Assembly: GCA_020633975.1 (NCBI GenBank)
Contig: JACKCR010000006.1
Location: 13,100-77,099 of the forward strand
Direction: 5' to 3'
DNA: 64,000 bases
Origin: Candidatus Eiseniibacteriota bacterium
GTDB taxonomy: Bacteria; Eisenbacteria; RBG-16-71-46; CAIMUX01
Shown: positions 1 through 64,000 of the stretch, in pieces
How the letters are laid out: each line of letters opens with the position of its first letter
Numbering within the stretch: position 1 is the stretch's first letter
The notes under the pieces: generated by a model
What the model saw: only the letters and a program-made list of their open reading frames with translations
What the model was told of the DNA's origin: nothing
The model's database searches: none
Made by a program: the position numbers and the translations under genes

Positions 1-125
1 GGGAGGGAGGCGTCCCTGCGACCCTCGTAGGGCTCGCGCTCATGCTCGTGGTCATGTTCCCGCTCGCGCTCTGGTTCGGCCGGGTCAAGCGGCGGAGCCG
101 GAACTACCTGATTCGGATGATCTGA
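1..125 (+). CDS. 3' end of a membrane-protein gene (partial; starts upstream of the window)
   Basis: Frame 3 reads EGGVPATLVGLALMLVVMFPLALWFGRVKRRSRNYLIRMI, then TGA at 123-125. This is a hydrophobic helix followed by a basic tail. It is absent from the ORF track because it has no start in the window. Confidence 0.35.
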   Translation, partial: EGGVPATLVGLALMLVVMFPLALWFGRVKRRSRNYLIRMI

Positions 126-129
126 GATG

Positions 130-675
130 CTAGCTCGTATGGAGTACTTCGAACGCTCGCTCTGCGATCAACTCGCGGAAGACGTAGACGCGGAGGCTGT
201 AGCTGCCCGGATCTCGTCGGTCCGCGGGGAGGCTGATCCGACTCGAGAGAGTCGAGGCCGAGTCACTCGGCGTGTACTCGATCCGCTTCGTGAAGAACGA
301 ACTCTCGTCGGGGCCGATCCAGACGAGATGGACGTCCAGGGGACGATCGCCGAGCCCGGACTGGTTCTCCAGATCGACATAGGCGTAGACCTTGGCGTCG
401 TCGTCCGCAGTGAATACGTCGCTCACCGCTCGTCTCCGGCCGGACTTCGTCTCGGACTTGCCGCAGAACGTGATGCTGGCCTCGATGCCTCCAGGTTCCT
501 TTGCCGCGCGGATCAAGGTCGAATCGGCCGTCAGCGTGGGAGTTTCCGAACGGCTGGAGCAACCCGATGAGGTCAGCTGCAGGAGAACGAACGTCGTCAG
601 TGAGAGAACGAGCAGCAGGAGCGGCGAGAACCGCGCGAAACGTCGACGTCCATACCTCACGATTGGATTCCGCAT
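130..675 (-). CDS. Putative lipoprotein, function unknown
   Basis: ORF 130..741. The internal ATG at 675 is preceded by GAGGAGG. Signal sequence RFARFSPLLLLVLSLTTFVLLQLTSSGC has a lipobox-like SSGC. Divergent from pgsB. Confidence 0.6.
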   Translation of the reverse strand: MRNPIVRYGRRRFARFSPLLLLVLSLTTFVLLQLTSSGCSSRSETPTLTADSTLIRAAKEPGGIEASITFCGKSETKSGRRRAVSDVFTADDDAKVYAYVDLENQSGLGDRPLDVHLVWIGPDESSFFTKRIEYTPSDSASTLSSRISLPADRRDPGSYSLRVYVFRELIAERAFEVLHTS

Positions 676-754
676 CTGTCCTCCTCGGCCCGCGCGGGTA
701 CTCACATCCGCGGGCATCCGCCGCGAATGAGTGTAGGACAAGTGGGAGCAAGCG

Positions 755-2002
755 ATGAAGACGTTCCTACTTCTGCTCGGGTTCGTCCTGGCCTACTGGA
801 CGGTCGAAGCGCTCCGGCTCCGGCGCGCGCTGAGACACGTTCCGATCCGGATCCACGTCAACGGGAGCCGGGGCAAGTCGTCCGTCACACGCCTCATCGC
901 GGCGGGGCTGAGAGAAGCGGGGGTCCGCACGGTGGCGAAGACCACGGGGACCAAGGCCCGGTTCATCCACTCTGACGGGACCGAAGAGCCGATCATCCGG
1001 CTCGGTTCCCCCAACATCTGCGAACAGGTCGGCGTACTCGATCGAGCCCGAAAGGAAGGGGCCGAGGCCATCGTCATGGAGTGCATGGCGATCCGTCCCG
1101 ATCTCCAGAAGACCACGGAGGAGAGAATCCTCCACTCCACGATCGGTGTGATCACGAATGTCAGGCCGGACCACCTCGACGTCATGGGACCGACGGTGAA
1201 AGACGCAGCCGTCGCTTTGTCGGCGACCCTTCCTCGCGACGGCGTCGCTTTCATCGGCCGAACCGATCATCTCGAAGTGATGCAGAGCGCCGCGCGGCGT
1301 CGGCGGACACGGCTCTCCACCGCACGGCACGAGATCGTGCCGCCGCACGCGATGGAGGGGTTCGCGTATCTGGAGCACGAGGAGAACGTCGCGCTCGCTC
1401 TCGAAGTGACTCGAACCATCGGGGTCGACGATGACGTTGCACTCCGTGGCATGCACCGCGTCACTCCCGATCCCGGGGCTTGTACCCGTTGGAGGATCGT
1501 GGTGAACGATCGCGTCGTCGAGTTCTTCAACATCTTCGCCGCGAACGATCTGGAGTCGACGGTCACGATCTGGAACCGGCTCGGCCTGGGCTATCGGCCG
1601 GACTGCCCGTCGATCGCGCTCCTCAATCTTCGCGGGGATCGGATCGATCGGAGCCTCCAGTTTGCCGAAGCGATCGAGAAGGATCTGCTGGCCGACTACT
1701 ACGTCTTGGTCGGGGATCTCTCGCGCACCGTCGTACGCCGGTTCGAGAGCAAGGTGCCGGCGGGTCGACTACTCACCCCGGGTGGGGCCTCTGCCTCCTC
1801 CATTCTCTCTCAGGTCTCGCAGTTCCGCGGCACGGACGCTCCACTGGCCCGGATCCTGGGGCACGGCGAAGAGACGGGCGGACGAACGACTGTCGACGTG
1901 ACGGATCGAGTGCACGTCCGCGTCGGAGGGATCGGGAACATCGGGGGCATCGGACACGAGATCGTCGGACACATTTCCAACGCAGGAGTTCTCGTATGTT
2001 GA
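755..2002 (+). CDS. pgsB: Poly-gamma-glutamate synthase PgsB/CapB (Mur-ligase-like amide ligase)
   Basis: N-terminal TM helix, then IRIHVNGSRGKSSVTRLIAAGLREAGVRTVAKTTGTKARFIH ... ECMAIRPDLQ ... ITNVRPDHLDVMGPT. This is colinear with Bacillus PgsB (VNINGIRGKSTVTRL ... ECMAVNPDYQ ... VNVLEDHMDVMGPT). Confidence 0.9.
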   Translation: MKTFLLLLGFVLAYWTVEALRLRRALRHVPIRIHVNGSRGKSSVTRLIAAGLREAGVRTVAKTTGTKARFIHSDGTEEPIIRLGSPNICEQVGVLDRARKEGAEAIVMECMAIRPDLQKTTEERILHSTIGVITNVRPDHLDVMGPTVKDAAVALSATLPRDGVAFIGRTDHLEVMQSAARRRRTRLSTARHEIVPPHAMEGFAYLEHEENVALALEVTRTIGVDDDVALRGMHRVTPDPGACTRWRIVVNDRVVEFFNIFAANDLESTVTIWNRLGLGYRPDCPSIALLNLRGDRIDRSLQFAEAIEKDLLADYYVLVGDLSRTVVRRFESKVPAGRLLTPGGASASSILSQVSQFRGTDAPLARILGHGEETGGRTTVDVTDRVHVRVGGIGNIGGIGHEIVGHISNAGVLVC

Positions 2003-2460
2003 TCGCGGAAGCCATTGGTCTCGGCCTCGTGGCGAGCCTCCTCTTCACCGAGGCGGTTGGCTTTGCCGCCGGCGGCTTCGTCGTCCCCGGCTACATCGCG
2101 CTCTTCCTCGATCATCCTCTTCGGCTGCTCGGGACGGTCATTGCCGCCGTGGCCGCGTTTGCGTGCCTCAAGGTCGTCGGCCGGTTCCTCATCATCTACG
2201 GACGTAGGAGCCTCGTCCTCGCGGTGCTTCTCGGCTTCACGTTCGGGCACCTGACATCGCGAATCCCGGACCTCGGGATCCTCCCGGGCGACTACGAGTT
2301 CGCCGCGATCGGATACATCATCCCCGGACTCCTCGCCTACTGGATGTCCCGGCAGGGCATCTTCCGCACTCTCGCAGCGATGCTCGTGGCCGCCGTCCTC
2401 GTTCGTCTCTCGCTCATCGTCCTACACGGGGGTTCCCTCCTTGAAACGCATCTTCTCTAG
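1996..2460 (+). CDS. pgsC: Poly-gamma-glutamate biosynthesis membrane protein PgsC/CapC
   Basis: Internal ATG of ORF 1480..2460, residue 173, overlapping the pgsB stop by 7 nt. The 154-aa polytopic protein has VVPGYIALFL ... YGRRSLVLAVLLG ... GYIIPGLLAYW, matching the Bacillus PgsC pattern (VVPGYLGLVF ... YGRRKF ... GIIVPGLIAN). Confidence 0.88.
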   Translation: MLIAEAIGLGLVASLLFTEAVGFAAGGFVVPGYIALFLDHPLRLLGTVIAAVAAFACLKVVGRFLIIYGRRSLVLAVLLGFTFGHLTSRIPDLGILPGDYEFAAIGYIIPGLLAYWMSRQGIFRTLAAMLVAAVLVRLSLIVLHGGSLLETHLL

Positions 2461-3679
2461 CTCCGTCCCGTGGTCCCAACGGGCCGACGTGTTTCTCTTC
2501 GCTCTGGCCCTGATCGGAGTCTTGTTCCATGTGCTGGGCGAATCGACACGACGCTTGCGTCCCGAACCCTACCTGCAGGAGAAAATGTCGGCCGCGACGA
2601 GAGCGGTCCGTTGCTTCGAGGTGATTCGGGAACATCGCCTCGGGACCCCGGTGGTCGTCGACCTGGTCAACGACCCGGAGGGAAGTGGGCTCATCGGGGA
2701 GGAGTTCACTCTGACCACGACCGATCGCGGGATCCTCGATTCCAAGCTCACATCGGTCAATCCGAACTTCGCAGCGCTCTTCGTCGAGTACTTCGAGGAT
2801 CTGGGCTTGGAACCGGGAGATCCGGTTGCGATCGCCATGACCGGGTCCTTTCCGGCACTCAACATCTGCGCGCTCGTGGCCGCCGAGGAACTCTCGCTCC
2901 TACCGCTTCCGATCACGTCGGTCGGCGCGAGCATGTGGGGGGCCAACGATCCCAGCTTCACCTGGCTCGACATGGAGACCCTCCTCTACGAGCGCGGTCT
3001 GATCCACACGCGCAGCCTCGCCGCGTCACTCGGTGGCAGCAACGACCGCGGCCGCGGGCTCAGTCCCAACGGCCGCTCCTTGCTGGAGGAGGCGATCGAG
3101 CGGAACGGCGTCCCTCTCATCGCCGAGCAGACCCTGGACGAGTCGATCGCGGCTCGCATCGCCATCTTCGATGCAGAAGCGGAACCGCGTGGGATTCGGG
3201 CCTACGTGAACATCGGCGGAGGTTCCGCGAGCATCGGCACGTCCCTCGATGGCGGACTGATCCCGTCGGGGCCGAGCGTCAAGCTCCCGGAGTACAACTG
3301 GACGCAACGCGGGGCGCTCCAGCACTACGGCAAGAGACGGGTTCCGATCGTTCATGTCCTTGGGCTACAGACGATCGCGAAGAGGCACGGCTTCCCCGTC
3401 GCGCCCGAGACCATTCCGACCGTGGGAGAGGGGACGATCTTCCACCAGGAGGTCTACGACCTGAAGGTGGTGGTGCCGTCCCTCTTGCTCTATGCGCTGC
3501 TCTGCTTCGGCCTGCTTCGCTCCCGCAATCGCGCGGAGCGAGCCGCTCGTGAGGGGCTCGTGACGAGCGGTCTCGGACTCGCTCCCGCGGCTCAGGGAGC
3601 GGGCGCGTCTCCCTATCCGATCATTTCCGCCAGCCCCGAGGCGAACCCGGCGACGATCCGATCCGCCCCGACACCATGA
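2441..3679 (+). CDS. Poly-gamma-glutamate system protein (PgsW-like; the third gene of capA-less PGA cassettes)
   Basis: 412 aa with a TTG start overlapping pgsC by 20 nt. It has an N-terminal TM helix, a large soluble domain and a C-terminal TM helix. Position directly after pgsB-pgsC fits the family described as poly-gamma-glutamate system protein. The family call rests on synteny and architecture only. Confidence 0.6.
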   Translation: MKRIFSSSVPWSQRADVFLFALALIGVLFHVLGESTRRLRPEPYLQEKMSAATRAVRCFEVIREHRLGTPVVVDLVNDPEGSGLIGEEFTLTTTDRGILDSKLTSVNPNFAALFVEYFEDLGLEPGDPVAIAMTGSFPALNICALVAAEELSLLPLPITSVGASMWGANDPSFTWLDMETLLYERGLIHTRSLAASLGGSNDRGRGLSPNGRSLLEEAIERNGVPLIAEQTLDESIAARIAIFDAEAEPRGIRAYVNIGGGSASIGTSLDGGLIPSGPSVKLPEYNWTQRGALQHYGKRRVPIVHVLGLQTIAKRHGFPVAPETIPTVGEGTIFHQEVYDLKVVVPSLLLYALLCFGLLRSRNRAERAAREGLVTSGLGLAPAAQGAGASPYPIISASPEANPATIRSAPTP

Positions 3680-3695
3680 GAAGGACGTAGATGGT

Positions 3696-4604
3696 ATGAG
3701 ACGAGTCTTCGGCATTTCGATCGGGTTGGGTCTCCTCTTCCTGTTGGTTGCAGGTACATCCGCCCAGTCCGCGTCCAAACGGATCCTTCCGCAGGGGAGC
3801 CCGGAGAAGATCCACGCTCTCATCGGCAAGAAGTCCAGCACCTATCACGTGGCCACCAGTGCTGCGCCTCTTGCCATCGACATCCAGGGACCGTCTTCGA
3901 TCCGGATCCTCAGTCGATTGCTCCTGGGCTCCGATCCACCAGAAGACCCGATTCTCTATCGCGTCTGCGTGGAGATCGACGGAGTGGTGATCCAGACGGT
4001 GGAGCGGACGGCCACGAGGAGTTCGGATGCGCGTCAGGAGGGAGGGAAGCCCATCGGCTCCCTTGGACGGGCGGTGGTTCGAATCCCAGAAGGTACGCAC
4101 CGGGCACTCATCTATCCCCTGGGAGAGGATACGAGAGTGGCTCTGAGACTCTTCCACGGCGGTACACCCACGTCGAAGGTCAAGTACGTCCCCTTCGCTC
4201 CAGCCTCCTTCGAGCGGCCGATCCTCATCCACAGCGGCGACTCCGAGGCGACCTACTACCGCTTCACTCCCGAGATTCCAGTGACGTTCATGATCAACGG
4301 GCCCGTCCGGATGAAGGCTCTCACGCGGTTGGACTTCAACCACGAGCGCGGGTACTCGAAGAGCTACGCGATCCAGATCTCCATCGACGGCACTCTCCAC
4401 CGAACCTCGAGACTGACGGCCAAGGCGAGTGCCACATCGATCTACCCAGACCTTCCCGACATCACTCCGGGCGTCGGCAAGACGTTCTACCTCGACGTTC
4501 CCGAAGGACGGCACGAGATCGCGATCGCGCTCACGAACACGACGGCGAATGCGGCTGCGATCCGGCTCCTCATTCCGAAGAAGGCGGTGACGAACGGTCC
4601 GTAG
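3696..4604 (+). CDS. Secreted hypothetical protein, fourth gene of the PGA cluster
   Basis: 302 aa. Signal peptide MRRVFGISIGLGLLFLLVAGTSAQS. Starts 17 nt after the preceding stop, on the same strand. I recognise no motif. Confidence 0.6.
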   Translation: MRRVFGISIGLGLLFLLVAGTSAQSASKRILPQGSPEKIHALIGKKSSTYHVATSAAPLAIDIQGPSSIRILSRLLLGSDPPEDPILYRVCVEIDGVVIQTVERTATRSSDARQEGGKPIGSLGRAVVRIPEGTHRALIYPLGEDTRVALRLFHGGTPTSKVKYVPFAPASFERPILIHSGDSEATYYRFTPEIPVTFMINGPVRMKALTRLDFNHERGYSKSYAIQISIDGTLHRTSRLTAKASATSIYPDLPDITPGVGKTFYLDVPEGRHEIAIALTNTTANAAAIRLLIPKKAVTNGP

Positions 4605-4684
4605 TGAGCCTCGTGCAGCAGCTTCCCGACACCATGAACCGAAGTCCCAGCCCGCGGAGCCGCCGGGTGAAGATCAGAAACGGC

Positions 4685-4882
4685 TCAGCTTCGGGCATGG
4701 AGGAAGATCTCCCTCACGCGCGCCTGGATCTCTTCTTCGCTCCAATCCGGATGCTGCTGCCGCAGGGCCGTCGCCTTGAGCCGACGGGCGGACCAGTAGA
4801 GCCGGAACGACGCACGGATCTTCTCCTCGCCGGACATCCGGCGGAGGGTGGCTACGTACTCCGGTGTGAGCTTCGATCCCAT
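4685..4882 (-). CDS. Small hypothetical protein (65 aa)
   Basis: Clean ATG ORF with ordinary, helical-looking amino-acid composition (EEKIRASFRLYWSARRLKATALRQQHPDWSEEEIQARV). No overlapping better ORF. Confidence 0.45.
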   Translation of the reverse strand: MGSKLTPEYVATLRRMSGEEKIRASFRLYWSARRLKATALRQQHPDWSEEEIQARVREIFLHARS

Positions 4883-5045
4883 GGGCGGAGGATAGTTCGC
4901 CGTTTCATTTCGGCCAAGGCACTTCGTTTGTGTGCCGCTCGAACTCTCCGCTCTAAGATACCCTGGCGAGTTCGCGGCGGCCTACAGTCTTCGCTTGGCC
5001 GATCCCGATTCGTAACAACGCGAGATTGGACCTCGTGAGGAGCGT

Positions 5046-5855
5046 ATGAACCCTGACGGAACGGCGGTCTTCTTCTACGGACTCTTCATGGACGAGTCTC
5101 TACTCGGCGCGAAGGGAATCCGCGCCCCGAAACCGAGAGTCGGATACGTCGACGGCTATGGCCTTCAGATCGGGCAGCGCGCCACGCTGGTCCCGGAGCC
5201 GCCCGCCCGCACGTACGGCGTCCTCATGATGCTCGAGGCGTCGGATGTAGGCGAGCTGTACTCGGGGGAGGGCGTCTCCGACTACGTGCCGGAGACGGTT
5301 TCCGTAGTCCTCGCTGATGGTTCCGTCGAGTCCGCGACCTGTTACAACCTGCCAGCGTCTGCGCTCCAGGGTACGAATCCGGAGTACGCGCGCTCGCTCC
5401 TCGATCTGGCGGGTAGGTTGGGCTTGCCGGAGGAGCATCTCCAGCGGATCCGCGAGCAGTCGGAGAGCAGGGCGTTTCCCGAGGAGTTTCTCAGGTTCCT
5501 GAGGGAGAACACTCTCGCCGAGATCCGGGTCGGTCCCGATCGGGAGACGTTCCTCGAGATCTGGATGGTAGAAGTGTCAGGCCGGATCTTCGCGCGCAGC
5601 TGGAACCGAAGCCTGTCCGGCTGGTTCGGTCAGCTCGTGCGCGGCGCGACGGGAGAGGTGCGGTTCGGCGAGACGACGATGCCGATCTCGGGAGAGTCGC
5701 TACCGGCCCAGTCGCCCTTGATGAGCGCGATCGACCGAGCCTATCTAGAGCGCTTCACACAGCCCTACAACGTGCCTTACGCAGAGGCGATCTCCAAGCC
5801 GGAGTATCATGCCTACACGGTCGAGATCCTGCCGATACGAGCCGGTCTGTCCTAG
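5046..5855 (+). CDS. Gamma-glutamylcyclotransferase-like (AIG2/GGCT fold) N-domain fused to a DUF2255-like C-domain
   Basis: N-terminus VFFYGLFMDESLL ... YGVLMML resembles the YGxLM core of GGCT-like proteins. C-terminal half (LEIWMVEVSGRIFARSWNRSLSGWF ... GEVRFG) resembles the DUF2255 pattern. Confidence 0.6.
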   Translation: MNPDGTAVFFYGLFMDESLLGAKGIRAPKPRVGYVDGYGLQIGQRATLVPEPPARTYGVLMMLEASDVGELYSGEGVSDYVPETVSVVLADGSVESATCYNLPASALQGTNPEYARSLLDLAGRLGLPEEHLQRIREQSESRAFPEEFLRFLRENTLAEIRVGPDRETFLEIWMVEVSGRIFARSWNRSLSGWFGQLVRGATGEVRFGETTMPISGESLPAQSPLMSAIDRAYLERFTQPYNVPYAEAISKPEYHAYTVEILPIRAGLS

Positions 5856-5981
5856 ACTCAATGGCTCTTCGATGGACGTTCCGCGTGTCCAGATGGTAGG
5901 ATCCGCCTCGCGATTTCAAGTGCTGGCCCGCCTCCTTCGCTTCCCTCCCGTATCCGCCAGCCGTACACAGGAGGTCCGTCC

Positions 5982-6935
5982 ATGAAGAGCTTCCGTTCCC
6001 GATCTTCGGCTTCCATCTCGTCGTTGGTGCCGCTCTCGGCACTCCTGTCGATCGTTCTCATCGGCCTGATGCTACCCCTCGTTGCCTTCGCGCAGGACGC
6101 GGCGGTCGAAGAGGACGACACCGAAGGGTTCGGAGTCGAGTGGACTCCGGGGCCGTTCCGTGCCGCGTTGGGCAAGGACCTGGCCGAGATCGATGTGCCG
6201 GAGGGGTACCTCTTCTGCGGGGCGGAAGATACCCAGCGGCTCATGGAGTACATGGGGAACCCGATCTCCGGATCCGAGCTGGGAACGCTGGTCCCGGTCT
6301 CGGAGGATGCGGACTGGCTCATCGTCTTCGAGTTCGCGGACGCGGGTTACGTGCGGGACACCGACAAGGACGACATCGATGCGGGGAAGCTCCTCAAGCA
6401 GATCCGAAAGGGGAACGAGGGGGCCAACGAGTACAGGCGCGAACACGGCGTTCCCCCGCTCCAGATCACGGGCTGGCAGACCGAGCCGTACTATGACGAC
6501 CAGTCGCACAACCTCGTCTGGTCTCTTCTCGCCACGAGTGAGAACCACAATGTCGCGAACCACAACACCCGGGTGCTCGGCCGTACCGGGTACATGTCCG
6601 TGACGATCGTAGCGACTCCTGACCAAACGGCTGCGATCGCGTCGGAGGTCGAGCCGATCATGAACAGCTTCGCCTACGTTCCGGGGAAGCAGTACGCGGA
6701 GTACAAGGAGGGCGATCGCCTCGCTCAGTATGGTCTCGGCGCTCTCGTTGTCGGGGGCGCAGGTGTCGCCGCTGCGAAGCTCGGGCTGTTCGCCGTGTTG
6801 GCCAAGTTCCTGGCGAAGGCCTGGAAGCTCCTCGTGGCGGCCGTCTTTGCGATCGGTGCGTTCCTCCGCCGGCTCTTTGGTGGTCGTTCCGGGAGTTCGA
6901 CCCCGTCTGCGCCGACGCAGTCGCCTCAGGCTTGA
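5982..6935 (+). CDS. DUF2167-like membrane-anchored protein
   Basis: 317 aa. Signal/TM at the N-terminus, a soluble domain (ITGWQTEPYYDDQSHNLVWSL ... NTRVLGRTGYMSVTIVA) and C-terminal hydrophobic helices. This is the typical layout of COG4929/DUF2167. Confidence 0.6.
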   Translation: MKSFRSRSSASISSLVPLSALLSIVLIGLMLPLVAFAQDAAVEEDDTEGFGVEWTPGPFRAALGKDLAEIDVPEGYLFCGAEDTQRLMEYMGNPISGSELGTLVPVSEDADWLIVFEFADAGYVRDTDKDDIDAGKLLKQIRKGNEGANEYRREHGVPPLQITGWQTEPYYDDQSHNLVWSLLATSENHNVANHNTRVLGRTGYMSVTIVATPDQTAAIASEVEPIMNSFAYVPGKQYAEYKEGDRLAQYGLGALVVGGAGVAAAKLGLFAVLAKFLAKAWKLLVAAVFAIGAFLRRLFGGRSGSSTPSAPTQSPQA

Positions 6936-6952
6936 TTGGACGGGTTCGCTGA

Positions 6953-8071
6953 ATGAGCTTCCGCCTCTTCTTCGCCGAGGCGCTGCCGTATCTTCTGGCG
7001 TTCTACCTTCTCGATGGCGTGCGGAGGGTCCGGCCCCACCATCGACTCTTTGCCGCTTGGTGGGGCGATCGGTTCCGCATGGGAACCGGCGGACTACGGC
7101 TCGCGTTGGTTACGCCTGCGTCCCGCAACTTCACCGTGCCGTTCCACTGGATCATACCGGGTCGTACGGCAGTGTTCGTTCCACGCGATCCACGGTACGA
7201 GACGGATCACACGGATCCGCGGTTCTACCGGCGGATCTCGTATGAGGAACTCACCGAGCTTTCCCTGATTGGTCGATCGATCGAGTGCCGAGGCGAGACA
7301 GTGATCGAGTTCGAGGCGCCGGTTCTCGCAGCGGACGCCTACCAACGACTCGTCCGTCTCCGAAATCTGGAGGAAGACGCGCGCGATGCAGAAGTGCGGG
7401 CCGAGGTCGAGCGATCGCTGTCCTGGGACCTAGCCCTAGCGCGACGCGATGAAGTGAACCGGGCCACTGGCGCGCTGCGTTTCGCCGCCTGGGTCGCTCT
7501 TTCGTTGCTGTTCGGACTCCTGCCGCTCTACGCATTCGGCAGAGGTTCGGGAGTGGTTTCCGGGATGGCCTTGGGATGCCTTCTCTTCATAGCGTACTCG
7601 GCGATCCTCGTTCTCGGTCTCCGGGCGGAACGGTCTCTCTCCTCCGGACCACGCGATTGGGGGAAGCTGCTCCCGATGCTCCTCTCTCCGGTCACGGCCC
7701 TCCATGCCGGTGCCGAGATCGGCCGCCATGCATTCCTCGGATTCGACATCGCCGTGGTTGGTGCGGTCCTCCTGCCGGAAGGGGTAAGGGAGACGTTCCT
7801 ACGGCGAGAGATCCGTAGGTGCGAGCTGGCGGCACTCGAAACCGGTCCCGATGCGAACGTCTACTGGGAGAGCCGGGTCGACGCTCTGGAAAAGATCGCG
7901 GTGATGCTCGGTCTCCGTGCGGAGCATCTCGAGTCGGGTCCGTCGGACGTCGCGGTCGGGAGTGCCTACTGTCCCCTCTGCGAGACGGAGTATCGTTCGG
8001 GTGTCGCGTACTGTGCGGACTGCCGTGTCCCGCTCCGGATCAAGGGGCCCGGCGCATCGGACGTCGTGTGA
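6953..8071 (+). CDS. Hypothetical membrane protein with a C-terminal zinc-ribbon
   Basis: 372 aa. Central TM helices (FAAWVALSLLFGLLPLYAF, GMALGCLLFIAYSAILVLGL). C-terminal CPLCETEYRSGVAYCADCRVPL is a CxxC-N12-CxxC motif. Starts 18 nt after the DUF2167 gene. Confidence 0.55.
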   Translation: MSFRLFFAEALPYLLAFYLLDGVRRVRPHHRLFAAWWGDRFRMGTGGLRLALVTPASRNFTVPFHWIIPGRTAVFVPRDPRYETDHTDPRFYRRISYEELTELSLIGRSIECRGETVIEFEAPVLAADAYQRLVRLRNLEEDARDAEVRAEVERSLSWDLALARRDEVNRATGALRFAAWVALSLLFGLLPLYAFGRGSGVVSGMALGCLLFIAYSAILVLGLRAERSLSSGPRDWGKLLPMLLSPVTALHAGAEIGRHAFLGFDIAVVGAVLLPEGVRETFLRREIRRCELAALETGPDANVYWESRVDALEKIAVMLGLRAEHLESGPSDVAVGSAYCPLCETEYRSGVAYCADCRVPLRIKGPGASDVV

Positions 8072-8171
8072 CTGAACGGAGTGCCGGGATGCATCGGCTC
8101 GCATGGGTTGTCGTCGTCTTGGCCATCGTCGAGGCGGGTTGGTTCGCGGTATGAGTAGGGAGGGGGAGGCA

Positions 8172-8783
8172 ATGCGGATCCTTGGTGTGGTGGTGCTCGT
8201 ACTGACGCTGATGGGTACCGCGGTTCTCGCGGAGGACGGCGATACGTTCCGCAGTGCGACGGCCGGATTCGAGGTGACGAAACCTACCGACTGGCAGTAC
8301 CTCACGGCCGAGGAGAACCAGGAGAATCTGAGCCGTATCGAGCTGAGTGACGAGGAGCTTCGCGCTGCACTCCTGAAGTACGCGACCGTCCCGCTCGTAG
8401 CGACGACGAAGCACCCCGAGCCGTTCGACGACCTCAACCCCAGCTTTCGCGTCAACATGAGGCCATTGGGGGAACTCGCTGCCCTTCCTGCAACGGAAGT
8501 GCTCGGTGCATTCCTTCCGCAGTTCGAGCAGTTGTTCGAGGAGTTCGAACTGGCTGAGGGGCCGGTCGAGACCGAAGTCTCCGGACTCCCCGCCGCATAC
8601 GTGAGGATGAACTACACCCTGCGGACCGGTGACGATCTCACCTTCCCGACCTGCTCCGAGCTCTGGATCGTGCCAAGGGGCGAGTTCTTCTTCATGATCG
8701 GAGCGGGTACCCGGCAGGACGAAGCGACAGGCACCCGGAAGGAGATCCACGACATACTGAAGTCGGTGAAGATCGAACACTGA
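8172..8783 (+). CDS. Secreted hypothetical protein
   Basis: Internal ATG of ORF 8103..8783, preceded by GGGAGGGGGAGG. Signal peptide MRILGVVVLVLTLMGTAVLA. Confidence 0.55.
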   Translation: MRILGVVVLVLTLMGTAVLAEDGDTFRSATAGFEVTKPTDWQYLTAEENQENLSRIELSDEELRAALLKYATVPLVATTKHPEPFDDLNPSFRVNMRPLGELAALPATEVLGAFLPQFEQLFEEFELAEGPVETEVSGLPAAYVRMNYTLRTGDDLTFPTCSELWIVPRGEFFFMIGAGTRQDEATGTRKEIHDILKSVKIEH

Positions 8784-8807
8784 CGGAGCTGTCGTCGCGG
8801 CGCCGCC

Positions 8808-10736
8808 TCATAGAGACCGCGCAGACGTGGTCTCGGCGATGAACACGATGGCGTCGAATCGCTCGGTCAATCGGTACTGTCGGGACATGGAGGTCTCGTC
8901 GAAGAATCCGTTCCCGATCTCACGCAGTGGCCGAGGAACGTCGAGCCACCGCCTCGCGGGGTCGTCCGGAGCGAGGGAGCGAAGATCGAGCACGAAGATG
9001 GACTCACCGACTCGCGCGAACGCGTGCTCGACGTTCTCTGGAGGGGCAGGACCGACGGAGAACGCGCGAAGCCCGCGTCGGCTCGAAGGGCCTCCGCCAT
9101 GGTCCACCGCCTGGAATCCGCCATGGTCGAAGCTGAATCCGAGGGTCACATAGCGAGAACCGAGATCTTTCGCGAGACGGCTTCCCATCGTCGTCCAGCC
9201 TGGTTCCGAGGTCCGTTGGATGTGCCCATTGTGTGCCCAGAGGACGACGCGAGTATCCGGGGGGTGGTCCTCCATGATCCACATTACGTTCTCTGCCATC
9301 GCTTCGTCTCGCGGCGTGTAAACCCCTTCCTGATACATCCGCGTGAACTGCTGAAGTAGGACTACCTCCTGCCTCGCGATGCGCCATTCCTTCGCGCTCG
9401 AGCGACTCTCGTACATCTCCCTGCGTTCGTCGATACGTTGCAGAAGGGCGTCCAACGAATCCTTCGACGCTTCGGGTTGGTCGGTCAGAGCAGATCCACC
9501 CCTGGCGTAGGACAGGAAGAGGTCGCCGAACCGGTCGGCCGCTTCCTCGTCGACGGACGGTAGATACGCCATCAAGTGGGTTACCGGCGTCTCGATGAAT
9601 TGCATGTCGAACCCGAGGAACTGCACCTCCTCTTGGTGCGAGGGGTCGAGATTGTAGCGACGCATCCACTCGACCATCTCCCAAACTTCTTCCGTGTCCC
9701 ACGTCCAGAATCTCATGTTCGCTACGGCCCGTGCCGCGGTCCCTCGTCCGTGGAGGACGTAGTCGTTGACCGCTTGGCAATCGGGCCAGCTGGCCTCGAT
9801 CGCGAAGACTCGGAACCCCATCTCTTCCACCAGGAACTCGACGAGTCGGTGCTTCAGCTGGAAGAACTCCCTCGTTCCGTGGGTGGCTTCTCCCAGCGCG
9901 ACGACACGAGCATCCCCGACGATGTCGCGGAGCGGTTCCAGGTCCGTGAAGCCGTGTTCGGCGAGAACGGTTGTGAGTGGCACGGCATGGGATCGGATGG
10001 ACTCCACGACGTCGTCGCCGGCGGGATTCAGCCGGTGGGCGAGCAGATCGATCTCGGTGTCCCGGTCTCCCGGGAATTGATGGGAGTCCAAGCGCAGCGT
10101 CGGGTCGCTGGTGGCGGCGTGGTACTCCTCCGCGTGCGGCAAGCGGACGCGGAATCGTCCCGCTCGGTCCGTTTCGACGTAGAAGATGTCCGCGTCCTCC
10201 GGGCCGACTCTGGGCAGCTCGATCATCGTGCCTGGGATCGGTCGTCCCTGTTCGTCGTGTACGTGTCCGCGGACGACGATGTCGACGTCGTTTTCCATGA
10301 GAACGTCAATCGCTTCGTAGAGCCCTGGGCCAAAGAGTCTCGGCTCTTCATACACAGCGGTGAGGGTTGCGGAGGTCACGGTGACCCCGAAGGTGCCGCT
10401 CCTGACCTGGGCGGTAAAGCGGCCCAAAGCGTCGGTACGGGCCACCGCCTCGGCATGTGGAGCGTCGCCCGCCACGAACGCGACCAGAGCGCGCTCGACG
10501 GGTCGCCCATCCTCGTCGCGTACGCTACCCACGATCGTGAACCGGGCGGGGTCCGACTCGGGGATCCCGAGGCCACGCTCCTCGATCGGGAGCGGTTCCT
10601 CGTCGAACTGAAGGTCCCATGCTCCCAGGTCACGGGTCGTTCCGATCGGCCCAAGCGCCGCGTACACCAGGATGAAGAGACCCGCAGCGAGCAGGCTCGT
10701 GAGGAGGAGATACTTCTTGGAGAGGATCCTCTTCAT
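8808..10736 (-). CDS. Erythromycin-esterase-family protein with N-terminal carboxypeptidase-regulatory-like repeats
   Basis: 642 aa with an N-terminal TM/signal. Two GxVxDxxGRPxxGA-type beta-sandwich segments are followed by VVALGEATHGTREFFQLKHRLVEFLVEEMGFRVFAIEASWPD, the GE(A/S)(T/S)HG core of the Ere/ChaN-like fold. Its ATG overlaps the upstream stop (ATGA). Confidence 0.75.
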   Translation of the reverse strand: MKRILSKKYLLLTSLLAAGLFILVYAALGPIGTTRDLGAWDLQFDEEPLPIEERGLGIPESDPARFTIVGSVRDEDGRPVERALVAFVAGDAPHAEAVARTDALGRFTAQVRSGTFGVTVTSATLTAVYEEPRLFGPGLYEAIDVLMENDVDIVVRGHVHDEQGRPIPGTMIELPRVGPEDADIFYVETDRAGRFRVRLPHAEEYHAATSDPTLRLDSHQFPGDRDTEIDLLAHRLNPAGDDVVESIRSHAVPLTTVLAEHGFTDLEPLRDIVGDARVVALGEATHGTREFFQLKHRLVEFLVEEMGFRVFAIEASWPDCQAVNDYVLHGRGTAARAVANMRFWTWDTEEVWEMVEWMRRYNLDPSHQEEVQFLGFDMQFIETPVTHLMAYLPSVDEEAADRFGDLFLSYARGGSALTDQPEASKDSLDALLQRIDERREMYESRSSAKEWRIARQEVVLLQQFTRMYQEGVYTPRDEAMAENVMWIMEDHPPDTRVVLWAHNGHIQRTSEPGWTTMGSRLAKDLGSRYVTLGFSFDHGGFQAVDHGGGPSSRRGLRAFSVGPAPPENVEHAFARVGESIFVLDLRSLAPDDPARRWLDVPRPLREIGNGFFDETSMSRQYRLTERFDAIVFIAETTSARSL

Positions 10737-11482
10737 CGTGGAAAGGCACGCTCCGAGCTCTCGACACCGCGGAGTTGCCCGCCGACCGTTCTCAGGAGCC
10801 CGAGTTGGAGGTAGACCGTTTCATTCCTCCAGTTGGAGTGGGCGAATCCGTCGTCGGGGAACTCTTCCCTCACGTCGGTCAGGCCGGTGACGAAGCCGAG
10901 TTCCAAGAAGGAGCGCGTTGCAGCGCCCAGGGGAAGCTCGAGACCGGCACTGAATCGCGCGGAGAGGTCGATGAGCTTGGAGCCATCCTTGGCGTCGTAC
11001 TCGACGGACCCGTCCGGCGACGTGTACTCGAACGTTTGTTTTGCTGAGAGCAGGAAGCCGATCTCCGCTCCCGCTTCGAGGTAGGGCCTGAGTCTGTCGG
11101 CGTCGCCGTCGCCCAGCGGAAATCCCAGCTTGGCAGCGAGGGGGAGGGTCAGATAGTCGAAGTCGAACGTGATCTCGCTGACCCCGCTGGTGCCCCGAGG
11201 CAGGATGATGACTTCTTCGTAGAAGTGAGCCGACCTTCCACCCTTCTGGCTGAACCCGACGCCGGTCGAGACGGACAGTCTCTCGCTGAGCCCGAGCTCG
11301 AGGGTGCCGTCGATCCGCACGCCGGGCTTGGACTCCAGCCCAAGGTAGTCATCGGACGAGATCCGAGAGAAGTCGACCCCGATGCCTCCGCCGACGTCGA
11401 CTCGAGTCAGGGCTCCGACGGTCGTGTGGAGAAGCGTGAGTAGCAGGAAGGCTAGTGCGAATGCTCGAAAGCCAAGATACAT
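10733..11482 (-). CDS. Outer-membrane beta-barrel (porin-family) protein
   Basis: 249 aa. Has a signal peptide, alternating hydrophobic beta-strand pattern (GVRIDGTLELGLSERLSVSTGVGFSQKGG), aromatic-rich strands and a terminal region typical of small OMP barrels. Confidence 0.65.
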   Translation of the reverse strand: MYLGFRAFALAFLLLTLLHTTVGALTRVDVGGGIGVDFSRISSDDYLGLESKPGVRIDGTLELGLSERLSVSTGVGFSQKGGRSAHFYEEVIILPRGTSGVSEITFDFDYLTLPLAAKLGFPLGDGDADRLRPYLEAGAEIGFLLSAKQTFEYTSPDGSVEYDAKDGSKLIDLSARFSAGLELPLGAATRSFLELGFVTGLTDVREEFPDDGFAHSNWRNETVYLQLGLLRTVGGQLRGVESSERAFPR

Positions 11483-11495
11483 CCCGCCCTCCGCG

Positions 11496-12446
11496 TTACT
11501 CCACCTCGACCCGCATGCTGGAGATCTGCTTCATCGGCATCTCCATCGTGCTTCCGTCCTGCGGACTCTTCATCGTCATCGTGAACTGCTGGTCCATGGT
11601 CATTCCGCGCATCCAGCCGAGTTCGTTGTCCCAGTAGATCCGGCCAGAGCTCGTGCCGCCACTGATCGACATCCCCATTTGCTTCAGCATGGAGAGCTCC
11701 TCCGGAGTGGAGTCGTCGCCGGAGAGGTCCATGTCGACGGTTGCGTTCATGTCGATGGCTGCGCAGTCGTGGCCCTCGTACTTCGTGAAACCTGCCAGGG
11801 TGAACGAGCCTTTGAACGACATCGATCCGAAGCCGGTTAGATTCCAGTCGACATCGAGCGGCCAGACGTCTCCCGCCTTCACGGGCTTCTCGGGGAAGAA
11901 CTGGGTGATCCAGGTCTGGAGCATCTGACTCATCTGCTCCTCGTTCATGAACTGGCCTGCGATCTGCTTGGCGTTGGGGTCCATACCCATCGCATCGAAG
12001 ATGTTCTGCATGTCCATTTCGACGATCTGATTGTCCTCGTCGAAGGTCATGGTGAACTCCTTGCCAATCATCTGGCCGACCATTGCAAGCGGGCTCTGCG
12101 CGTCGGGTGTGTCGCTATCGAAGGTCATCTGTTGGCCCATGGCGTCGACCGTCATCGCCATCCGGTCGTACTTGCTGTCGAGGCGGATGTTGCCCTGGCC
12201 AGCGTCCGACGCGGCCATCGACATCGCCATCTCCATGTGCGTCTTCTGGTCCAAGGTCTGATCGCCCATGGGGAAGCTCATGCTCATGTCCATGTCCATG
12301 AACGTGCGGTAGGTCGTGCCGGGCTGCCATTGGTAGTGAAGCTGGATCGGGGCTCGATTCTGCTCGAGCTCTTGGGCCGCGAGGAGCCCGGCCGAGCACA
12401 CTCCAATCATGGTTGCGGCCAGGATTCCCTTCCACCGGACGGACAT
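11496..12446 (-). CDS. Secreted methionine-rich protein (about 38 Met in about 295 mature residues)
   Basis: ORF 11496..12500. The internal ATG at 12446 is preceded by GAAGGAG. Signal peptide MSVRWKGILAATMIGVCSAGLLAAQ. Motifs include FMDMDMSMSFPM, HMEMAMSM, GWMRGMTMDQQFTMTM and STMEMPM. Confidence 0.7.
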   Translation of the reverse strand: MSVRWKGILAATMIGVCSAGLLAAQELEQNRAPIQLHYQWQPGTTYRTFMDMDMSMSFPMGDQTLDQKTHMEMAMSMAASDAGQGNIRLDSKYDRMAMTVDAMGQQMTFDSDTPDAQSPLAMVGQMIGKEFTMTFDEDNQIVEMDMQNIFDAMGMDPNAKQIAGQFMNEEQMSQMLQTWITQFFPEKPVKAGDVWPLDVDWNLTGFGSMSFKGSFTLAGFTKYEGHDCAAIDMNATVDMDLSGDDSTPEELSMLKQMGMSISGGTSSGRIYWDNELGWMRGMTMDQQFTMTMKSPQDGSTMEMPMKQISSMRVEVE

Positions 12447-12573
12447 GACGATCTCCTTCTCGCGGCTCACAGTGGGTCGAATGGCCTTCCAATCCAACAC
12501 TGATCAAGGCGCCAGGATACCAGACATGTCGCGCTTCCGCAGAGGACGGGGATGTCCGTCGTACGACGAGAAC

Positions 12574-12611
12574 GGCCGGCTCCGGGATTGTCCGGGGCCG
12601 GCCTCTTCGTT
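12574..12611. terminator. GC-rich hairpin followed by a T-rich tract
   Basis: GGCCGGCTCCGG (12574-12585) pairs with CCGGGGCCGGCC (12592-12603). That is 12 bp with one G-U on the plus-strand RNA and a 6-nt loop, followed by TCTTCGTT. It lies about 110 nt beyond the stop of the minus-strand gene 12723..13940. Confidence 0.4.
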
Positions 12612-12722
12612 GCTGGGGTTCTTCTAGGTTTGTGGATCGTTCCGGGCTCGTAGATCCTTCGGGGTCCGGAGTGTTCGGCGCGTTGAGGGTGGTTGCCTCC
12701 CGCTCCGAACCCCGACCGGACC

Positions 12723-13940
12723 TTACGCCTTGAGCTGACGGATGGTGTTCATGCTGGTGTCGTGGAGCGACTTCAGGATGTTCGACATGGTCTGGAACAT
12801 CTGCTGACGCTTCTGCATGAGCTGCTGGAGCTGCGTCTGGAGGAGCTGGAGGTTCGAGCTGTTCTGGCTGCTCGATCCGTTCGCGCCACCCGCGCTGGAG
12901 CTTCCGCCGCCACCGAGGAGGCCGCCGAACAGTCCGCCCACGGTCTTGCCGATGCTGCCGAAGATGCCGCCGATGCCGCCGCCACCGTTCGAGCCGTTCG
13001 ACCCGTTCGCGCCGCCGTTCTTCTCGTTCGTCATCTGCGTCTCGATGTCCTTCATCTTCTGCTCGATCTGCTTGTCCATGTGCTCGGTCAGCTTCGCCAT
13101 CAGGAGTGCGAGCTTGTCCTCGAGCGACAGGCTCGGATCGGAGAGGACGGAGTCCGTCGAACCGACACCGTTCGTGCCGTTGGAACCGTTGCTGCCGTTG
13201 CTTCCGTTCGTGCCGTTGCTACCGTTGGCGCCGTTCGCACCGCCGAAGAGCTTGCCGAGGATGTCCTGGATGCCGCCACCGAGAGCGTTGCCGAGGGCCG
13301 CGCCGGCACCGCCGATCGCGTTCATGGCCGGGTGGAAGGCGAACGACGGCGGGAAGAACGGACGCGGGGCGCAGGCGTTGCCCGGGTGCCAGGCGAACTT
13401 CGTCCGCGTCTTGTAGGTCGTGGCCTGACCGTCGATCCGGCCGTCCTTGGCGTCACGGAAGATGTCGCCCATGCTGTCGTACTTCCGGCCGCGGTAGAGA
13501 TAGTCACCGTCCGCCAGCTTGATCGGCTTGGCGAAGGAGCCGGCGTACTGCTGACCGGAGATCCGGCCCTGGAGCTTGAACGGTCCCCAGTTGAAGCCGT
13601 AGCGCTCACCAACGTGGGCACGCTTGCCGACCTGCTCACGGACCGCGTAGGTCTGCTTGTAGGCGTGGAGGTGTCCACCGGTGCAGCCGCAGCGCGGCGC
13701 GAAGGCGCGAGCGAAGCCGGGGCGACGAGCGCCGCCGAAGATCGAGTCCATCTGACGGGTGGAGAGTCCGCTGTTGAGGTCGACGAGGTTCCGGAAGGCG
13801 CCGGCGACGTTGCCGGAGCGGAGGTCGACGAGAGCGCCGAGGGCGTCGCCGAAGGCGTCCGGGTAGCCGAGGGAGTCGAGAGCGCGGTTGATCTGGGTGC
13901 CGAGGGAGTAGTTCGCTGCGGGGTTGCCGATCGTCGTCAT
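12723..13940 (-). CDS. Gly/Asn/Ser-rich harpin-like protein, function unknown
   Basis: ORF 12723..14069. The internal ATG at 13940 is preceded by GGAAAGGA. 405 aa with no signal peptide. Contains the tracts GGANGANGSNGTNGSNGSNGSNGTNG and GGIFGSIGKTVGGLFGGLLGGGG, and a Gln-rich amphipathic C-terminus LQLLQTQLQQLMQKRQQMFQTMSNILKSLHDTSMNTIRQLKA. Confidence 0.65.
   Translation of the reverse strand: MTTIGNPAANYSLGTQINRALDSLGYPDAFGDALGALVDLRSGNVAGAFRNLVDLNSGLSTRQMDSIFGGARRPGFARAFAPRCGCTGGHLHAYKQTYAVREQVGKRAHVGERYGFNWGPFKLQGRISGQQYAGSFAKPIKLADGDYLYRGRKYDSMGDIFRDAKDGRIDGQATTYKTRTKFAWHPGNACAPRPFFPPSFAFHPAMNAIGGAGAALGNALGGGIQDILGKLFGGANGANGSNGTNGSNGSNGSNGTNGVGSTDSVLSDPSLSLEDKLALLMAKLTEHMDKQIEQKMKDIETQMTNEKNGGANGSNGSNGGGGIGGIFGSIGKTVGGLFGGLLGGGGSSSAGGANGSSSQNSSNLQLLQTQLQQLMQKRQQMFQTMSNILKSLHDTSMNTIRQLKA
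13167..13244 (-). repeat. Imperfect 9-nt periodic coding repeat (AAC-GGN-NNN) encoding (N-G-S/T/A)n
   Basis: The minus strand reads ggc ggt gcg aac ggc gcc aac ggt agc aac ggc acg aac gga agc aac ggc agc aac ggt tcc aac ggc acg aac ggt. A shorter second run lies at 12975-13019. Confidence 0.8.
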
Positions 13941-14415
13941 TGGGGTCACGTCCTTTCCAGGGTCCGGGAGGGAGCCTGTGGCTCTTTCCTCTCCGGTGCC
14001 GCCCCAAGGGGCTGGCGTTCTGTGTCTCGTGGTCGGGGGCCGGAGCACTGCCGACCTGTTCTGGCCCACTTATCCGGGGTCAGGAAGGACGAGTTGCGGG
14101 GAGAATCGAAGAAAGTGCGGGGCGGCGGGGCGAAACGCACGGGAGGACCGGTGGCCCGGGTCTGATGGGGAGAGCGGGAGGTTCGAGGAGGCGGACAAGG
14201 GCGAGTGCTGCGATCCGTTCGTGGCCTCGAGGCGGACCTGGCTCCTACCGCCCGAGTTGACTAGGAGTCCCGAGGCTCGCTACGGTTGTACGGTCAATCC
14301 TGCCCTGTCATCACGGACGACGGCTCTGCTCGTTGAGAGGTGACGCCCACAGACGGTCGCAGCGCAATCTTGCGCATCGGGCCATGAGCATCCATACCAG
14401 AAGGGGTGGAACTAC

Positions 14416-16134
14416 ATGTCCAAACGCTTCCCGGCCCCCAGTCTCCGTGCTCTCTGCCTCACTTTCGCTCTTCCGATCCTCGCTCTTCCGGCGCCTTTCC
14501 CCGGGGAGGTGCGGGCCGCGCTCCCCGATGGATTCGTCATCGAGAATGCGTTCCCCGGCGTCAACTTCGCTGTTCCGGTTGCGTTCGCGTTCCTGCCCGA
14601 CGGGAGAACTCTGGTTGCCGAGAAGTCAGGGTATGTGCGACTTGTCCTGGCGAATGGAACGCAAGCTCCGCTTCCGTTCCTGGATCTCACGGCGCCGACG
14701 TACAACAGCGGTGATCTCGGCCTGCTCGGCCTCGCGGTCGATCCCGACTTCGAGACGAACAGGTGGGTCTACGTCCTGTACACGGTCGATACGGGCGCAG
14801 ACGATCGGTACTCGCGCCTTGTACGGTACCAGGCGAGTCTCTCCGATCCGAACGTGGCGGACGTATCGACGAAGCAGGTCTTGATCGGCGATACGTGGCC
14901 GGAGGGGATTCCCACGCTGCACACCAGCCACTCGGTCTGCTCGATCCGGTTCGGGGAGGACAAGAGTCTCCTCATCGGACATGGCGATGGGGGGCGCTTC
15001 GAAGCGGTGGACGCCGGCGGACAGGATCCGGGTGGGTTCGGTCCAGGAAAGACGGATCCCGCAGAAGACATCGGCGCGTTCCGCGCACGTGCTGTCGTCA
15101 CGAGCATGGCCGGCAAGATCCTGCGGCTCGACAAGGAGACGGGACTGGGTCTTCCGTCGAATCCGTTCTGGGACGGGGATCCTGGATCGGATGCGTCTCG
15201 AGTTTGGGCCTACGGGCTTCGGAATCCGTTCCGCTTTTCGCTGAGGCCCGGCACGGGAAGTACCGATCCTGCGGATGGAGATCCCGGCACTCTCTACATC
15301 GGGGATGTCGGCTGGAATATCTGGGAGGAGGTCAACGTAGCCTCGACGGGCGGTACGAACTTCGGGTGGCCGTGCTGGGAGGGACCACTCAACAACTCTC
15401 TCTACCAGAACGTCGACGAGACGGCGGCCGGGAACGAGGACGTGCTCTGCGACGCGGGACTGAGCGGCGAGAACCCGTCCTCTGACTCGTTCCCTGTCGT
15501 GTGGTGGCACCATTCCAACCCGTCGTCCTCGAACCCGCCCGGACTCACGGCGCTCAGCGTGACGGGCGGCGTCTTCTACGAAGGTGGATCCTATCCGGCA
15601 GAGTACGTGGGCCGCTACTTCGTCGGCGCGTTCGTCCGCGACTGGATCCTCACCATGGACTTCGACGAGACCGACGCCTTCCTCCACCACTCGATCTTCA
15701 CCGATGTGGGAGACCATCCGGTGTACTTCGAGATCGACCCGGCCACCGGGGACGTCTGCTACGCCGCCATCTTCAACGGCACGATCAATCGGATCCGCTA
15801 TGAGGCTCCTGCCGACGCTCCGGCTCCGGTTGCGTCGGGTGCAACCGAACGGGTCCGCTGGAGCTCGGATGGCGCTCCGAACCCGTTCTCAGACCACACG
15901 GCACTCTCGTTCGTGCTCGAGAGGGAGCAGCTCACTTCGGTCGATGTGTTCGACTTGGAGGGGCGCCTCGTCGCGAACGCGCTAACCCAAGAAGCGAGGG
16001 CTGCGGGTACCTACCAGGTCACGTGGGACGGAATGGACGCCGACGGCAACGAAGCCGCGTCTGGCGTCTACTTCATGGTTCTTCGGTCGGCGAACGGAGG
16101 CGACACACGCAAGGTCGTCCTCGCGCGGAACTGA
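14416..16134 (+). CDS. PQQ-dependent sugar (glucose/sorbosone) dehydrogenase-like beta-propeller with a FlgD-Ig/T9SS-type C-terminal domain
   Basis: 572 aa with a signal peptide. LPDGFVIENAFPGVNFAVPVAFAFLPDGRTLVAEKSGYVRLV, GLLGLAVDPDF, HSVCSIRFGEDKSLLIGHGDGG and YGLRNPFRFS are typical of the soluble GSDH family. The last 84 aa (15880-16131) form the C-terminal domain. Confidence 0.8.
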   Translation: MSKRFPAPSLRALCLTFALPILALPAPFPGEVRAALPDGFVIENAFPGVNFAVPVAFAFLPDGRTLVAEKSGYVRLVLANGTQAPLPFLDLTAPTYNSGDLGLLGLAVDPDFETNRWVYVLYTVDTGADDRYSRLVRYQASLSDPNVADVSTKQVLIGDTWPEGIPTLHTSHSVCSIRFGEDKSLLIGHGDGGRFEAVDAGGQDPGGFGPGKTDPAEDIGAFRARAVVTSMAGKILRLDKETGLGLPSNPFWDGDPGSDASRVWAYGLRNPFRFSLRPGTGSTDPADGDPGTLYIGDVGWNIWEEVNVASTGGTNFGWPCWEGPLNNSLYQNVDETAAGNEDVLCDAGLSGENPSSDSFPVVWWHHSNPSSSNPPGLTALSVTGGVFYEGGSYPAEYVGRYFVGAFVRDWILTMDFDETDAFLHHSIFTDVGDHPVYFEIDPATGDVCYAAIFNGTINRIRYEAPADAPAPVASGATERVRWSSDGAPNPFSDHTALSFVLEREQLTSVDVFDLEGRLVANALTQEARAAGTYQVTWDGMDADGNEAASGVYFMVLRSANGGDTRKVVLARN

Positions 16135-16158
16135 GACGCGGAACCTGAGCGAGTCGTG

Positions 16159-16188
16159 AGCGAGCGCGAACACCTGAGCGCGCTCGCT
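16159..16188. terminator. Hairpin between convergent genes
   Basis: AGCGAGCGCG (16159-16168) pairs perfectly with CGCGCTCGCT (16179-16188), with a 10-nt loop. It lies between the stop at 16134 (+) and the stop at 16187-16189 (-). There is no clear U-tract. Confidence 0.4.
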
Positions 16189-17140
16189 AGCGGCTCTCCT
16201 CACCGGTCGGCTCCTCGTCTGGAAGCGCGATCTCTTCGGCCTTCCGGAAGACCGTGTTCCAGAGTCCGAGGGGCACCAAGTAGATCTGGTCGTCTCCCTC
16301 GATCCGCGTGTAGGTCTGACGCGCCGGGGTTTCGTTTCCGATGCTGATGACGCGGCTCTTCCCGTCCGCAGTGCCGATCGTGAGAAACTTCTGAGTGGAT
16401 TCCAGTCCGGCTGTGGCGACGTCGATCGAATCGGCGAATCCGCTCGCGACGATCTTGGCCAGGGTGTCCAACACCAGATCCATGACTTTGTGATCCACGA
16501 CGTTGCCTTGGAACGGCTCGGTCGAGCGCCAGCCGGTGGCACTCCGTTCGAACCGGTTCACGGTATCGCCCTCAGCAGCGCTGAAGAACACGATGTCGTC
16601 CTTGGGTATGTCGAGGATTGACTTGTTCCGCCAGCCGCGTGAGCCTCGGTCGACCTTGAGCCGTAGATAGGTCGGCACTCTATACACGTCGTCGCCGTCT
16701 GTGGGGCGGATGTAGCAGCTGTTGAAGTCCGGGCCCGGTTTTCCGACCACGAACTCGCCGACGTCCTTCCCGTCTTTGGCAAAAGTGACCGTCACGCCGG
16801 TCTCGCCGACTTCGTAGACTTCGTGGTTCGCCGGGTTCGTCGAAACGAGTTCCGAGTTCGTCAGTTTGTCGACGTCGGCGAGGATGTCCTGGACGGCTTT
16901 GGCTTCGGCCGGATGCCCGCCCTCGGTGAGAACGATCCAAGTGCCGTTCTGCTTCTCCATCTTCGTCTCGATCCCCTGCTTCTTCAGGTCGATCGCGTCG
17001 ATCGCATCGGCCGTTGCTTCGGGGAAGAGGCGGTCCGTGGACGGGGCCTTGGACTCCTCGTTCCTCTGGTCGAGGAAGAAGGCGAGTCCGCCGAGCACGA
17101 GGAGCACTCCGGCGAGAAGAGCGGTCGTACGTGGATTCAT
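16187..17140 (-). CDS. DUF4340-like protein (accessory to the GldG-type ABC system)
   Basis: 317 aa. N-terminal TM helix TALLAGVLLVLGGLAFFL. Repeated beta-rich modules. Position directly downstream of a GldG-like gene is the usual context for DUF4340. Confidence 0.6.
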   Translation of the reverse strand: MNPRTTALLAGVLLVLGGLAFFLDQRNEESKAPSTDRLFPEATADAIDAIDLKKQGIETKMEKQNGTWIVLTEGGHPAEAKAVQDILADVDKLTNSELVSTNPANHEVYEVGETGVTVTFAKDGKDVGEFVVGKPGPDFNSCYIRPTDGDDVYRVPTYLRLKVDRGSRGWRNKSILDIPKDDIVFFSAAEGDTVNRFERSATGWRSTEPFQGNVVDHKVMDLVLDTLAKIVASGFADSIDVATAGLESTQKFLTIGTADGKSRVISIGNETPARQTYTRIEGDDQIYLVPLGLWNTVFRKAEEIALPDEEPTGEESR

Positions 17141-17157
17141 GGTCGTTTCCTCCTCTC

Positions 17158-18855
17158 TCAGGCCGTGAAGCGATCACGCAGCTGCTGGCGTGACCGACGG
17201 CGTGCTCCGTTCCAGATGAGTCCGAGTAGGACGACGACCCCTGCGATGCCGAGCGTGTTCGCGTACTTGATCGCAGCCTTCTGACCGTTCGATAGGTCGT
17301 GCTCGAACGGACGCGCCGTCGCTCCGCGGGAACGGATGGCGATGAGATCGTTGCCCAAGGTCATCCAGTCGAGCGCGTTCTGGATGAGAAGCCGGTTCTC
17401 CGGATGCATCCCGAGGAACTGATCGGTGATGAAGTTGGAGTTTCCCGCGACCAGCATCTGCGTCTCCGAACTCTCGGTGATCGTCGAGTCGGCAGCAGCC
17501 AGAGCGGCGGAACCGTCTGTGCCAGGAACGGCCGGGACCGGACGATTCGCGAAGTAGCTCCGGAACTTCCCGGTGAGTCCGACGACGAGCGGGTAGCTCT
17601 CGCCCGTGGCCGGTGGCTGTTGCATGGCCGGAGACTGCGGGTCGAGGTCGTAGCTCCCGGACTGCATCCAGGCCCGCTCCGTCGTCCGTACGAGGACGAC
17701 GCCCTCTACGTCGGGCTGGTCCTTTCCGAGATTCGGATCCGTCGCCGGTGCGGCTCCATCCTCGGCCGCTTCTTCCCGGTCGATCTCCGCGTTCTCGTCA
17801 CCGGGGACGTTGAGGCGCAGCGGCGCCGTGAACGGCATCAATGTCGACTCGAGCTGTGCGGTGATCGGATTGCTCGGGTTGAGGAGACCCGGCGCACCCT
17901 TTGGCCAGAGCGGGTACGGGACGATGTAGGAGAGGAAGCCCTGGCTGAACCTAGCCTGTCCGGAGTAGCGCGGGTGCTCCATGACGAGCGCCGGCTCGAC
18001 CGCGCACCCGTAGAAGCTGATCATGTCCCGGATGCCCGAGTCCTTGGGCCGTGCGGAGAGCCCGTCCGTCTCCATCAACGCGACGGGGTCGTCCAAGACG
18101 ACGAGCCTGCCTCCGCGCATGACGAACTGGTCGATCTCGTACGCCTCGCGTTCCGTGATCCCCTCCGACCCTCCGATGACGAGGACGTCGATGTTGGCCG
18201 GAACAGGCACCGTACCGCCCGAGAGATCGACCGGACGGACGGAGTAGCGATCCTGGAGGAGCTGGGGAAGCGTGTTGAGCTCCTGATAGACCACCTTCTC
18301 GCCGTGTCCCTGGAGGAATCCGATGTACGGCTTGGCATCCATGGTCAGCTTGACGATGGCGGAAGACATGTCGTACTCGAGCGTGTTCGTGTCGAGGACT
18401 TGGATCGTCTCGGTTTTTCCGCCGTACTCGATCGATGCGCCGAGGAAGATGTTCTGGATCTGATACTGATCCTGCTCGAGCACGTTGATCTGGAGCTGGG
18501 GGATTCCCGCCGCCTCGGCCGCGCCCTTGGCGTCCTCGTCGTCGGTCGGATCGATGTACTGGACCCGGAGCTTGCCTTCCGAATAGACCTCGTACTCCTT
18601 GAGGATGTCTTCGACCGTCTGCTCCAACGTGGTCAGCTGGTCAGGCAGCTTTCCGCTCATGTAGACCTTGCAGCTCACGACGTCGTCCAGGCGATGGAGG
18701 ATTCCCTTCGTCGCGTCGGAGATCGTGAACTCCTTGCCCTCGGTGAGGTCCAGACGAGTGAAGACCCGGGAACCGATCGCGTTCACTGCGATCAAGATTC
18801 CGGCGACGATGAGGACGAGGACGGTCGAGTTGACTCCGTACTTCACTTTGGACAT
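17158..18855 (-). CDS. GldG-like ABC-transport auxiliary protein
   Basis: Internal ATG of ORF 17158..19362 at 18855, preceded by AGGAGGTGG and overlapping the upstream stop by 1 nt. N- and C-terminal TM helices flank a large extracytoplasmic domain (LDLTEGKEFTISDATKGILHRLDDVVSCKVYMSGKLP ... YIGFLQGHGEK). Confidence 0.75.
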   Translation of the reverse strand: MSKVKYGVNSTVLVLIVAGILIAVNAIGSRVFTRLDLTEGKEFTISDATKGILHRLDDVVSCKVYMSGKLPDQLTTLEQTVEDILKEYEVYSEGKLRVQYIDPTDDEDAKGAAEAAGIPQLQINVLEQDQYQIQNIFLGASIEYGGKTETIQVLDTNTLEYDMSSAIVKLTMDAKPYIGFLQGHGEKVVYQELNTLPQLLQDRYSVRPVDLSGGTVPVPANIDVLVIGGSEGITEREAYEIDQFVMRGGRLVVLDDPVALMETDGLSARPKDSGIRDMISFYGCAVEPALVMEHPRYSGQARFSQGFLSYIVPYPLWPKGAPGLLNPSNPITAQLESTLMPFTAPLRLNVPGDENAEIDREEAAEDGAAPATDPNLGKDQPDVEGVVLVRTTERAWMQSGSYDLDPQSPAMQQPPATGESYPLVVGLTGKFRSYFANRPVPAVPGTDGSAALAAADSTITESSETQMLVAGNSNFITDQFLGMHPENRLLIQNALDWMTLGNDLIAIRSRGATARPFEHDLSNGQKAAIKYANTLGIAGVVVLLGLIWNGARRRSRQQLRDRFTA

Positions 18856-19577
18856 CAGCTCCACCTCCTGCTCGCGATGGTCTGAACGTTGAGGAAGAGG
18901 AAGAAGAAGATGATCGATACGTAGTAGAGGATGTCTCGGGAATCGATCACGCCACGTCCCATCGAGTCGTAGTGGGAGCCCAAGCTCAGGTTGGCCACGA
19001 ACGGAACGAGCCAATCCGGAAGAGACGCGAGGATGACTGGGATTCCCACGATGTAGAGCACGAAGCAGATGATGATCGAGATGAGGAACGCCACGATCTG
19101 GTTCTGCGTCAGGGAGGAGACCCAGAGGCCGATGGCGAGGTAGGTCGCTCCGACGAAGAGAGACCCTATGTACCCTGCAATGACAGCCCCGTCGTCTGGG
19201 TTGCCTAGCCAGGCGATCGTTCCCGCGAGTGGCAAGGTCAGAAGGATCGCGACAGCGAGGAACGCGAGCCCGGCGAGGAACTTCCCGAGCACCACTTCCC
19301 AGTCCCGCACCGGAAAGGTGAGGAGGATCTCGGCCGTACCGAGCTTCTGCTCCTCCGCCCACATCCGCATGGTCACGGCAGGGACGAAGATGAGGAAGGT
19401 GATCGGGATCCAGTCGAACAGCGTGCGGAGCGTCGACTGTCCGACGAGGAAGAAGTTGCTCAGGAAGAAGAAGATCCAGAGCGAGAGGACCAAGAAGAGC
19501 GTGATGAAGACGTAGGCGATGGGCGATTGGAAGAACGCCCGGAACTCCTTCTTCGCGACGCTTGCGATAGCACTCAT
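18855..19577 (-). CDS. ABC-2 type permease (GldF-like)
   Basis: Internal ATG of ORF 18855..19658 at 19577. 240 aa with about six TM helices. Starts MSAIASVAKKEFRAFFQSPIAYVFITLFL, typical of ABC-2 permeases. Confidence 0.8.
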   Translation of the reverse strand: MSAIASVAKKEFRAFFQSPIAYVFITLFLVLSLWIFFFLSNFFLVGQSTLRTLFDWIPITFLIFVPAVTMRMWAEEQKLGTAEILLTFPVRDWEVVLGKFLAGLAFLAVAILLTLPLAGTIAWLGNPDDGAVIAGYIGSLFVGATYLAIGLWVSSLTQNQIVAFLISIIICFVLYIVGIPVILASLPDWLVPFVANLSLGSHYDSMGRGVIDSRDILYYVSIIFFFLFLNVQTIASRRWS

Positions 19578-19579
19578 GA

Positions 19580-20515
19580 CTACTTGTCCCCCAAAGTGAG
19601 CTGGGTGAAGACCTGCTCGAGGCTGAGGCGCTCGGTGTGCAGTTCGTTCAGGACCCAACCGTTGCCGACCGCGAGATGGAACACACGCTCCGCGACGTCC
19701 TGCTCTTTCGACGAGATCTCGTAGCGACAGGTTCCGTTCGTGCCGGTGTCGAGCGGGAGGATCTCCTCGATTCCGGGAGCCGCACGCAGTGCGGGCTCGA
19801 CCATCGCCGGCTCGGCTCGGAATCCGACGCGACAGACGACCTTTCCTTCGGCTGCGCGGGTCAGCTCGGCGGGTGTTCCACTCGCTACGATCTTGCCCTG
19901 GTTGATGATGAGGACCCGGTCGCAGGTCGCTTCGACCTCCGGGAGGATGTGCGTCGAGAGGATGACCGTCTTCTCACGGCCGATCTCGCGGATCAGCTGC
20001 CGGATCTCGATGATCTGATTCGGGTCGAGACCGGTGGTGGGCTCGTCGAGCACGAGCACTTCCGGATCGTGGATCAGGGTTGCGGCGAGGCCGACACGCT
20101 GGCGGTATCCCTTCGAGAGCTGTCCGATGTCCTTGTGGATCATCGGACCGAGTGCGGTCCGCTCGATCGCCTTCGCGATCCGCCCCTCACGTTCGCTCTT
20201 CGGGATTCCCCGGATCTCCGCGACGAACTGCAGATACTCGACGATGCCGAGTTCTGCATAGACCGGCGCGCTCTCGGGGAGGTACCCGATCCGCCGTCTC
20301 ACTTCGACCGGCTCGGTGAAGGTGTCGTAGCCGGCGACCTGCGCGGCCCCGGAGTCTGCGGGGAGATAGCAGGTCAGGATCCGCATCGTCGTCGTCTTCC
20401 CGGCACCGTTTGGGCCGAGGAATCCGACGACTTCGCCCTTCGGGATCTGGAAGGAGATTCCGTCGACGGCGATGGTCGGACCGTATGTCTTGGTCAGATT
20501 CTGAACCTCGATCAT
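19580..20515 (-). CDS. ABC transporter ATP-binding protein (GldA-like)
   Basis: Internal ATG of ORF 19580..20704 at 20515. Walker A GPNGAGKTTT, signature LSKGYRQR, Walker B VLVLDEPTTGLD and H-loop STHIL. Confidence 0.9.
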   Translation of the reverse strand: MIEVQNLTKTYGPTIAVDGISFQIPKGEVVGFLGPNGAGKTTTMRILTCYLPADSGAAQVAGYDTFTEPVEVRRRIGYLPESAPVYAELGIVEYLQFVAEIRGIPKSEREGRIAKAIERTALGPMIHKDIGQLSKGYRQRVGLAATLIHDPEVLVLDEPTTGLDPNQIIEIRQLIREIGREKTVILSTHILPEVEATCDRVLIINQGKIVASGTPAELTRAAEGKVVCRVGFRAEPAMVEPALRAAPGIEEILPLDTGTNGTCRYEISSKEQDVAERVFHLAVGNGWVLNELHTERLSLEQVFTQLTLGDK

Positions 20516-20776
20516 GGCTCCTCGTTCTCCATCTGCTTGTCGATCTGTCGGCGGCCTGATTTTCGGCCGCACGGAGGCGTCAAACCCCGAACCGCACTCG
20601 AGGGTCCATTCCGATAGCTGATGCGATCCGTCGGGTTGGTTCAGGTGCCCGCAGCCGTTCCATTGGGGACCTTCCTGCACGGAGAGGAACGTTCCAGCGG
20701 GCACGAAACCTGGAGTATAGGAACGACGTTGGAAGGGGTCAAGGCCAAGGCGGGCAGAGGGTAGCGGGATCGTGCC

Positions 20777-22075
20777 TCAACGACTCCCTCCTGCCGGGGT
20801 GCGTGAACGTCGGCCTGTGAGTGCGAGGCCGGCGAGTACCGCCAGCACCGCGAAGAGAGCACCGGAGAGGACGGCGGGATGACGGCGAAGCCACTCGAAC
20901 CCGCGGGGCGATTCGTAGAACGGATTCGGTTCTTCGGGCCCCAGTCGCCCGGGGATCCGGGTGTCGATCAGCACTTCAGGGCGTAGAAGCGGCGCGCGAC
21001 GTTCTCGGGCCTGCGGGTCTCCGTAGAGCAATCGAAACGGGGTTCTGCCATCGGGAAGGAACTCGATCCGGTCCGGGATGGCGAGGATGGACAGGACGCG
21101 CACGTAGTCCGACCCCGGCCACGAGCTGCCCGAGAGACGAAGCCTGCGTGCGGGTCTCGGGGACGGGCAGTCGATCGTCCACTCTCCCCGAGCCCCATCG
21201 CGGTCCACGACCCGGAGATCCTGGTCCGGCGGACGGAACCACTCGAATGAGCCGTCTGCCGCTGGCACTTCGAGCTCGAGTCCAAGCCCCCCACGAAGCT
21301 CGCCATCCACCTGGACCCGGAGCTGCGCGACGGTACGCGCGGGACCCGCCAGCTCCACGGTGACGGAGGAGCGGTTCGTCACCGACGAAGTCTCTGTCTG
21401 CCGGAACTCGATCGCTTCCAGATCGGTGGACTCTCGCGTTTCGGCGTAGACGATGGCCTCCTGATCCGGACGCCGCGCGGTCACGGACGCGTAGACCCGA
21501 TAGCGTGGCACCCCTTCGTCGAGTACGAAAGCCGAGAGCCCACTCCCCGCGAACCGTTGTTCGGGTTCGGGAGACCTGCGTGACCTCAAGCCTCGGGGCG
21601 ACCCGGGGCTGTCCTCCGGCCGGCGCTCCTCGATCTGGATGCCGGGCTCCGAGAAGACGAGAAGGCTCCGGGCCGGAACTTCCGGAGACTCGAGGTCGGC
21701 AAACCAACCGCGGCCCGGATCCTCACGCCAGTCGACATCGATCCGCAGCAGCTCGTTCCAGTGGACATCCATCGCGCTGGCTGACCGGAAGCGTTGGGGG
21801 AGGGCCTTCCCGTCGGCGTCCACGATCTGCACGTCCCGGAGGTCGTGAGCGGCCCGCGTCCGGATCTCGTCGTCGAGCGTCACTTCGGCCCACCGATCCT
21901 CGGACGGGACTGGGCCCGCGAGGAGTTCGATCGTCCGTGCGTAACTTTGAGCGCGCGCGTCGCGGTCGCTCTCTGCTCGAACCATGTTGGCCGTCCAGGC
22001 CTGGAGGATGAGGGCCGCGGACAGGGCCACTGTCCATGTCCGGCCGACCGACTCGCCACGTGTAGGCATCCTCAC
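20777..22075 (-). CDS. DUF3999-like secreted/anchored protein
   Basis: 432 aa. Signal peptide and a C-terminal TM helix (AVLSGALFAVLAVLAGLAL). Overlaps the stop of the upstream DUF2339-like gene by 4 nt. The DUF2339/DUF3999 pairing is a known recurrent synteny. Confidence 0.5.
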   Translation of the reverse strand: MRMPTRGESVGRTWTVALSAALILQAWTANMVRAESDRDARAQSYARTIELLAGPVPSEDRWAEVTLDDEIRTRAAHDLRDVQIVDADGKALPQRFRSASAMDVHWNELLRIDVDWREDPGRGWFADLESPEVPARSLLVFSEPGIQIEERRPEDSPGSPRGLRSRRSPEPEQRFAGSGLSAFVLDEGVPRYRVYASVTARRPDQEAIVYAETRESTDLEAIEFRQTETSSVTNRSSVTVELAGPARTVAQLRVQVDGELRGGLGLELEVPAADGSFEWFRPPDQDLRVVDRDGARGEWTIDCPSPRPARRLRLSGSSWPGSDYVRVLSILAIPDRIEFLPDGRTPFRLLYGDPQARERRAPLLRPEVLIDTRIPGRLGPEEPNPFYESPRGFEWLRRHPAVLSGALFAVLAVLAGLALTGRRSRTPAGGSR

Positions 22076-23946
22076 GATCCTTCTTCCTGTTCAGTCGACG
22101 GTCTTCGTCTTCCGCGCTGGTAGAGGAGCGAGATGACCAAGAGGAGGACACCGACTCCGATGAACGACGTGATCCGTTCCCCTCGATCGAGCACGCTGAT
22201 GTCCAAGGTGAACATCTTCACGACCAACGCAAGGAGGAGACCGACGCCAGCGAGACGTAGGGGACGGTAATGCCGGAGGAATCCGACTCCGATGAGTGCG
22301 CCACCGTAGAGTGCCCAGGCCAAGGAGAGCCCGAGGAGAGCGCGGCGTTCGCCGCTCCCTTCCAGTCCTCGCCACACCTGCACCGAGAGCAGATAGAGCA
22401 GAAAGGCCGAGGCGAGGAGGACGAGTGGGGTTCCCGAGCGCGCCTCGGCAGGGAGGAGAACGACACCGTCCTTCCGCGCCTTCTGGAGACGCCATGCGAT
22501 GCCGAGGATCGTCGCTACGGCCACGAGCCCAGCTAACCACTGGACGAGGAAATCGTCCGCGTAGCTCCTGCGGAAGAGTCCGGATGTCTCGAGGTCGAAT
22601 AGCCCATGGTGGAGCAGCGCGAATGCGAGGACGAGGTAGCCGAGCACGCGATGGCCCACCGAACTCCTCACCAGCCCGAGATGGACGAGGACGAATGCGA
22701 GCAGCGCCCAGCCGAGCGTGACGGTCTCGAGGTCGAAGTGGATGGGAAGCGCCATCGCACCGAGCGCGAGTCCGGTGAGCTCGTATACATGGTGGACTGC
22801 GTCCGCTCGGTCTGTCCGCGAGTCGAGCTTCTTCGGTACCAGCCGCGCGAGAATGACGTAGACGAGTCCGAGCAGCGCGGTCGAGATCCCGCGGAGGTAG
22901 GGCGTTTCCCCGAGCCATGCCCAGAGGAAGAGTCCGCCCGCGCCGCCGTTGGCTAGGACGAGCACGCTGCTCGCGAGGCGCCACACGGGGTGGGTCGATC
23001 TGGCGACGAAGGGAAGAGCGACATAGAGAAGCCAGAGAACGCCCACTCCCGCGAGCGCCTGCGTCCGCGTATCCGGCCCGTAGGACTCGTCCCACCAGAA
23101 CAACACGAGGAACGCCGTGCCGAGAAACGCGCCGAGGACGAGTCCTGGCCAGTTCCGCCGGATGCGTACGAGCACCGCGCCCAAGTTGACGAATGCGATG
23201 TAGGGGAAGTAGAGCGGGTGTGCAGATGTCGGCTCGAGGAGGAGCGGTGTCACGAGCGCGCCCGTGAGCGTGAGCCCCGCGACCGTACGCGATCCTTCCG
23301 CGAGCGCGAGTACGGCTCCGAGCAGAGATGCGCCGGCGAGAAGGGCGTATGCCGTCGTCGAGCCGATGACGTGGTGGAAGGCGGATGCCGCGAAGATCGA
23401 GAGAAAGACGAGCGCCGTCCCGCCACCGAGAAGTCCCTGTCCGAGGAAGAGCCCGCTCCGTCCGGCTACGAGACGACCGGTTCCCAGGAACGCTACGGCC
23501 ACGCCGAGTCCCACCCAGACCTGCCCCTGGCCCGCGAGCGGATGCTCGCCCAGCTTCACCGCGAGGAAGAACGCCGTTCCGAAGAAGATCGCGAGGACGC
23601 CGATCCAGGTCAGCCACTCGCCGCCGATGCGCGATTCCAGGTCACGCGCGGGCGCGGAAGTGCGAGCGGCCTGGGCCGCGGCGCGGGCGGGAGCGACGAG
23701 AGGTGGGGGCGTCCGGTCGGCGTGGGGGTGGGTCGTGGATGGCATGGTCGACGCCGGCGCGACTTGTCGTTCCTGCGGCTGCGCAGTAGCCAGGGCGGGT
23801 GGCTTGGCGCCCTGCCGTTCTCGCGTGAGCGAACGGAGGTGTCGCTCCAAACGCTTCATCCTCAGAAACGAGAGGATCGAGAGGACGAGTGCAACCGGCC
23901 CCGTGAGGAGCACGAGCACCGCCAATAGGATGAGGATCGTCTCCAT
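22072..23946 (-). CDS. DUF2339-like polytopic membrane protein
   Basis: Internal ATG of ORF 22072..24093 at 23946. 624 aa. An N-terminal TM helix and a Pro/Ala-rich linker are followed by more than 12 hydrophobic helices. Confidence 0.55.
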   Translation of the reverse strand: METILILLAVLVLLTGPVALVLSILSFLRMKRLERHLRSLTRERQGAKPPALATAQPQERQVAPASTMPSTTHPHADRTPPPLVAPARAAAQAARTSAPARDLESRIGGEWLTWIGVLAIFFGTAFFLAVKLGEHPLAGQGQVWVGLGVAVAFLGTGRLVAGRSGLFLGQGLLGGGTALVFLSIFAASAFHHVIGSTTAYALLAGASLLGAVLALAEGSRTVAGLTLTGALVTPLLLEPTSAHPLYFPYIAFVNLGAVLVRIRRNWPGLVLGAFLGTAFLVLFWWDESYGPDTRTQALAGVGVLWLLYVALPFVARSTHPVWRLASSVLVLANGGAGGLFLWAWLGETPYLRGISTALLGLVYVILARLVPKKLDSRTDRADAVHHVYELTGLALGAMALPIHFDLETVTLGWALLAFVLVHLGLVRSSVGHRVLGYLVLAFALLHHGLFDLETSGLFRRSYADDFLVQWLAGLVAVATILGIAWRLQKARKDGVVLLPAEARSGTPLVLLASAFLLYLLSVQVWRGLEGSGERRALLGLSLAWALYGGALIGVGFLRHYRPLRLAGVGLLLALVVKMFTLDISVLDRGERITSFIGVGVLLLVISLLYQRGRRRPSTEQEEGS

Positions 23947-24277
23947 TCGCGTCGAGCATAGGCGAGCTCGCGAGGCAAATCGAGTAGCTCTCGATCGCCC
24001 GAACGGATCTGCCCCGGGGCATCGGCCCTCGCCCAAAGCCGAACAGTTCTGCCTCCGCGGCTTCCGAACCATCGCGGTGCAAACGCACTGCATCTCGCCA
24101 AAGAGAACTCCAGTGCGCTGTCTCAGATGGCCTTGCGCAGTGACCGTCGAAACGGATCCACGTTGGCACTGCCATTGACCCTACTGCGGGCATGCGCCTG
24201 CTGACTCTCCTCACATGGCGCAACTTGGCTAACGAAGGAATCAGACGACCCTAGAGTCCATTGAAGGAGGAAGTCCC

Positions 24278-24649
24278 ATGCGTAAGCTTCTCGTTCTCTG
24301 TACGGCCGCGTGTGCGCTCATCGGCACGGCCGATTTCTCGAACGCGATCTGTCTCACCGGTGGTGGCTCGGCGACGTGCGGCTCCGGTATGTGCATGAGC
24401 AGCTCGCTCCGTGATATCGACGTGACCTGGGTAGGCCCCGGCGGTGCGCAGTGCTGCGACCAGATCACGATCTTCGTCGATGAAGGATGTGACGGTGGTT
24501 GGGCACAGCTCGACGTCGTCGACTGCAGCACGAGCTCGTACAGCTACTGCGGGAAGGCGAACACCGACTACAAGTTCAAGATCGTCTACTCGAAGAACGG
24601 ATCGCAGTCTGCGCCCGACATCATCACGAACTGCGTGAACTGCAACTAG
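24278..24649 (+). CDS. Small secreted cysteine-rich protein, function unknown
   Basis: 123 aa. GAAGGAGGAAG lies 5 nt before the ATG. Signal peptide MRKLLVLCTAACALIGTADFSNA. 10 Cys in about 100 mature residues, including CC and NCVNCN. The gene is visibly less GC-rich than its neighbours. Confidence 0.6.
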   Translation: MRKLLVLCTAACALIGTADFSNAICLTGGGSATCGSGMCMSSSLRDIDVTWVGPGGAQCCDQITIFVDEGCDGGWAQLDVVDCSTSSYSYCGKANTDYKFKIVYSKNGSQSAPDIITNCVNCN

Positions 24650-24810
24650 GTTTGATCGGGGCCTCGCGATCCCGATCGTGAGATGAGGCAAGGCAAGGAT
24701 GTCGGTGCCAAGAGAGGGGGTTACCGGCGGACTTGCCTTGCCTTCCCCATCGTGTGCTCGGCTGGAGTGCACGATCCGAATGCGTTGTGTCTGGAACGGA
24801 GCGGGTTCGG

Positions 24811-25284
24811 TCACGGATGCGAGGTCGATGTCCCGTCAGACGCCAGGCGCTCCACGAGCCGCTCGACCTCCGTCCGGAGGTGGGCGAGAGTCCGTTCCGG
24901 CGTGGCGATATCGAGGTCGTGGACCTCCCAGTACTCGACCCGCGCTTCCCAGTCTGGAAAGAGCTCCCTCATCAGAGGCCGGTGCTCACTCTCCTTCACT
25001 GCGACGACGTGGCTCGCGGCGCGAAAGTCGCTCGCCGAGGTTACGCGGGCCGGTCGGGCGTCGACCGCGACGGAGAGACGTCGACACTCTAGCGCCGTGT
25101 GCACCGACAGATTGCCGAGGTTTCTCGGGTCTGGTCGCAGCCCGCTGGAGTCGGCGTCCCACTCGAGTCCCCGCTCCGACGCGAGGTGGCGGAAGTACGC
25201 TTCTGCAAACCGACTCCGGTAGTAGTTCCCGGTGCAGAGAAAGAGCACCGATGGTCTCGTGCGTTCGTCAGTGGGATGTGGCAT
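24811..25284 (-). CDS. Low-molecular-weight protein-tyrosine phosphatase / ArsC-like family
   Basis: 157 aa with the P-loop VLFLCTGNYYRSR (CX5R-S) near the N-terminus. Confidence 0.8.
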   Translation of the reverse strand: MPHPTDERTRPSVLFLCTGNYYRSRFAEAYFRHLASERGLEWDADSSGLRPDPRNLGNLSVHTALECRRLSVAVDARPARVTSASDFRAASHVVAVKESEHRPLMRELFPDWEARVEYWEVHDLDIATPERTLAHLRTEVERLVERLASDGTSTSHP

Positions 25285-25327
25285 CCGCGGAGAGTAGCGT
25301 GGGGCGTTGGCTCGGAGCTAGTCCGCG

Positions 25328-26353
25328 TTACGCGGCGCGGGTCTGCGCGCGACTGCGAGCCGCCCGGATGAGCGCTTCGATGTTCTCGTCCGGGACCGCC
25401 CAGGGAACCTCGGGGCCTTGGTTGCTGAGGATGAACCCGGGCCCTGCTTCGGCGAGCACGCGTCGTGCTTCGAATTCCACACGCTCCGGACCCCAGTGGA
25501 TCAGCTTGAGATTGTTCAGGTTCCCCATGAGCGCCTGATTGCCGATCGATCGCCTGGCCTCTCCGGGTGGATCCTGCGATCCGATAAGGAACACTGCGAC
25601 AGGGAGATCGGCGAGATGCTTGAGGAACGGACTCGCGTCCCCGACGAGTTCGAGAGCAACGAGTCCGTCGACACGGCGGACGAACTCCCGGATCACCGGG
25701 ACTGCGTCCTGGACGAACGTCTTCTCGCGGAGGAGGGTTGCCGACGCGACACCTTCGGCCACGACCACGACGTGGCATCCCGCGGAGAGCTGCGCCTGAG
25801 CCCAACGCACGGTGTAGTCCATCATCCGCTCCATCAGGATCGGATAGAACTGGCGCCGAGCCTCTTCGTGCTCCACCAAGAGCCCGATCGACTTCCCCAT
25901 TCCCATGAGGAGGGAGTGGAGAGAGAAGGGCCCAATCACCGCGCCGACGACCAGCTTCTCGCCGCCGTACGTCTTGGCCAGTCGTTCTGCGTTGCGGAGA
26001 GTCTTGGCGAGATACGGGTGCGCCGTCGGATCCGGTATCGGGAGGTTCGGGATCTCCTCGTAGCGCTTGATGACCATTCCGCCCACGGACGGAGCGCCGT
26101 CGGGATGGAACGTGAGGGTGGAGCCCCAGCCGAGCACGTCCTGAACGACATGAGGGATGGCGAAGACGGCGTCCGGGTCGAACCGTTCGACGACTCGGCA
26201 CTGCCCCTCGAACGCGTGCGACGGGTCGCCGAAGTACTCGGTCAGAGGCATCCCCAAGAGCCGAGCCCCTTGCTGGAGGAGTACCGGCGCCACCGGGGCG
26301 GGGTCGATCGGGCGCATGTGGACGGCTTCGAGGATCCGCTCCAGAGAGTTCAT
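25328..26353 (-). CDS. Uroporphyrinogen-decarboxylase (URO-D) family protein, MtaA/CmuA-like methyltransferase subgroup
   Basis: 341 aa, TIM-barrel-sized. The N-terminal LERILEAVHMRPIDPAPVAPVLLQQGARLLG and GPFSL ... MERMMDY pattern is typical of URO-D-like corrinoid methyltransferases. Its ATG overlaps the upstream stop (ATGA). I could not confirm the zinc ligands by eye. Confidence 0.65.
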   Translation of the reverse strand: MNSLERILEAVHMRPIDPAPVAPVLLQQGARLLGMPLTEYFGDPSHAFEGQCRVVERFDPDAVFAIPHVVQDVLGWGSTLTFHPDGAPSVGGMVIKRYEEIPNLPIPDPTAHPYLAKTLRNAERLAKTYGGEKLVVGAVIGPFSLHSLLMGMGKSIGLLVEHEEARRQFYPILMERMMDYTVRWAQAQLSAGCHVVVVAEGVASATLLREKTFVQDAVPVIREFVRRVDGLVALELVGDASPFLKHLADLPVAVFLIGSQDPPGEARRSIGNQALMGNLNNLKLIHWGPERVEFEARRVLAEAGPGFILSNQGPEVPWAVPDENIEALIRAARSRAQTRAA

Positions 26354-28041
26354 GCCGCTCTCCTTCCTGAGGCCAGCGTGGCAATTCGCCCTGAACGGGA
26401 GACGAGGTGCCTCACCAAGCGGATCGCTTCGTACGGACTCCGGCCGACGCCGTCGGCTCCGTACCGCTTTCTCATGTCCGGGTCGACGATGAACGGCGCG
26501 CCACCCGCGATTACTCCGATGTCCCGGCGGCCCATCTCGACCAGCGCCTGCTTGAGATCCGGAATCGCTTTCGCCGTGTGGAGGAGTAGAGACGACACGC
26601 CGATCACGTCCGCCTTCTCGCGAATCGCGGTCTCGACGAACGTTTCGTTCGAGACGCTGAGACCGAGGTCGATCACGCGGAAGCCAGCGGCGCGCATCGA
26701 AGTGGCGACGAGACGCCTTCCGAGGTCGTGGTAGTCCTCGTGAGCGTTCCCCAAGACGACGACCGGCGCGTGGGCATAGAACGACTCGGGTACGAGTGGT
26801 TCGATCGCCGTGACCGCGTGCTGCAGGATCCGGCCGTTCCGGTAGTAGGTCTCGAGAGGTTCGTCCCGGCGGGTCTGTCCGAGGAAGACGTCCATCGATG
26901 CCTCGGCCAGGGCCTGGAGGAGTACGGCCGGAGGATGTTCGGATGAGATCGCGTTCGCGACGGCTCGTTCGCCCAGATCGGGAAGATCGTCGCGGAGTGC
27001 GCGAACCATGTCGTCCCGGAAGCGACGAACATCCGTGGCGATCTGACCGCCACCGGAGCGACGGATGGCGTGGTCCACGGCGTCACATTCGTTCGACAGC
27101 CCGTCGACGAGGGCGGCGGCCGATTGTTCCACCCACTCGCCATGTCGTCTCAACCAGTCGAATCCGTCCTGGATCGCTACCTGCGAGTGGGCGAGTGTCT
27201 CGACGTCACGGGTGACCCCGACGAGTACCTCGGTGTCGGACGAAATCCCCTGTGCCGTTTCTTCGAGCGTTGCGACGGCCTCGCCGGCGTGGTTGAGCGA
27301 AGTGCGGTTGGTCTCGAACAGTCCCTGGAAGGAGCCGAGGCTCTCGCCGATCTGGGAAACTTCGTTGTCGATCTCGTCGCTGAGAGACTGTGTCTTTCGC
27401 GCGAGTTCGCCGACTTCCTGAGCGACGACCTTGAACCCCGCTGCTTGCTGTCCGGCTCGGTTGGCCTCGATCCGCGCGTTGAGCGAGAGGAGGTGGGACA
27501 TCTCGGCGACGTCCGCGATCTTGGTCGCCGTTTCCTGGATCGACGACACCCGTTCTTCGAGTGTCCCGAACGCAGCCTCGAGGTCTCGGATCGTGGTCTC
27601 GAGGCTGCGGATCTCCTCCAGCGCCTTTCCGATCGCCGTGACCGTTTCGTTCGCGTGGACGTCGAGACGCCCTGTCGTTCCGACGAGACTCTGCGTCACC
27701 GCTGCGAATCCACCTCCGCTCGCGGCCGAGGTCATGGAGTGGATGCGGTCGAGGAGTGCAGCGTTCGAGGTCGCGGCATCCTGAGCGAGAGAGAAGAGCT
27801 GGTGGACGCGATGGGCGCGTTCGAAGATCGGGGCGAATCGAGCCGAAGGATCTTGGGCGACGGACGGACCGGACGCGCGGGCTCGGTTCGGCGTGGCGGA
27901 GCTGTCCGCGCCGACTCGGGGCACGACGGCCACCGAGTTCGCCCGCGCCGACGGCACGGCAGATCGTGTCGCGCTCTCGGCGGAACTACACAGTTCGCTC
28001 GCGTTCCCCGCGGGTTTGTCGGGCACGAGCTTGGAGCGCAA
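26350..28041 (-). CDS. Cytoplasmic fusion of an MCP-signalling-like coiled coil with a cobalamin (B12)-binding domain
   Basis: 563 aa with no TM helix. Centre: VAEMSHLLSLNARIEANRAGQQAAGFKVVAQEVGELARKTQ, a diverged MCP hairpin-tip motif. C-terminus: VVVLGNAHEDYHDLGRRLVATSMRAAGFRVIDLGLSV ... ADVIGVSSLLL ... VIAGGAPF, a Rossmann-type B12-binding domain with DxHxxG. The TTG start is uncertain. Confidence 0.7.
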   Translation of the reverse strand: MRSKLVPDKPAGNASELCSSAESATRSAVPSARANSVAVVPRVGADSSATPNRARASGPSVAQDPSARFAPIFERAHRVHQLFSLAQDAATSNAALLDRIHSMTSAASGGGFAAVTQSLVGTTGRLDVHANETVTAIGKALEEIRSLETTIRDLEAAFGTLEERVSSIQETATKIADVAEMSHLLSLNARIEANRAGQQAAGFKVVAQEVGELARKTQSLSDEIDNEVSQIGESLGSFQGLFETNRTSLNHAGEAVATLEETAQGISSDTEVLVGVTRDVETLAHSQVAIQDGFDWLRRHGEWVEQSAAALVDGLSNECDAVDHAIRRSGGGQIATDVRRFRDDMVRALRDDLPDLGERAVANAISSEHPPAVLLQALAEASMDVFLGQTRRDEPLETYYRNGRILQHAVTAIEPLVPESFYAHAPVVVLGNAHEDYHDLGRRLVATSMRAAGFRVIDLGLSVSNETFVETAIREKADVIGVSSLLLHTAKAIPDLKQALVEMGRRDIGVIAGGAPFIVDPDMRKRYGADGVGRSPYEAIRLVRHLVSRSGRIATLASGRRAA

Positions 28042-28208
28042 GTTCGCGAAGGGCCTGCGTGATGTCCATCAGGATACGGGGCACGGCCGAGCCTCCATCC
28101 TATGGGTGCGGGTCTACCTACCCGCTTCGGAAGGTCCGGAGGTCACCTTGAGAAGATTGGCCGAAGACCCTCGTCAGGTGAGGGATTCCCCCAAGTTCCG
28201 ACTCCGAG

Positions 28209-28610
28209 CTACGCCTCCCGACTCCGGGCGTCGAGCGGGGCGTTCGAGTTCGCTCCGAGGCGCAACCCGAGCGATACACAGGGGACGATCGAAGCCAGGA
28301 ACACGATGTGGTACCAAAGGGGGTACATCCCTCGGTTCACCAGCTGGGCCACGATCCCGGTGAGGAGGAGGAGAAGGGTGACGGCACGGGGGGCCCGCCC
28401 CAGGCCGCCGCTCAGACGGCCCGCGATCCAGCCCGCGAGGATCGAGTAGACGGCGCGCAGCACGAGGAACACGGTGAGCATCGCCACCGTCAGAGGTTCA
28501 CCGTCCACACCGAACGAGTCGGGGCTCACCTGGAGTGCGCCCATGTAGATCACGGTGTCGAGGAGGCCCCAGACGATCCATGGGACGAGGATGGCGGCGA
28601 CAACACGCAT
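28209..28610 (-). CDS. Small integral membrane protein (four predicted helices)
   Basis: 133 aa and strongly hydrophobic (VAAILVPWIVWGLL, MLTVFLVLRAVYSILAGWIAG, LLLLLTGIVAQLV, YHIVFLASIVPCV). Confidence 0.55.
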   Translation of the reverse strand: MRVVAAILVPWIVWGLLDTVIYMGALQVSPDSFGVDGEPLTVAMLTVFLVLRAVYSILAGWIAGRLSGGLGRAPRAVTLLLLLTGIVAQLVNRGMYPLWYHIVFLASIVPCVSLGLRLGANSNAPLDARSREA

Positions 28611-28651
28611 GAATCAGATCCTCCTGTCGAGTGCCGTAGGAAACGGGCTCT

Positions 28652-29176
28652 TCAGTCCAGCGGCCAGTTCTCTGTCTTGCAGCGCTTCGGTGTGATGAAG
28701 GGCGCGGCGGCCTCCATCAGTCGATACCCGAGTTTCCACAGCGGGGAGATACTACCCTGTTCGACGATCCTCTTGAGGGACTGAGTGATGAACTTCGCGC
28801 CGCCCCGCATGTCCTTCTCCGTGCGGCTACCCGCAGGAGCCCCGTCGACCGTGAGGGTGAACATCACACCTCCTTCGGTGGGCTCGAGGTCGTAGGTGAC
28901 GACGCACTCGCCGTCTTCGTAGCGTGTGAAGCGGAAGGTGTGGGAGAACCGTCTAGGCTCGTCGTACTCGAGGATCGTGCCGACGACGCTCGTGTAGTTC
29001 CCGGACCGGTCCCGCATGGCCATCTTCTCTCCGGGGGCCAACCGGTTCGCGTTGAGCCACGCGTTGAAGAAGCAGCCCTGGGCCTCGTCCGTCTTCGTGA
29101 TCTCCCGCCACACCGCTTCGGGTGTCCCCGCGATGAAGATTTGGGCGACGATCCGGTCAGTTCCTGGCTGGGACAT
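28652..29176 (-). CDS. SRPBCC (AHSA1/START-like) family protein
   Basis: 174 aa. IFIAGTPEAVWREITK ... RFSHTFRF ... VTYDLEPTEGGVMFTLT is the pattern of Aha1-like SRPBCC proteins. It overlaps the upstream ArsR gene by 20 nt, a common pairing. Confidence 0.7.
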   Translation of the reverse strand: MSQPGTDRIVAQIFIAGTPEAVWREITKTDEAQGCFFNAWLNANRLAPGEKMAMRDRSGNYTSVVGTILEYDEPRRFSHTFRFTRYEDGECVVTYDLEPTEGGVMFTLTVDGAPAGSRTEKDMRGGAKFITQSLKRIVEQGSISPLWKLGYRLMEAAAPFITPKRCKTENWPLD

Positions 29177-29540
29177 CCGCGGCCTCCTCGGCGTTGTCGG
29201 CTGGGTTCGGAGCCGTCTCGATCCGACGCTTCAGCTCGAGCGCGGCCGCTCCGAAGAGCGCTCCGTACTCGTCGGTCCACCTCTGGTGGATCCGCTGGAT
29301 CGGCACGGGATTGAGATAGAGACGCCGCTCCCGCCCGTCCTTTCTCGAGACGACCAGTCCCGCCTCCGAGAGCACCGCGAGGTGCTTCTGGACGGCGATT
29401 CGCGACACCTGGAAGCGGTCAGCCACGTCGACCACACGCTGCCCTGGGTTGGCCTTCAGGATGTCCAGGATTCGCCGACGGCTCCGGTGCGCGAGCGCAT
29501 GGAACAGGAGGTCCGTGTCGTCGTCTCGAAAAGTAACCAT
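29157..29540 (-). CDS. ArsR/SmtB-family transcriptional regulator
   Basis: Internal ATG of ORF 29157..29756 at 29540. LFHALAHRSRRRILDILKANPGQRVVDVADRFQVSRIAVQKHLAVLSEAGLVVSRKDGRERRLYLN is a winged helix-turn-helix of the ArsR type. Confidence 0.85.
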   Translation of the reverse strand: MVTFRDDDTDLLFHALAHRSRRRILDILKANPGQRVVDVADRFQVSRIAVQKHLAVLSEAGLVVSRKDGRERRLYLNPVPIQRIHQRWTDEYGALFGAAALELKRRIETAPNPADNAEEAADVPARN

Positions 29541-29550
29541 ATGGTTACTT
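29531..29550. promoter_or_regulatory. Perfect 20-bp palindrome over the ArsR start codon (candidate autoregulatory operator)
   Basis: AAGTAACCAT|ATGGTTACTT at 29531-29550 is its own reverse complement. The arsR ATG is the complement of 29538-29540. Confidence 0.6.
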
Positions 29551-29774
29551 ATAGTGCATGGGGCCGCGGCGGGGCAAGAGGCTTTTCGAGACGGGCCGAC
29601 TCGGGCCGGATAGGGCGGCGGCGACGGCGCGGGCGGGGCACTATCCGCTTCTCCAAGAGTGAGATGCACTATGTCGCATCCCGGCCCCGGACCCGTTGAC
29701 TGGCAGGCCCCAGGCCGGCGATCATCATTCGCACTGTTCCACTCCGAGTTGCCCACTCCTTATAGGAGGTCTCC

Positions 29775-32393
29775 ATGCTCCGCCGGCTCCAGCTCACGGG
29801 AATCGCTGCCGTCGTCTTGCTCGCCGGAAAGGGGATCGCCGCCCCGGAGCCCGTTGCGCTCGACCCGGTCGTGGTGGATCTGCTCACCGAGGTGTCCCAG
29901 GACAGCCTGTTCAACGCGGTCCAGACGCTCTACGAGTTCCAGACGCGGAACACGGCCTCGGACACCCTGTCGACGACGACCGGTGTCGGTGCGGCTCGTC
30001 GTTGGGTGAGGGAACGGTTCGAGCAATATGGAGCGTTCGGGAACTACTTCGACTGGGACGATGACGTCTGCAACGTGTCGCAGACCTTCCGAAACGTCCT
30101 CGGCACGTTCCCCGGTAGCCAGCCGAACCGCGTCATCATGGTGGGCGGGCACCTCGACAGTCGCACCGTGGACCTCTGCAACACCACGGCGTCCCAGCCC
30201 GGGGCGAACGATGACGCCAGCGGTACCGCCTGTCTCCTGGAAGTCGCTCGTCTTCTTCCGGCTCTCGATCTCGAGACCACGGTGGTGCTGCAAGCGTTCA
30301 CCGGGGAGGAGCAGGGGCTCCTCGGGTCCACCTACTACTCCGCGTTTGCGCGGGCGAACGACCTCGACATCGAAGCGATGATCGCGAACGACATCATCGG
30401 AAACATCGATGGGTGTCCCGGCGTGCCCGACTGTGGCGGTGGGCCCACGACCGATCAGGACTCGCTCAGCATCCGCGCATTTTCCGGGGACCCGGCGACG
30501 GGCGCGTCGCGTCAGCTCGCGCGGCTCACGAAGATGATCGGCGAGGGCTATGTAGACGAAATGACGGTGCGGCTCCAGCCCGCGATCGATCGCCCCGGGC
30601 GGGGAAGCGACCACATTCCGTTCTATGAAGACGGCTTTCCTTCGATCCGTTTGATGGAGACGCTGGAGTACACGCTCCAGCAGCACAACGCGAACGACAC
30701 GATCGGCAACATGGAGTTCTCCTACTTCCGGCGGAACGTGCTCATCAACCTCGCCATCATCGCGAACCTCGCCCAAGCGCCGGAGTCACCGGGCACCCCG
30801 CAGGTATGGGACCTGGGAACCGGAGGTGGGATCCGCGTCGAGTGGCCAAGCGTCGCGGGCGATGTCGCGGGCTATCGGATCGCGTACCGCTATGTCGATC
30901 AGGGAGACACGCTCTACTGGGCCGATGTCGTCGATGCCGGAGCCGCGACGACGTTCGACGTGCTTGGTCTGGTCGACGATGTTTCGCTCGCCGTGTCCGT
31001 GTCCGCCTACGATGCGGATGGTCACGAGTCGCTCTTCACGGAGGAGCAGCTCGTCACGCCCGGCACCGTACCTCACGCGCCATCGGGGTTCAGTGCTGTC
31101 TCGCTGCCGGATTGGGTCGAGCTGACCTGGCCGCCTGCGCAGGAACTCGACCTCGACTACTTCCGGGTGTTCCGGAGCCTCAGCCCCGACGTTGGATTCG
31201 TCGCGATCGACTCGGTGGGGGCGAGTACGACCGAGTATCAGGATGCGTCTGCACTCCCGGGCATCGACTACTACTACCGGATCTCGTCCGTCGACCTCGA
31301 TGGACTCGAGAGTCCGGAAACGCAATCCGAGAAGGGCCGGCTCCAGGAACTCGCGCCGGGGCTCCTCGTCGTGGACGGCACGCGGAACGGCGCAGGCGGG
31401 ATCGGCAACCCGAACGATGCGGATGTCGACGCTTACTACGCGACCCTACTGAGCGGCGCCCCCGTGCTCGCTCATTGGGATTGGACGACGCAGTTCGACA
31501 ACTCCGGCATTCCGCTCACGGACGCGGACATGGGCCGGTACGAGACCGTGTTCTTCCATTGCGATCTCAGGAACAACGGGTCGATCGACCAGGTCACGAC
31601 CGAGCTCCGCGAGTACGTTGAGAACGGTGGACAGCTCTTCCTCTGTGGTTGGGGGCTCAAAGGGAACCTCACCGATGCCACCGGGGATCTCACAGACTTT
31701 GGTCCCGGTGACTTCTTCTATGACGTCCTCAAGGTGCAGTCCGTTCGTACCACGCCCAACAGCGAGAGCGACTTCGAAGGCGCAGACCCGCTCGACAGCT
31801 CCTATCTCGCAATCGATGTCGACACGGGGAAGTGGCCGTTCCTCGGCGGGAACCTCAACTTCATGGATGCGTTCTTGGGCGGACTCGTAGATGGAGCCGC
31901 TCCGCTGCTGGGGTATCGATCCTCGTCCGCTCCTCCAGGCCCGAATGATGGCTATCCCGTTGGCCTCAAGTGGCCGGTAGTATCGCCGCGTGTGATCGTG
32001 GTCGACGTTCCGCTCTACTTCATTCAGACCGCGGATGCGCAGTCCGTCGTCGATCAGGCCCTGCGCGAGTTTGGGTACGGAGCGTCCGCCGGGGCTCCCG
32101 TGGTTCCGGTCGAAAGCGCCCTTCTCTTCTCGGCACGGCCGAACCCGGCGCAAGGGGAGACCGAGTTCTCCTTCTACCTGCGGCAGGAGACGACCGTGTC
32201 GCTCGAACTCTTCGACGTCCAAGGGCGGGCCGTGCGAGTGTTGCAGCGTCCGGACGTTCTCGAGAGCGGACGTCATGCGATCGAGTGGAACGGCCGTGAC
32301 GATCGCGGTCGACGTCTCCCGTCCGGGATGTACTATGCGACTCTGCGCGTCGGCTCCGAGTGGCAGACGCGCGAAGTGACGTTGCTCCCGTAG
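29775..32393 (+). CDS. Secreted M28-family metallopeptidase with two Fn3-like modules, an unassigned region and a FlgD-Ig/T9SS-type C-terminal domain
   Basis: 872 aa with a signal peptide. VIMVGGHLDS ... GANDDASGTACLLEVARLL ... FTGEEQGLLGSTYY ... GSDHIPFYEDGFPS are the M28 metal-ligand motifs. The C-terminal domain is at 32136-32390. Confidence 0.85.
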   Translation: MLRRLQLTGIAAVVLLAGKGIAAPEPVALDPVVVDLLTEVSQDSLFNAVQTLYEFQTRNTASDTLSTTTGVGAARRWVRERFEQYGAFGNYFDWDDDVCNVSQTFRNVLGTFPGSQPNRVIMVGGHLDSRTVDLCNTTASQPGANDDASGTACLLEVARLLPALDLETTVVLQAFTGEEQGLLGSTYYSAFARANDLDIEAMIANDIIGNIDGCPGVPDCGGGPTTDQDSLSIRAFSGDPATGASRQLARLTKMIGEGYVDEMTVRLQPAIDRPGRGSDHIPFYEDGFPSIRLMETLEYTLQQHNANDTIGNMEFSYFRRNVLINLAIIANLAQAPESPGTPQVWDLGTGGGIRVEWPSVAGDVAGYRIAYRYVDQGDTLYWADVVDAGAATTFDVLGLVDDVSLAVSVSAYDADGHESLFTEEQLVTPGTVPHAPSGFSAVSLPDWVELTWPPAQELDLDYFRVFRSLSPDVGFVAIDSVGASTTEYQDASALPGIDYYYRISSVDLDGLESPETQSEKGRLQELAPGLLVVDGTRNGAGGIGNPNDADVDAYYATLLSGAPVLAHWDWTTQFDNSGIPLTDADMGRYETVFFHCDLRNNGSIDQVTTELREYVENGGQLFLCGWGLKGNLTDATGDLTDFGPGDFFYDVLKVQSVRTTPNSESDFEGADPLDSSYLAIDVDTGKWPFLGGNLNFMDAFLGGLVDGAAPLLGYRSSSAPPGPNDGYPVGLKWPVVSPRVIVVDVPLYFIQTADAQSVVDQALREFGYGASAGAPVVPVESALLFSARPNPAQGETEFSFYLRQETTVSLELFDVQGRAVRVLQRPDVLESGRHAIEWNGRDDRGRRLPSGMYYATLRVGSEWQTREVTLLP

Positions 32394-32430
32394 CGGTTCT
32401 CGGACTCTCGGGCCGGACGCCGGGGGCGGG

Positions 32431-32451
32431 GGCTGAGGGCTGAGGGCTGAG
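32431..32451. repeat. (GGCTGAG)3 tandem heptamer inside a G-rich low-complexity spacer
   Basis: ggctgag ggctgag ggctgag at 32431-32451, followed by degenerate cgccgg-g(a/g)ctgg units up to about 32490. Confidence 0.7.
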
Positions 32452-32491
32452 CTCCGGGGACTGAGCGCCGGGACTGGCGCCGGGGCTGGGG

Positions 32492-32513
32492 GCCCCGAGG
32501 CCGGGGCTTCTTC
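32492..32513 (+). terminator. Weak intrinsic-terminator-like hairpin after the M28 gene
   Basis: GCCCCG (32492-32497), loop AGGC, CGGGGC (32502-32507), then TTCTTC. Confidence 0.3.
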
Positions 32514-32540
32514 GCCGCGTGACCTGACGATCGAGGGACG

Positions 32541-32998
32541 ATGGACGCTGACGAACTGATCGCTGCTCTCGAGCTCGAACCACATCCGGAAGGCGGCTGG
32601 TTTCGCGAGACCTGGCGGGACCGGCCGGCCGACGGTTCACGAGGTGCAGGGACGGCGATCTACTTCCTCCTTCGCAAAGGCGAGCAGTCACGTTGGCACC
32701 GTGTGGACGCGGCGGAGATCTGGCACTTCCATGACGGGGCTCCCCTTCTGCTCGAGTACGAGCGAGTCCGAGTCCGAGTCCGAGTCCGAGTCCGAGTCCG
32801 AGTCAGCAGCCGATCACAGCTGCCGTTCTGGGGACGGGGATAGATCGGGGCGAGCGGCCGCAGATCGTCGTCCCGAAGGGCGCGTGGCAACGTGCAAGGA
32901 GTCTGGGGAGTGGACGCTGGTCGGCTGCACCGTGAGTCCAGCGTTCCAGTTCGATGGCTTCAGAACTCGCGCCTCCGGACGCGGATCTTCCCGGCTAG
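32541..32998 (+). pseudogene. DUF985 cupin gene disrupted by frame changes and a hexanucleotide expansion
   Basis: The family-like sequence is split over three frames. MDADELIAALELEPHPEGGWFRETW ... IYFLL ... WHRVDAAEIWHFHDGAPLLLEYE is in the frame starting at 32541. QQPITAAVLGTGIDRGERPQIVVPKGAWQRA follows from about 32807 in a second frame. EWTLVGCTVSPAFQFDGF follows from about 32908 in a third frame. ELAPPDADLPG-stop runs from 32963 to 32998 after a further shift. Confidence 0.6.
32763..32804 (+). repeat. (CGAGTC)7 perfect hexanucleotide microsatellite
   Basis: Seven exact CGAGTC units at 32763-32804. They read as (RV)7, (SE)n or (SP)n depending on the frame. Confidence 0.95.
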
Positions 32999-33063
32999 GG
33001 AACCCTCTAGCTGCCCTACCGAAGCGCTCGAGTGGCCGGTCTGCTTGATCGAGAACGTGTCGA

Positions 33064-35010
33064 CTACCCGCGGGATGCGCCAGCGACTTGTTCCCGCTCG
33101 GTCTCGCGTTGAAGGAAGCGTTGGTAGATCGCGGAGGATCGAGCGAGGTCCTCATGGTGGCCCTCGTCTACGACCCTGCCTTCTTCCATGACGACGATCC
33201 GGTTCGCGCGTCTCACCGTCGCGAGCCGGTGGCTCACGAGAACGACGATCGCGCCAGGAACGAGTTCGCGCAGTCCCGACCAGAGACGGTCCTCGTTCTC
33301 TGCGTCGAGGCTCGCCGTACAGTCGTCGAGGAGCAGTAGTCTCGGACGGCTGTAGAGAGCACGCGCGATGGAGAGACGTTGGCGTTGTCCTCCCGAGATA
33401 CGCGTCCCCTTCTGTCCGAGCATGGTGGCGGAGCCTTCCGTCATGCGCGCGAGTTCGTCTTCCATCCGGACCATGCGGAGGAGCTCGTCCGTCCAGTGTT
33501 TCTCGGACTCGGTGTCATTCGGGGACGGACGTCCCATGGCTACGTTTTCTGCGATCGTCTCGCTGAAGAGAAGTGGCTGCTGGGGCACGTATCCGAGCTG
33601 CGACCGGTACTGTCCGAACTCTGCGGGGGCGAACGACCGCCCATTGATCCGGAAGGTTCCTTGGTCGGGTTCGAGGAACCCTGCCAGGAGTGAGAGCAGA
33701 GTCGACTTCCCGGACCCGACTTCACCCACGATTGCGACCGTCTCGCCGCTGCCAAGGGTGAGGTCGACTCCGTCCAGCTGCTTTCGGCCGTTGCCGTAGG
33801 AGAACGTCACGTTCTCCAGTGTGACCTGCGTAATCGGCTCCCTTGCGTGGTCAGCATCCGTGGGGGCGTTCGTCGAATGCTCAGGCGACCCGTGAGTTGG
33901 TGATGTGGCGCCAGTCGATGTCATCGCCGACATCACGTTGGTCGCCGCGTCGGTCGTCGCGAAGTGCTTCACGGTCACCGGGAACCGGAGGAGCTCCTCC
34001 TCGCGATCCATACAGACGAACGCTTGGCGTGAAGTTACGAGTAGGTTCGGGAGATCTACCATCGGTTCGACGAGCATGTCGAGGTAGATGTAGAAGGCGT
34101 AGAGCGTACCGAGCGAGAGCTGCCCCTGGACGACCATCGTGCCGCCGACGGCGAGAACGACGAGCTGGCCGACGCGGCTGGCGACGGTGTCGAGCACGTC
34201 CACCATCGCGAAGAGCCGACGCACTCGATACTGCACTTCGACCCGGTCCGTGAGGATCTCGTCGAGGTGACGGGACGGGCCCGCCTCGGCTGCGAACGCC
34301 TTCACGATCCGGATCCCTGAGAACGTCGATTCGAGCATGTCGTTCGTCCGCGAGATCGACTGCTGTTGGGCGAGGATGGCCTCACGGAGCCGCATCCGGA
34401 TCCGGTAGATCAGCGCGAGCATGAGCGGGAGCGGCAGGGCGGCGAGAACCGCGAGCTTCGGGTCGAGCACGACCATCGCGGCGATGCAGAAGACGAGCTT
34501 GGAACCGGACTCGAGGGCGCGGAAGATCCCGGAGCAGCAGAACCACGCGAGCTTCGGGTACTCCGTGATGTCGTCCATCAGTCTCGTCACGAGGTCACCG
34601 GTCCGGAAGTTGGAGAAGAACCGGTGGTCCTTGCCGAGCACGGATCCGAAGACCTTCTCGCGGATGCCCATGTCGAGTTTGAGGTTCACCCAGGCGCGCG
34701 ACGCAGGGTAGAGCTTCGCGACGAACCGTCCGAGCGCAATGAGGAGCAGGATCCCGATGATTCGACGCAGCTCTTCGGGGGGGACCGTTCCCTTGACGAT
34801 CGAGTCGAGTGAGTCCGCGCCGACCCCTTGTGCGATCCGGTCGAGCACGTGACGGAAGACGAGCGGATAGGCGATCGCGACTGCGCTCGAGACGAGTGTC
34901 AGGAAGAGCAGCAGGAACACGAACGGCCAATGCGGTCGCCAGAAGGACCAGATCCAGAGTAGCCGGTCCCTGAGAGTCGGGTTCCATGCGCGGGAAGTGG
35001 GCTCGGTCAC
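33064..35010 (-). CDS. ABC exporter, fused permease/ATPase (type I exporter half-transporter)
   Basis: 648 aa. Six-helix TMD, then Walker A GEVGSGKST, signature ISGGQRQRLSIARAL and Walker B LLLLDDCTASLD. A low-complexity insert (TTDAATNVMSAMTSTGATSPTHGSPEHSTNAPTDAD) precedes the NBD. Confidence 0.9.
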   Translation of the reverse strand: MTEPTSRAWNPTLRDRLLWIWSFWRPHWPFVFLLLFLTLVSSAVAIAYPLVFRHVLDRIAQGVGADSLDSIVKGTVPPEELRRIIGILLLIALGRFVAKLYPASRAWVNLKLDMGIREKVFGSVLGKDHRFFSNFRTGDLVTRLMDDITEYPKLAWFCCSGIFRALESGSKLVFCIAAMVVLDPKLAVLAALPLPLMLALIYRIRMRLREAILAQQQSISRTNDMLESTFSGIRIVKAFAAEAGPSRHLDEILTDRVEVQYRVRRLFAMVDVLDTVASRVGQLVVLAVGGTMVVQGQLSLGTLYAFYIYLDMLVEPMVDLPNLLVTSRQAFVCMDREEELLRFPVTVKHFATTDAATNVMSAMTSTGATSPTHGSPEHSTNAPTDADHAREPITQVTLENVTFSYGNGRKQLDGVDLTLGSGETVAIVGEVGSGKSTLLSLLAGFLEPDQGTFRINGRSFAPAEFGQYRSQLGYVPQQPLLFSETIAENVAMGRPSPNDTESEKHWTDELLRMVRMEDELARMTEGSATMLGQKGTRISGGQRQRLSIARALYSRPRLLLLDDCTASLDAENEDRLWSGLRELVPGAIVVLVSHRLATVRRANRIVVMEEGRVVDEGHHEDLARSSAIYQRFLQRETEREQVAGASRG

Positions 35011-36950
35011 TACGCCACCTCCCCGGCCGCGAACTGAAGGTCATAGAGAGCACGGTAGAGCCCACCTTCACGTAGCAGCTCGTCGTGGCGCCCCTGCTGT
35101 ACGATCCGTCCCTTCTCCAGCACGAGGATCTCGTGTGCATTCTTGATCGTGCTGAGACGATGCGCGACGACGAGTGACGTGCGTCCAGCCATCATCCTCT
35201 CGAGCGAGGATTGGATGCGGGACTCCGTTGCTGGATCGACGGACGAGGTCGCTTCGTCCAGGATCAGGAGTCCGGGCTCTCGCACCATGGCGCGCGCGAA
35301 ACAGACGATCTGCCGCTCGCCCATCGAGAGGTTCTGACCGCCCTCGGAGAGCTCGGTGTCGAGCCCCTTCGGAAGTCGCGATAGGACATCGCTTGCTCCC
35401 AGCGCACGAACAGCTCCTTCGAGACGTTCTTCGGAAGCGGCCTGGAGGAAGACTTGTAGGTTGTCCGCAACGGTTCCGGGGAAGAGGTGGATGTCCTGGA
35501 GGACGAGGCCGAGAAGGTTGCGCCACGCGGCGAGCGAGAACTCGCGGATGTCGACTCCGTCGATCGTGATCCGTCCGGACGTCGGTTCGTAGAAGCGGAG
35601 CAGGAGTCCGACGATCGTCGTCTTGCCGCCGCCCGACGGGCCGACGAGCGCGATCCGATCGCCGCGCCGAAGCGAGAAGCTCACGCCGTCGAGCGCGAGA
35701 GGGGATGGGCTGGGAGAGTGGCCAGCTGCGGAAACGGCCGCACCGTTGCCGCTCTCCGCGAGTGAGTGTGCGTCGCCGCTTCCGTTCGCCGTGTGCTCCA
35801 TCTGGTCGACGTCGTCGTCCCCGAGCTCAGGAATCGGCCGGGCATCGTAGCCGAAGCGAACGTTCTCGAAACGGATCTCGCTCCATTCCTGGGGCAGTTC
35901 GGTGCGGGCTTCGGGGCGATCGACGACGGTGCTCTTCGTGTCGAGCACGCCGAAGACGCGGTCCGCGGAGGCGAACGCCTTCTGGATGAATCCGAGCTGC
36001 TCGGTGAAGAGCGCAAGCGGCCAGAAGAGGCGTCTCGTGTACTCGACGAAGAGCACGGCCGTGCCGAGAGTGAGCCCGCCGCCGAACTTGTCACTGAAGC
36101 CGAGGAAGAGGATCAAGATGACGGCGAACACTTCGAGCGTTCCCACGACTCCCCAGAAGCAGTAGTCGAGGAACTCGGTCTTGATCTCCGTATGGTACCG
36201 GTCGCGGTTGCGCCGCCGGAGCCGGTCCATCGCCCAGGGGCCGCGCCCATAGACCTGAAGGATCGGGACCGCCTGTGCGTACTCGGTGACGAATGTCGAG
36301 AGGTTCGCGTAGACGCGCCGGACCTTCTGATAGAGCGGGCGCATCCAGCGGAGGAAGAGGAGCGCGCCGATCACGAACGGCAGGGCGAGCAGGAACACCG
36401 CACCCGTGATCTCCGCGTTCGTGCGGAGCATGACCGTGAACGTCCCGACGAGGAGGATCACGGTGCGGAGGAGTGACAGGGTCACTTCCGCGAAGAGGTT
36501 CTGGAGACGTTCGGTGTCGGACTCGACCCGCGTCATGAGTCGTCCGGTCGGATGACGATCGAAGTGATCCATGCCGAGCGAGAGCAGGTGGTCGAACAGG
36601 TCCTGCTTGAGCCGTGCGATCGTGCGCAGCCCGACTTTGGCGACGATGAGAACTTGAGTGAAGGTGGACGCGCTCCCGATCAGGAAGACGCCGAGGTAGA
36701 CGAGTGCGGTGCGAAGGATCCCACTCGGGTCGGATCCGTCCTGCGCTGCGGGGATCGCCCGGTCGATCAGGTGACGGAGAACGAGCGGACCGACGAGCTC
36801 TGCGGCTACGGACGTGAGGAGGAGGACGACTCCAAGCGCGAGTCGCGCGCGTTCTGGACGAAGACGCTCCGCCAACCGGGAGAGCATCTCGCGGAATCCC
36901 AAGCGGCGGATGTACCCCTCTTCCAGGGGACCGTCGTCGTCCCACCACAT
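35010..36950 (-). CDS. ABC exporter, fused permease/ATPase (partner half-transporter)
   Basis: 646 aa. Walker A GPSGGGKTT, signature LSMGERQIVCFARAM and Walker B LLILDEATSSVD. Its stop overlaps the start of the downstream partner by 1 nt. An insert of about 45 aa follows the first NBD strand. Confidence 0.9.
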   Translation of the reverse strand: MWWDDDGPLEEGYIRRLGFREMLSRLAERLRPERARLALGVVLLLTSVAAELVGPLVLRHLIDRAIPAAQDGSDPSGILRTALVYLGVFLIGSASTFTQVLIVAKVGLRTIARLKQDLFDHLLSLGMDHFDRHPTGRLMTRVESDTERLQNLFAEVTLSLLRTVILLVGTFTVMLRTNAEITGAVFLLALPFVIGALLFLRWMRPLYQKVRRVYANLSTFVTEYAQAVPILQVYGRGPWAMDRLRRRNRDRYHTEIKTEFLDYCFWGVVGTLEVFAVILILFLGFSDKFGGGLTLGTAVLFVEYTRRLFWPLALFTEQLGFIQKAFASADRVFGVLDTKSTVVDRPEARTELPQEWSEIRFENVRFGYDARPIPELGDDDVDQMEHTANGSGDAHSLAESGNGAAVSAAGHSPSPSPLALDGVSFSLRRGDRIALVGPSGGGKTTIVGLLLRFYEPTSGRITIDGVDIREFSLAAWRNLLGLVLQDIHLFPGTVADNLQVFLQAASEERLEGAVRALGASDVLSRLPKGLDTELSEGGQNLSMGERQIVCFARAMVREPGLLILDEATSSVDPATESRIQSSLERMMAGRTSLVVAHRLSTIKNAHEILVLEKGRIVQQGRHDELLREGGLYRALYDLQFAAGEVA

Positions 36951-37022
36951 GGGCGATCCTCCGTGTCGGGGCCCGTCCCGCGACGCGGAGCCAAGCCGAA
37001 TGCTGCCTTAGCGGGGAGGGGG

Positions 37023-37331
37023 CTACTTGTACCGGTAGACGACCCGGCCACGGTTCAGGTCATACGGCGAGAGTTCGACCGTGACCTTGTCTCCGCGGAG
37101 GATCCGGATGAAGTGCCGGCGCATCTTGCCGGAGATGTGGGCCAGAACGACGTGTCCGTTCTCCAGCTCCACACGGAACATCGCGTTGGGGAGAGGCTCG
37201 ATCACCGTACCGGTCACTTCGATTGCGTCGGTACGTTGTTGCCGTTCTTCCTCACGCGGCCTGTCGTTGCCTGCTTGCTTACGTGCTTTGCCCTTTCCGG
37301 ACGTCCCGGTCGGGCGCTTCCTGGGTGGCAT
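37023..37331 (-). CDS. infA: Translation initiation factor IF-1 with a basic N-terminal extension of about 30 aa
   Basis: [68 protein letters not shown] is near-identical to canonical IF-1. It is preceded by [34 protein letters not shown]. There is no in-frame ATG, GTG or TTG between the first codon and the conserved core. Confidence 0.9.
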
Positions 37332-37476
37332 ACTCTAGACACACCTCCTGAATACGTGCTCGGATCCGACGACGAGTCGGGCTGCCGAGGTCCAGTTCGG
37401 TCCCGATGCCGAACGATCCTGCGAAGGGTACGTTGTTCGGTGTGCATCGTCAAGCAAACCCACGGGTTGGGCTGTT

Positions 37477-37505
37477 TTGACACGGGTCGGGGGATCTCCT
37501 ATGAT
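37477..37505 (+). promoter_or_regulatory. Consensus sigma-70-type promoter, TTGACA-N17-TATGAT
   Basis: TTGACA at 37477-37482, a 17-nt spacer, then TATGAT at 37500-37505. The tatT-like ATG is at 37514, only 8 nt after the -10 element. Confidence 0.55.
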
Positions 37506-37513
37506 CCCGCCCG

Positions 37514-38437
37514 ATGCATACCGACCAACTAGACCCGGCGCGTGGCGAGTCGACTCGCGTACGCGCCTTCCGTGTTCTGGGCGGACTCGCCGCTGGCGTC
37601 GTCCTGACCCAGGTTCTTGGATGTGGCGTGACCAACAAGGTTGCGGTGGGCACGATGGTGCCTCTGCTCGAGTCGACCGTCGAATCCACCTTCCGGGAGC
37701 GCGACGTCGAGACCGTGCGGGAGGGTATTCCCGCCAACTTGCTGTTACTCAGAGGGTTCGCGGAGGAATACGACGGCGACGAGACCCTCCGGATCCTCGC
37801 GGCTCAGTCCTATTTCTCCTTCGCGCTGGGGTTCGTAGAGGACTTCGAGCCGGACAGAGCGGCACTCCTCTACTCCGAGGGCTGGCGGCTCGGTCGCGAG
37901 CTCCTCGAGCATCGGGACTGGTTCCGCGACGCACAGGCCGAAAAGCCAGTTCCGAGCGCGGAGGTCCTGGACAAAATCGAGGAGGACGACGTTCCTCTCC
38001 TCTTCTGGACCTTGGCCAACTGGACCCGTTGGGTGAGCCTCAACCTCGACGATCCCGCCGCAGTCGCGCAGCTCGCCCGCGTCGAGCTCTATCTGGATCG
38101 CGTCATCGAGCTCCAGCCGGACTACTACTACGGACTTCCGCTCGCTATGGTGGCTTCGCTCCAGAGCTTCAGGCCCGAGATGTTGGGCGGGAAGCCCGAA
38201 GCCTCTAAGTCCAACTTCGAGGAGGCTTTCCGCGTCTCGGGGAACCGCATGCTCTACTTCAAGGTTCTGTACGCGGAGTTCTACTGCAAGCGGGTGTTCG
38301 ATGAAGACTGCTTCGTCGAGACCCTCGAAGAGGTGATCGCCGCGCCCGACGATCTCCTGCCGGAACTCCAGCTTTGGAACGAAGTGGCGAAGGACAAAGC
38401 CGCGTACCTATTGGAGACCCGGGATGACTATTTCTAG
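37514..38437 (+). CDS. TRAP-transporter TatT-like TPR component (probable lipoprotein)
   Basis: 307 aa. Lipobox-like LTQVLGCG. All-helical TPR-like body (LLLLRGFAEEY ... LFWTLANWTRWVSL ... YYYGLPLAMVASL). Sits directly upstream of dctP/Q/M-type genes, as in the T. pallidum TatT/TatP system. Confidence 0.65.
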   Translation: MHTDQLDPARGESTRVRAFRVLGGLAAGVVLTQVLGCGVTNKVAVGTMVPLLESTVESTFRERDVETVREGIPANLLLLRGFAEEYDGDETLRILAAQSYFSFALGFVEDFEPDRAALLYSEGWRLGRELLEHRDWFRDAQAEKPVPSAEVLDKIEEDDVPLLFWTLANWTRWVSLNLDDPAAVAQLARVELYLDRVIELQPDYYYGLPLAMVASLQSFRPEMLGGKPEASKSNFEEAFRVSGNRMLYFKVLYAEFYCKRVFDEDCFVETLEEVIAAPDDLLPELQLWNEVAKDKAAYLLETRDDYF

Positions 38438-39515
38438 TGCAGTGCTCTCCCGCCCGAGGCGTTCGATCCGTCGGATGTTCCTCCTGACCGGTCTCGCTCT
38501 TGTCGGGATCCTCACGATGGCAGAGCGGTTCGCTCCGAGCCTCGTCCATGCGAAGCCGAAGTATCAGCTCAAGATCGCGACGATCGCTCCGGATGGTTCG
38601 ACGTGGATGAACCTCATGCACGAGCTCGACGACGCCGTGCAGGCGGAGACCGGCGGCGAAGTCGGCCTCAAGTTCTACCCCGGTGGTATCCAGGGTGACG
38701 AGCCGATCGTCCTCCGCAAGATCGCGACAGGACAGCTCCACGGAGGCGGACTCACAGGAGTCGGACTCGGCACGATCGCGCCCGAGCTGCGCGTACTCGA
38801 GCTTCCGTTCCTCTTCCGCGACGAGTCCGAAGTCGCCTGGATCCACGAGCGGATGGATCCCAAGTTCGAATCGATCCTCTACGACGCCGGCTACACGCTT
38901 CTTGGATGGGCCGACGTCGGATTCGTCTACCTCTACAGCAAGGATCCGATCGCGACGAAAGCGGATCTCAACGGCCAGAAGCTGTGGCTCTGGGAAGGGG
39001 ATCCTCTCGCGGAGGAGTTTCTCTCCAAGGCTGGAGTCGCGCCCGTTCCGCTCTCGATCACGGACGTCATGACGTCCCTCCAGACCGGACTCATCACGTC
39101 TGTCTACGTCTCTCCGCTCGCGTGCATCGCGCTCCAGTGGTTCACGCGCGTCGGCTATACGACCGATGTCCCGATCACGCACGCGATGGGTGCCGTCGTC
39201 GTGACGAACGCGGCGTGGGAGAAGATTCCCGAGGCGCACCGCGCGACCGTGCGGAAGCTGGCCGACGAGTACTTCGCGAAGCTCCAGGCCGCGACCACGA
39301 AGGAGAACGCTCAGAGTGCGCAAGTGATCGCAGAGAGCGGAGTGAAGACCGTGCACGTTTCGGACGCCGAGGTGGAGAGTCTTCGTGCCATCGGAAAGGA
39401 CGTCGCGTCCGCCCTGACCGGCAAGCTCTACCCCGCGGAGTTGCTCCAGCAGGTCGAGGCAGAACTCGGTTCGTGCAGGGCGAAGGCCGGTACGACCGGG
39501 GCACTCGTGCGGTGA
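38424..39515 (+). CDS. TRAP transporter substrate-binding protein (DctP family)
   Basis: 363 aa. YQLKIATIAPDGSTWMNLMHELDDAVQAETGGEVGLKFYPGGIQGDE ... LELPFLF ... KDPI ... DLNGQKLW is the typical DctP pattern. Overlaps the tatT-like gene by 14 nt. An alternative ATG at 38475 is possible. Confidence 0.85.
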   Translation: MTISSAVLSRPRRSIRRMFLLTGLALVGILTMAERFAPSLVHAKPKYQLKIATIAPDGSTWMNLMHELDDAVQAETGGEVGLKFYPGGIQGDEPIVLRKIATGQLHGGGLTGVGLGTIAPELRVLELPFLFRDESEVAWIHERMDPKFESILYDAGYTLLGWADVGFVYLYSKDPIATKADLNGQKLWLWEGDPLAEEFLSKAGVAPVPLSITDVMTSLQTGLITSVYVSPLACIALQWFTRVGYTTDVPITHAMGAVVVTNAAWEKIPEAHRATVRKLADEYFAKLQAATTKENAQSAQVIAESGVKTVHVSDAEVESLRAIGKDVASALTGKLYPAELLQQVEAELGSCRAKAGTTGALVR

Positions 39516-39534
39516 CGATGGATCCGAGTCGATC

Positions 39535-40200
39535 GTGAACGAAGGAACGTTCCTCTTTGGGAGCCTCGCCCCCGGGCGAGGCTTCGTCTTCGCTCTCGCC
39601 GGGGTGCTCGCGGTGTGCCTCGCGCTCCGTGTCCTGATCCATCGGCGTCACGAGACAGGGTTCGTCGCGGTGACCCGTCCCTTGGAGCGCTGGCTCCTTA
39701 CCGCGTTCCTGCTCGCGTTGGTGCTCCTCTCCGCTTTCCAGATCGTTTACCGGAACGTCTTCGGATCCGGGTTCGTCTGGATCGATCCGTTCCTCCGGAG
39801 TCTGGTCCTCTGGCTCACCTTCCTGGGCGCCTTCGCTGCGACCGCGCAGGGGCGGCACATCGGTATCGACATCGTGGGACGGTTGTTGCCAGAGACGCCC
39901 CGCAAGGCGCTCTTCCGACTCCTTTCCGCGCTGGCCGGCGCCGTGTGCGTCGCGCTCGCGAACGGCGCGTACGAGTATCTTTCGCTCGAGAAGGAGTTCG
40001 AGGCGGATGCATTCCTCGGACTCGCGACCTGGCACGTTCAGAGCATCCTCCTTCTCGGGTTCGTCCTCCTCGCCTACCGGTTCTTCGTTGGGGCCGTTCT
40101 AGGCGTGAGGCCAGAAGACGAAGAAGGCCGCTTCGGCGAACCCGCACCGACGCCGGGTGAGGCGATCCCGTCGGGTGAAGTCCGGGGGGCCGCGCGATGA
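39535..40200 (+). CDS. TRAP transporter small permease (DctQ family) with a C-terminal tail
   Basis: 221 aa, GTG start, four TM helices (WLLTAFLLALVLLSAFQIVYRNVFG ... WIDPFLRSLVLWLTFLGA). Confidence 0.75.
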   Translation: MNEGTFLFGSLAPGRGFVFALAGVLAVCLALRVLIHRRHETGFVAVTRPLERWLLTAFLLALVLLSAFQIVYRNVFGSGFVWIDPFLRSLVLWLTFLGAFAATAQGRHIGIDIVGRLLPETPRKALFRLLSALAGAVCVALANGAYEYLSLEKEFEADAFLGLATWHVQSILLLGFVLLAYRFFVGAVLGVRPEDEEGRFGEPAPTPGEAIPSGEVRGAAR

Positions 40201-41510
40201 TCTTGCTGGTCGTGCTCGGACTCCTGGCGCTCGCGCTCCTCGGCATGCCGCTGTTCACGGTGATGGGCCTCGGGTCTCTCATCGCGTTCGGGAGCGAGGA
40301 CATCTCGTCGTCCGCGGTGATCTCCGAGATGACACGGCTCGCGACGTCTCCTGTCCTCGTCTCGATCCCGCTCTTCACGTTTGCGGGGTATCTGTTCGCG
40401 GAAGGGGGGACTGCAGCGAGGCTGGTGCGACTGTCCCGCGCCGCATTCGGGTGGATCCCGGGCGGTCTTGCCATCGTGTCGCTCGTGACGTGCGCGGTGC
40501 TCACCGCCTTCACCGGGGCGAGCGGAGTGACGATCGTCGCCGCGGGCGGGCTCCTCATGCCCGCGCTGCTCCAGGAACGCTACTCGGAGCGGTTCTCGCT
40601 CGGTCTCCTCACGACTTCTGGGAGTCTCGGCCTTCTCTTTCCGCCCAGTCTTCCGCTCATTCTCTATAGCTACGTGGCGTCCTCGGCGGCGGGCGGACTG
40701 CTGCTGGATCCCGCATCCGCGCCTACCGTGGATCGCCTCTTCGTCGCCGGGCTCCTTCCTGGAATCTTCCTCATCGTCGCGCTCTCGTTCCTCTGCGTAC
40801 GGGAAGGCGGGCAACGGAAGATCGCGCGAACGCCGTTCCATTGGTCGGAGGTGTTTCCGGCCCTCCGCGGCGCGCTCTGGGAGATTCCGCTCCCGATCAT
40901 CGTATTGGGCGGCATCTACGGCGGAAAGCTGACGGTGATCGAGGCCGCTTCCGTCACGGCGCTCTATGCCTTCGTTTCCCAGGTCTTCATCTACCGGGAT
41001 GTCAGCCTGACCCGTCTCCCCAAGATCGCGGCCGAGAGCATGACTTTGGTCGGCGGCATCCTCGTCATCCTGGGCGCGGCTCTCGGGCTGACGAACTACC
41101 TGATCGACGCCGAGGTGCCGCTCCAGCTGCTCGAGTGGGTTCGCGGGACCATCGACAACCGGCTCGTCTTCCTGCTCGTGCTCAACGCGTTTCTGTTAGT
41201 CGTCGGTTTCCTCATGGACATCTTCTCGGCGCTCATCGTCGTGGTGCCGCTCATCGTTCCACTGGCGCAGGAGTACGACGTCAACCTGGTCCATCTCGGA
41301 ATCATCTTCCTGACGAACCTGGAGATCGGATACTCTACTCCCCCGGTCGGGCTGAATCTCTTCATCTCGTCCTATCGCTTCGGGAAGCCCGTGGTGGAAG
41401 TCTATCGCGCGTCGATCCGATGGCTCGTCGTGCTCCTCATCGCGCTTCTCGTCATCACCTATGTTCCCGAGCTCTCGCTCATTCTGCTGAAGTGGATGTC
41501 GATTCCCTGA
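40197..41510 (+). CDS. TRAP transporter large permease (DctM family)
   Basis: 437 aa, polytopic. IPLFTFAGYLF ... TGASGVTIVAAG ... GLLFPPSLPLILY ... GIYGGKLTVIEAASV ... YSTPPVGLNLF are characteristic DctM motifs. 4-nt overlap with the dctQ-like gene. Confidence 0.9.
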   Translation: MILLVVLGLLALALLGMPLFTVMGLGSLIAFGSEDISSSAVISEMTRLATSPVLVSIPLFTFAGYLFAEGGTAARLVRLSRAAFGWIPGGLAIVSLVTCAVLTAFTGASGVTIVAAGGLLMPALLQERYSERFSLGLLTTSGSLGLLFPPSLPLILYSYVASSAAGGLLLDPASAPTVDRLFVAGLLPGIFLIVALSFLCVREGGQRKIARTPFHWSEVFPALRGALWEIPLPIIVLGGIYGGKLTVIEAASVTALYAFVSQVFIYRDVSLTRLPKIAAESMTLVGGILVILGAALGLTNYLIDAEVPLQLLEWVRGTIDNRLVFLLVLNAFLLVVGFLMDIFSALIVVVPLIVPLAQEYDVNLVHLGIIFLTNLEIGYSTPPVGLNLFISSYRFGKPVVEVYRASIRWLVVLLIALLVITYVPELSLILLKWMSIP

Positions 41511-42631
41511 TGTCTAGGCGGTCTCCCGCAATCCTCTCCCGGCTCGGAGCGACCCGCGTCTCCGGTCTTGCGACCGCGATCGCGCTCGTCTTCGCGCTCG
41601 CCTTCCTCGGCGGACCTCGTTCGGCGGGGTCTGCCCCCGAGGCGTGGCATGGTCCCCCCGAGATCCGCCGGGACTTTCCGCCCGAGGACATGTGCGACCG
41701 AACCGAACTGCCGGTTCTGCTCGAACTCGACCGTGCGAGCATCGACTCGATCGGTCGGGCGTTCTCTCATCACAACGAACGGCTGATGGCGCGCGCCACC
41801 ACCCTCCTCGAGAACGGCCACTTCGGCGACCCGAAGAGCAAGAACGCGATCAAGACGGCGCGCGAGTACTTCCAGATCCGCTCCTGGAGCGCGATGTACA
41901 CGATCTCGAACCTCACCGACCTCCGCGGCGGCGTCGCCCGGATGGAAGGGTCCGGCCACTTCCTCCCGCTCATCGAGTCGTACTACCACGCCGCGATGTA
42001 CCCTCTTCGGCACGTCGATGTCGCGCAAGTCGGCGAGGGCACGTTCTGCCTGCGGTACAAGATCCCGCCGCAGTACGACGAGACCTTCACACTCGGTGAG
42101 CAGAAGATCCGCGTCCACGCCCTCGACACGAAGAACCATGATGGCAAGAAGGTACGCGTGCTCGACCGGGAATGGGCGACCGGTGACGGTGGGCTCTTGG
42201 AGCTCCTGTACGAGTCTGGCTATACCGGCCGCGTCCACCGGGAGCGGATCATGGACCGAGGCGACCTGCTCGACCTCGTCACCTTCTACGACATCGAAGG
42301 GCTCTACGTCCGGAAGCACGGCACCCACCGCCTCTCCGCCATGGCGATCTGGCGGAACGTCGTGGAGGGCGACGAGATCCCGGAGCACACGAGGATCGGG
42401 TCGACGGCCTACTTCCCGGAGATCGACATCGACCTGCCTTGGTTCCTCCCGGACCTGGGTCTCTCCGACCTTCGCGACTTCGCCTACCCGCTTCCGCTTC
42501 TCTCCGAGGAGCTGTTCGAGAGTGGGAAGATCCCGGCCTGGTTGGGTGCTGACGCGATGGGTCGTTTCGATGGCTGGGATACATGTGGCCCGCGCCCCGA
42601 GATCCTCGACCAACGCTTCCCGGACCTGTAG
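41510..42631 (+). CDS. Secreted hypothetical protein translationally coupled to the TRAP permease
   Basis: In-frame ATG of ORF 40841..42631 at 41510, in a TGATG overlap with the dctM-like stop. 373 aa. Signal sequence MSRRSPAILSRLGATRVSGLATAIALVFALAFLGG. No motif recognised. Confidence 0.6.
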   Translation: MSRRSPAILSRLGATRVSGLATAIALVFALAFLGGPRSAGSAPEAWHGPPEIRRDFPPEDMCDRTELPVLLELDRASIDSIGRAFSHHNERLMARATTLLENGHFGDPKSKNAIKTAREYFQIRSWSAMYTISNLTDLRGGVARMEGSGHFLPLIESYYHAAMYPLRHVDVAQVGEGTFCLRYKIPPQYDETFTLGEQKIRVHALDTKNHDGKKVRVLDREWATGDGGLLELLYESGYTGRVHRERIMDRGDLLDLVTFYDIEGLYVRKHGTHRLSAMAIWRNVVEGDEIPEHTRIGSTAYFPEIDIDLPWFLPDLGLSDLRDFAYPLPLLSEELFESGKIPAWLGADAMGRFDGWDTCGPRPEILDQRFPDL

Positions 42632-42763
42632 CTGGTGGATCGGAAAATGGTACGCCGGGCCTGAGCAAACGCCGTAACCTCATGAGGGGTGTCGATCTGC
42701 GAGGATCCGGGCACTTGAATCCGACAGCGCGCTAAGTTGCTGTCCCTCGTTTAGTTAGCGGGC

Positions 42764-44128
42764 GTGGAACATTTTCCGCGCCACAACCCTCGGAGACCAA
42801 GGGTGATCGAGCTGTCGGGCTGGGGTAGACATCCACGGGTGTGGGCCGAGGAGGTCAAGTCCGAGTCGCTCGAGCGGATCACGGAGGCGGCGTCGCTCTC
42901 CAGAGGGCTCGGGCGTTCCTACGGCGACTCTTCGCTACCCGCACGCGAGGGCGCTACCGTCGCGAATTCGACGGCGGCAGACCGGCTCATTTCCTTCGAC
43001 GAGTCGACCGGGCTCGTGCGGGCCGAGGCGGGGTTCCCGCTCTTCGAGCTCGTCCGCCACTTCCTTCCGCGGGGCTGGTTCACGCCCGTCACTCCCGGAA
43101 CTCAGTTCGTCACCGTCGGTGGGATGGTGGCCTCCGATGTGCACGGAAAGAACCACCACGTCGAAGGGTGCTTCGGGGAGCATGTGACGGCGCTCAAGAT
43201 GCGGCTCGCGGATGGGCGGATCGTCGAGGTGACCGATGAGTCGGAGCCGGATCTGTTCCGCGCGACTCTGGGCGGGATGGGGCTCACCGGACACATCCTC
43301 GAGGTGTCGTTCCGTCTGCAGCGCGTCCCGAGCCCTTGGATCTATGGGGAGAGCGAGCAGGTTCCGAACTTCGAGACGTTGATCGAGCGGCTTCGCGAGG
43401 CGAGCCACGACTGGCCCTACACCGTGAGCTGGGTGGACTCGGTGCGGACGCACGGGGACGTGGGGCGAGGCATCCTCATGAAGGGGAGGTGGGCCGAGCC
43501 GCACGAAGCGCCGTCTCACGCGCCGGAGATCCGCCGTTCCGTGGCCGTGCCGTTCGACTTCCCGCGCTGGGCGCTTGCGCCGTGGTCGATGCGGCTCTTC
43601 AACTACGCGTACTTCCACAAGCACGGCGCTGGAGTGCATCGCGGGATCGAACACCCGCAGGACTTCTTCTACCCGCTCGACTTCGTGCGCCAGTGGAACC
43701 GGGTCTACGGCCCGGACGGATTCGTCCAGTATCAAGCGGTCGTTCCGGTGGCACAGGATCCGGGGGTGGCGCGTCGATTCTTCGATGTCCTGACCCGTGC
43801 CGAAGTGGGTTCGTTCCTCACCGTCGTCAAGGACTGTGGCCCGGAGGGGCGGGGCACTCTTTCGTTCCCACGTCCGGGCATCTCGATCGCCTGCGACATC
43901 CCGATGCGGGGCGACGCGACCCAGCGGTTGGTCGACGCGCTGAACGCGGTCGTCGTGTCCGCGGGAGGGCGGATCTACCTCACCAAGGACTCCCTCACGC
44001 GGCGCGAGGACTACGAACGGATGGACCCGAGATTGGAGCGGTTCCGCGAAGTGCGGAGGAAGTGGGACCCGGAGATGCGCATCAAGAGTGCGCAGTCGGT
44101 GCGTGTTTTCGGAGATTCGGCGGAGTAG
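42764..44128 (+). CDS. FAD-binding oxidoreductase, DprE1-like (decaprenylphosphoryl-ribose 2'-oxidase family)
   Basis: 454 aa. LSGWGRHP ... RGLGRSYGDSSL ... TPGTQFVTVGGMVASDVHGKNHH ... ATLGGMGLTGHILEVSFRL match the FAD_binding_4/DprE1 pattern. The real start may be the GTG at 42803. Confidence 0.8.
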   Translation: MEHFPRHNPRRPRVIELSGWGRHPRVWAEEVKSESLERITEAASLSRGLGRSYGDSSLPAREGATVANSTAADRLISFDESTGLVRAEAGFPLFELVRHFLPRGWFTPVTPGTQFVTVGGMVASDVHGKNHHVEGCFGEHVTALKMRLADGRIVEVTDESEPDLFRATLGGMGLTGHILEVSFRLQRVPSPWIYGESEQVPNFETLIERLREASHDWPYTVSWVDSVRTHGDVGRGILMKGRWAEPHEAPSHAPEIRRSVAVPFDFPRWALAPWSMRLFNYAYFHKHGAGVHRGIEHPQDFFYPLDFVRQWNRVYGPDGFVQYQAVVPVAQDPGVARRFFDVLTRAEVGSFLTVVKDCGPEGRGTLSFPRPGISIACDIPMRGDATQRLVDALNAVVVSAGGRIYLTKDSLTRREDYERMDPRLERFREVRRKWDPEMRIKSAQSVRVFGDSAE

Positions 44129-44258
44129 ATCGATGAGGCTGGTGCTTCGGCTCGGGTGTGGATGCCTCGGTGGGGTGCCGGGCGCTGCTTCGGGCGCGGA
44201 TGCCTGGGTAGAGTGCGGATGCTGCTTCGGATGTCGTTGAGGACGGAGGTTGTCGAAC

Positions 44259-44996
44259 GTGAAGGTAGTGATCATCGGGGCGACCAAGGGGATCGGTCGG
44301 TCCGTGGCTCGGATTCTGGCCGAGCGGGGAGACTCTCTCTTCGTCCTCGGAAGAAACGGCGACGAGCTCGCGCGAACGAAGCAGGACTTGGAAGCACGGC
44401 GTTCGTCGCTCTCCGTAGGGGCGGCTCATTGCGACCTTCTCGATGTCAGCACGATCGGGCCGGCGTTGGACGAAGCGGATCGCGCACTCGGTGGGTTCGA
44501 CACCGTCGTCGTGACGGCGGGACTCTTTGGCACGCAGGAGGAAATCGAGAACGACGCGGATCTGAGAGACCGTGTCCTCCAAGCGAACTTCGTCGGAACG
44601 ATTCAGTTCTGCGAAGCAGCGAAGGCCCTCCTCCTCTCGCGCGGCGGGGGGCGGCTCTGCGTGCTCTCGTCGGTTGCGGGGGAGAAGGCGCGGAAGCCGG
44701 TGGTCATCTACGGGGCAACCAAGGCCGGGCTGACGGCCTACCTGAATGGACTCGACGCACGGCACTACGCAGACGGACTTCGCGTCGTCGTCGTGAAGCC
44801 GGGCTTCGTCCGCACGACGATGACCGCGAACCTCCCGGAGCCTCCCTTCGCGGGAGACGTCGAACCGGTCGCTCGAGACATCGTCAAGGCGATCGACCGC
44901 GAATCATCCGAGATCTACACCCCTTGGATCTGGCGTTGGGTGATGACTGCGGTGCGGATGCTTCCACGCGGCTTCATGCGGAAGGCCAAGTTCTGA
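44259..44996 (+). CDS. Short-chain dehydrogenase/reductase, DprE2-like
   Basis: The ORF track starts at TTG 44250. GTG at 44259 lies 9 nt after GGAGG and is preferred. VKVVIIGATKGIGRSVA (TGxxxGxG type), SSVAGE ... YGATKAGL (YxxxK). Confidence 0.8.
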   Translation: MKVVIIGATKGIGRSVARILAERGDSLFVLGRNGDELARTKQDLEARRSSLSVGAAHCDLLDVSTIGPALDEADRALGGFDTVVVTAGLFGTQEEIENDADLRDRVLQANFVGTIQFCEAAKALLLSRGGGRLCVLSSVAGEKARKPVVIYGATKAGLTAYLNGLDARHYADGLRVVVVKPGFVRTTMTANLPEPPFAGDVEPVARDIVKAIDRESSEIYTPWIWRWVMTAVRMLPRGFMRKAKF

Positions 44997-44997
44997 A

Positions 44998-45990
44998 GTG
45001 ATCTTCGTGGGGACATCCGGCTACAGCTTTCGTGACTGGGTCGGTCCGTTCTATCCGGAAGGTACGCGCAATCAGGACATGCTCACCCGCTATGCGCGCG
45101 TGTTCCCGGCCGTCGAGATCAATGCGACCTACTATCGTCTGCCGAGCGTGCGCACGTTCGAGGGTATGGCGCGCGGGACTCCACCCGGATTCCGGTTCGT
45201 CGTCAAGTTGAGTGGATCCCTCACGCATGGGGCCGAAGGCCGCGTCCGCGGTGGTCGTCGGGGCGCAGGGACGGAGGCGGTCGAGCGCTCGAACTCGGGC
45301 GTTGGTCTGCAGCAGAGCTTGTTGCGCGAACCCGCTCCGGAGGCGGGAGTCGAGTGGGGCAGTGCCGCCGATGGCAGCGCTGCCGAGGGCAATTCCGACG
45401 AGGGCGATGCCGCCGATGGGAGTGCTGCCGACGGAGGAGTGACCAACGGAGTGGCCGGAGGGTGTCGCGCATTCCTCGGTGCGATCGCTCCGCTCGAAGA
45501 CGCCGGGAAGCTCGACGGGATCCTCGCCCAGTTTCCGTACCGGTTCCGTGCCGGATCGGAAGAGAGGGCTCATTTGGAGGAGTTGCGCCACAGGCTCGGG
45601 GAACGTCCGTTCTTCGTCGAGTTCCGTCACGAAAGCTGGGCACGAGAGTCGACGTATCGATTCCTCGAGGAACTGGGCGTCGGCTTTTGTGTCGTCGACG
45701 AACCGCGCCTCCCTGGTCTCTTTCCACCGGTCGTCAGACAAACGAACGACGTTGCGTACTTCCGATTCCACGGACGGAACGCCGAGCGTTGGTGGGATGG
45801 CGACAACTCGACGCGCTATGACTACCTGTACGACGAAGGGGAACTCCGGGAGTGGGCAGCGAAGATCCACGACACCGCGGCCCGCACCCGTCAGACCTTC
45901 GTCTTCTTCAACAACTGCCACGGAGGCTCCGCCCCGCGAAACGCCGAGCAGATGCAGGCTCTCCTCGGCGAGATGTACCGCGAGCCCTAG
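44998..45990 (+). CDS. DUF72-family protein carrying a low-complexity insertion of about 75 aa
   Basis: VGTSGYSFRDWVGPFYPEG ... FPAVEINATYYRLP ... GFRFVVKL and LAQFPYRF ... FFVEFRHESW ... VVDEP ... YFRFHGRN ... YDYLY are DUF72 hallmarks. Residues about 78-156 (45229-45465) are Gly/Ala/Asp-rich. Confidence 0.8.
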   Translation: MIFVGTSGYSFRDWVGPFYPEGTRNQDMLTRYARVFPAVEINATYYRLPSVRTFEGMARGTPPGFRFVVKLSGSLTHGAEGRVRGGRRGAGTEAVERSNSGVGLQQSLLREPAPEAGVEWGSAADGSAAEGNSDEGDAADGSAADGGVTNGVAGGCRAFLGAIAPLEDAGKLDGILAQFPYRFRAGSEERAHLEELRHRLGERPFFVEFRHESWARESTYRFLEELGVGFCVVDEPRLPGLFPPVVRQTNDVAYFRFHGRNAERWWDGDNSTRYDYLYDEGELREWAAKIHDTAARTRQTFVFFNNCHGGSAPRNAEQMQALLGEMYREP

Positions 45991-46184
45991 CCGCTGTGCG
46001 GCAACGGGTTGCCTTCGGTGCGCGTCATAACGACCTTTAGGGGTCCACGCCACACTCTAGGGGTATTCCCTGATTCTCGTAAGCGACCGTCGGCACGGCA
46101 CCGAAAACGAACTTGGACGTTCGCGGATTCCGCTCCGTTCCGGTGCGCCTGGCCGCGACGAAACCCAAGGGAGATCTCAGAACC

Positions 46185-46730
46185 ATGTTGACGACTCTCA
46201 AGTGCGCGATCGCAGGTCTCGTAGTCTTCGGCTTCTGCGTCGGCCAGGCCTCCGTCGCGGAGGTGCCTGCCAACGTTCAGGCGAAGGCGAAGACCCTGGC
46301 CTGGATCGGCAGCGACCCGGTGGTCGTGGAAGCCGTGAAGGAACACAACGCACACCTCTCTCCGGAAGCCAGTTCGATGACGAACGAGACCTGGAAGGGC
46401 CTCACCATCCTCGACAAGTTCGTTCGCTCCTTCTCCAAGAACGCCGTCGTCGAGCATCTGAAAGAGAAGCAGGACCCAGCCGTCTCCGAGCTCTTCATTT
46501 CGGGAGCTGACGGAACCAAGGTCGCGTTCTTCGCGAAGACGTCCAGTTGGTCCCACAAGGGCAAGGACAAGCACGAGCTTCCGATGCAAGGCGAGGTCTG
46601 GTTCGGAGACGTAGAAGTCGACGACTCCACGGGCGTCGAGCAGATCCAAGTCGGCTTCCCGGTTCTCGACGGGGAGACCCCGATCGGTTCGGTAGTCGTG
46701 GGACTCGCGCTCGACAAGCTCGGCTCCTGA
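46185..46730 (+). CDS. Secreted hypothetical protein, possibly a PDC/Cache-like ligand-binding module
   Basis: Internal ATG of ORF 46113..46730 at 46185, preceded by AAGGGAG. Signal peptide [25 protein letters not shown]. Ends 13 nt before the MCP gene. The fold assignment is a guess. Confidence 0.5.
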
Positions 46731-46743
46731 GCGCGGGGCAGCC

Positions 46744-48369
46744 ATGAAACTAGGCATCGGGGCCAAACTCGGCATCTACTTTGGACTGTCGACACTCGCG
46801 ACGATTGGTGTCGTCGGGATCGTGTCCCATCTCCTACGCGATACTTCGACTTCCTGGCGAGTCCTGAACGACTCGACCAAGCAGAACACACAGGCGTCGG
46901 TCGGCCTGATCGAGAGCTTCGCCAAGCTCCAAGGCGTGACGCTCCGGATCATCCGGGAGGAGGATCCGGATGTTCTCGAATCCCTGGTCGACGAGTACTC
47001 CTCGTCGGTCAGTGCGCTTCGAGACATGATCGCGGATGAAGGAGCGGAAGCGGCTGACATCGCCGAGTCTCTCGAGGCACTCGACGCAGCCAACTCCAAG
47101 GCGACGGAGTCCGTCCTGCTTGGAAGAGGCGCACAAGCGAGCCAGATCTTCATCGAGCAGTCGAACCCTGTGTTCGAGGGGCTGCTCCATGAGATCGCGA
47201 GTCTCCAAGACGACCGGCTCGTTTCTCTAGAGGCGAGCGCCGCGGCAGAGCGCGCGGGGATTCTCAAGGCGGAGAAGTCCGTTTGGATCGGGGTCGGCGT
47301 GTTCCTCTTGATCCTAACCGCGGCCGGAATGTTCCTCGTGCGCACGGTGTCGCGGTCACTCCGCACCATCGGCGAGCGGATCCGAGCCGTCGCCGAAGGA
47401 GACGGGGACCTGACGCAAAGGCTCCCCGTGACCTCGCAAGACGAAATCGGGGACATATCGGCGGCACTCAACGCGTTCCTCGAGAAGCTGCAGAACGTGA
47501 TGCGGCAGGTTTCGGCGACGACCCTTCGGCTCAACGAGGCGAGTGGTCGATTGGCGGACAACTCGGCCGGTCAGAGCGAGCGTGTCCAGTCCCAGCGCCG
47601 TGAAGCGGAGCAGGTGGCAGCGGCGATCGAGGAGATGTCGGCCACGGTCGGCGAGGTCTCGCGGAGCGCTAGCTCTGCGTCCGAGGCCTCACGTCTGGCT
47701 ACCGAAACGGCACGGAGTGGTGGTTCGGTCGTCGAGACGGCCGTGTCCCAGATGCGTCGACTCGCGTCCTCTGTCGAACGGAGCGCGGAGCAGGTCGAAG
47801 CTCTCGGAAGGCAGTCCGATCGCGTAGGCGAGATCATCGCCGTGATCGACGAGATCGCCGAGCAGACGAACCTCCTCGCACTCAACGCCGCGATCGAGGC
47901 GGCCCGGGCTGGAGAGCAAGGACGGGGGTTCGCGGTCGTCGCGGACGAAGTCCGGAAGCTCGCGGAACGGACCGGACGTGCCACCCAGGAGATCGCCGAA
48001 GTGATCGAGGAGATCCAGGGCGAGACGAAGAAGGCCGTTGCGGTGATGCAGGAAGGGACCGGCTTTGCGACGGAGGGAGTGACTGCAACGGAGCAGGCGG
48101 GAGAAGCGCTCGAAAAGATCATTCAGATGGCCGACGAGGTCGGAAGCATGGTCAACCAGATCGCTGCTGCCACATCGGAGCAGGCCGCGTCGACCGACCA
48201 GATCAACACGAACGTCGAGAGCATGGCGAACGTGACGTCTGAGGCTGCGTCTGGAGCCGAAGAGGCCGCGCACTCCGCGTCTGAGCTCTCGGGTCTCGCG
48301 GCGGAACTGGAAGAACTTCTCTCGCACTTCCGACTGGAGTCGGAGTCGATCCACCGTAGAGCGGCGTAG
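46744..48369 (+). CDS. Methyl-accepting chemotaxis protein (four-helix-bundle sensor, HAMP, signalling domain)
   Basis: 541 aa with two TM helices. HAMP ([42 protein letters not shown]) and the canonical tip [41 protein letters not shown]. Confidence 0.92.
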
Positions 48370-48375
48370 GCGGCT

Positions 48376-48401
48376 GGCGCTGGCGGTTCACCGCCAGCGC
48401 C
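48376..48401. terminator. Strong GC hairpin 7 nt after the MCP stop, between convergent genes
   Basis: GGCGCTGGCGG (48376-48386), loop TTCA, CCGCCAGCGCC (48391-48401): an 11-bp perfect stem. No U-tract. Confidence 0.5.
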
Positions 48402-48529
48402 TCGCCTCGGACTCAGACTCGGCCCGGAGCGGTCCGGCGATGCTCAGTCGCCGGAGCTGGCCCGCACACGACTCGCCGACGGGCTCGAACTCGGCGCGCC
48501 CGGACGCCGACTGGCGACTCGCTCGCGGA

Positions 48530-49459
48530 TCAGGAGTGCGGAAGTCGGGGCGGTGCGTCACCCACGCCGCCTCCGCCGAAGCCACCTCCTCCGCCGATCG
48601 ACGCGATGAACGTCGCCTGTTCCGGCAGGAGCTCGACGGCCGCGCCGGACGCGAGAAGACGGTCCGTTTCCATCACCTCCAGTACCGTCTCCAAGATCGC
48701 GGGATCGTTTCGGCCGATCTCGTTGAGGGTCTTCCCGACCACGGCCGGGCGCGCGGCTGCGGCCTCTGCGAGCTTCTGCGACACTTTCTTCGCCGTCTCG
48801 GACTTGATGAGGCCGACCCGGTTCTCGCCGTCCTGCTTCATCGCGCTCGTCACCTGGACCAGTCGCTTCACGACCTTCTCGGTGATGTTGTCGACCATGT
48901 GTCGATCGGTGAATGCCACCTTCCGGATGTAGACCGAGCCGAGTCGGTAGCCCCACTTCTCCGAGAGCGGAGAGACCGCCGCGCGCACGGTCCGGCTGAG
49001 GCTGTGACGGTCTTCCAGCATCTTCTCCATCTCGAGGTTGCTGAGAGTCGAGACCGTGGAGCTCGCGACGTTGGCTTGGAGCGAGCCTTCCGGGTTGGCG
49101 TTCGTAAAGAGGTAGGAGACGGGGTCGCTCACCTGCATCTCGTACCAGATGCCGACGCCCATCGGCGTTCCCTCTTCCGAGTTCACCATCTGACCACGTA
49201 GGTAGTGTTGGCGCAGCGCGGTCGACACTCGGTACCGCTTCCCGAAGAACGGAAGGAGCAGCGCCTTGGGCCCGAACTTCGCGACTGGAAAGCGCAGACC
49301 CGGTTCGTCGATCGTCCCTGCGACCTTGCCGAACAGCGTGTAGACCTGGGCTTCCCTCTCCTGGACGATCGTGTAGAGCCCGAACCACGTCGCGAGCCTG
49401 AGGAGGATCGGGAAGAGAAGGAATCCGACGACGCCAGCGATGATGACAGTAGGGTTCAT
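48530..49459 (-). CDS. SPFH/band-7 domain protein
   Basis: 309 aa. N-terminal TM helix, then YTIVQEREAQVYTLFGKVAGTIDEPGLRF ... and a coiled-coil region. Gly-rich tail GGGGGFGGGGVG. Confidence 0.8.
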   Translation of the reverse strand: MNPTVIIAGVVGFLLFPILLRLATWFGLYTIVQEREAQVYTLFGKVAGTIDEPGLRFPVAKFGPKALLLPFFGKRYRVSTALRQHYLRGQMVNSEEGTPMGVGIWYEMQVSDPVSYLFTNANPEGSLQANVASSTVSTLSNLEMEKMLEDRHSLSRTVRAAVSPLSEKWGYRLGSVYIRKVAFTDRHMVDNITEKVVKRLVQVTSAMKQDGENRVGLIKSETAKKVSQKLAEAAAARPAVVGKTLNEIGRNDPAILETVLEVMETDRLLASGAAVELLPEQATFIASIGGGGGFGGGGVGDAPPRLPHS

Positions 49460-49469
49460 CGGTGCCTCC

Positions 49470-50558
49470 TCACTTCGCCTGCATGACGATACGGCGCGCG
49501 CGCGTCAGGAGCGGCACACGCTGGTTCCGGACGTAGGCCACGAGCGCGTCCTGTCCCGCTTCCCGCTTGATCCCCGTGAGCGCTTCTGCGAGCACACGGA
49601 GAGGGGCGACTTCGGCTTCCGCGTTGTTCTGCGCGATCTCGACGGCACGCTCACTCATCGTGATCTGCTGCTCGGCGTCGGCCCGCGCAGTCGAGATATC
49701 GGCCGCGACCTGGTTCCGCGTGCTGTTGATCGCGGACAGTGCCCTGTCGACTTCGAGCGGTGGATCGATCTCGGTGATGAGGGCAGCGTCGAGCTCGATC
49801 CCGTACCGGCCCTGTGTCGCCTTGCACTGCTCTTCCATGTACTGGTTGAGGAGCGGGAGGTTCTTGCGGAGGTCGTTGATCGAGACGCCCTCGGAGAGTT
49901 CGATGCCGGGCCGACGCGCGGCCTCGCCCGGGCCGCCCACACCGCCAACGGCGTCAGGGTCGCCCGTTCCGCCGAGCCGGCCTCCGGGAGCCCTCGGCCC
50001 GCCCGGCACAGTGTCCTCCGCAGACAACGGAGGTGGCGATTCGAATCCTTCCGTTATGAGGCTCGCGCCCTTCGGGTCGACGAAGTTCGCGATCCGTTCG
50101 CGCAGGACGGAGATGAAGAACCCCATCACGTGTTCGAGCGGACTCGATACTCCGAAGAGATACGCGTAGAGGTTGTTCTCACTCACCCGATAGCGAATCT
50201 GTCCGTTCACGCCCGTGGTCAGGTTGTCCTTCGTCACAGCTTCGATCGTCGTCTGCTCCTTCGTCGGATCCCAGACGACATCGACGGCCTGCGTCGCGAC
50301 ACTCACCTTGTGCACCTTCTGCCACGGCAGCTTGAGGTACGGCCCGCCCGGTTGCACCACGCGAACGCGCGGGTATGGGTACCGCTCCCGCTCCGCGTCC
50401 GAGAGGTTCGGGTCCACGTTCTGGACGGCGATCCGCTCGGCCCGGCCAAAACTCGTAATGACTGCCCGCTCGTCCGGTCGAACGGTATAGAAGCCACTCG
50501 CGAGCACTCTCAAGAAGAAGTAGAGCGCGAGTCCGAACAAGAACGCGATCAGTTCCAT
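49470..50558 (-). CDS. SPFH/band-7 domain protein with a Gly/Pro-rich insertion
   Basis: Internal ATG of ORF 49470..50750 at 50558, preceded by AAGGAG. TM helix, then FYTVRPDERAVITSFGRAERI ... VVQPGGPYLKLPWQKVHKVS ... Insertion PGGPRAPGGRLGGTGDPDAVGGVGGPGEAARRPG. Confidence 0.75.
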   Translation of the reverse strand: MELIAFLFGLALYFFLRVLASGFYTVRPDERAVITSFGRAERIAVQNVDPNLSDAERERYPYPRVRVVQPGGPYLKLPWQKVHKVSVATQAVDVVWDPTKEQTTIEAVTKDNLTTGVNGQIRYRVSENNLYAYLFGVSSPLEHVMGFFISVLRERIANFVDPKGASLITEGFESPPPLSAEDTVPGGPRAPGGRLGGTGDPDAVGGVGGPGEAARRPGIELSEGVSINDLRKNLPLLNQYMEEQCKATQGRYGIELDAALITEIDPPLEVDRALSAINSTRNQVAADISTARADAEQQITMSERAVEIAQNNAEAEVAPLRVLAEALTGIKREAGQDALVAYVRNQRVPLLTRARRIVMQAK

Positions 50559-50747
50559 GGCGGCTCCTTTGGGCTCGACCCACGCCCCCCATTTCCTCGT
50601 CGATCCAGTCGACGACTTGGGGGGCGATTCGAGCGAGGATGAGGTCGTGACGCGGCGCGAGCCTACCCCAGGGAATCGAGGTTGGCACGCGGAAAGCCAG
50701 GGAGGAGACTTCGATCGGCGGGGAGCGAGTTCGGTGAGAATCTCGGG

Positions 50748-50831
50748 CACGAATCCGGCGACGAGTCCGGCGAAGAGTCCGGCGAAGAGTTCGGCGAAGA
50801 GTTCGGCGACGAGTCCGGCGAAGAGTTCCCC
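50748..50831. repeat. Intergenic 12-nt minisatellite, 7 units (consensus GAAGAGTYCGGC)
   Basis: cacgaatccggc gacgagtccggc gaagagtccggc gaagagttcggc gaagagttcggc gacgagtccggc gaagagttcccc at 50748-50831. It lies between the divergent starts at 50558 (-) and 50903 (+). Confidence 0.9.
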
Positions 50832-50902
50832 GCGGGGAGTTCCGGGCTGGGATTCCGGCGAGTCGCCCGGCGAGTTGAGGAGTGCTTCGTTCGGAGGATG
50901 AG

Positions 50903-51277
50903 ATGGCGAGGAACCCGGTCATTTGGTGGGAGATCAACGCGAAGGACGGTGAGCGGCTCACCGAGTTCTACCGCGAAGTCTTCGAGTGGGACTGTCCCCT
51001 CGACGAGGGCTCGGGCATCTGGGAGGTGGACAGCACCGGCGGCCGGTCCGGAGCGATCTCCGGAGGCATCTTCACCGGGAAGGGACGCCTGCCCTATCAC
51101 CGTTGCCTCTACGTCGAAGTGGAGGACATCGAGGAGATGACCCGTCGAGTCGTGGCGAATGGATTGCCGATTCTGCAGGGGCCGTTCGAGGTGGGGGGCG
51201 GGACGCAGCTGGCGTTCTTCCAGGATCCCGAGGGGCACATGATCGGGTTACTCCAGCGGGCGAAAGACGGGGAGTAG
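50903..51277 (+). CDS. VOC (glyoxalase/bleomycin-resistance) family protein
   Basis: ATG at 50903 lies 5 nt after GGAGGA. VIWWEINAKDGERLTEFYREVFEW ... YVEVEDIEEMTRRVVANGLPILQGPFEV ... LAFFQDPEGHMIGLL is the paired beta-alpha-beta-beta-beta pattern. Confidence 0.75.
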   Translation: MARNPVIWWEINAKDGERLTEFYREVFEWDCPLDEGSGIWEVDSTGGRSGAISGGIFTGKGRLPYHRCLYVEVEDIEEMTRRVVANGLPILQGPFEVGGGTQLAFFQDPEGHMIGLLQRAKDGE

Positions 51278-51417
51278 GTCGGGATTGGTGTGGACCGGTC
51301 GGGAGGAGTCTCGGCGCTGAGACTGGCACGAACTGGCCGCTTCCTGATCGACGCCGAGAGCCGCGTTGCAGGACGCTCTTGGTGCTCGTATGAAACCGAG
51401 TGGCTGTGTTGGCGCCC

Positions 51418-51897
51418 CTACTCCATCCCGATGCGCTTCTCGTACCGCCAGACTTCGAGTGGGAAGGTCCCGTCCGGAGTCGGGAGGGGACTCACCACGG
51501 TTCCAACGCGTTCCCAGCCGTTCTTCTCGTAGAACCTCGCGGCTCGATCGTTCCCGATGGCGCACGCGAGCCAGGCAGTCTCGGCGCCGAGTGCCGCGAT
51601 GCGCTCCTCGCCATCCGCCAACAAGGCCGCAGCGACTCCCTTGCCACGTGCTTCGGCCGACACATAGAGCTGGTAGATCTCGTCGTCCTTGACGAAGCAG
51701 AACCCGAGAGGTGCCCCTGGATCTCCAGCGACGCGAACCGTAGCCAGTCCGTCACGCAGCCTCTGACGGAAGCTCTCCAAAGTTCGGTAGCGAGCGAGCT
51801 CCGGCGGGAGGATGTCGGCATGGGCGTCCTGCCAGCCGCGATGCCAGATGACGGCGAGTGGGTCGATCTCGTTGTCGAGAGGGGAGCGGATGCGCAT
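51418..51897 (-). CDS. GNAT-family N-acetyltransferase
   Basis: ATG at 51897 lies 5 nt after AAGGAG. IYQLYVSAEARGKGVAAALL ... NDRAARFYEKNGW is the acetyl-CoA-binding motif (Q/RxxGxG/A). Confidence 0.8.
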   Translation of the reverse strand: MRIRSPLDNEIDPLAVIWHRGWQDAHADILPPELARYRTLESFRQRLRDGLATVRVAGDPGAPLGFCFVKDDEIYQLYVSAEARGKGVAAALLADGEERIAALGAETAWLACAIGNDRAARFYEKNGWERVGTVVSPLPTPDGTFPLEVWRYEKRIGME

Positions 51898-52032
51898 GGA
51901 GTCTCCTTGGGAGCTGTGTGCCGCCATCCTCTCATGACGCCGCTCATCTATCACCAGCGAACCCGCGCGCCCGCTTCCCTGCGTCTTCGTCACAGCCGGG
52001 AGTGCCCGCGTCACCGCATTCCGGACGCGCTC

Positions 52033-52776
52033 TCACTGCCATCGAACGTGAATGTCCTCCATCGTCGGTCGAGTCTCGTCCTTCGGTCCTCCGTAGTGCC
52101 ACCGGATCTCGTTCCCCGAGCGGTCGTACCACGACGGGCTGATGTGCTGAACTGCGTCCGGCGGAATGTCCTCCAAGGTCACGACGATTTCCGCGACCTC
52201 GATCGGGCCCGCCCAGTGGCCACCGGTGAGGAGGATGTACTCGAAGAAGTAGTTGGGTGGGGTGCTGGCGTCGTGTCCCGGGCTGGAGGTGTACTCGTTG
52301 CGAATGCACTTCACCTCCTGCTCCGCGAACTCGACGGTCTTGACCATCCAGGTGCGGTAGTCGCCGTACGATTGGTAGTCGACGTCGGGCATCGGGACGA
52401 CCGCTGTGCTGTCCCCGTTCACGAACGAGCGGAACGAGCGGAATGGACGGCTTCCCTCGACGTCAGCTCCGTACGAGTTGTTGGGGAATCCGATCGTAAC
52501 CGTGGTGGCAGGGCCGTCGTTCCAGAGGAAGAAGACGCACTCGACCTTCACTTCATCGTTGCTCACCCAGGCGTGGACGAACTCGGAGTAGAGGTGGACG
52601 GAGGGGTGTTCGTCCATCAGCCGAACGCCTCCGCCGACATTGACGATCGCGCCATCGTTGCCTAGTGCGACCGGTACCACTACCGATGCCGCGAGCAAGG
52701 TCACAACGGAGACCACGACTACGAGAGCGGAACTCCACCACGAGGTGGATCCACGAACCAACGACAGGATTTCCAT
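52033..52776 (-). CDS. Secreted hypothetical protein, DUF4424-like
   Basis: 247 aa with signal/TM WWSSALVVVVSVVTLLAASVVVPVALG. NDGAIVNVGGGVRLMDEHPSVHLYSEFVHAWVSNDEVKVECVFFLWNDGPATTVTIGFP parallels the DUF4424 N-terminal pattern. Confidence 0.5.
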   Translation of the reverse strand: MEILSLVRGSTSWWSSALVVVVSVVTLLAASVVVPVALGNDGAIVNVGGGVRLMDEHPSVHLYSEFVHAWVSNDEVKVECVFFLWNDGPATTVTIGFPNNSYGADVEGSRPFRSFRSFVNGDSTAVVPMPDVDYQSYGDYRTWMVKTVEFAEQEVKCIRNEYTSSPGHDASTPPNYFFEYILLTGGHWAGPIEVAEIVVTLEDIPPDAVQHISPSWYDRSGNEIRWHYGGPKDETRPTMEDIHVRWQ

Positions 52777-52897
52777 GATTACTCGATCCTCACCGGCATC
52801 CAGAACGACATGGGAACGGGACCGTCCGACCGATGTGCAGGCACGTCGATCGGTTCCGGCATCACGACGTCCTCGGTGATGAAAGCAGGCAGTGGCG

Positions 52898-53356
52898 CTA
52901 TCCGCTGCAGCGAGTGACGATCCACCGTTGTTCCTTCACCATTCGATAGTCACCCGGTAGAAGCCAGTACTCCATGCCTGTGTCGCGATTCCAGCTCGTG
53001 ACGCTCACGACGATGAAGTCGAGGTAGTGGCTGTCGAGAGTTTCCTCCCACCACGCGTCCGAGTAGGGCGCCGACGTCGGGCTTGGTGGTGGAGGAAGTT
53101 CTCCTTCCAAGTCGCGGCGCAAGGCCCGGCCCGTCGATACATGCCAGCTCGTTGGCCGTTCGGGACACGTAGGCAACATTCGAGCGGCGTGGATCGCCGC
53201 GAGTGCGGGCCCGGGGGACACCTTTGGGTCGACATGGAGGTATGGCAAGAGGAGTGGGGCGGGAGTCGCGTGACACACGGTGGCTGTGACAGCAATCCCG
53301 AGCAAAGCTGCTGCGACGGCCGAGACGGTGTGCGTCATGTGGCCCCTCCTTGCCAA
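52898..53356 (-). CDS. Secreted hypothetical protein
   Basis: 152 aa (or 146 aa from the ATG at 53338). Signal peptide TVSAVAAALLGIAVTATVCHA. No recognisable motif. Confidence 0.4.
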   Translation of the reverse strand: MARRGHMTHTVSAVAAALLGIAVTATVCHATPAPLLLPYLHVDPKVSPGPALAAIHAARMLPTCPERPTSWHVSTGRALRRDLEGELPPPPSPTSAPYSDAWWEETLDSHYLDFIVVSVTSWNRDTGMEYWLLPGDYRMVKEQRWIVTRCSG

Positions 53357-53756
53357 GTCCTCTTCCGCCGGTCAGGGCCGAGTGTACCAGTCGTGTCCGC
53401 GAGAGGCAGGCGCGAAAGCCGATCCGCAGTTTGGCTCCGTCCGCGGGGAGTTGCGCGCCGCAGAATCCGTTCTCTCGAATGGACCTCCGCCCGTTCGCGA
53501 ATCCTTGCGCGTGGGTCGAGACGAAGTGACCGGTCGACTGTCACGCTCGGCCGACTCGAACTCCGTGAACCCGGCTCTAGCCGTGACCTTCCGTCAGTTC
53601 TCCCCGACGTTGCGACCCAAAGACTTGCGCGGACGTTCACGAATCCTGACCCACCAAGAGCAACGGACTCGTCGTCGACCTGTGCCGCTGGCATCCGCGT
53701 TGCTCTGACTCCGGTTGGTTCCCACAAGGATACGAACCCGAACTCAGGAGGCATCC

Positions 53757-54305
53757 ATGAAGCCCTTGCTCCCCGCACTCGCCATTCTGGCGCTAGCTGT
53801 GTCGACATCCTTTTCACAGTCGGTCGTGAACTCCTCGGTCATCCCGTGCGACGCACTGGGAGGTGTCATCGTCTGTCCCGACATGCCGAACCCGATCCCG
53901 GCAACCAAGGTGACGGTGGTGGTCCGGGATGCCGGCAACAACCCGATGCCGAACGTCCCCGTCAACCTCGGGTTCGGGTCCGGCGCGATCAACGTTTGCC
54001 CGGGAGCGATCTTGAGCGGCGTGACGAACGCGAACGGAGAAGCGTTTCTGCTACTGGCGGCGGGCGGATGCGACCAGAATCCGAGTGCGGCCAAGATCGT
54101 CGCAAACGGAATCCCACTTCGCACCTTCGTCGTCAAGAGTCCGGACTTCGACGGCGCTGGCGGCGACAAGGCCGTCAACTTGGCGGATCTCGCGTCGTTC
54201 AGTTCTGGCGTGCCGTGCCATGACTATGACAACAACGGAACGGTCGGCTTGAGCGATCTCATCGTCTTCGCCCAGGCGTTCGTGAATCCCGCCTGGTGTC
54301 CATAG
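53757..54305 (+). CDS. Secreted protein with an Ig-like (carboxypeptidase-regulatory-like) module and dockerin-like calcium-binding repeats
   Basis: ATG at 53757 lies 6 nt after AGGAGG. Signal peptide MKPLLPALAILALAVSTSFSQS. VVVRDAGNNPMPNVPVNLGF ... TNANGEAFLLL, then DFDGAGGDKAVNLADLASF and DYDNNGTVGLSDLIVFAQAF. Confidence 0.6.
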   Translation: MKPLLPALAILALAVSTSFSQSVVNSSVIPCDALGGVIVCPDMPNPIPATKVTVVVRDAGNNPMPNVPVNLGFGSGAINVCPGAILSGVTNANGEAFLLLAAGGCDQNPSAAKIVANGIPLRTFVVKSPDFDGAGGDKAVNLADLASFSSGVPCHDYDNNGTVGLSDLIVFAQAFVNPAWCP

Positions 54306-54541
54306 CCTTCTTCTGGTCCGACGGTGCGGGCGCTCGCTTCATCCTCAGTGAGGCAGGCCACGTCTATTGTGGCTCCGGATCTCCGAGGAATGTGTCCGAC
54401 CGCACCTGTTTGCTATAGTGAAGTTCAAGCGGGGTCTACTTCTATCGCCTTACCGCGGGAGAGTTCCGAGCGACGGAGCGGCTCGCCGTCACACGGTGAG
54501 CTTAAGGGGCGAGAGTTCCCGGTCCCTCGACCAGCTTGAGC

Positions 54542-54572
54542 GAGAGTGGTCACTCTGAGAGTGACCACTCTC
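54542..54572. other. 31-nt near-perfect palindrome / 14-bp hairpin in a 450-nt intergenic region
   Basis: GAGAGTGGTCACTC (54542-54555), TGA, GAGTGACCACTCTC (54559-54572): a perfect 14-bp stem with a 3-nt loop. Confidence 0.6.
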
Positions 54573-54755
54573 TCCGTTGCGATGCCGTGCGGACGGAACT
54601 CCCGGATTGGTCTGGGTCCCAGAGGCGCCTCCGGGCAGTTTCGACGCGACTTGCCTGGGAGCGCGGAGAACAACTACAACCGCGGTGTTCCCGAGCCCGC
54701 CGATGTATGCGTCCACTCCCGGTGACGAGACCGATCTGGGAGGAAGGAGGAAGCC

Positions 54756-55604
54756 GTGAAGCGACCGACGCTCCTGGCGCTCGTTTGCTGTCTCTTGGCC
54801 CCCGCGGCGTCGGCACAACAGCCAAGTGAACTCGAACGTGAGACCGAGCACCTGAAGATCCTGTGGGTCGAGGGAACCCGTCCGGAACTCGTCGACACGG
54901 CTGCGAGTGAGGGCGAGCGGTTCTACGCGTCGATCGCACAGCTCCTGGGAGAGGCGCCCGAGTTCAAGATCGCGGTCGTTCTCCAGGGGCCGTCGGAGCA
55001 GCCGAACGGTGAACGTAAGGCTCCGCACGTAGATCCGTTCGGGCGGATCCTGCTCTACTCCTACGACCCGTCGGGCTACTCGTACTTCAGCGCACTCGCG
55101 CACGAGATGGTGCATGCATTCCGGTTCGCGCGTCGACGAACCGCGGACTGGTTCTTCGAGGAAGGACTCGCCGAGATGGTTGCGCTACGGGTGGACGACT
55201 CTCTCGCAGGATTCCCGTGGTTCGACTATCCGGTCGACCTCGTAGCAGGTCAGTGGATCGAGCGCGGCGAGGACATCCCGCTGCAGGTGATGCGGGAGCG
55301 TCATCGTGAGACGAACATGGCCTGCCGCGCCCAGACCTACACGCTGCGGTCCTCGTTCTTCGACTATCTGGGCCGGACCTATGGAGACTCCGTCATCGTT
55401 GCCATGGCGAGTCGGGAACCAGCTGGAGCGCTCGAAGACTACGAGGATCTCCTGGGCGAGGAGTTCGACACTCTCGCCGTGGAGTGGCGGCAGTTCCTAG
55501 TCGAGTCCTACCGCAACATCCCGGATAGGGAGGTGAAGGCCGATCGCTTCCGGACGGAGTCCCCGATCCAGTACATCCCGGTGTGCGGAGCGGAGGATTA
55601 CTGA
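54756..55604 (+). CDS. Secreted putative zinc metallopeptidase (HExxH)
   Basis: GTG start preceded by GGAGGAAGGAGGAAG. Signal peptide MKRPTLLALVCCLLAPAASA. FSALAHEMVHAFRF and a downstream EEGLAEM (possible third ligand). Confidence 0.6.
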   Translation: MKRPTLLALVCCLLAPAASAQQPSELERETEHLKILWVEGTRPELVDTAASEGERFYASIAQLLGEAPEFKIAVVLQGPSEQPNGERKAPHVDPFGRILLYSYDPSGYSYFSALAHEMVHAFRFARRRTADWFFEEGLAEMVALRVDDSLAGFPWFDYPVDLVAGQWIERGEDIPLQVMRERHRETNMACRAQTYTLRSSFFDYLGRTYGDSVIVAMASREPAGALEDYEDLLGEEFDTLAVEWRQFLVESYRNIPDREVKADRFRTESPIQYIPVCGAEDY

Positions 55605-55625
55605 CCGGACACGTGAAGACCAGAT

Positions 55626-58181
55626 CTACCGATTGGTGGCCGTCCGGATCGACTTCGCCAAGTCGGGCTTCCAATCGTCGTACAGGGAAGCAAGAGTCTC
55701 CTGGATCTGCTCTCGTCGGCTGTCGGGGACATCGGCCGAACCTCTCGCTTCTTCCCACGCGTGAACGAGCAGCGGCTCCGCCTCGGCCCGTCGGCCTTGA
55801 TCGAGGAGGCACTGCCCGAGTCGACACTCACTCCACAGTAGACTGGGGTGCGAAGGTGAGAGGTGCTCACGACGAATCTGAAGGGCCTCACGATACGCGT
55901 CTTCGGCTGATTCGTGCTGACCGGCCGCGGTGAGGATCGACCCCAAGATGGTGAGGCTCTTCGCGCAGTAGGGGTGGTTCGCCCCGAGTGATTGCCGACG
56001 TACCTCGAGCGAGGCCCGAGCACTCTCCTCGGCGAGCTCCAGCTCGTCGAGGTTTCGGTAGAGCACGGCGAGGTTCGCGAGATCTCCCGCGACGTACGGG
56101 TGGTCCTCGCCGAGCGTGTCACGATCCCGCTCCAGCACGGCTTGGAGTACGGGGAGAGCCTCGTCGTACCGCCCGGCGGTGCTGAGGGCTGCGGCGAGAT
56201 TCGCTTGGACCGTTGCCACCATGTGGTGCTCGCTTCCGGCGGTTCGTACGAGCATCTCGAGCGCGTTCCGGTAGAGGTCGATCGCTTCGTCGTAGTTCTC
56301 CTGATTTCGCAGGACGACTGCGAGGTTGCTGATAAGGGTCGCGACCTCGGGGTCTTCCGTCCCCGCGGCTCGGTGAATCGCGAGCGTCTCTCGATAGAGG
56401 CGTTCAGCCTCTGCGAATCGGCCGAGGTTCTTGTAGACGACTGCCAGGTTCGTTCGCGCGGTCGACGTCTGTGGGGCGTCGGCTCCCAGTTGTTCCGTGA
56501 ACATGGACAGGGCCTGGCTCGCAATCGAGTCGGCACGCTCGTAGCGACCGGCGTGGACCAGTGCGATCCCCAGGTCGTTGAGCGCTTGTGCCAGTTCGGG
56601 GCCTGCGGGCCGCGCTACTCGAAGCGTGGAGACGGCGGACTCCATGTGCGAGATGGCCTCGTCGTACTGCCCCAAGGCGTCGAACGTGTTTCCCAAGGTC
56701 AGTTGTGCCGCTGCGAGGACCTCGGGTTCGTCCGACAGTTCTTCCTCCAGGGATGCCGCGGTGTTCTCTAGCACTTCCCTCACCGTGACGTCCCGATCGC
56801 CAACCTCGGGATCGGCCGACTGGAGCATGGATTGGAGGAACTGGTTCACGCGCTCGGCCTTTCGGGCTTGTCGAGACGCTTCCTGATGGGCGGCTTCCGA
56901 GCGGACATAGAGCGTCGTGGAGACGACGAGTCCGGTCGCGAGAACGAGCAATACAGAAGCCCCGGCCACGAACGCCGTTCGGTGCCGCGCAACGAGCTTC
57001 CGGAATCGATAGGCCATGCTCGGTGGCCCCGCTTCCACCGGCTCTCCTCGCAGATAGCGTGCTAGTTCCTCCTCGAGTTCGGCTGCGGACTGGTATCGCC
57101 GACTCCGATCTGGGTCGAGAGCCCGAAGCGTGATCCAGTCTAGTTCCCCTCGAAGGGCGCGGGCCAGCGCCGCAGGGGTCTTCTCCGAACGCTCTGTCGC
57201 GGCGAGTTCGGAACGCCTTTCCACCACGCGACGGCTCGGGGGCGAGGGCAAGACTCCGGAGCGGCTCCTCTCTCGCGAGGGGAGGCTCTCTCGGCCGTCG
57301 AATGGTCGACCGTCCGTGGACGACTCTGGGCGTGCGGCCGCGAGGGCGCGTGTTCCGGTGAGAAGCTCGTAGAGCACGGCTCCCAGGGAGTACACGTCAG
57401 TGGTGACGTCGATGTCCGTGTTCATCGGATCCGCTTGCTCGGGGCTCATGTACTCGGGAGTGCCAATGAGCTGCCCTGGCAACGTGACCGTGTCTCCGGA
57501 GTCGATCTTCCGTTCCGTGGCCTTGGCGATTCCAAAATCGATGACCATGGGACGTGGGGCATCGTCCGAGGTCGCGACGAGGATGTTCGAGGGTTTGATG
57601 TCACGGTGGATCACGCCACGCTGGTGTGCGTGCTGGATTGCTGCGCATACGACCGACATCAGCTCGACTCGGGCGCGGACATCGAGGTGCGCGAGATCGC
57701 AGTACCTGGTGATGTCGACGCCCGGGACGTACTCCATGGCAAAGAATGGGTGACCGCGATCCGTCGATCCCGCGTCGTAGACCTGGGCGATGTTCGGGTG
57801 GTGGAGACGTGCCAGCGTTTGGCGTTCGGATTCGAACCGCGCGATCACGGCTTCCGTGTCGAGACCGGGTTTGATCAGTTTGAGGGCGACGCGTCTCTCG
57901 ATCGGCTCACTCTGCTCGGCGAGATAGACGGCACCCATTCCGCCTTCCCCCAACCGCGAGAGAAGCCGGTAGGGGCCCACCGTTTCCGGAACCCCGCTCG
58001 GCAGCGCTTCCACATAGCTCGCCGATCCAGCAGTTCTGAGGAGCGAGGGGAGGGCGTCCCGTTCCTTCAAGAGCTGTTCAACGTCCCGACGGAGATCGGG
58101 CTCCTCTCGGCAGGCCTCGTCGAGGAAAGGCCGAACCTCGCTCTCGGCCTTGCCAAGGGCCTGTTCCAAGATCTCGCGCAC
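55626..58181 (-). CDS. Ser/Thr protein kinase with a TM helix and an extracytoplasmic TPR array
   Basis: 851 aa. GEGGMGAVYLAEQ ... VALKLIK ... HRDIKPSNILV ... DFGIAK ... GTPEYMSPEQ (Hanks kinase). TM helix AFVAGASVLLVLATGLVVSTTLYV. Then many TPR units (LNDLGIALVHAGRYERA, NLAVVYKNLGRFAEAERLY ...). Confidence 0.9.
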   Translation of the reverse strand: MREILEQALGKAESEVRPFLDEACREEPDLRRDVEQLLKERDALPSLLRTAGSASYVEALPSGVPETVGPYRLLSRLGEGGMGAVYLAEQSEPIERRVALKLIKPGLDTEAVIARFESERQTLARLHHPNIAQVYDAGSTDRGHPFFAMEYVPGVDITRYCDLAHLDVRARVELMSVVCAAIQHAHQRGVIHRDIKPSNILVATSDDAPRPMVIDFGIAKATERKIDSGDTVTLPGQLIGTPEYMSPEQADPMNTDIDVTTDVYSLGAVLYELLTGTRALAAARPESSTDGRPFDGRESLPSRERSRSGVLPSPPSRRVVERRSELAATERSEKTPAALARALRGELDWITLRALDPDRSRRYQSAAELEEELARYLRGEPVEAGPPSMAYRFRKLVARHRTAFVAGASVLLVLATGLVVSTTLYVRSEAAHQEASRQARKAERVNQFLQSMLQSADPEVGDRDVTVREVLENTAASLEEELSDEPEVLAAAQLTLGNTFDALGQYDEAISHMESAVSTLRVARPAGPELAQALNDLGIALVHAGRYERADSIASQALSMFTEQLGADAPQTSTARTNLAVVYKNLGRFAEAERLYRETLAIHRAAGTEDPEVATLISNLAVVLRNQENYDEAIDLYRNALEMLVRTAGSEHHMVATVQANLAAALSTAGRYDEALPVLQAVLERDRDTLGEDHPYVAGDLANLAVLYRNLDELELAEESARASLEVRRQSLGANHPYCAKSLTILGSILTAAGQHESAEDAYREALQIRREHLSPSHPSLLWSECRLGQCLLDQGRRAEAEPLLVHAWEEARGSADVPDSRREQIQETLASLYDDWKPDLAKSIRTATNR

Positions 58182-58214
58182 TTTGTCGAAGCGAGTGGAG
58201 ATCGCACCCCTCCT

Positions 58215-58799
58215 CTAGTCTGTCGGTTCGTCCTCCGCGCCTCGCTTGAGTTCTCTGGAGAGCCAGAGTTTGGCCACCGACCAATCCGACTTCACCGTCC
58301 GAGGAGAGACGCCGAGGACGTGAGCGACATCGTCGCCCGTCATTCCTCCGAAGAACTTCAGTTCGACCACTCTCGCGGCCCGCTCGTCTTCGCGAGCCAA
58401 GCTCTCGAGAGCTCTCTCGAAGTCCAGCAGGTCGATCACCGAATCACTCGGACCCTCGACTCCGGTGAGAGGAATGCGCTTCCAGCCACCCCCTCGCTTG
58501 CGCGCTCCGTGGCGTCGCGCGTGATCGAGAAGGACTCGTCTCATCGCTCCGGCCGCGACCGCAAGGAAGTGCGCGCGCTCCTGCCACACCACTCGTTCCT
58601 GATTCACGAGACGAAGGTACGCCTCGTGGACCAAAGCGGTGGGCTGGAGCGTGTGATCCGGCCGCTCTCCTCCGAGGAACCGGAGTGCCAGGCCACGAAG
58701 CTCTACATATACAGCCTCGGTGAGCTGGTTCGTCAGCTCAGCAGTGGACTCCTCACCCAGTTCGTGAAGGAGAGCCGTGACGTCTTGCCGTGGATTCAC
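58215..58799 (-). CDS. ECF sigma factor of the kinase-associated (ECF43 / TIGR02999-like) type
   Basis: GTG at 58799 inside ORF 58215..58967. DVTALLHELGEESTAELTNQLTEAVYVELRGLALRFL ... TLQPTALVHEAYLRL (region 2) and RVVELKFFGGMTGDDVAHVLGVSPRTVKSDWSVAKLWL (region 4). Ends 33 nt upstream of the kinase. Confidence 0.8.
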   Translation of the reverse strand: MNPRQDVTALLHELGEESTAELTNQLTEAVYVELRGLALRFLGGERPDHTLQPTALVHEAYLRLVNQERVVWQERAHFLAVAAGAMRRVLLDHARRHGARKRGGGWKRIPLTGVEGPSDSVIDLLDFERALESLAREDERAARVVELKFFGGMTGDDVAHVLGVSPRTVKSDWSVAKLWLSRELKRGAEDEPTD

Positions 58800-58949
58800 G
58801 CTCGTGCCTCGTGACGGATGGATCGGGACGGGAAGAGGGTAGCAGAACCCTTCGTGCGAAAAAGTGCGCTCGTCATTGCCCCCTTCCTCGGTCGTTTGCG
58901 CGTAGGGACCGAGACCCCGATGACGATCCGCCAGAAGGAGGAGATTCTG

Positions 58950-61499
58950 ATGAACCGCTTTCCGCAACCGTGGCGACCGGCGTCCACCACGTCTCGGACG
59001 TACCGATCCGCCGTCGCTCGTGTATGTGACCTGTATCTCGTTGCCATGTTGTTGCTTGGGGGACTTTGTCTTGCTTCCTCTGGCCGCTCGGCTCTAGGCG
59101 GGACCACGCCCGAGGCGGCGACGGCACTCGAGGGGCCGGCCGTGGAGCGCGACTACTTCGACCAATGGCACTGGCCGCACGGAGCGGTGCTCGACCCGGC
59201 TTTGGTGGCTGGCATGTGGCAAGGTGTGCAACGTGTCGGAGTGGCCGGGGCAGGAAGTCAGAGCACGGAGCCATGGCGATTCCTCGGACCGTTCGGGATG
59301 TCCGTGGCCGGGGGGCATCACTACTCCGGTCGTCTCCTCGACATCGACGGCAACAGTCCAACTCTGCGGTTCGCGTCCGCGAGCGGCGGACTCTGGGAGT
59401 ACTTCCTCTTCATCCCGATTCCGCTGACTGAAACCCTCTCTTCCCAAGCGATCGGGACGGTAGCGACGGATCCATTGAACGAAGACCACATGTTCGCCGG
59501 GACAGGGGAAGGACGGATGCGATCCGGGACCGGGCTCTGGGAGACCTGGGATCGCGGTGTCACCTGGTCCTACGTTCCGCTGCCGGACCAGCCCTCGGCC
59601 TGCTATCGCGTTCGCTACGTGCCGGGGCGTCCGACCCATCTCTTTGCAGCAACCACTGCGGGCCTGTTCAAGTCCACCGACAACGGCCTGTCGTGGACGG
59701 TGTCGTTAGGCGGCGAGATCCCCGACCTCGCCATCTGGCCGCACGACCCGGACCGGATGTGGGTCGGACGTTGGGGGGACGCTGTCTATGAGTCGACCGA
59801 CGCGGGGGCGACGTGGGTACGCGTCGTTGGAGCCGGCCTACCGACCTCGAACGTCGGGCGCGTCGCCCTCACGGTCCATCCGGGGTTCCCTGCCATCGTC
59901 TACGCCTCCATCGCGCGACAGAGCGACGGTGGAATGCTCGGCGTCTACCGAAGTCTGGGAGGGTCCTCCTGGACGAACGTCTCTCCACCCGAAGACTTCC
60001 TCACTCCGCAGGGGGGCTACGACAACGTTCTCGCAGTGAGCCCGGAAGACTGGCAACGCGTCCTGATTGGTGGCGTGAGCGCCTGGCTCACGCAAGATGG
60101 CGGCCTCAGCTGGACCCGGATCGCCGATCCCGACATGCATGCCGACATCCACGCCATTCTCTGGCGCGACGGCTCCGAAGTCTGGGTCGGTCACGATGGT
60201 GGCTTCTGCTACTCGGGCGACGCTGGCCTCAACTGGGCTAGTGACATCGACGTTCTTCCCACCGTCCAGTTCTACAACATCGACGTCGGAGACAACGAGC
60301 CGAACGTCATGGGCGGAGGCACGCAAGACAACGGCATCACGATGACCCTCGATGGTGCGGTCTGGTCACAGGAGATTCCGCAGGACGGCTCCGGCTTCGT
60401 CGTTGGAGTGCGGAATCCGGTGGAACGACTCTGGGCAACCTGGGGACCCAGAGGTGGGAACTGGCTGTTCCCACCGACTCGAACCGGGAACCGAGGTGCG
60501 AGTTGGGAAGTGCACGCCGACGGAATCGATCCGAATCAGCAATGGTGGACGGAGATCACGCACGACCATGTCGATCCGGTGTACTTGTACTCGTACGCCG
60601 GGGGATACGTGTACCGGTCTCTCGACGATGGACTCACCTGGCAGAAGCTCAACACGACACCGTTTTCCTGGACGGTCGACACGTTTGCCGTCACACGCTG
60701 GCAGCCCGGAGGCTCCAAGGTGTGGGCTGCAACCGCCTCCGGACAGTCGCATCAGCTCCACGTCTGGGACGGTAGCAGCTGGATCGATCGCACGGCCGGT
60801 CTCCCGAACGGGCGCAGGATCCGTCGCGTGACCACGGTGGACTTCGCCCCCGAAACGGCGTACGTGCTGATGCAAGGCATCGCGTCCGGAGCCCAGGCCT
60901 ACCGCACGTTCGACCTCGGAGCGACCTGGATCAACATCACGGGAGATCTGCCCGCAGTGCCGGTTGGCGACATCGTCCAACATCCCACCAACTCCAACCT
61001 CCTCTACCTCGGGACGGAGATGGGCTGCTTCCGTTCGACGAACGGCGGGACGAACTGGCTTCGGTGGAACGACGGAATGCCGGAGGCCAACATCGTCACG
61101 GACTTCGCGACCATCGACAGCCTCGAGACGGTCGGGCGGTACTACATCGTCGCGGGAACCTACGGACGAGGTCTCTGGAAGAGGGAGGTATCGAGTGAAG
61201 ATCCAGCTGGAATCGAAGAGCTTCGCGAGAACCTCACTGCTGTGCAGCTCTCCGCTCCTAGACCGCATCCGGCGCGTGGTAGGACGGAGGTCACGTTCTC
61301 CCTTCGGAGCGCGGCGGAGGTGACGCTGGAGATCTTCGACGTGAATGGACGGCGCATTCGTGAGCTCCTGAACGAGCAGAGAAGTGCAGGGTCTCATACG
61401 GTTCCGATTCTCGTCGACGATCTGCCGTCTGGTGTCTTCGTGCTGCGCCTGCGTGCGGGCGACCACGAGGCCGCGAGGAGGCTCGTGGTTGCTCGATGA
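58950..61499 (+). CDS. Secreted BNR/Asp-box repeat (sortilin/VPS10-like propeller) protein with a FlgD-Ig/T9SS-type C-terminal domain
   Basis: ATG at 58950 lies 8 nt after AAGGAGGAG. Asp-boxes STDNGLSWT, STDAGATWV, TQDGGLSWT, SGDAGLNWA, SLDDGLTWQ, TFDLGATWI and STNGGTNWL. The C-terminal domain is at 61257-61496. Confidence 0.8.
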   Translation: MNRFPQPWRPASTTSRTYRSAVARVCDLYLVAMLLLGGLCLASSGRSALGGTTPEAATALEGPAVERDYFDQWHWPHGAVLDPALVAGMWQGVQRVGVAGAGSQSTEPWRFLGPFGMSVAGGHHYSGRLLDIDGNSPTLRFASASGGLWEYFLFIPIPLTETLSSQAIGTVATDPLNEDHMFAGTGEGRMRSGTGLWETWDRGVTWSYVPLPDQPSACYRVRYVPGRPTHLFAATTAGLFKSTDNGLSWTVSLGGEIPDLAIWPHDPDRMWVGRWGDAVYESTDAGATWVRVVGAGLPTSNVGRVALTVHPGFPAIVYASIARQSDGGMLGVYRSLGGSSWTNVSPPEDFLTPQGGYDNVLAVSPEDWQRVLIGGVSAWLTQDGGLSWTRIADPDMHADIHAILWRDGSEVWVGHDGGFCYSGDAGLNWASDIDVLPTVQFYNIDVGDNEPNVMGGGTQDNGITMTLDGAVWSQEIPQDGSGFVVGVRNPVERLWATWGPRGGNWLFPPTRTGNRGASWEVHADGIDPNQQWWTEITHDHVDPVYLYSYAGGYVYRSLDDGLTWQKLNTTPFSWTVDTFAVTRWQPGGSKVWAATASGQSHQLHVWDGSSWIDRTAGLPNGRRIRRVTTVDFAPETAYVLMQGIASGAQAYRTFDLGATWINITGDLPAVPVGDIVQHPTNSNLLYLGTEMGCFRSTNGGTNWLRWNDGMPEANIVTDFATIDSLETVGRYYIVAGTYGRGLWKREVSSEDPAGIEELRENLTAVQLSAPRPHPARGRTEVTFSLRSAAEVTLEIFDVNGRRIRELLNEQRSAGSHTVPILVDDLPSGVFVLRLRAGDHEAARRLVVAR

Positions 61500-61524
61500 C
61501 GAACGAGTAGGTCCTCGGGTCCGG

Positions 61525-61554
61525 CCCTCCGCCTGGCTGGCAGCGGGCGGAGGG
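61525..61554 (+). terminator. Hairpin after the BNR-repeat gene
   Basis: CCCTCCGCC (61525-61533) pairs with GGCGGAGGG (61546-61554): 9 bp with a 12-nt loop. No U-tract. Confidence 0.3.
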
Positions 61555-61695
61555 GGACCTAGCTCCGGTGTCGCGTATCGAGTGGCTGCCGGTAGTGGAA
61601 GGAGTGCCTCGGTGTGCGGGGTTCGCTAAGATGGAGGAGTAGACGAACGTTCAACACGCCTTTCTTCGAGCAGCGGTGCTCCACGGGACGCGACG

Positions 61696-64000: not shown

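What the first reader, a model, noticed from the sequence alone, without database searches (positions are those of the whole stretch)
25328..28041. Soluble chemoreceptor-like corrinoid protein coupled to an MtaA/URO-D-like partner
Seen in the sequence:
- The 563-aa product of 26350..28041 has no TM helix.
- Its centre carries a diverged MCP hairpin-tip motif, EMSHLLSLNARIEANRAGQQAAGFKVVAQEVGELA. Compare the canonical [32 protein letters not shown] in the bona fide MCP at 46744..48369.
- Its C-terminus is a B12-binding Rossmann domain with the DxHxxG loop (EDYHDLG) and GVSSLL.
- Its stop overlaps (ATGA) the start of a URO-D-family protein (25328..26353).
- An LMW phosphatase follows 43 nt later on the same strand.

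Established knowledge:
- DxHxxG marks base-off/His-on cobalamin binding.
- Corrinoid proteins pair with URO-D-family methyltransferases (MtaC/MtaA type).
- B12-binding domains also act as light sensors (CarH type).

Inference: the corrinoid state (methylation, redox state or photolysis) may be read out through a chemoreceptor-type signalling hairpin. I do not know of a characterised example of this architecture and operon.
Basis: partly seen in the sequence, partly recalled or inferred. Interest (0 to 1): 0.7.

Follow-up and report, generated by a model that had tools for sequence, protein, structure and literature searches.

The report
Vitamin-B12-binding soluble chemoreceptor with methyltransferase-like partner
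This is a rare, uncharacterised two-gene unit in which a membrane-free chemotaxis-receptor stalk is fused to a vitamin-B12-binding protein and always paired with an MtaA-like enzyme, which suggests bacteria can steer using the chemical state of a bound B12 cofactor.

Summary
ORF 26350..28041(-) encodes a soluble protein. It has an MCP signalling hairpin (Pfam MCPsignal 64 bits) whose tip is nearly invariant. This is followed by a complete corrinoid-protein module: a four-helix cap plus a Rossmann domain carrying the full DxHxxG-x41-SxL-x27-GG motif. Its stop codon overlaps (ATGA) the start of a URO-D-family gene, 25328..26353(-). That gene's model is closest to MtaA (TM 0.87), but the MtaA zinc ligands are replaced.

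The fusion and the pairing are conserved in all 25 loci examined that extend past the fusion gene. These come from Eisenbacteria, Hydrogenedentes, Planctomycetota, Chloroflexota, Firmicutes, Thermoleophilia, Calditrichaceae and KSB1 MAGs. The family is rare: about 32 full-length representatives among 1.84 billion. No third gene recurs, and the LMW phosphatase is a lineage-specific neighbour. The CarH photoreceptor signature is absent, and so are CheR/CheB methylation motifs.

Sister URO-D clades pair with standalone corrinoid proteins next to Roadblock/GAF proteins, DUF1638, RACo and histidine kinases.

Most likely this is a cytoplasmic chemoreceptor whose input is the state of its bound corrinoid, set by the partner. 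I found no paper describing it. It is a new variant of a known kind, and the mechanism is inferred.

The parts
26350..28041 (-). Fusion gene: soluble MCP-hairpin / corrinoid protein, 563 aa from the TTG. An alternative GTG start at 27933 gives the 527-aa database version.
   Evidence: ORF. Pfam MCPsignal plus B12-binding. About 59 homologous clusters share the architecture. AF2 model.
27856..28041 (-). Unconserved, low-complexity N-terminus (aa 1-62), predicted disordered. It may be partly untranslated.
   Evidence: pLDDT below 50 for aa 1-62. No conservation in A1. Candidate starts listed.
27721..27849 (-). Family-specific conserved N-terminal helix (aa 65-107, motif LSLAxDAxxSNxAL), followed by a GGGF break.
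   Evidence: Helix 65-107 in the model. D88 is invariant and S92/A95 nearly invariant. Translation checked.
27058..27708 (-). MCP signalling hairpin: descending helix aa 112-195, turn 196-200, ascending helix 201-328.
27400..27492 (-). Hairpin tip (aa 184-214), the most conserved part of the stalk.
   Evidence: N188, A189, F203, V205, V206, A207 and L213 are invariant. Mean majority fraction is 0.74, against 0.43-0.44 for the arms. Translation.
26794..27048 (-). Four-helix cap of the corrinoid module (aa 332-416).
   Evidence: Helices 332-350, 354-366, 371-392 and 396-416. Foldseek alignments of ~210 columns to MttC, 4JGI and MtmC. Aligns to the PF02607-positive cap of standalone sister proteins.
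26395..26763 (-). B12-binding Rossmann domain (aa 427-549).
   Evidence: Pfam 85.7 bits. PDB 1y80 at 4e-15. Mean conservation 0.71.
26719..26736 (-). DxHxxG loop (D436-Y-H438-D-L-G441), which supplies the lower axial His ligand.
   Evidence: Invariant in 24 of 24 sequences. Translation.
25328..26353 (-). MtaA-fold URO-D-family partner, 341 aa. Its start overlaps the fusion's stop.
   Evidence: Pfam URO-D 148 bits. Model pLDDT 94.5, best fold match MtaA 4ay7 at TM 0.87. Immediately downstream in every locus checked.
26350..26353 (-). ATGA stop/start overlap, implying translational coupling.
   Evidence: The same 4-nt or 14-nt overlaps occur in L001, L003, L005, L028 and L029.
24811..25284 (-). 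LMW phosphotyrosine-phosphatase / ArsC-like gene. It is a lineage-specific neighbour, not part of the conserved unit.
   Evidence: Pfam LMWPc 41.5 bits. Found downstream only in L006.

Best explanation
The two genes form a self-contained cytoplasmic sensing unit. The fusion protein is a soluble chemoreceptor. Its MCP hairpin tip docks into CheA/CheW signalling complexes. Its C-terminal corrinoid-protein module sits at the tip-distal end of the stalk, where the input domains of other receptors sit, and carries a His-on cobalamin. The co-translated MtaA-fold partner docks on the upper face of that cobalamin and sets its state, most likely by reversible methyl transfer between a small-molecule methyl donor or acceptor and the cobalt. 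Switching between methyl-Co(III) (His-on, capped) and Co(I)/Co(II) repositions the cap and Rossmann domains. That change travels down the helical stalk and alters kinase control, so the cell swims according to the availability of the partner's substrate.

Shown: the architecture, the conserved tip, the intact B12 motif, the MtaA fold, strict gene pairing and co-evolution.

Inferred: cobalamin binding, CheA/CheW coupling, methyl transfer, and the identity of the signal.
For: - Domains pass curated thresholds.
- The tip is the best-conserved part of the stalk. The residues at the positions I recall as Tsr's N381 and F396 (positions from memory, not checked here) are invariant here. The tip region is 38% identical to the window's genuine MCP.
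- Distant members have fully canonical tips, such as [33 protein letters not shown].
- The complete B12 motif is invariant.
- The cap plus Rossmann module is closest to methyltransferase corrinoid proteins: MttC, 4JGI (TMt 0.78), MtmC and MetH.
- The partner's fold is closest to MtaA.
- The partner lies directly downstream in 20 of 20 loci with sequence, and also. Starts usually overlap.
- Identities of the two proteins co-vary across loci (Pearson r = 0.98, Spearman rho = 0.79).
- No other gene recurs.
- The same URO-D clade pairs with homologous standalone corrinoid proteins. The next clade out sits with the corrinoid reactivation factors RACo and DUF1638 and with histidine kinases. So real Co(I) methyl chemistry and signalling outputs recur around this module.
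- A genuine MCP lies in the window, and MCP genes lie next to the fusion in L015 and L016.
Against: - No cheA or cheW lies in the window or next to any fusion, and I could not scan whole genomes for them.
- No conserved CheR/CheB methylation consensus is present.
- The partner lacks MtaA's Zn ligands: H-x-C...C is replaced by E235-x-V237...P314. Its chemistry and substrate are therefore unknown, and it could be non-catalytic.
- No reductive activator (RamA/RACo/DUF1638) and no second methyltransferase accompany the fusion pairs.
- Nothing here shows that cobalamin is bound.
Confidence: 0.5

Rival explanations
1. Redox or oxygen sensor for energy taxis. The Co(I)/Co(II)/Co(III) state of the bound corrinoid reports cytoplasmic redox potential or oxidants. 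The partner only protects or resets the cofactor, for example by methylating Co(I).
For: - Soluble cofactor-based receptors (HemAT, Aer, Aer2, TlpD) typically sense O2 or redox; this rests on general knowledge.
- A protoglobin-MCP lies directly upstream of the fusion in L015, and a protoglobin lies near the sister pair in L023.
- The absence of methylation sites resembles Aer-type receptors.
- The partner has no thiol-activating Zn site.
Against: It does not explain why a highly conserved MtaA-fold protein (46-95% identity, more conserved than the fusion) is obligatorily co-translated. No redox partner such as a ferredoxin or RACo is linked to the fusion pairs.
Confidence: 0.15
2. B12-based photoreceptor for phototaxis or photophobic responses. 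Light cleaves the Co-C bond of bound methyl- or adenosyl-cobalamin, and the partner re-alkylates the cofactor to reset the receptor in the dark.
For: B12-binding domains serve as light sensors fused to varied outputs (CarH, photocobilins, PMC11796333, PMC10979010). Any protein-bound alkylcobalamin is photolabile (general knowledge). A resetting enzyme would solve the irreversibility problem of CarH-type sensors (inference).
Against: - The GxxW and EH elements of the photoreceptor signature GxxW/EH/GxxH/GxxxP are absent. In the cap only L375 is invariant; no W is conserved, and EH occurs in only 2 of 24 sequences.
- Fold matches to CarH-like and photocobilin domains (TMt 0.39-0.51) are weaker than to methyltransferase corrinoid proteins (0.70-0.78).
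- Re-alkylation would need Co(I), yet no activator is linked.
Confidence: 0.12
3. A metabolic corrinoid methyltransferase pair, of the O-demethylase MT I / corrinoid-protein or MtsA/MtsB type. In this reading the MCP-like coiled coil is only a dimerisation or scaffolding element, or tethers the enzyme to receptor arrays, and transmits no signal.
For: A corrinoid protein next to a URO-D-family methyltransferase is the standard arrangement in methyl-transfer pathways. NCBIfam best hits are MtbC/MtgC and MtaA/CmuA, and the fold hits agree.
Against: - The part of the stalk under strongest constraint is exactly the CheA/CheW/trimer-contact tip, not the arms. That is unexpected for a mere coiled coil.
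- No MT II, methyl-acceptor enzyme or activator is linked, and the neighbourhoods are unrelated to each other.
- The Zn site needed for known URO-D-type methyltransferases is missing.
Confidence: 0.1
4. Sensor of intracellular cobalamin availability (apo versus holo), giving taxis or regulation according to B12 supply. The partner would be a corrinoid-handling or loading factor.
For: In the Hydrogenedentes locus L001 the pair lies next to cobW, and CbiM/CbiQ cobalt transport genes lie 6 kb away. URO-D-fold barrels bind tetrapyrroles (general knowledge).
Against: The B12-related neighbours are seen in only one lineage. No B12 riboswitch is nearby. A tight His-on site of the enzyme type suggests a permanently bound cofactor (inference).
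Confidence: 0.08

Closest known systems
Corrinoid protein / URO-D-family methyltransferase pairs of methyl-transfer pathways (MtaC-MtaA, MtsB-MtsA, the corrinoid proteins MttC/MtmC/MtgC, and the D. hafniense cobalamin-binding protein 4JGI)
   Same: The cap plus Rossmann corrinoid module carries the full DxHxxG-SxL-GG motif. The best sequence and fold matches are to these proteins. The adjacent partner has the MtaA fold.
   Different: - An N-terminal ~260-aa MCP signalling hairpin is present.
- The partner lacks the H-x-C...C zinc site.
- No MT1/MT2 third component or RamA-type activator is linked.
- Scores are far below the NCBIfam equivalog cut-offs.
Soluble cofactor-based chemoreceptors (HemAT globin-coupled sensor, Aer/Aer2 PAS-FAD/haem, DcrH hemerythrin, and TlpD with a C-terminal CZB domain)
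   Same: A membrane-free MCP hairpin is joined to a cofactor-binding sensor domain. As in TlpD, the sensor is C-terminal to the hairpin (from general knowledge). As in Aer, no methylation consensus is present.
   Different: The cofactor is a corrinoid. The sensor is an enzyme-type corrinoid protein. A dedicated, co-translated enzyme-like partner is obligatory. I found no description of this in the searchable literature.
B12-dependent photoreceptors and regulators (CarH/LitR, AerR/PpaA, photocobilins, photoglobin-B12 proteins)
   Same: A B12-binding cap plus Rossmann module serves as the input of a signalling protein.
   Different: The CarH signature residues are absent. Fold similarity is weaker. 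The output is an MCP hairpin rather than a DNA-binding or GGDEF domain. The URO-D partner has no counterpart in those systems.
Tm14 (PDB 3g67), the soluble Thermotoga maritima chemoreceptor that consists of a hairpin only
   Same: The hairpin from the GGF motif (aa ~110) onward aligns almost without gaps to Tm14 residues 21-155.
   Different: Tm14 has no sensor domain. Here an extra N-terminal helix and a C-terminal corrinoid module are added.

Membership tests
Methyl-accepting chemotaxis protein (MCP signalling domain, PF00015) | Profile match above the curated threshold | tested here: met
   64.2 bits against a gathering score of 34.6, aa 142-286. Distant family members score 69-112 bits.
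Methyl-accepting chemotaxis protein (MCP signalling domain, PF00015) | Conserved hairpin-tip consensus ([31 protein letters not shown]) that contacts CheA/CheW and forms trimers of dimers | tested here: met
   N188, A189, F203, V205, V206, A207 and L213 are invariant. The tip is the conservation maximum of the stalk. It is 38% identical to the window MCP and aligns to TM1143, Tm14 and Tsr.
Methyl-accepting chemotaxis protein (MCP signalling domain, PF00015) | Long antiparallel helical hairpin | tested here: met
   AF2 helices 112-195 and 201-328 with a turn at 196-200, pLDDT about 75-88 in the arms. This is a monomer model, so the dimeric four-helix bundle was not modelled.
Methyl-accepting chemotaxis protein (MCP signalling domain, PF00015) | CheR/CheB methylation sites ([ASTG][ASTG]xx[EQ][EQ]xx[ASTG][ASTG]) | tested here: not met
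   No position carries the consensus in more than 4 of 24 sequences.
Methyl-accepting chemotaxis protein (MCP signalling domain, PF00015) | Functional coupling to CheA/CheW; che genes present in the same genome | not testable with these tools
   The 43 of 53 called window ORFs that I scanned include one genuine MCP but no cheA or cheW. Whole MAGs could not be scanned. Eisenbacteria MAGs are reported to carry chemotaxis genes (bioRxiv 10.1101/2025.11.25.690425).
Methyltransferase-type corrinoid proteins (MtaC/MtmC/MttC/MtgC) | DxHxxG-x41-SxL-x26-28-GG base-off/His-on motif | tested here: met
   D436, H438, G441, S483, L485/L486 and G513-G514 are invariant or nearly so, with spacing of 41 and 27 residues.
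Methyltransferase-type corrinoid proteins (MtaC/MtmC/MttC/MtgC) | Four-helix cap (B12-binding_2) preceding the Rossmann domain | tested here: inconclusive
   Four helices are predicted, and ~210-column Foldseek alignments to MttC and 4JGI give TMt 0.70-0.78. Pfam PF02607 is not detected in the fusion. It is detected in the alignable standalone sister protein of L022.
Methyltransferase-type corrinoid proteins (MtaC/MtmC/MttC/MtgC) | NCBIfam equivalog or subfamily score cut-offs | tested here: not met
   67-70 bits against cut-offs of 215-370.
Methyltransferase-type corrinoid proteins (MtaC/MtmC/MttC/MtgC) | Binds a corrinoid and cycles between Co(I) and methyl-Co(III) | not testable with these tools
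   Requires purified protein and spectroscopy.
MtaA/CmuA methylcobamide methyltransferases (URO-D superfamily) | URO-D TIM-barrel fold, closest to MtaA | tested here: met
   Pfam URO-D 148 bits. Model pLDDT 94.5. 4ay7 gives TM 0.87/0.88 and rmsd 2.5 A, against about 0.8 and 3.2 A for HemE.
MtaA/CmuA methylcobamide methyltransferases (URO-D superfamily) | Zinc ligands H-x-C...C for thiol activation | tested here: not met
   MtaA LHICG aligns to LELVG (E235, V237), and PGCGIAP aligns to QGPEVPW (P314). Of the 93 clusters at >=37% identity, 67 match all three motifs PH[VI][VIA] / E-x-VG / QGPE and 22 more match two of them. The ~30% clade mostly keeps H-x-(C/A)G and GCE.
MtaA/CmuA methylcobamide methyltransferases (URO-D superfamily) | NCBIfam subfamily cut-off (TIGR01463 / PRK06252) | tested here: not met
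   80-83 bits against cut-offs of 235-244.
Uroporphyrinogen decarboxylase HemE | HemE equivalog score and catalytic Asp | tested here: not met
   TIGR01464 scores 47 bits against a cut-off of 303. The FSD Asp of 3cyv aligns to His68.
CarH-type B12 photoreceptors | Light-response signature GxxW / EH in the cap (PMC11796333) | tested here: not met
   No conserved W or EH in aa 330-426 across 24 sequences.
CarH-type B12 photoreceptors | Closest structural neighbours are CarH-like domains | tested here: not met
   CarH-like and photocobilin entries rank 24th and lower with TMt 0.39-0.51, behind MttC, 4JGI and MetH.

The most novel reading that the evidence does not exclude
The pair is one output variant of a wider, undescribed class of corrinoid-based sensory modules. 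The class consists of a corrinoid protein plus a Zn-less MtaA-fold protein, in which the methylation or ligand state of protein-bound cobalamin is itself the signal. The module is wired to a chemoreceptor hairpin here, and to Roadblock/LC7, GAF or histidine-kinase partners in sister clades. The fusion would then be a chemoreceptor that accepts methyl groups on cobalt rather than on glutamates, which would link C1 or methyl-group metabolism directly to motility.
Probability: 0.3. Interest if true: 0.85.

Novelty: new variant of a known kind. Interest (0 to 1): 0.7.

Why it matters
Known cytoplasmic chemoreceptors sense through haem, FAD, iron or zinc. Known B12 sensors are light-dependent transcription factors or riboswitches. 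A chemoreceptor that reads the state of an enzyme-type corrinoid, with a dedicated MtaA-like protein writing that state, would be a new sensory principle. It would also be a new non-catalytic use of methyl-cobalamin chemistry.

It would give a direct route from methyl-group or redox metabolism to behaviour in several poorly known, uncultured phyla. The two genes are compact and self-contained, so they can be tested by expression in a heterologous host. If the input proves to be light or a small molecule, the module could also be used as a biosensor.

Tried and rejected
- **LMW phosphatase as a third component:** rejected. It is present only in the closest relative, L006.
- **Any conserved third gene (che genes, RamA/RACo, MT1/MT2):** none found by all-against-all clustering of ORFs from 21 loci or in the Pfam-annotated neighbourhoods.
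- **B12 riboswitch or other RNA element:** no Rfam hit in the window.
- **Promoter and terminator scans of 24000-29000:** nothing found.
- **CarH-type photoreceptor:** signature absent.
- **HemE function for the partner:** rejected on score, on the Asp-to-His substitution, and on the fold ranking.
- **MtaA-type thiol methyltransferase:** rejected because the Zn ligands are missing.
- **CheR/CheB adaptation sites:** not found.
- **Literature:** seven searches that could have found an MCP-B12 or corrinoid/URO-D signalling system returned no description. The library lacks most subscription journals, so this is not proof of absence.
- **First partner structure job:** It was redone with alignment A4.
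- **Last context look-up (P0209):** hit a 1.3-kb contig and was uninformative.


Full report
**1. Observation**

The three ORFs exist as described: 26350..28041(-) 563 aa, 25328..26353(-) 341 aa, and 24811..25284(-) 157 aa.

Pfam places MCPsignal on aa 142-286 of the first protein (E 1.8e-17, 64.2 bits, gathering score 34.6) and B12-binding on aa 427-540 (E 2.8e-24, 85.7 bits). The second protein matches URO-D at 148 bits and the third matches LMWPc at 41.5 bits.

The fusion has no transmembrane segment. Its highest 19-residue hydropathy mean is 1.08, against 2.37 for the genuine HAMP-MCP at 46744..48369.

The quoted tip and DYHDLG motifs translate at 27400..27492 and 26719..26736. The B12 signature is complete at canonical spacing: DxHxxG-x41-SxL-x27-GG.

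The fusion's TGA overlaps the partner's ATG (ATGA), and an AAGGAG lies 8 nt upstream of that ATG. The phosphatase starts 43 nt after the partner's stop.

The only uncertainty is the fusion's start codon. The first ~62 residues are unconserved and predicted disordered, and the database copy starts 36 residues later.

**2. Anatomy**

The AlphaFold model was built from a 24-sequence family alignment (mean pLDDT 75.8). It shows:

- a family-specific helix, aa 65-107;
- a GGGF break;
- a descending helix (112-195), a turn (196-200) and an ascending helix (201-328), roughly 18 heptads per arm;
- a four-helix cap, aa 332-416;
- a Rossmann domain, aa 427-549.

Taken alone, the hairpin finds the T. maritima receptors TM1143 (E 7e-10) and Tm14, as well as Tsr. 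It is 38% identical over 101 residues to the window's own MCP.

Conservation along the stalk is uneven. The majority-residue fraction is 0.74 at the tip core and 0.43-0.44 on the arms. N188, A189, F203, V205, V206, A207 and L213 are invariant. More distant members carry fully canonical tips. No CheR/CheB methylation consensus is conserved.

The C-terminal ~210 residues match methyltransferase corrinoid proteins best. This holds by sequence (1y80, MttC 7xcn, 4jgi, MtmC 3ezx) and by fold (MttC, and 4jgi at TMt 0.78). CarH-like and photocobilin domains match less well (TMt 0.39-0.51). The published CarH light-response signature GxxW/EH (PMC11796333) is absent: in the cap only L375 is invariant and no W or EH is conserved.

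**3. The partner**

Its model is very confident (pLDDT 94.5). It is closest to methylcobalamin:CoM methyltransferase MtaA (4ay7, TM 0.87-0.88, rmsd 2.5 A), ahead of true uroporphyrinogen decarboxylases (TM about 0.8).

NCBIfam ranks MtaA/CmuA-type models first, but far below their cut-offs. HemE scores only 47 bits against a cut-off of 303.

In the alignment to MtaA, the zinc ligands H-x-C...C are replaced by E235-x-V237...P314. The catalytic Asp of HemE aligns to His68.

These substitutions are shared by most of the 93 clusters at >=37% identity. Of these, 67 match all three motifs (PH[VI][VIA], E-x-VG, QGPE) and 22 more match two of the three. The next clade out, at about 30% identity, mostly keeps MtaA-like H-x-(C/A)G and GCE.

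So the partner has the MtaA fold but does not meet a defining feature of MtaA. Its chemistry is unknown.

**4. Conservation and distribution**

A word-indexed search found about 59 clusters with the same MCPsignal plus B12-binding architecture. They carry only generic names such as 'cobalamin-dependent protein' or 'methyl-accepting chemotaxis protein'.

An exhaustive profile search of 1.84 billion representatives found about 32 full-length members. Below them come fragments, standalone corrinoid proteins and ordinary MCPs. The family is therefore real but rare.

Genomic loci come from MAGs of Eisenbacteria, Hydrogenedentes, Planctomycetota, Chloroflexota/Anaerolineaceae, Firmicutes (Limnochordales and a spore-former), Thermoleophilia, Calditrichaceae and KSB1. 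Protein-level hits also come from Omnitrophica.

In 20 of 20 loci with downstream sequence, the URO-D partner follows immediately. The same holds in four further contexts, including the most divergent subgroup. Start and stop usually overlap.

The identities of the two proteins to the window copies co-vary across loci (Pearson r = 0.98, Spearman rho = 0.79). The partner is the more conserved of the two (45-95% against 29-86%).

Clustering all ORFs from 21 loci found no other recurrent gene. The phosphatase recurs only in the 86%-identical Eisenbacteria relative. Neighbourhoods are otherwise unrelated and contain no che genes.

The 43 of 53 called window ORFs that I scanned include one genuine MCP and no cheA or cheW. 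No Rfam element occurs in the window.

**5. Wider family context**

The same Zn-less URO-D clade also pairs with standalone corrinoid proteins of 216-279 aa. These share the fusion's characteristic motifs: LGNxxGDxHxLGR, DLGLSV, VSALLLHTA and GGAPF. The pairs are flanked by:

- Roadblock/LC7 and DUF4388 proteins and a GAF protein in L022;
- two Roadblock/LC7 proteins, a protoglobin and DUF1638 in L023.

The next clade out keeps the His/Cys ligands. It is followed by a DUF1638-HisKA-HATPase-REC protein in L025, and by RACo plus a PAS histidine kinase and response regulator in L026.

DUF1638 and RamA/RACo-type proteins are linked to reductive reactivation of corrinoids (PMC5764234, PMC12478193).

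The fusion therefore looks like a pre-existing corrinoid-protein/URO-D pair that acquired an N-terminal MCP hairpin. Related pairs repeatedly sit next to signalling proteins.

**6. Most likely mechanism (confidence about 0.5)**

I propose a cytoplasmic chemoreceptor whose input is the state of its own bound cobalamin.

- The tip engages CheA/CheW. This is inferred from tip conservation.
- The corrinoid module sits at the tip-distal end of the stalk, where other receptors carry their sensor.
- The co-translated MtaA-fold partner docks on the cobalamin's upper face and sets its state, most plausibly by reversible methyl transfer with an unknown small molecule.
- The resulting cap and Rossmann rearrangement is transmitted down the stalk.

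The architecture, motif integrity, fold assignments, pairing and co-evolution are shown. Cofactor binding, Che coupling, methyl transfer and the stimulus are inferred.

Points against the model:

- no che genes were seen nearby, and whole genomes were not scanned;
- no methylation sites are conserved;
- the partner has no Zn site, so its substrate is unknown and it may not be catalytic;
- no activator accompanies the fusion pairs.

**7. Rivals**

- **Redox/O2 energy-taxis sensor (0.15).** This is supported by analogy to Aer and HemAT and by protoglobin neighbours. It does not explain the obligatory enzyme-like partner.
- **Photoreceptor with an enzymatic reset (0.12).** This is disfavoured by the missing CarH signature and the fold ranking, but it is not excluded, because alkylcobalamins are inherently photolabile.
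- **Purely metabolic methyltransferase pair with a structural coiled coil (0.10).** This is disfavoured because constraint is concentrated on the signalling tip and no pathway partners are linked.
- **B12-availability sensor (0.08).** B12-related neighbours occur in only one lineage.

**8. Comparison with known systems and novelty**

The unit works like a soluble cofactor-based chemoreceptor (HemAT, Aer, TlpD). It contains the parts of a corrinoid methyltransferase pair (MtaC/MtaA type).

It passes the MCP domain tests apart from methylation sites. It passes the B12-motif test. It fails the MtaA zinc-site test, the HemE test and the CarH-signature test.

Seven literature searches that could have found an MCP-B12 fusion or a corrinoid/URO-D signalling module returned none. 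The library lacks most subscription journals, so this is not proof of absence. No curated NCBIfam model covers either protein.

I rate it a new variant of a known kind: a chemoreceptor with a new type of input module and an obligatory enzyme-like partner.

The most novel reading still open is that protein-bound cobalamin methylation is a general signalling currency, wired to MCP, kinase or Roadblock outputs. That would approach a new category (probability about 0.3).

Noticed in passing
L015:491-2122 (Anaerolineaceae MAG), upstream of the fusion at L015:3959-5440: A protoglobin plus MCPsignal protein (HemAT-like globin-coupled sensor) lies just upstream of the B12-MCP fusion, so two soluble cofactor-based receptors sit side by side.
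   Followed up: partly
L022:6254-9725 and L023:6003-10370: In the sister systems a standalone corrinoid protein pairs with the same Zn-less URO-D clade. L022 is flanked by DUF4388-Roadblock/LC7 and GAF proteins. L023 is flanked by two Roadblock/LC7 proteins, a protoglobin and DUF1638. This suggests other signalling outputs for the same module.
   Followed up: partly
L025:7390-11523 and L026:7357-13049: A more distant URO-D clade keeps the MtaA-like His/Cys ligands and also pairs with a corrinoid protein. In L025 it is followed by an 829-aa DUF1638-HisKA-HATPase-REC fusion. In L026 it is followed by RACo plus a PAS histidine kinase and a response regulator.
   Followed up: partly
L027:10001-12507: In this Limnochordales-like contig the URO-D partner is split into two ORFs (169 and 165 aa), and the fusion's C-terminus is frameshifted (P0054). 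This is either a pseudogenised copy or an assembly error.
   Followed up: no
window 24278-24649 (+): A 123-aa cysteine-rich ORF with a hydrophobic N-terminus and no Pfam match lies on the opposite strand just downstream of the phosphatase. Its codon-position GC is unusual (gc1 0.47, gc3 0.81).
   Followed up: no
window 28209-29756 (-): An ArsR-type HTH regulator, an AHSA1/SRPBCC protein and a small membrane protein lie directly upstream of the fusion on the same strand. Together with the ArsC-like LMW phosphatase downstream, this may be an unrelated stress or arsenic-type cluster into which the pair is inserted.
   Followed up: partly
window 14416-16134, 29775-32393, 58818-61499: Several large secreted enzymes (GSDH-like, peptidase M28, sortilin-like) end in FlgD_ig or Por_Secre_tail domains. 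This suggests T9SS-type C-terminal sorting signals in this Eisenbacteria-like genome.
   Followed up: no
window 41459-42613 (-): A 384-aa ORF with atypical codon-position GC (gc1 0.83, gc3 0.66) and no Pfam match. It is doubtful as a gene.
   Followed up: no
L001:6715-7848 and L001:15856-17557: In Hydrogenedentes the pair sits beside a cobW-family gene, with CbiM/CbiQ cobalt-transport genes about 6 kb away. This B12/cobalt context is not seen in other lineages.
   Followed up: partly
L029:3430-8961: The most divergent fusion subgroup (P0204) lies directly downstream of spore-germination genes (GerA, GerAC, spore permease) in a Firmicute contig.
   Followed up: no
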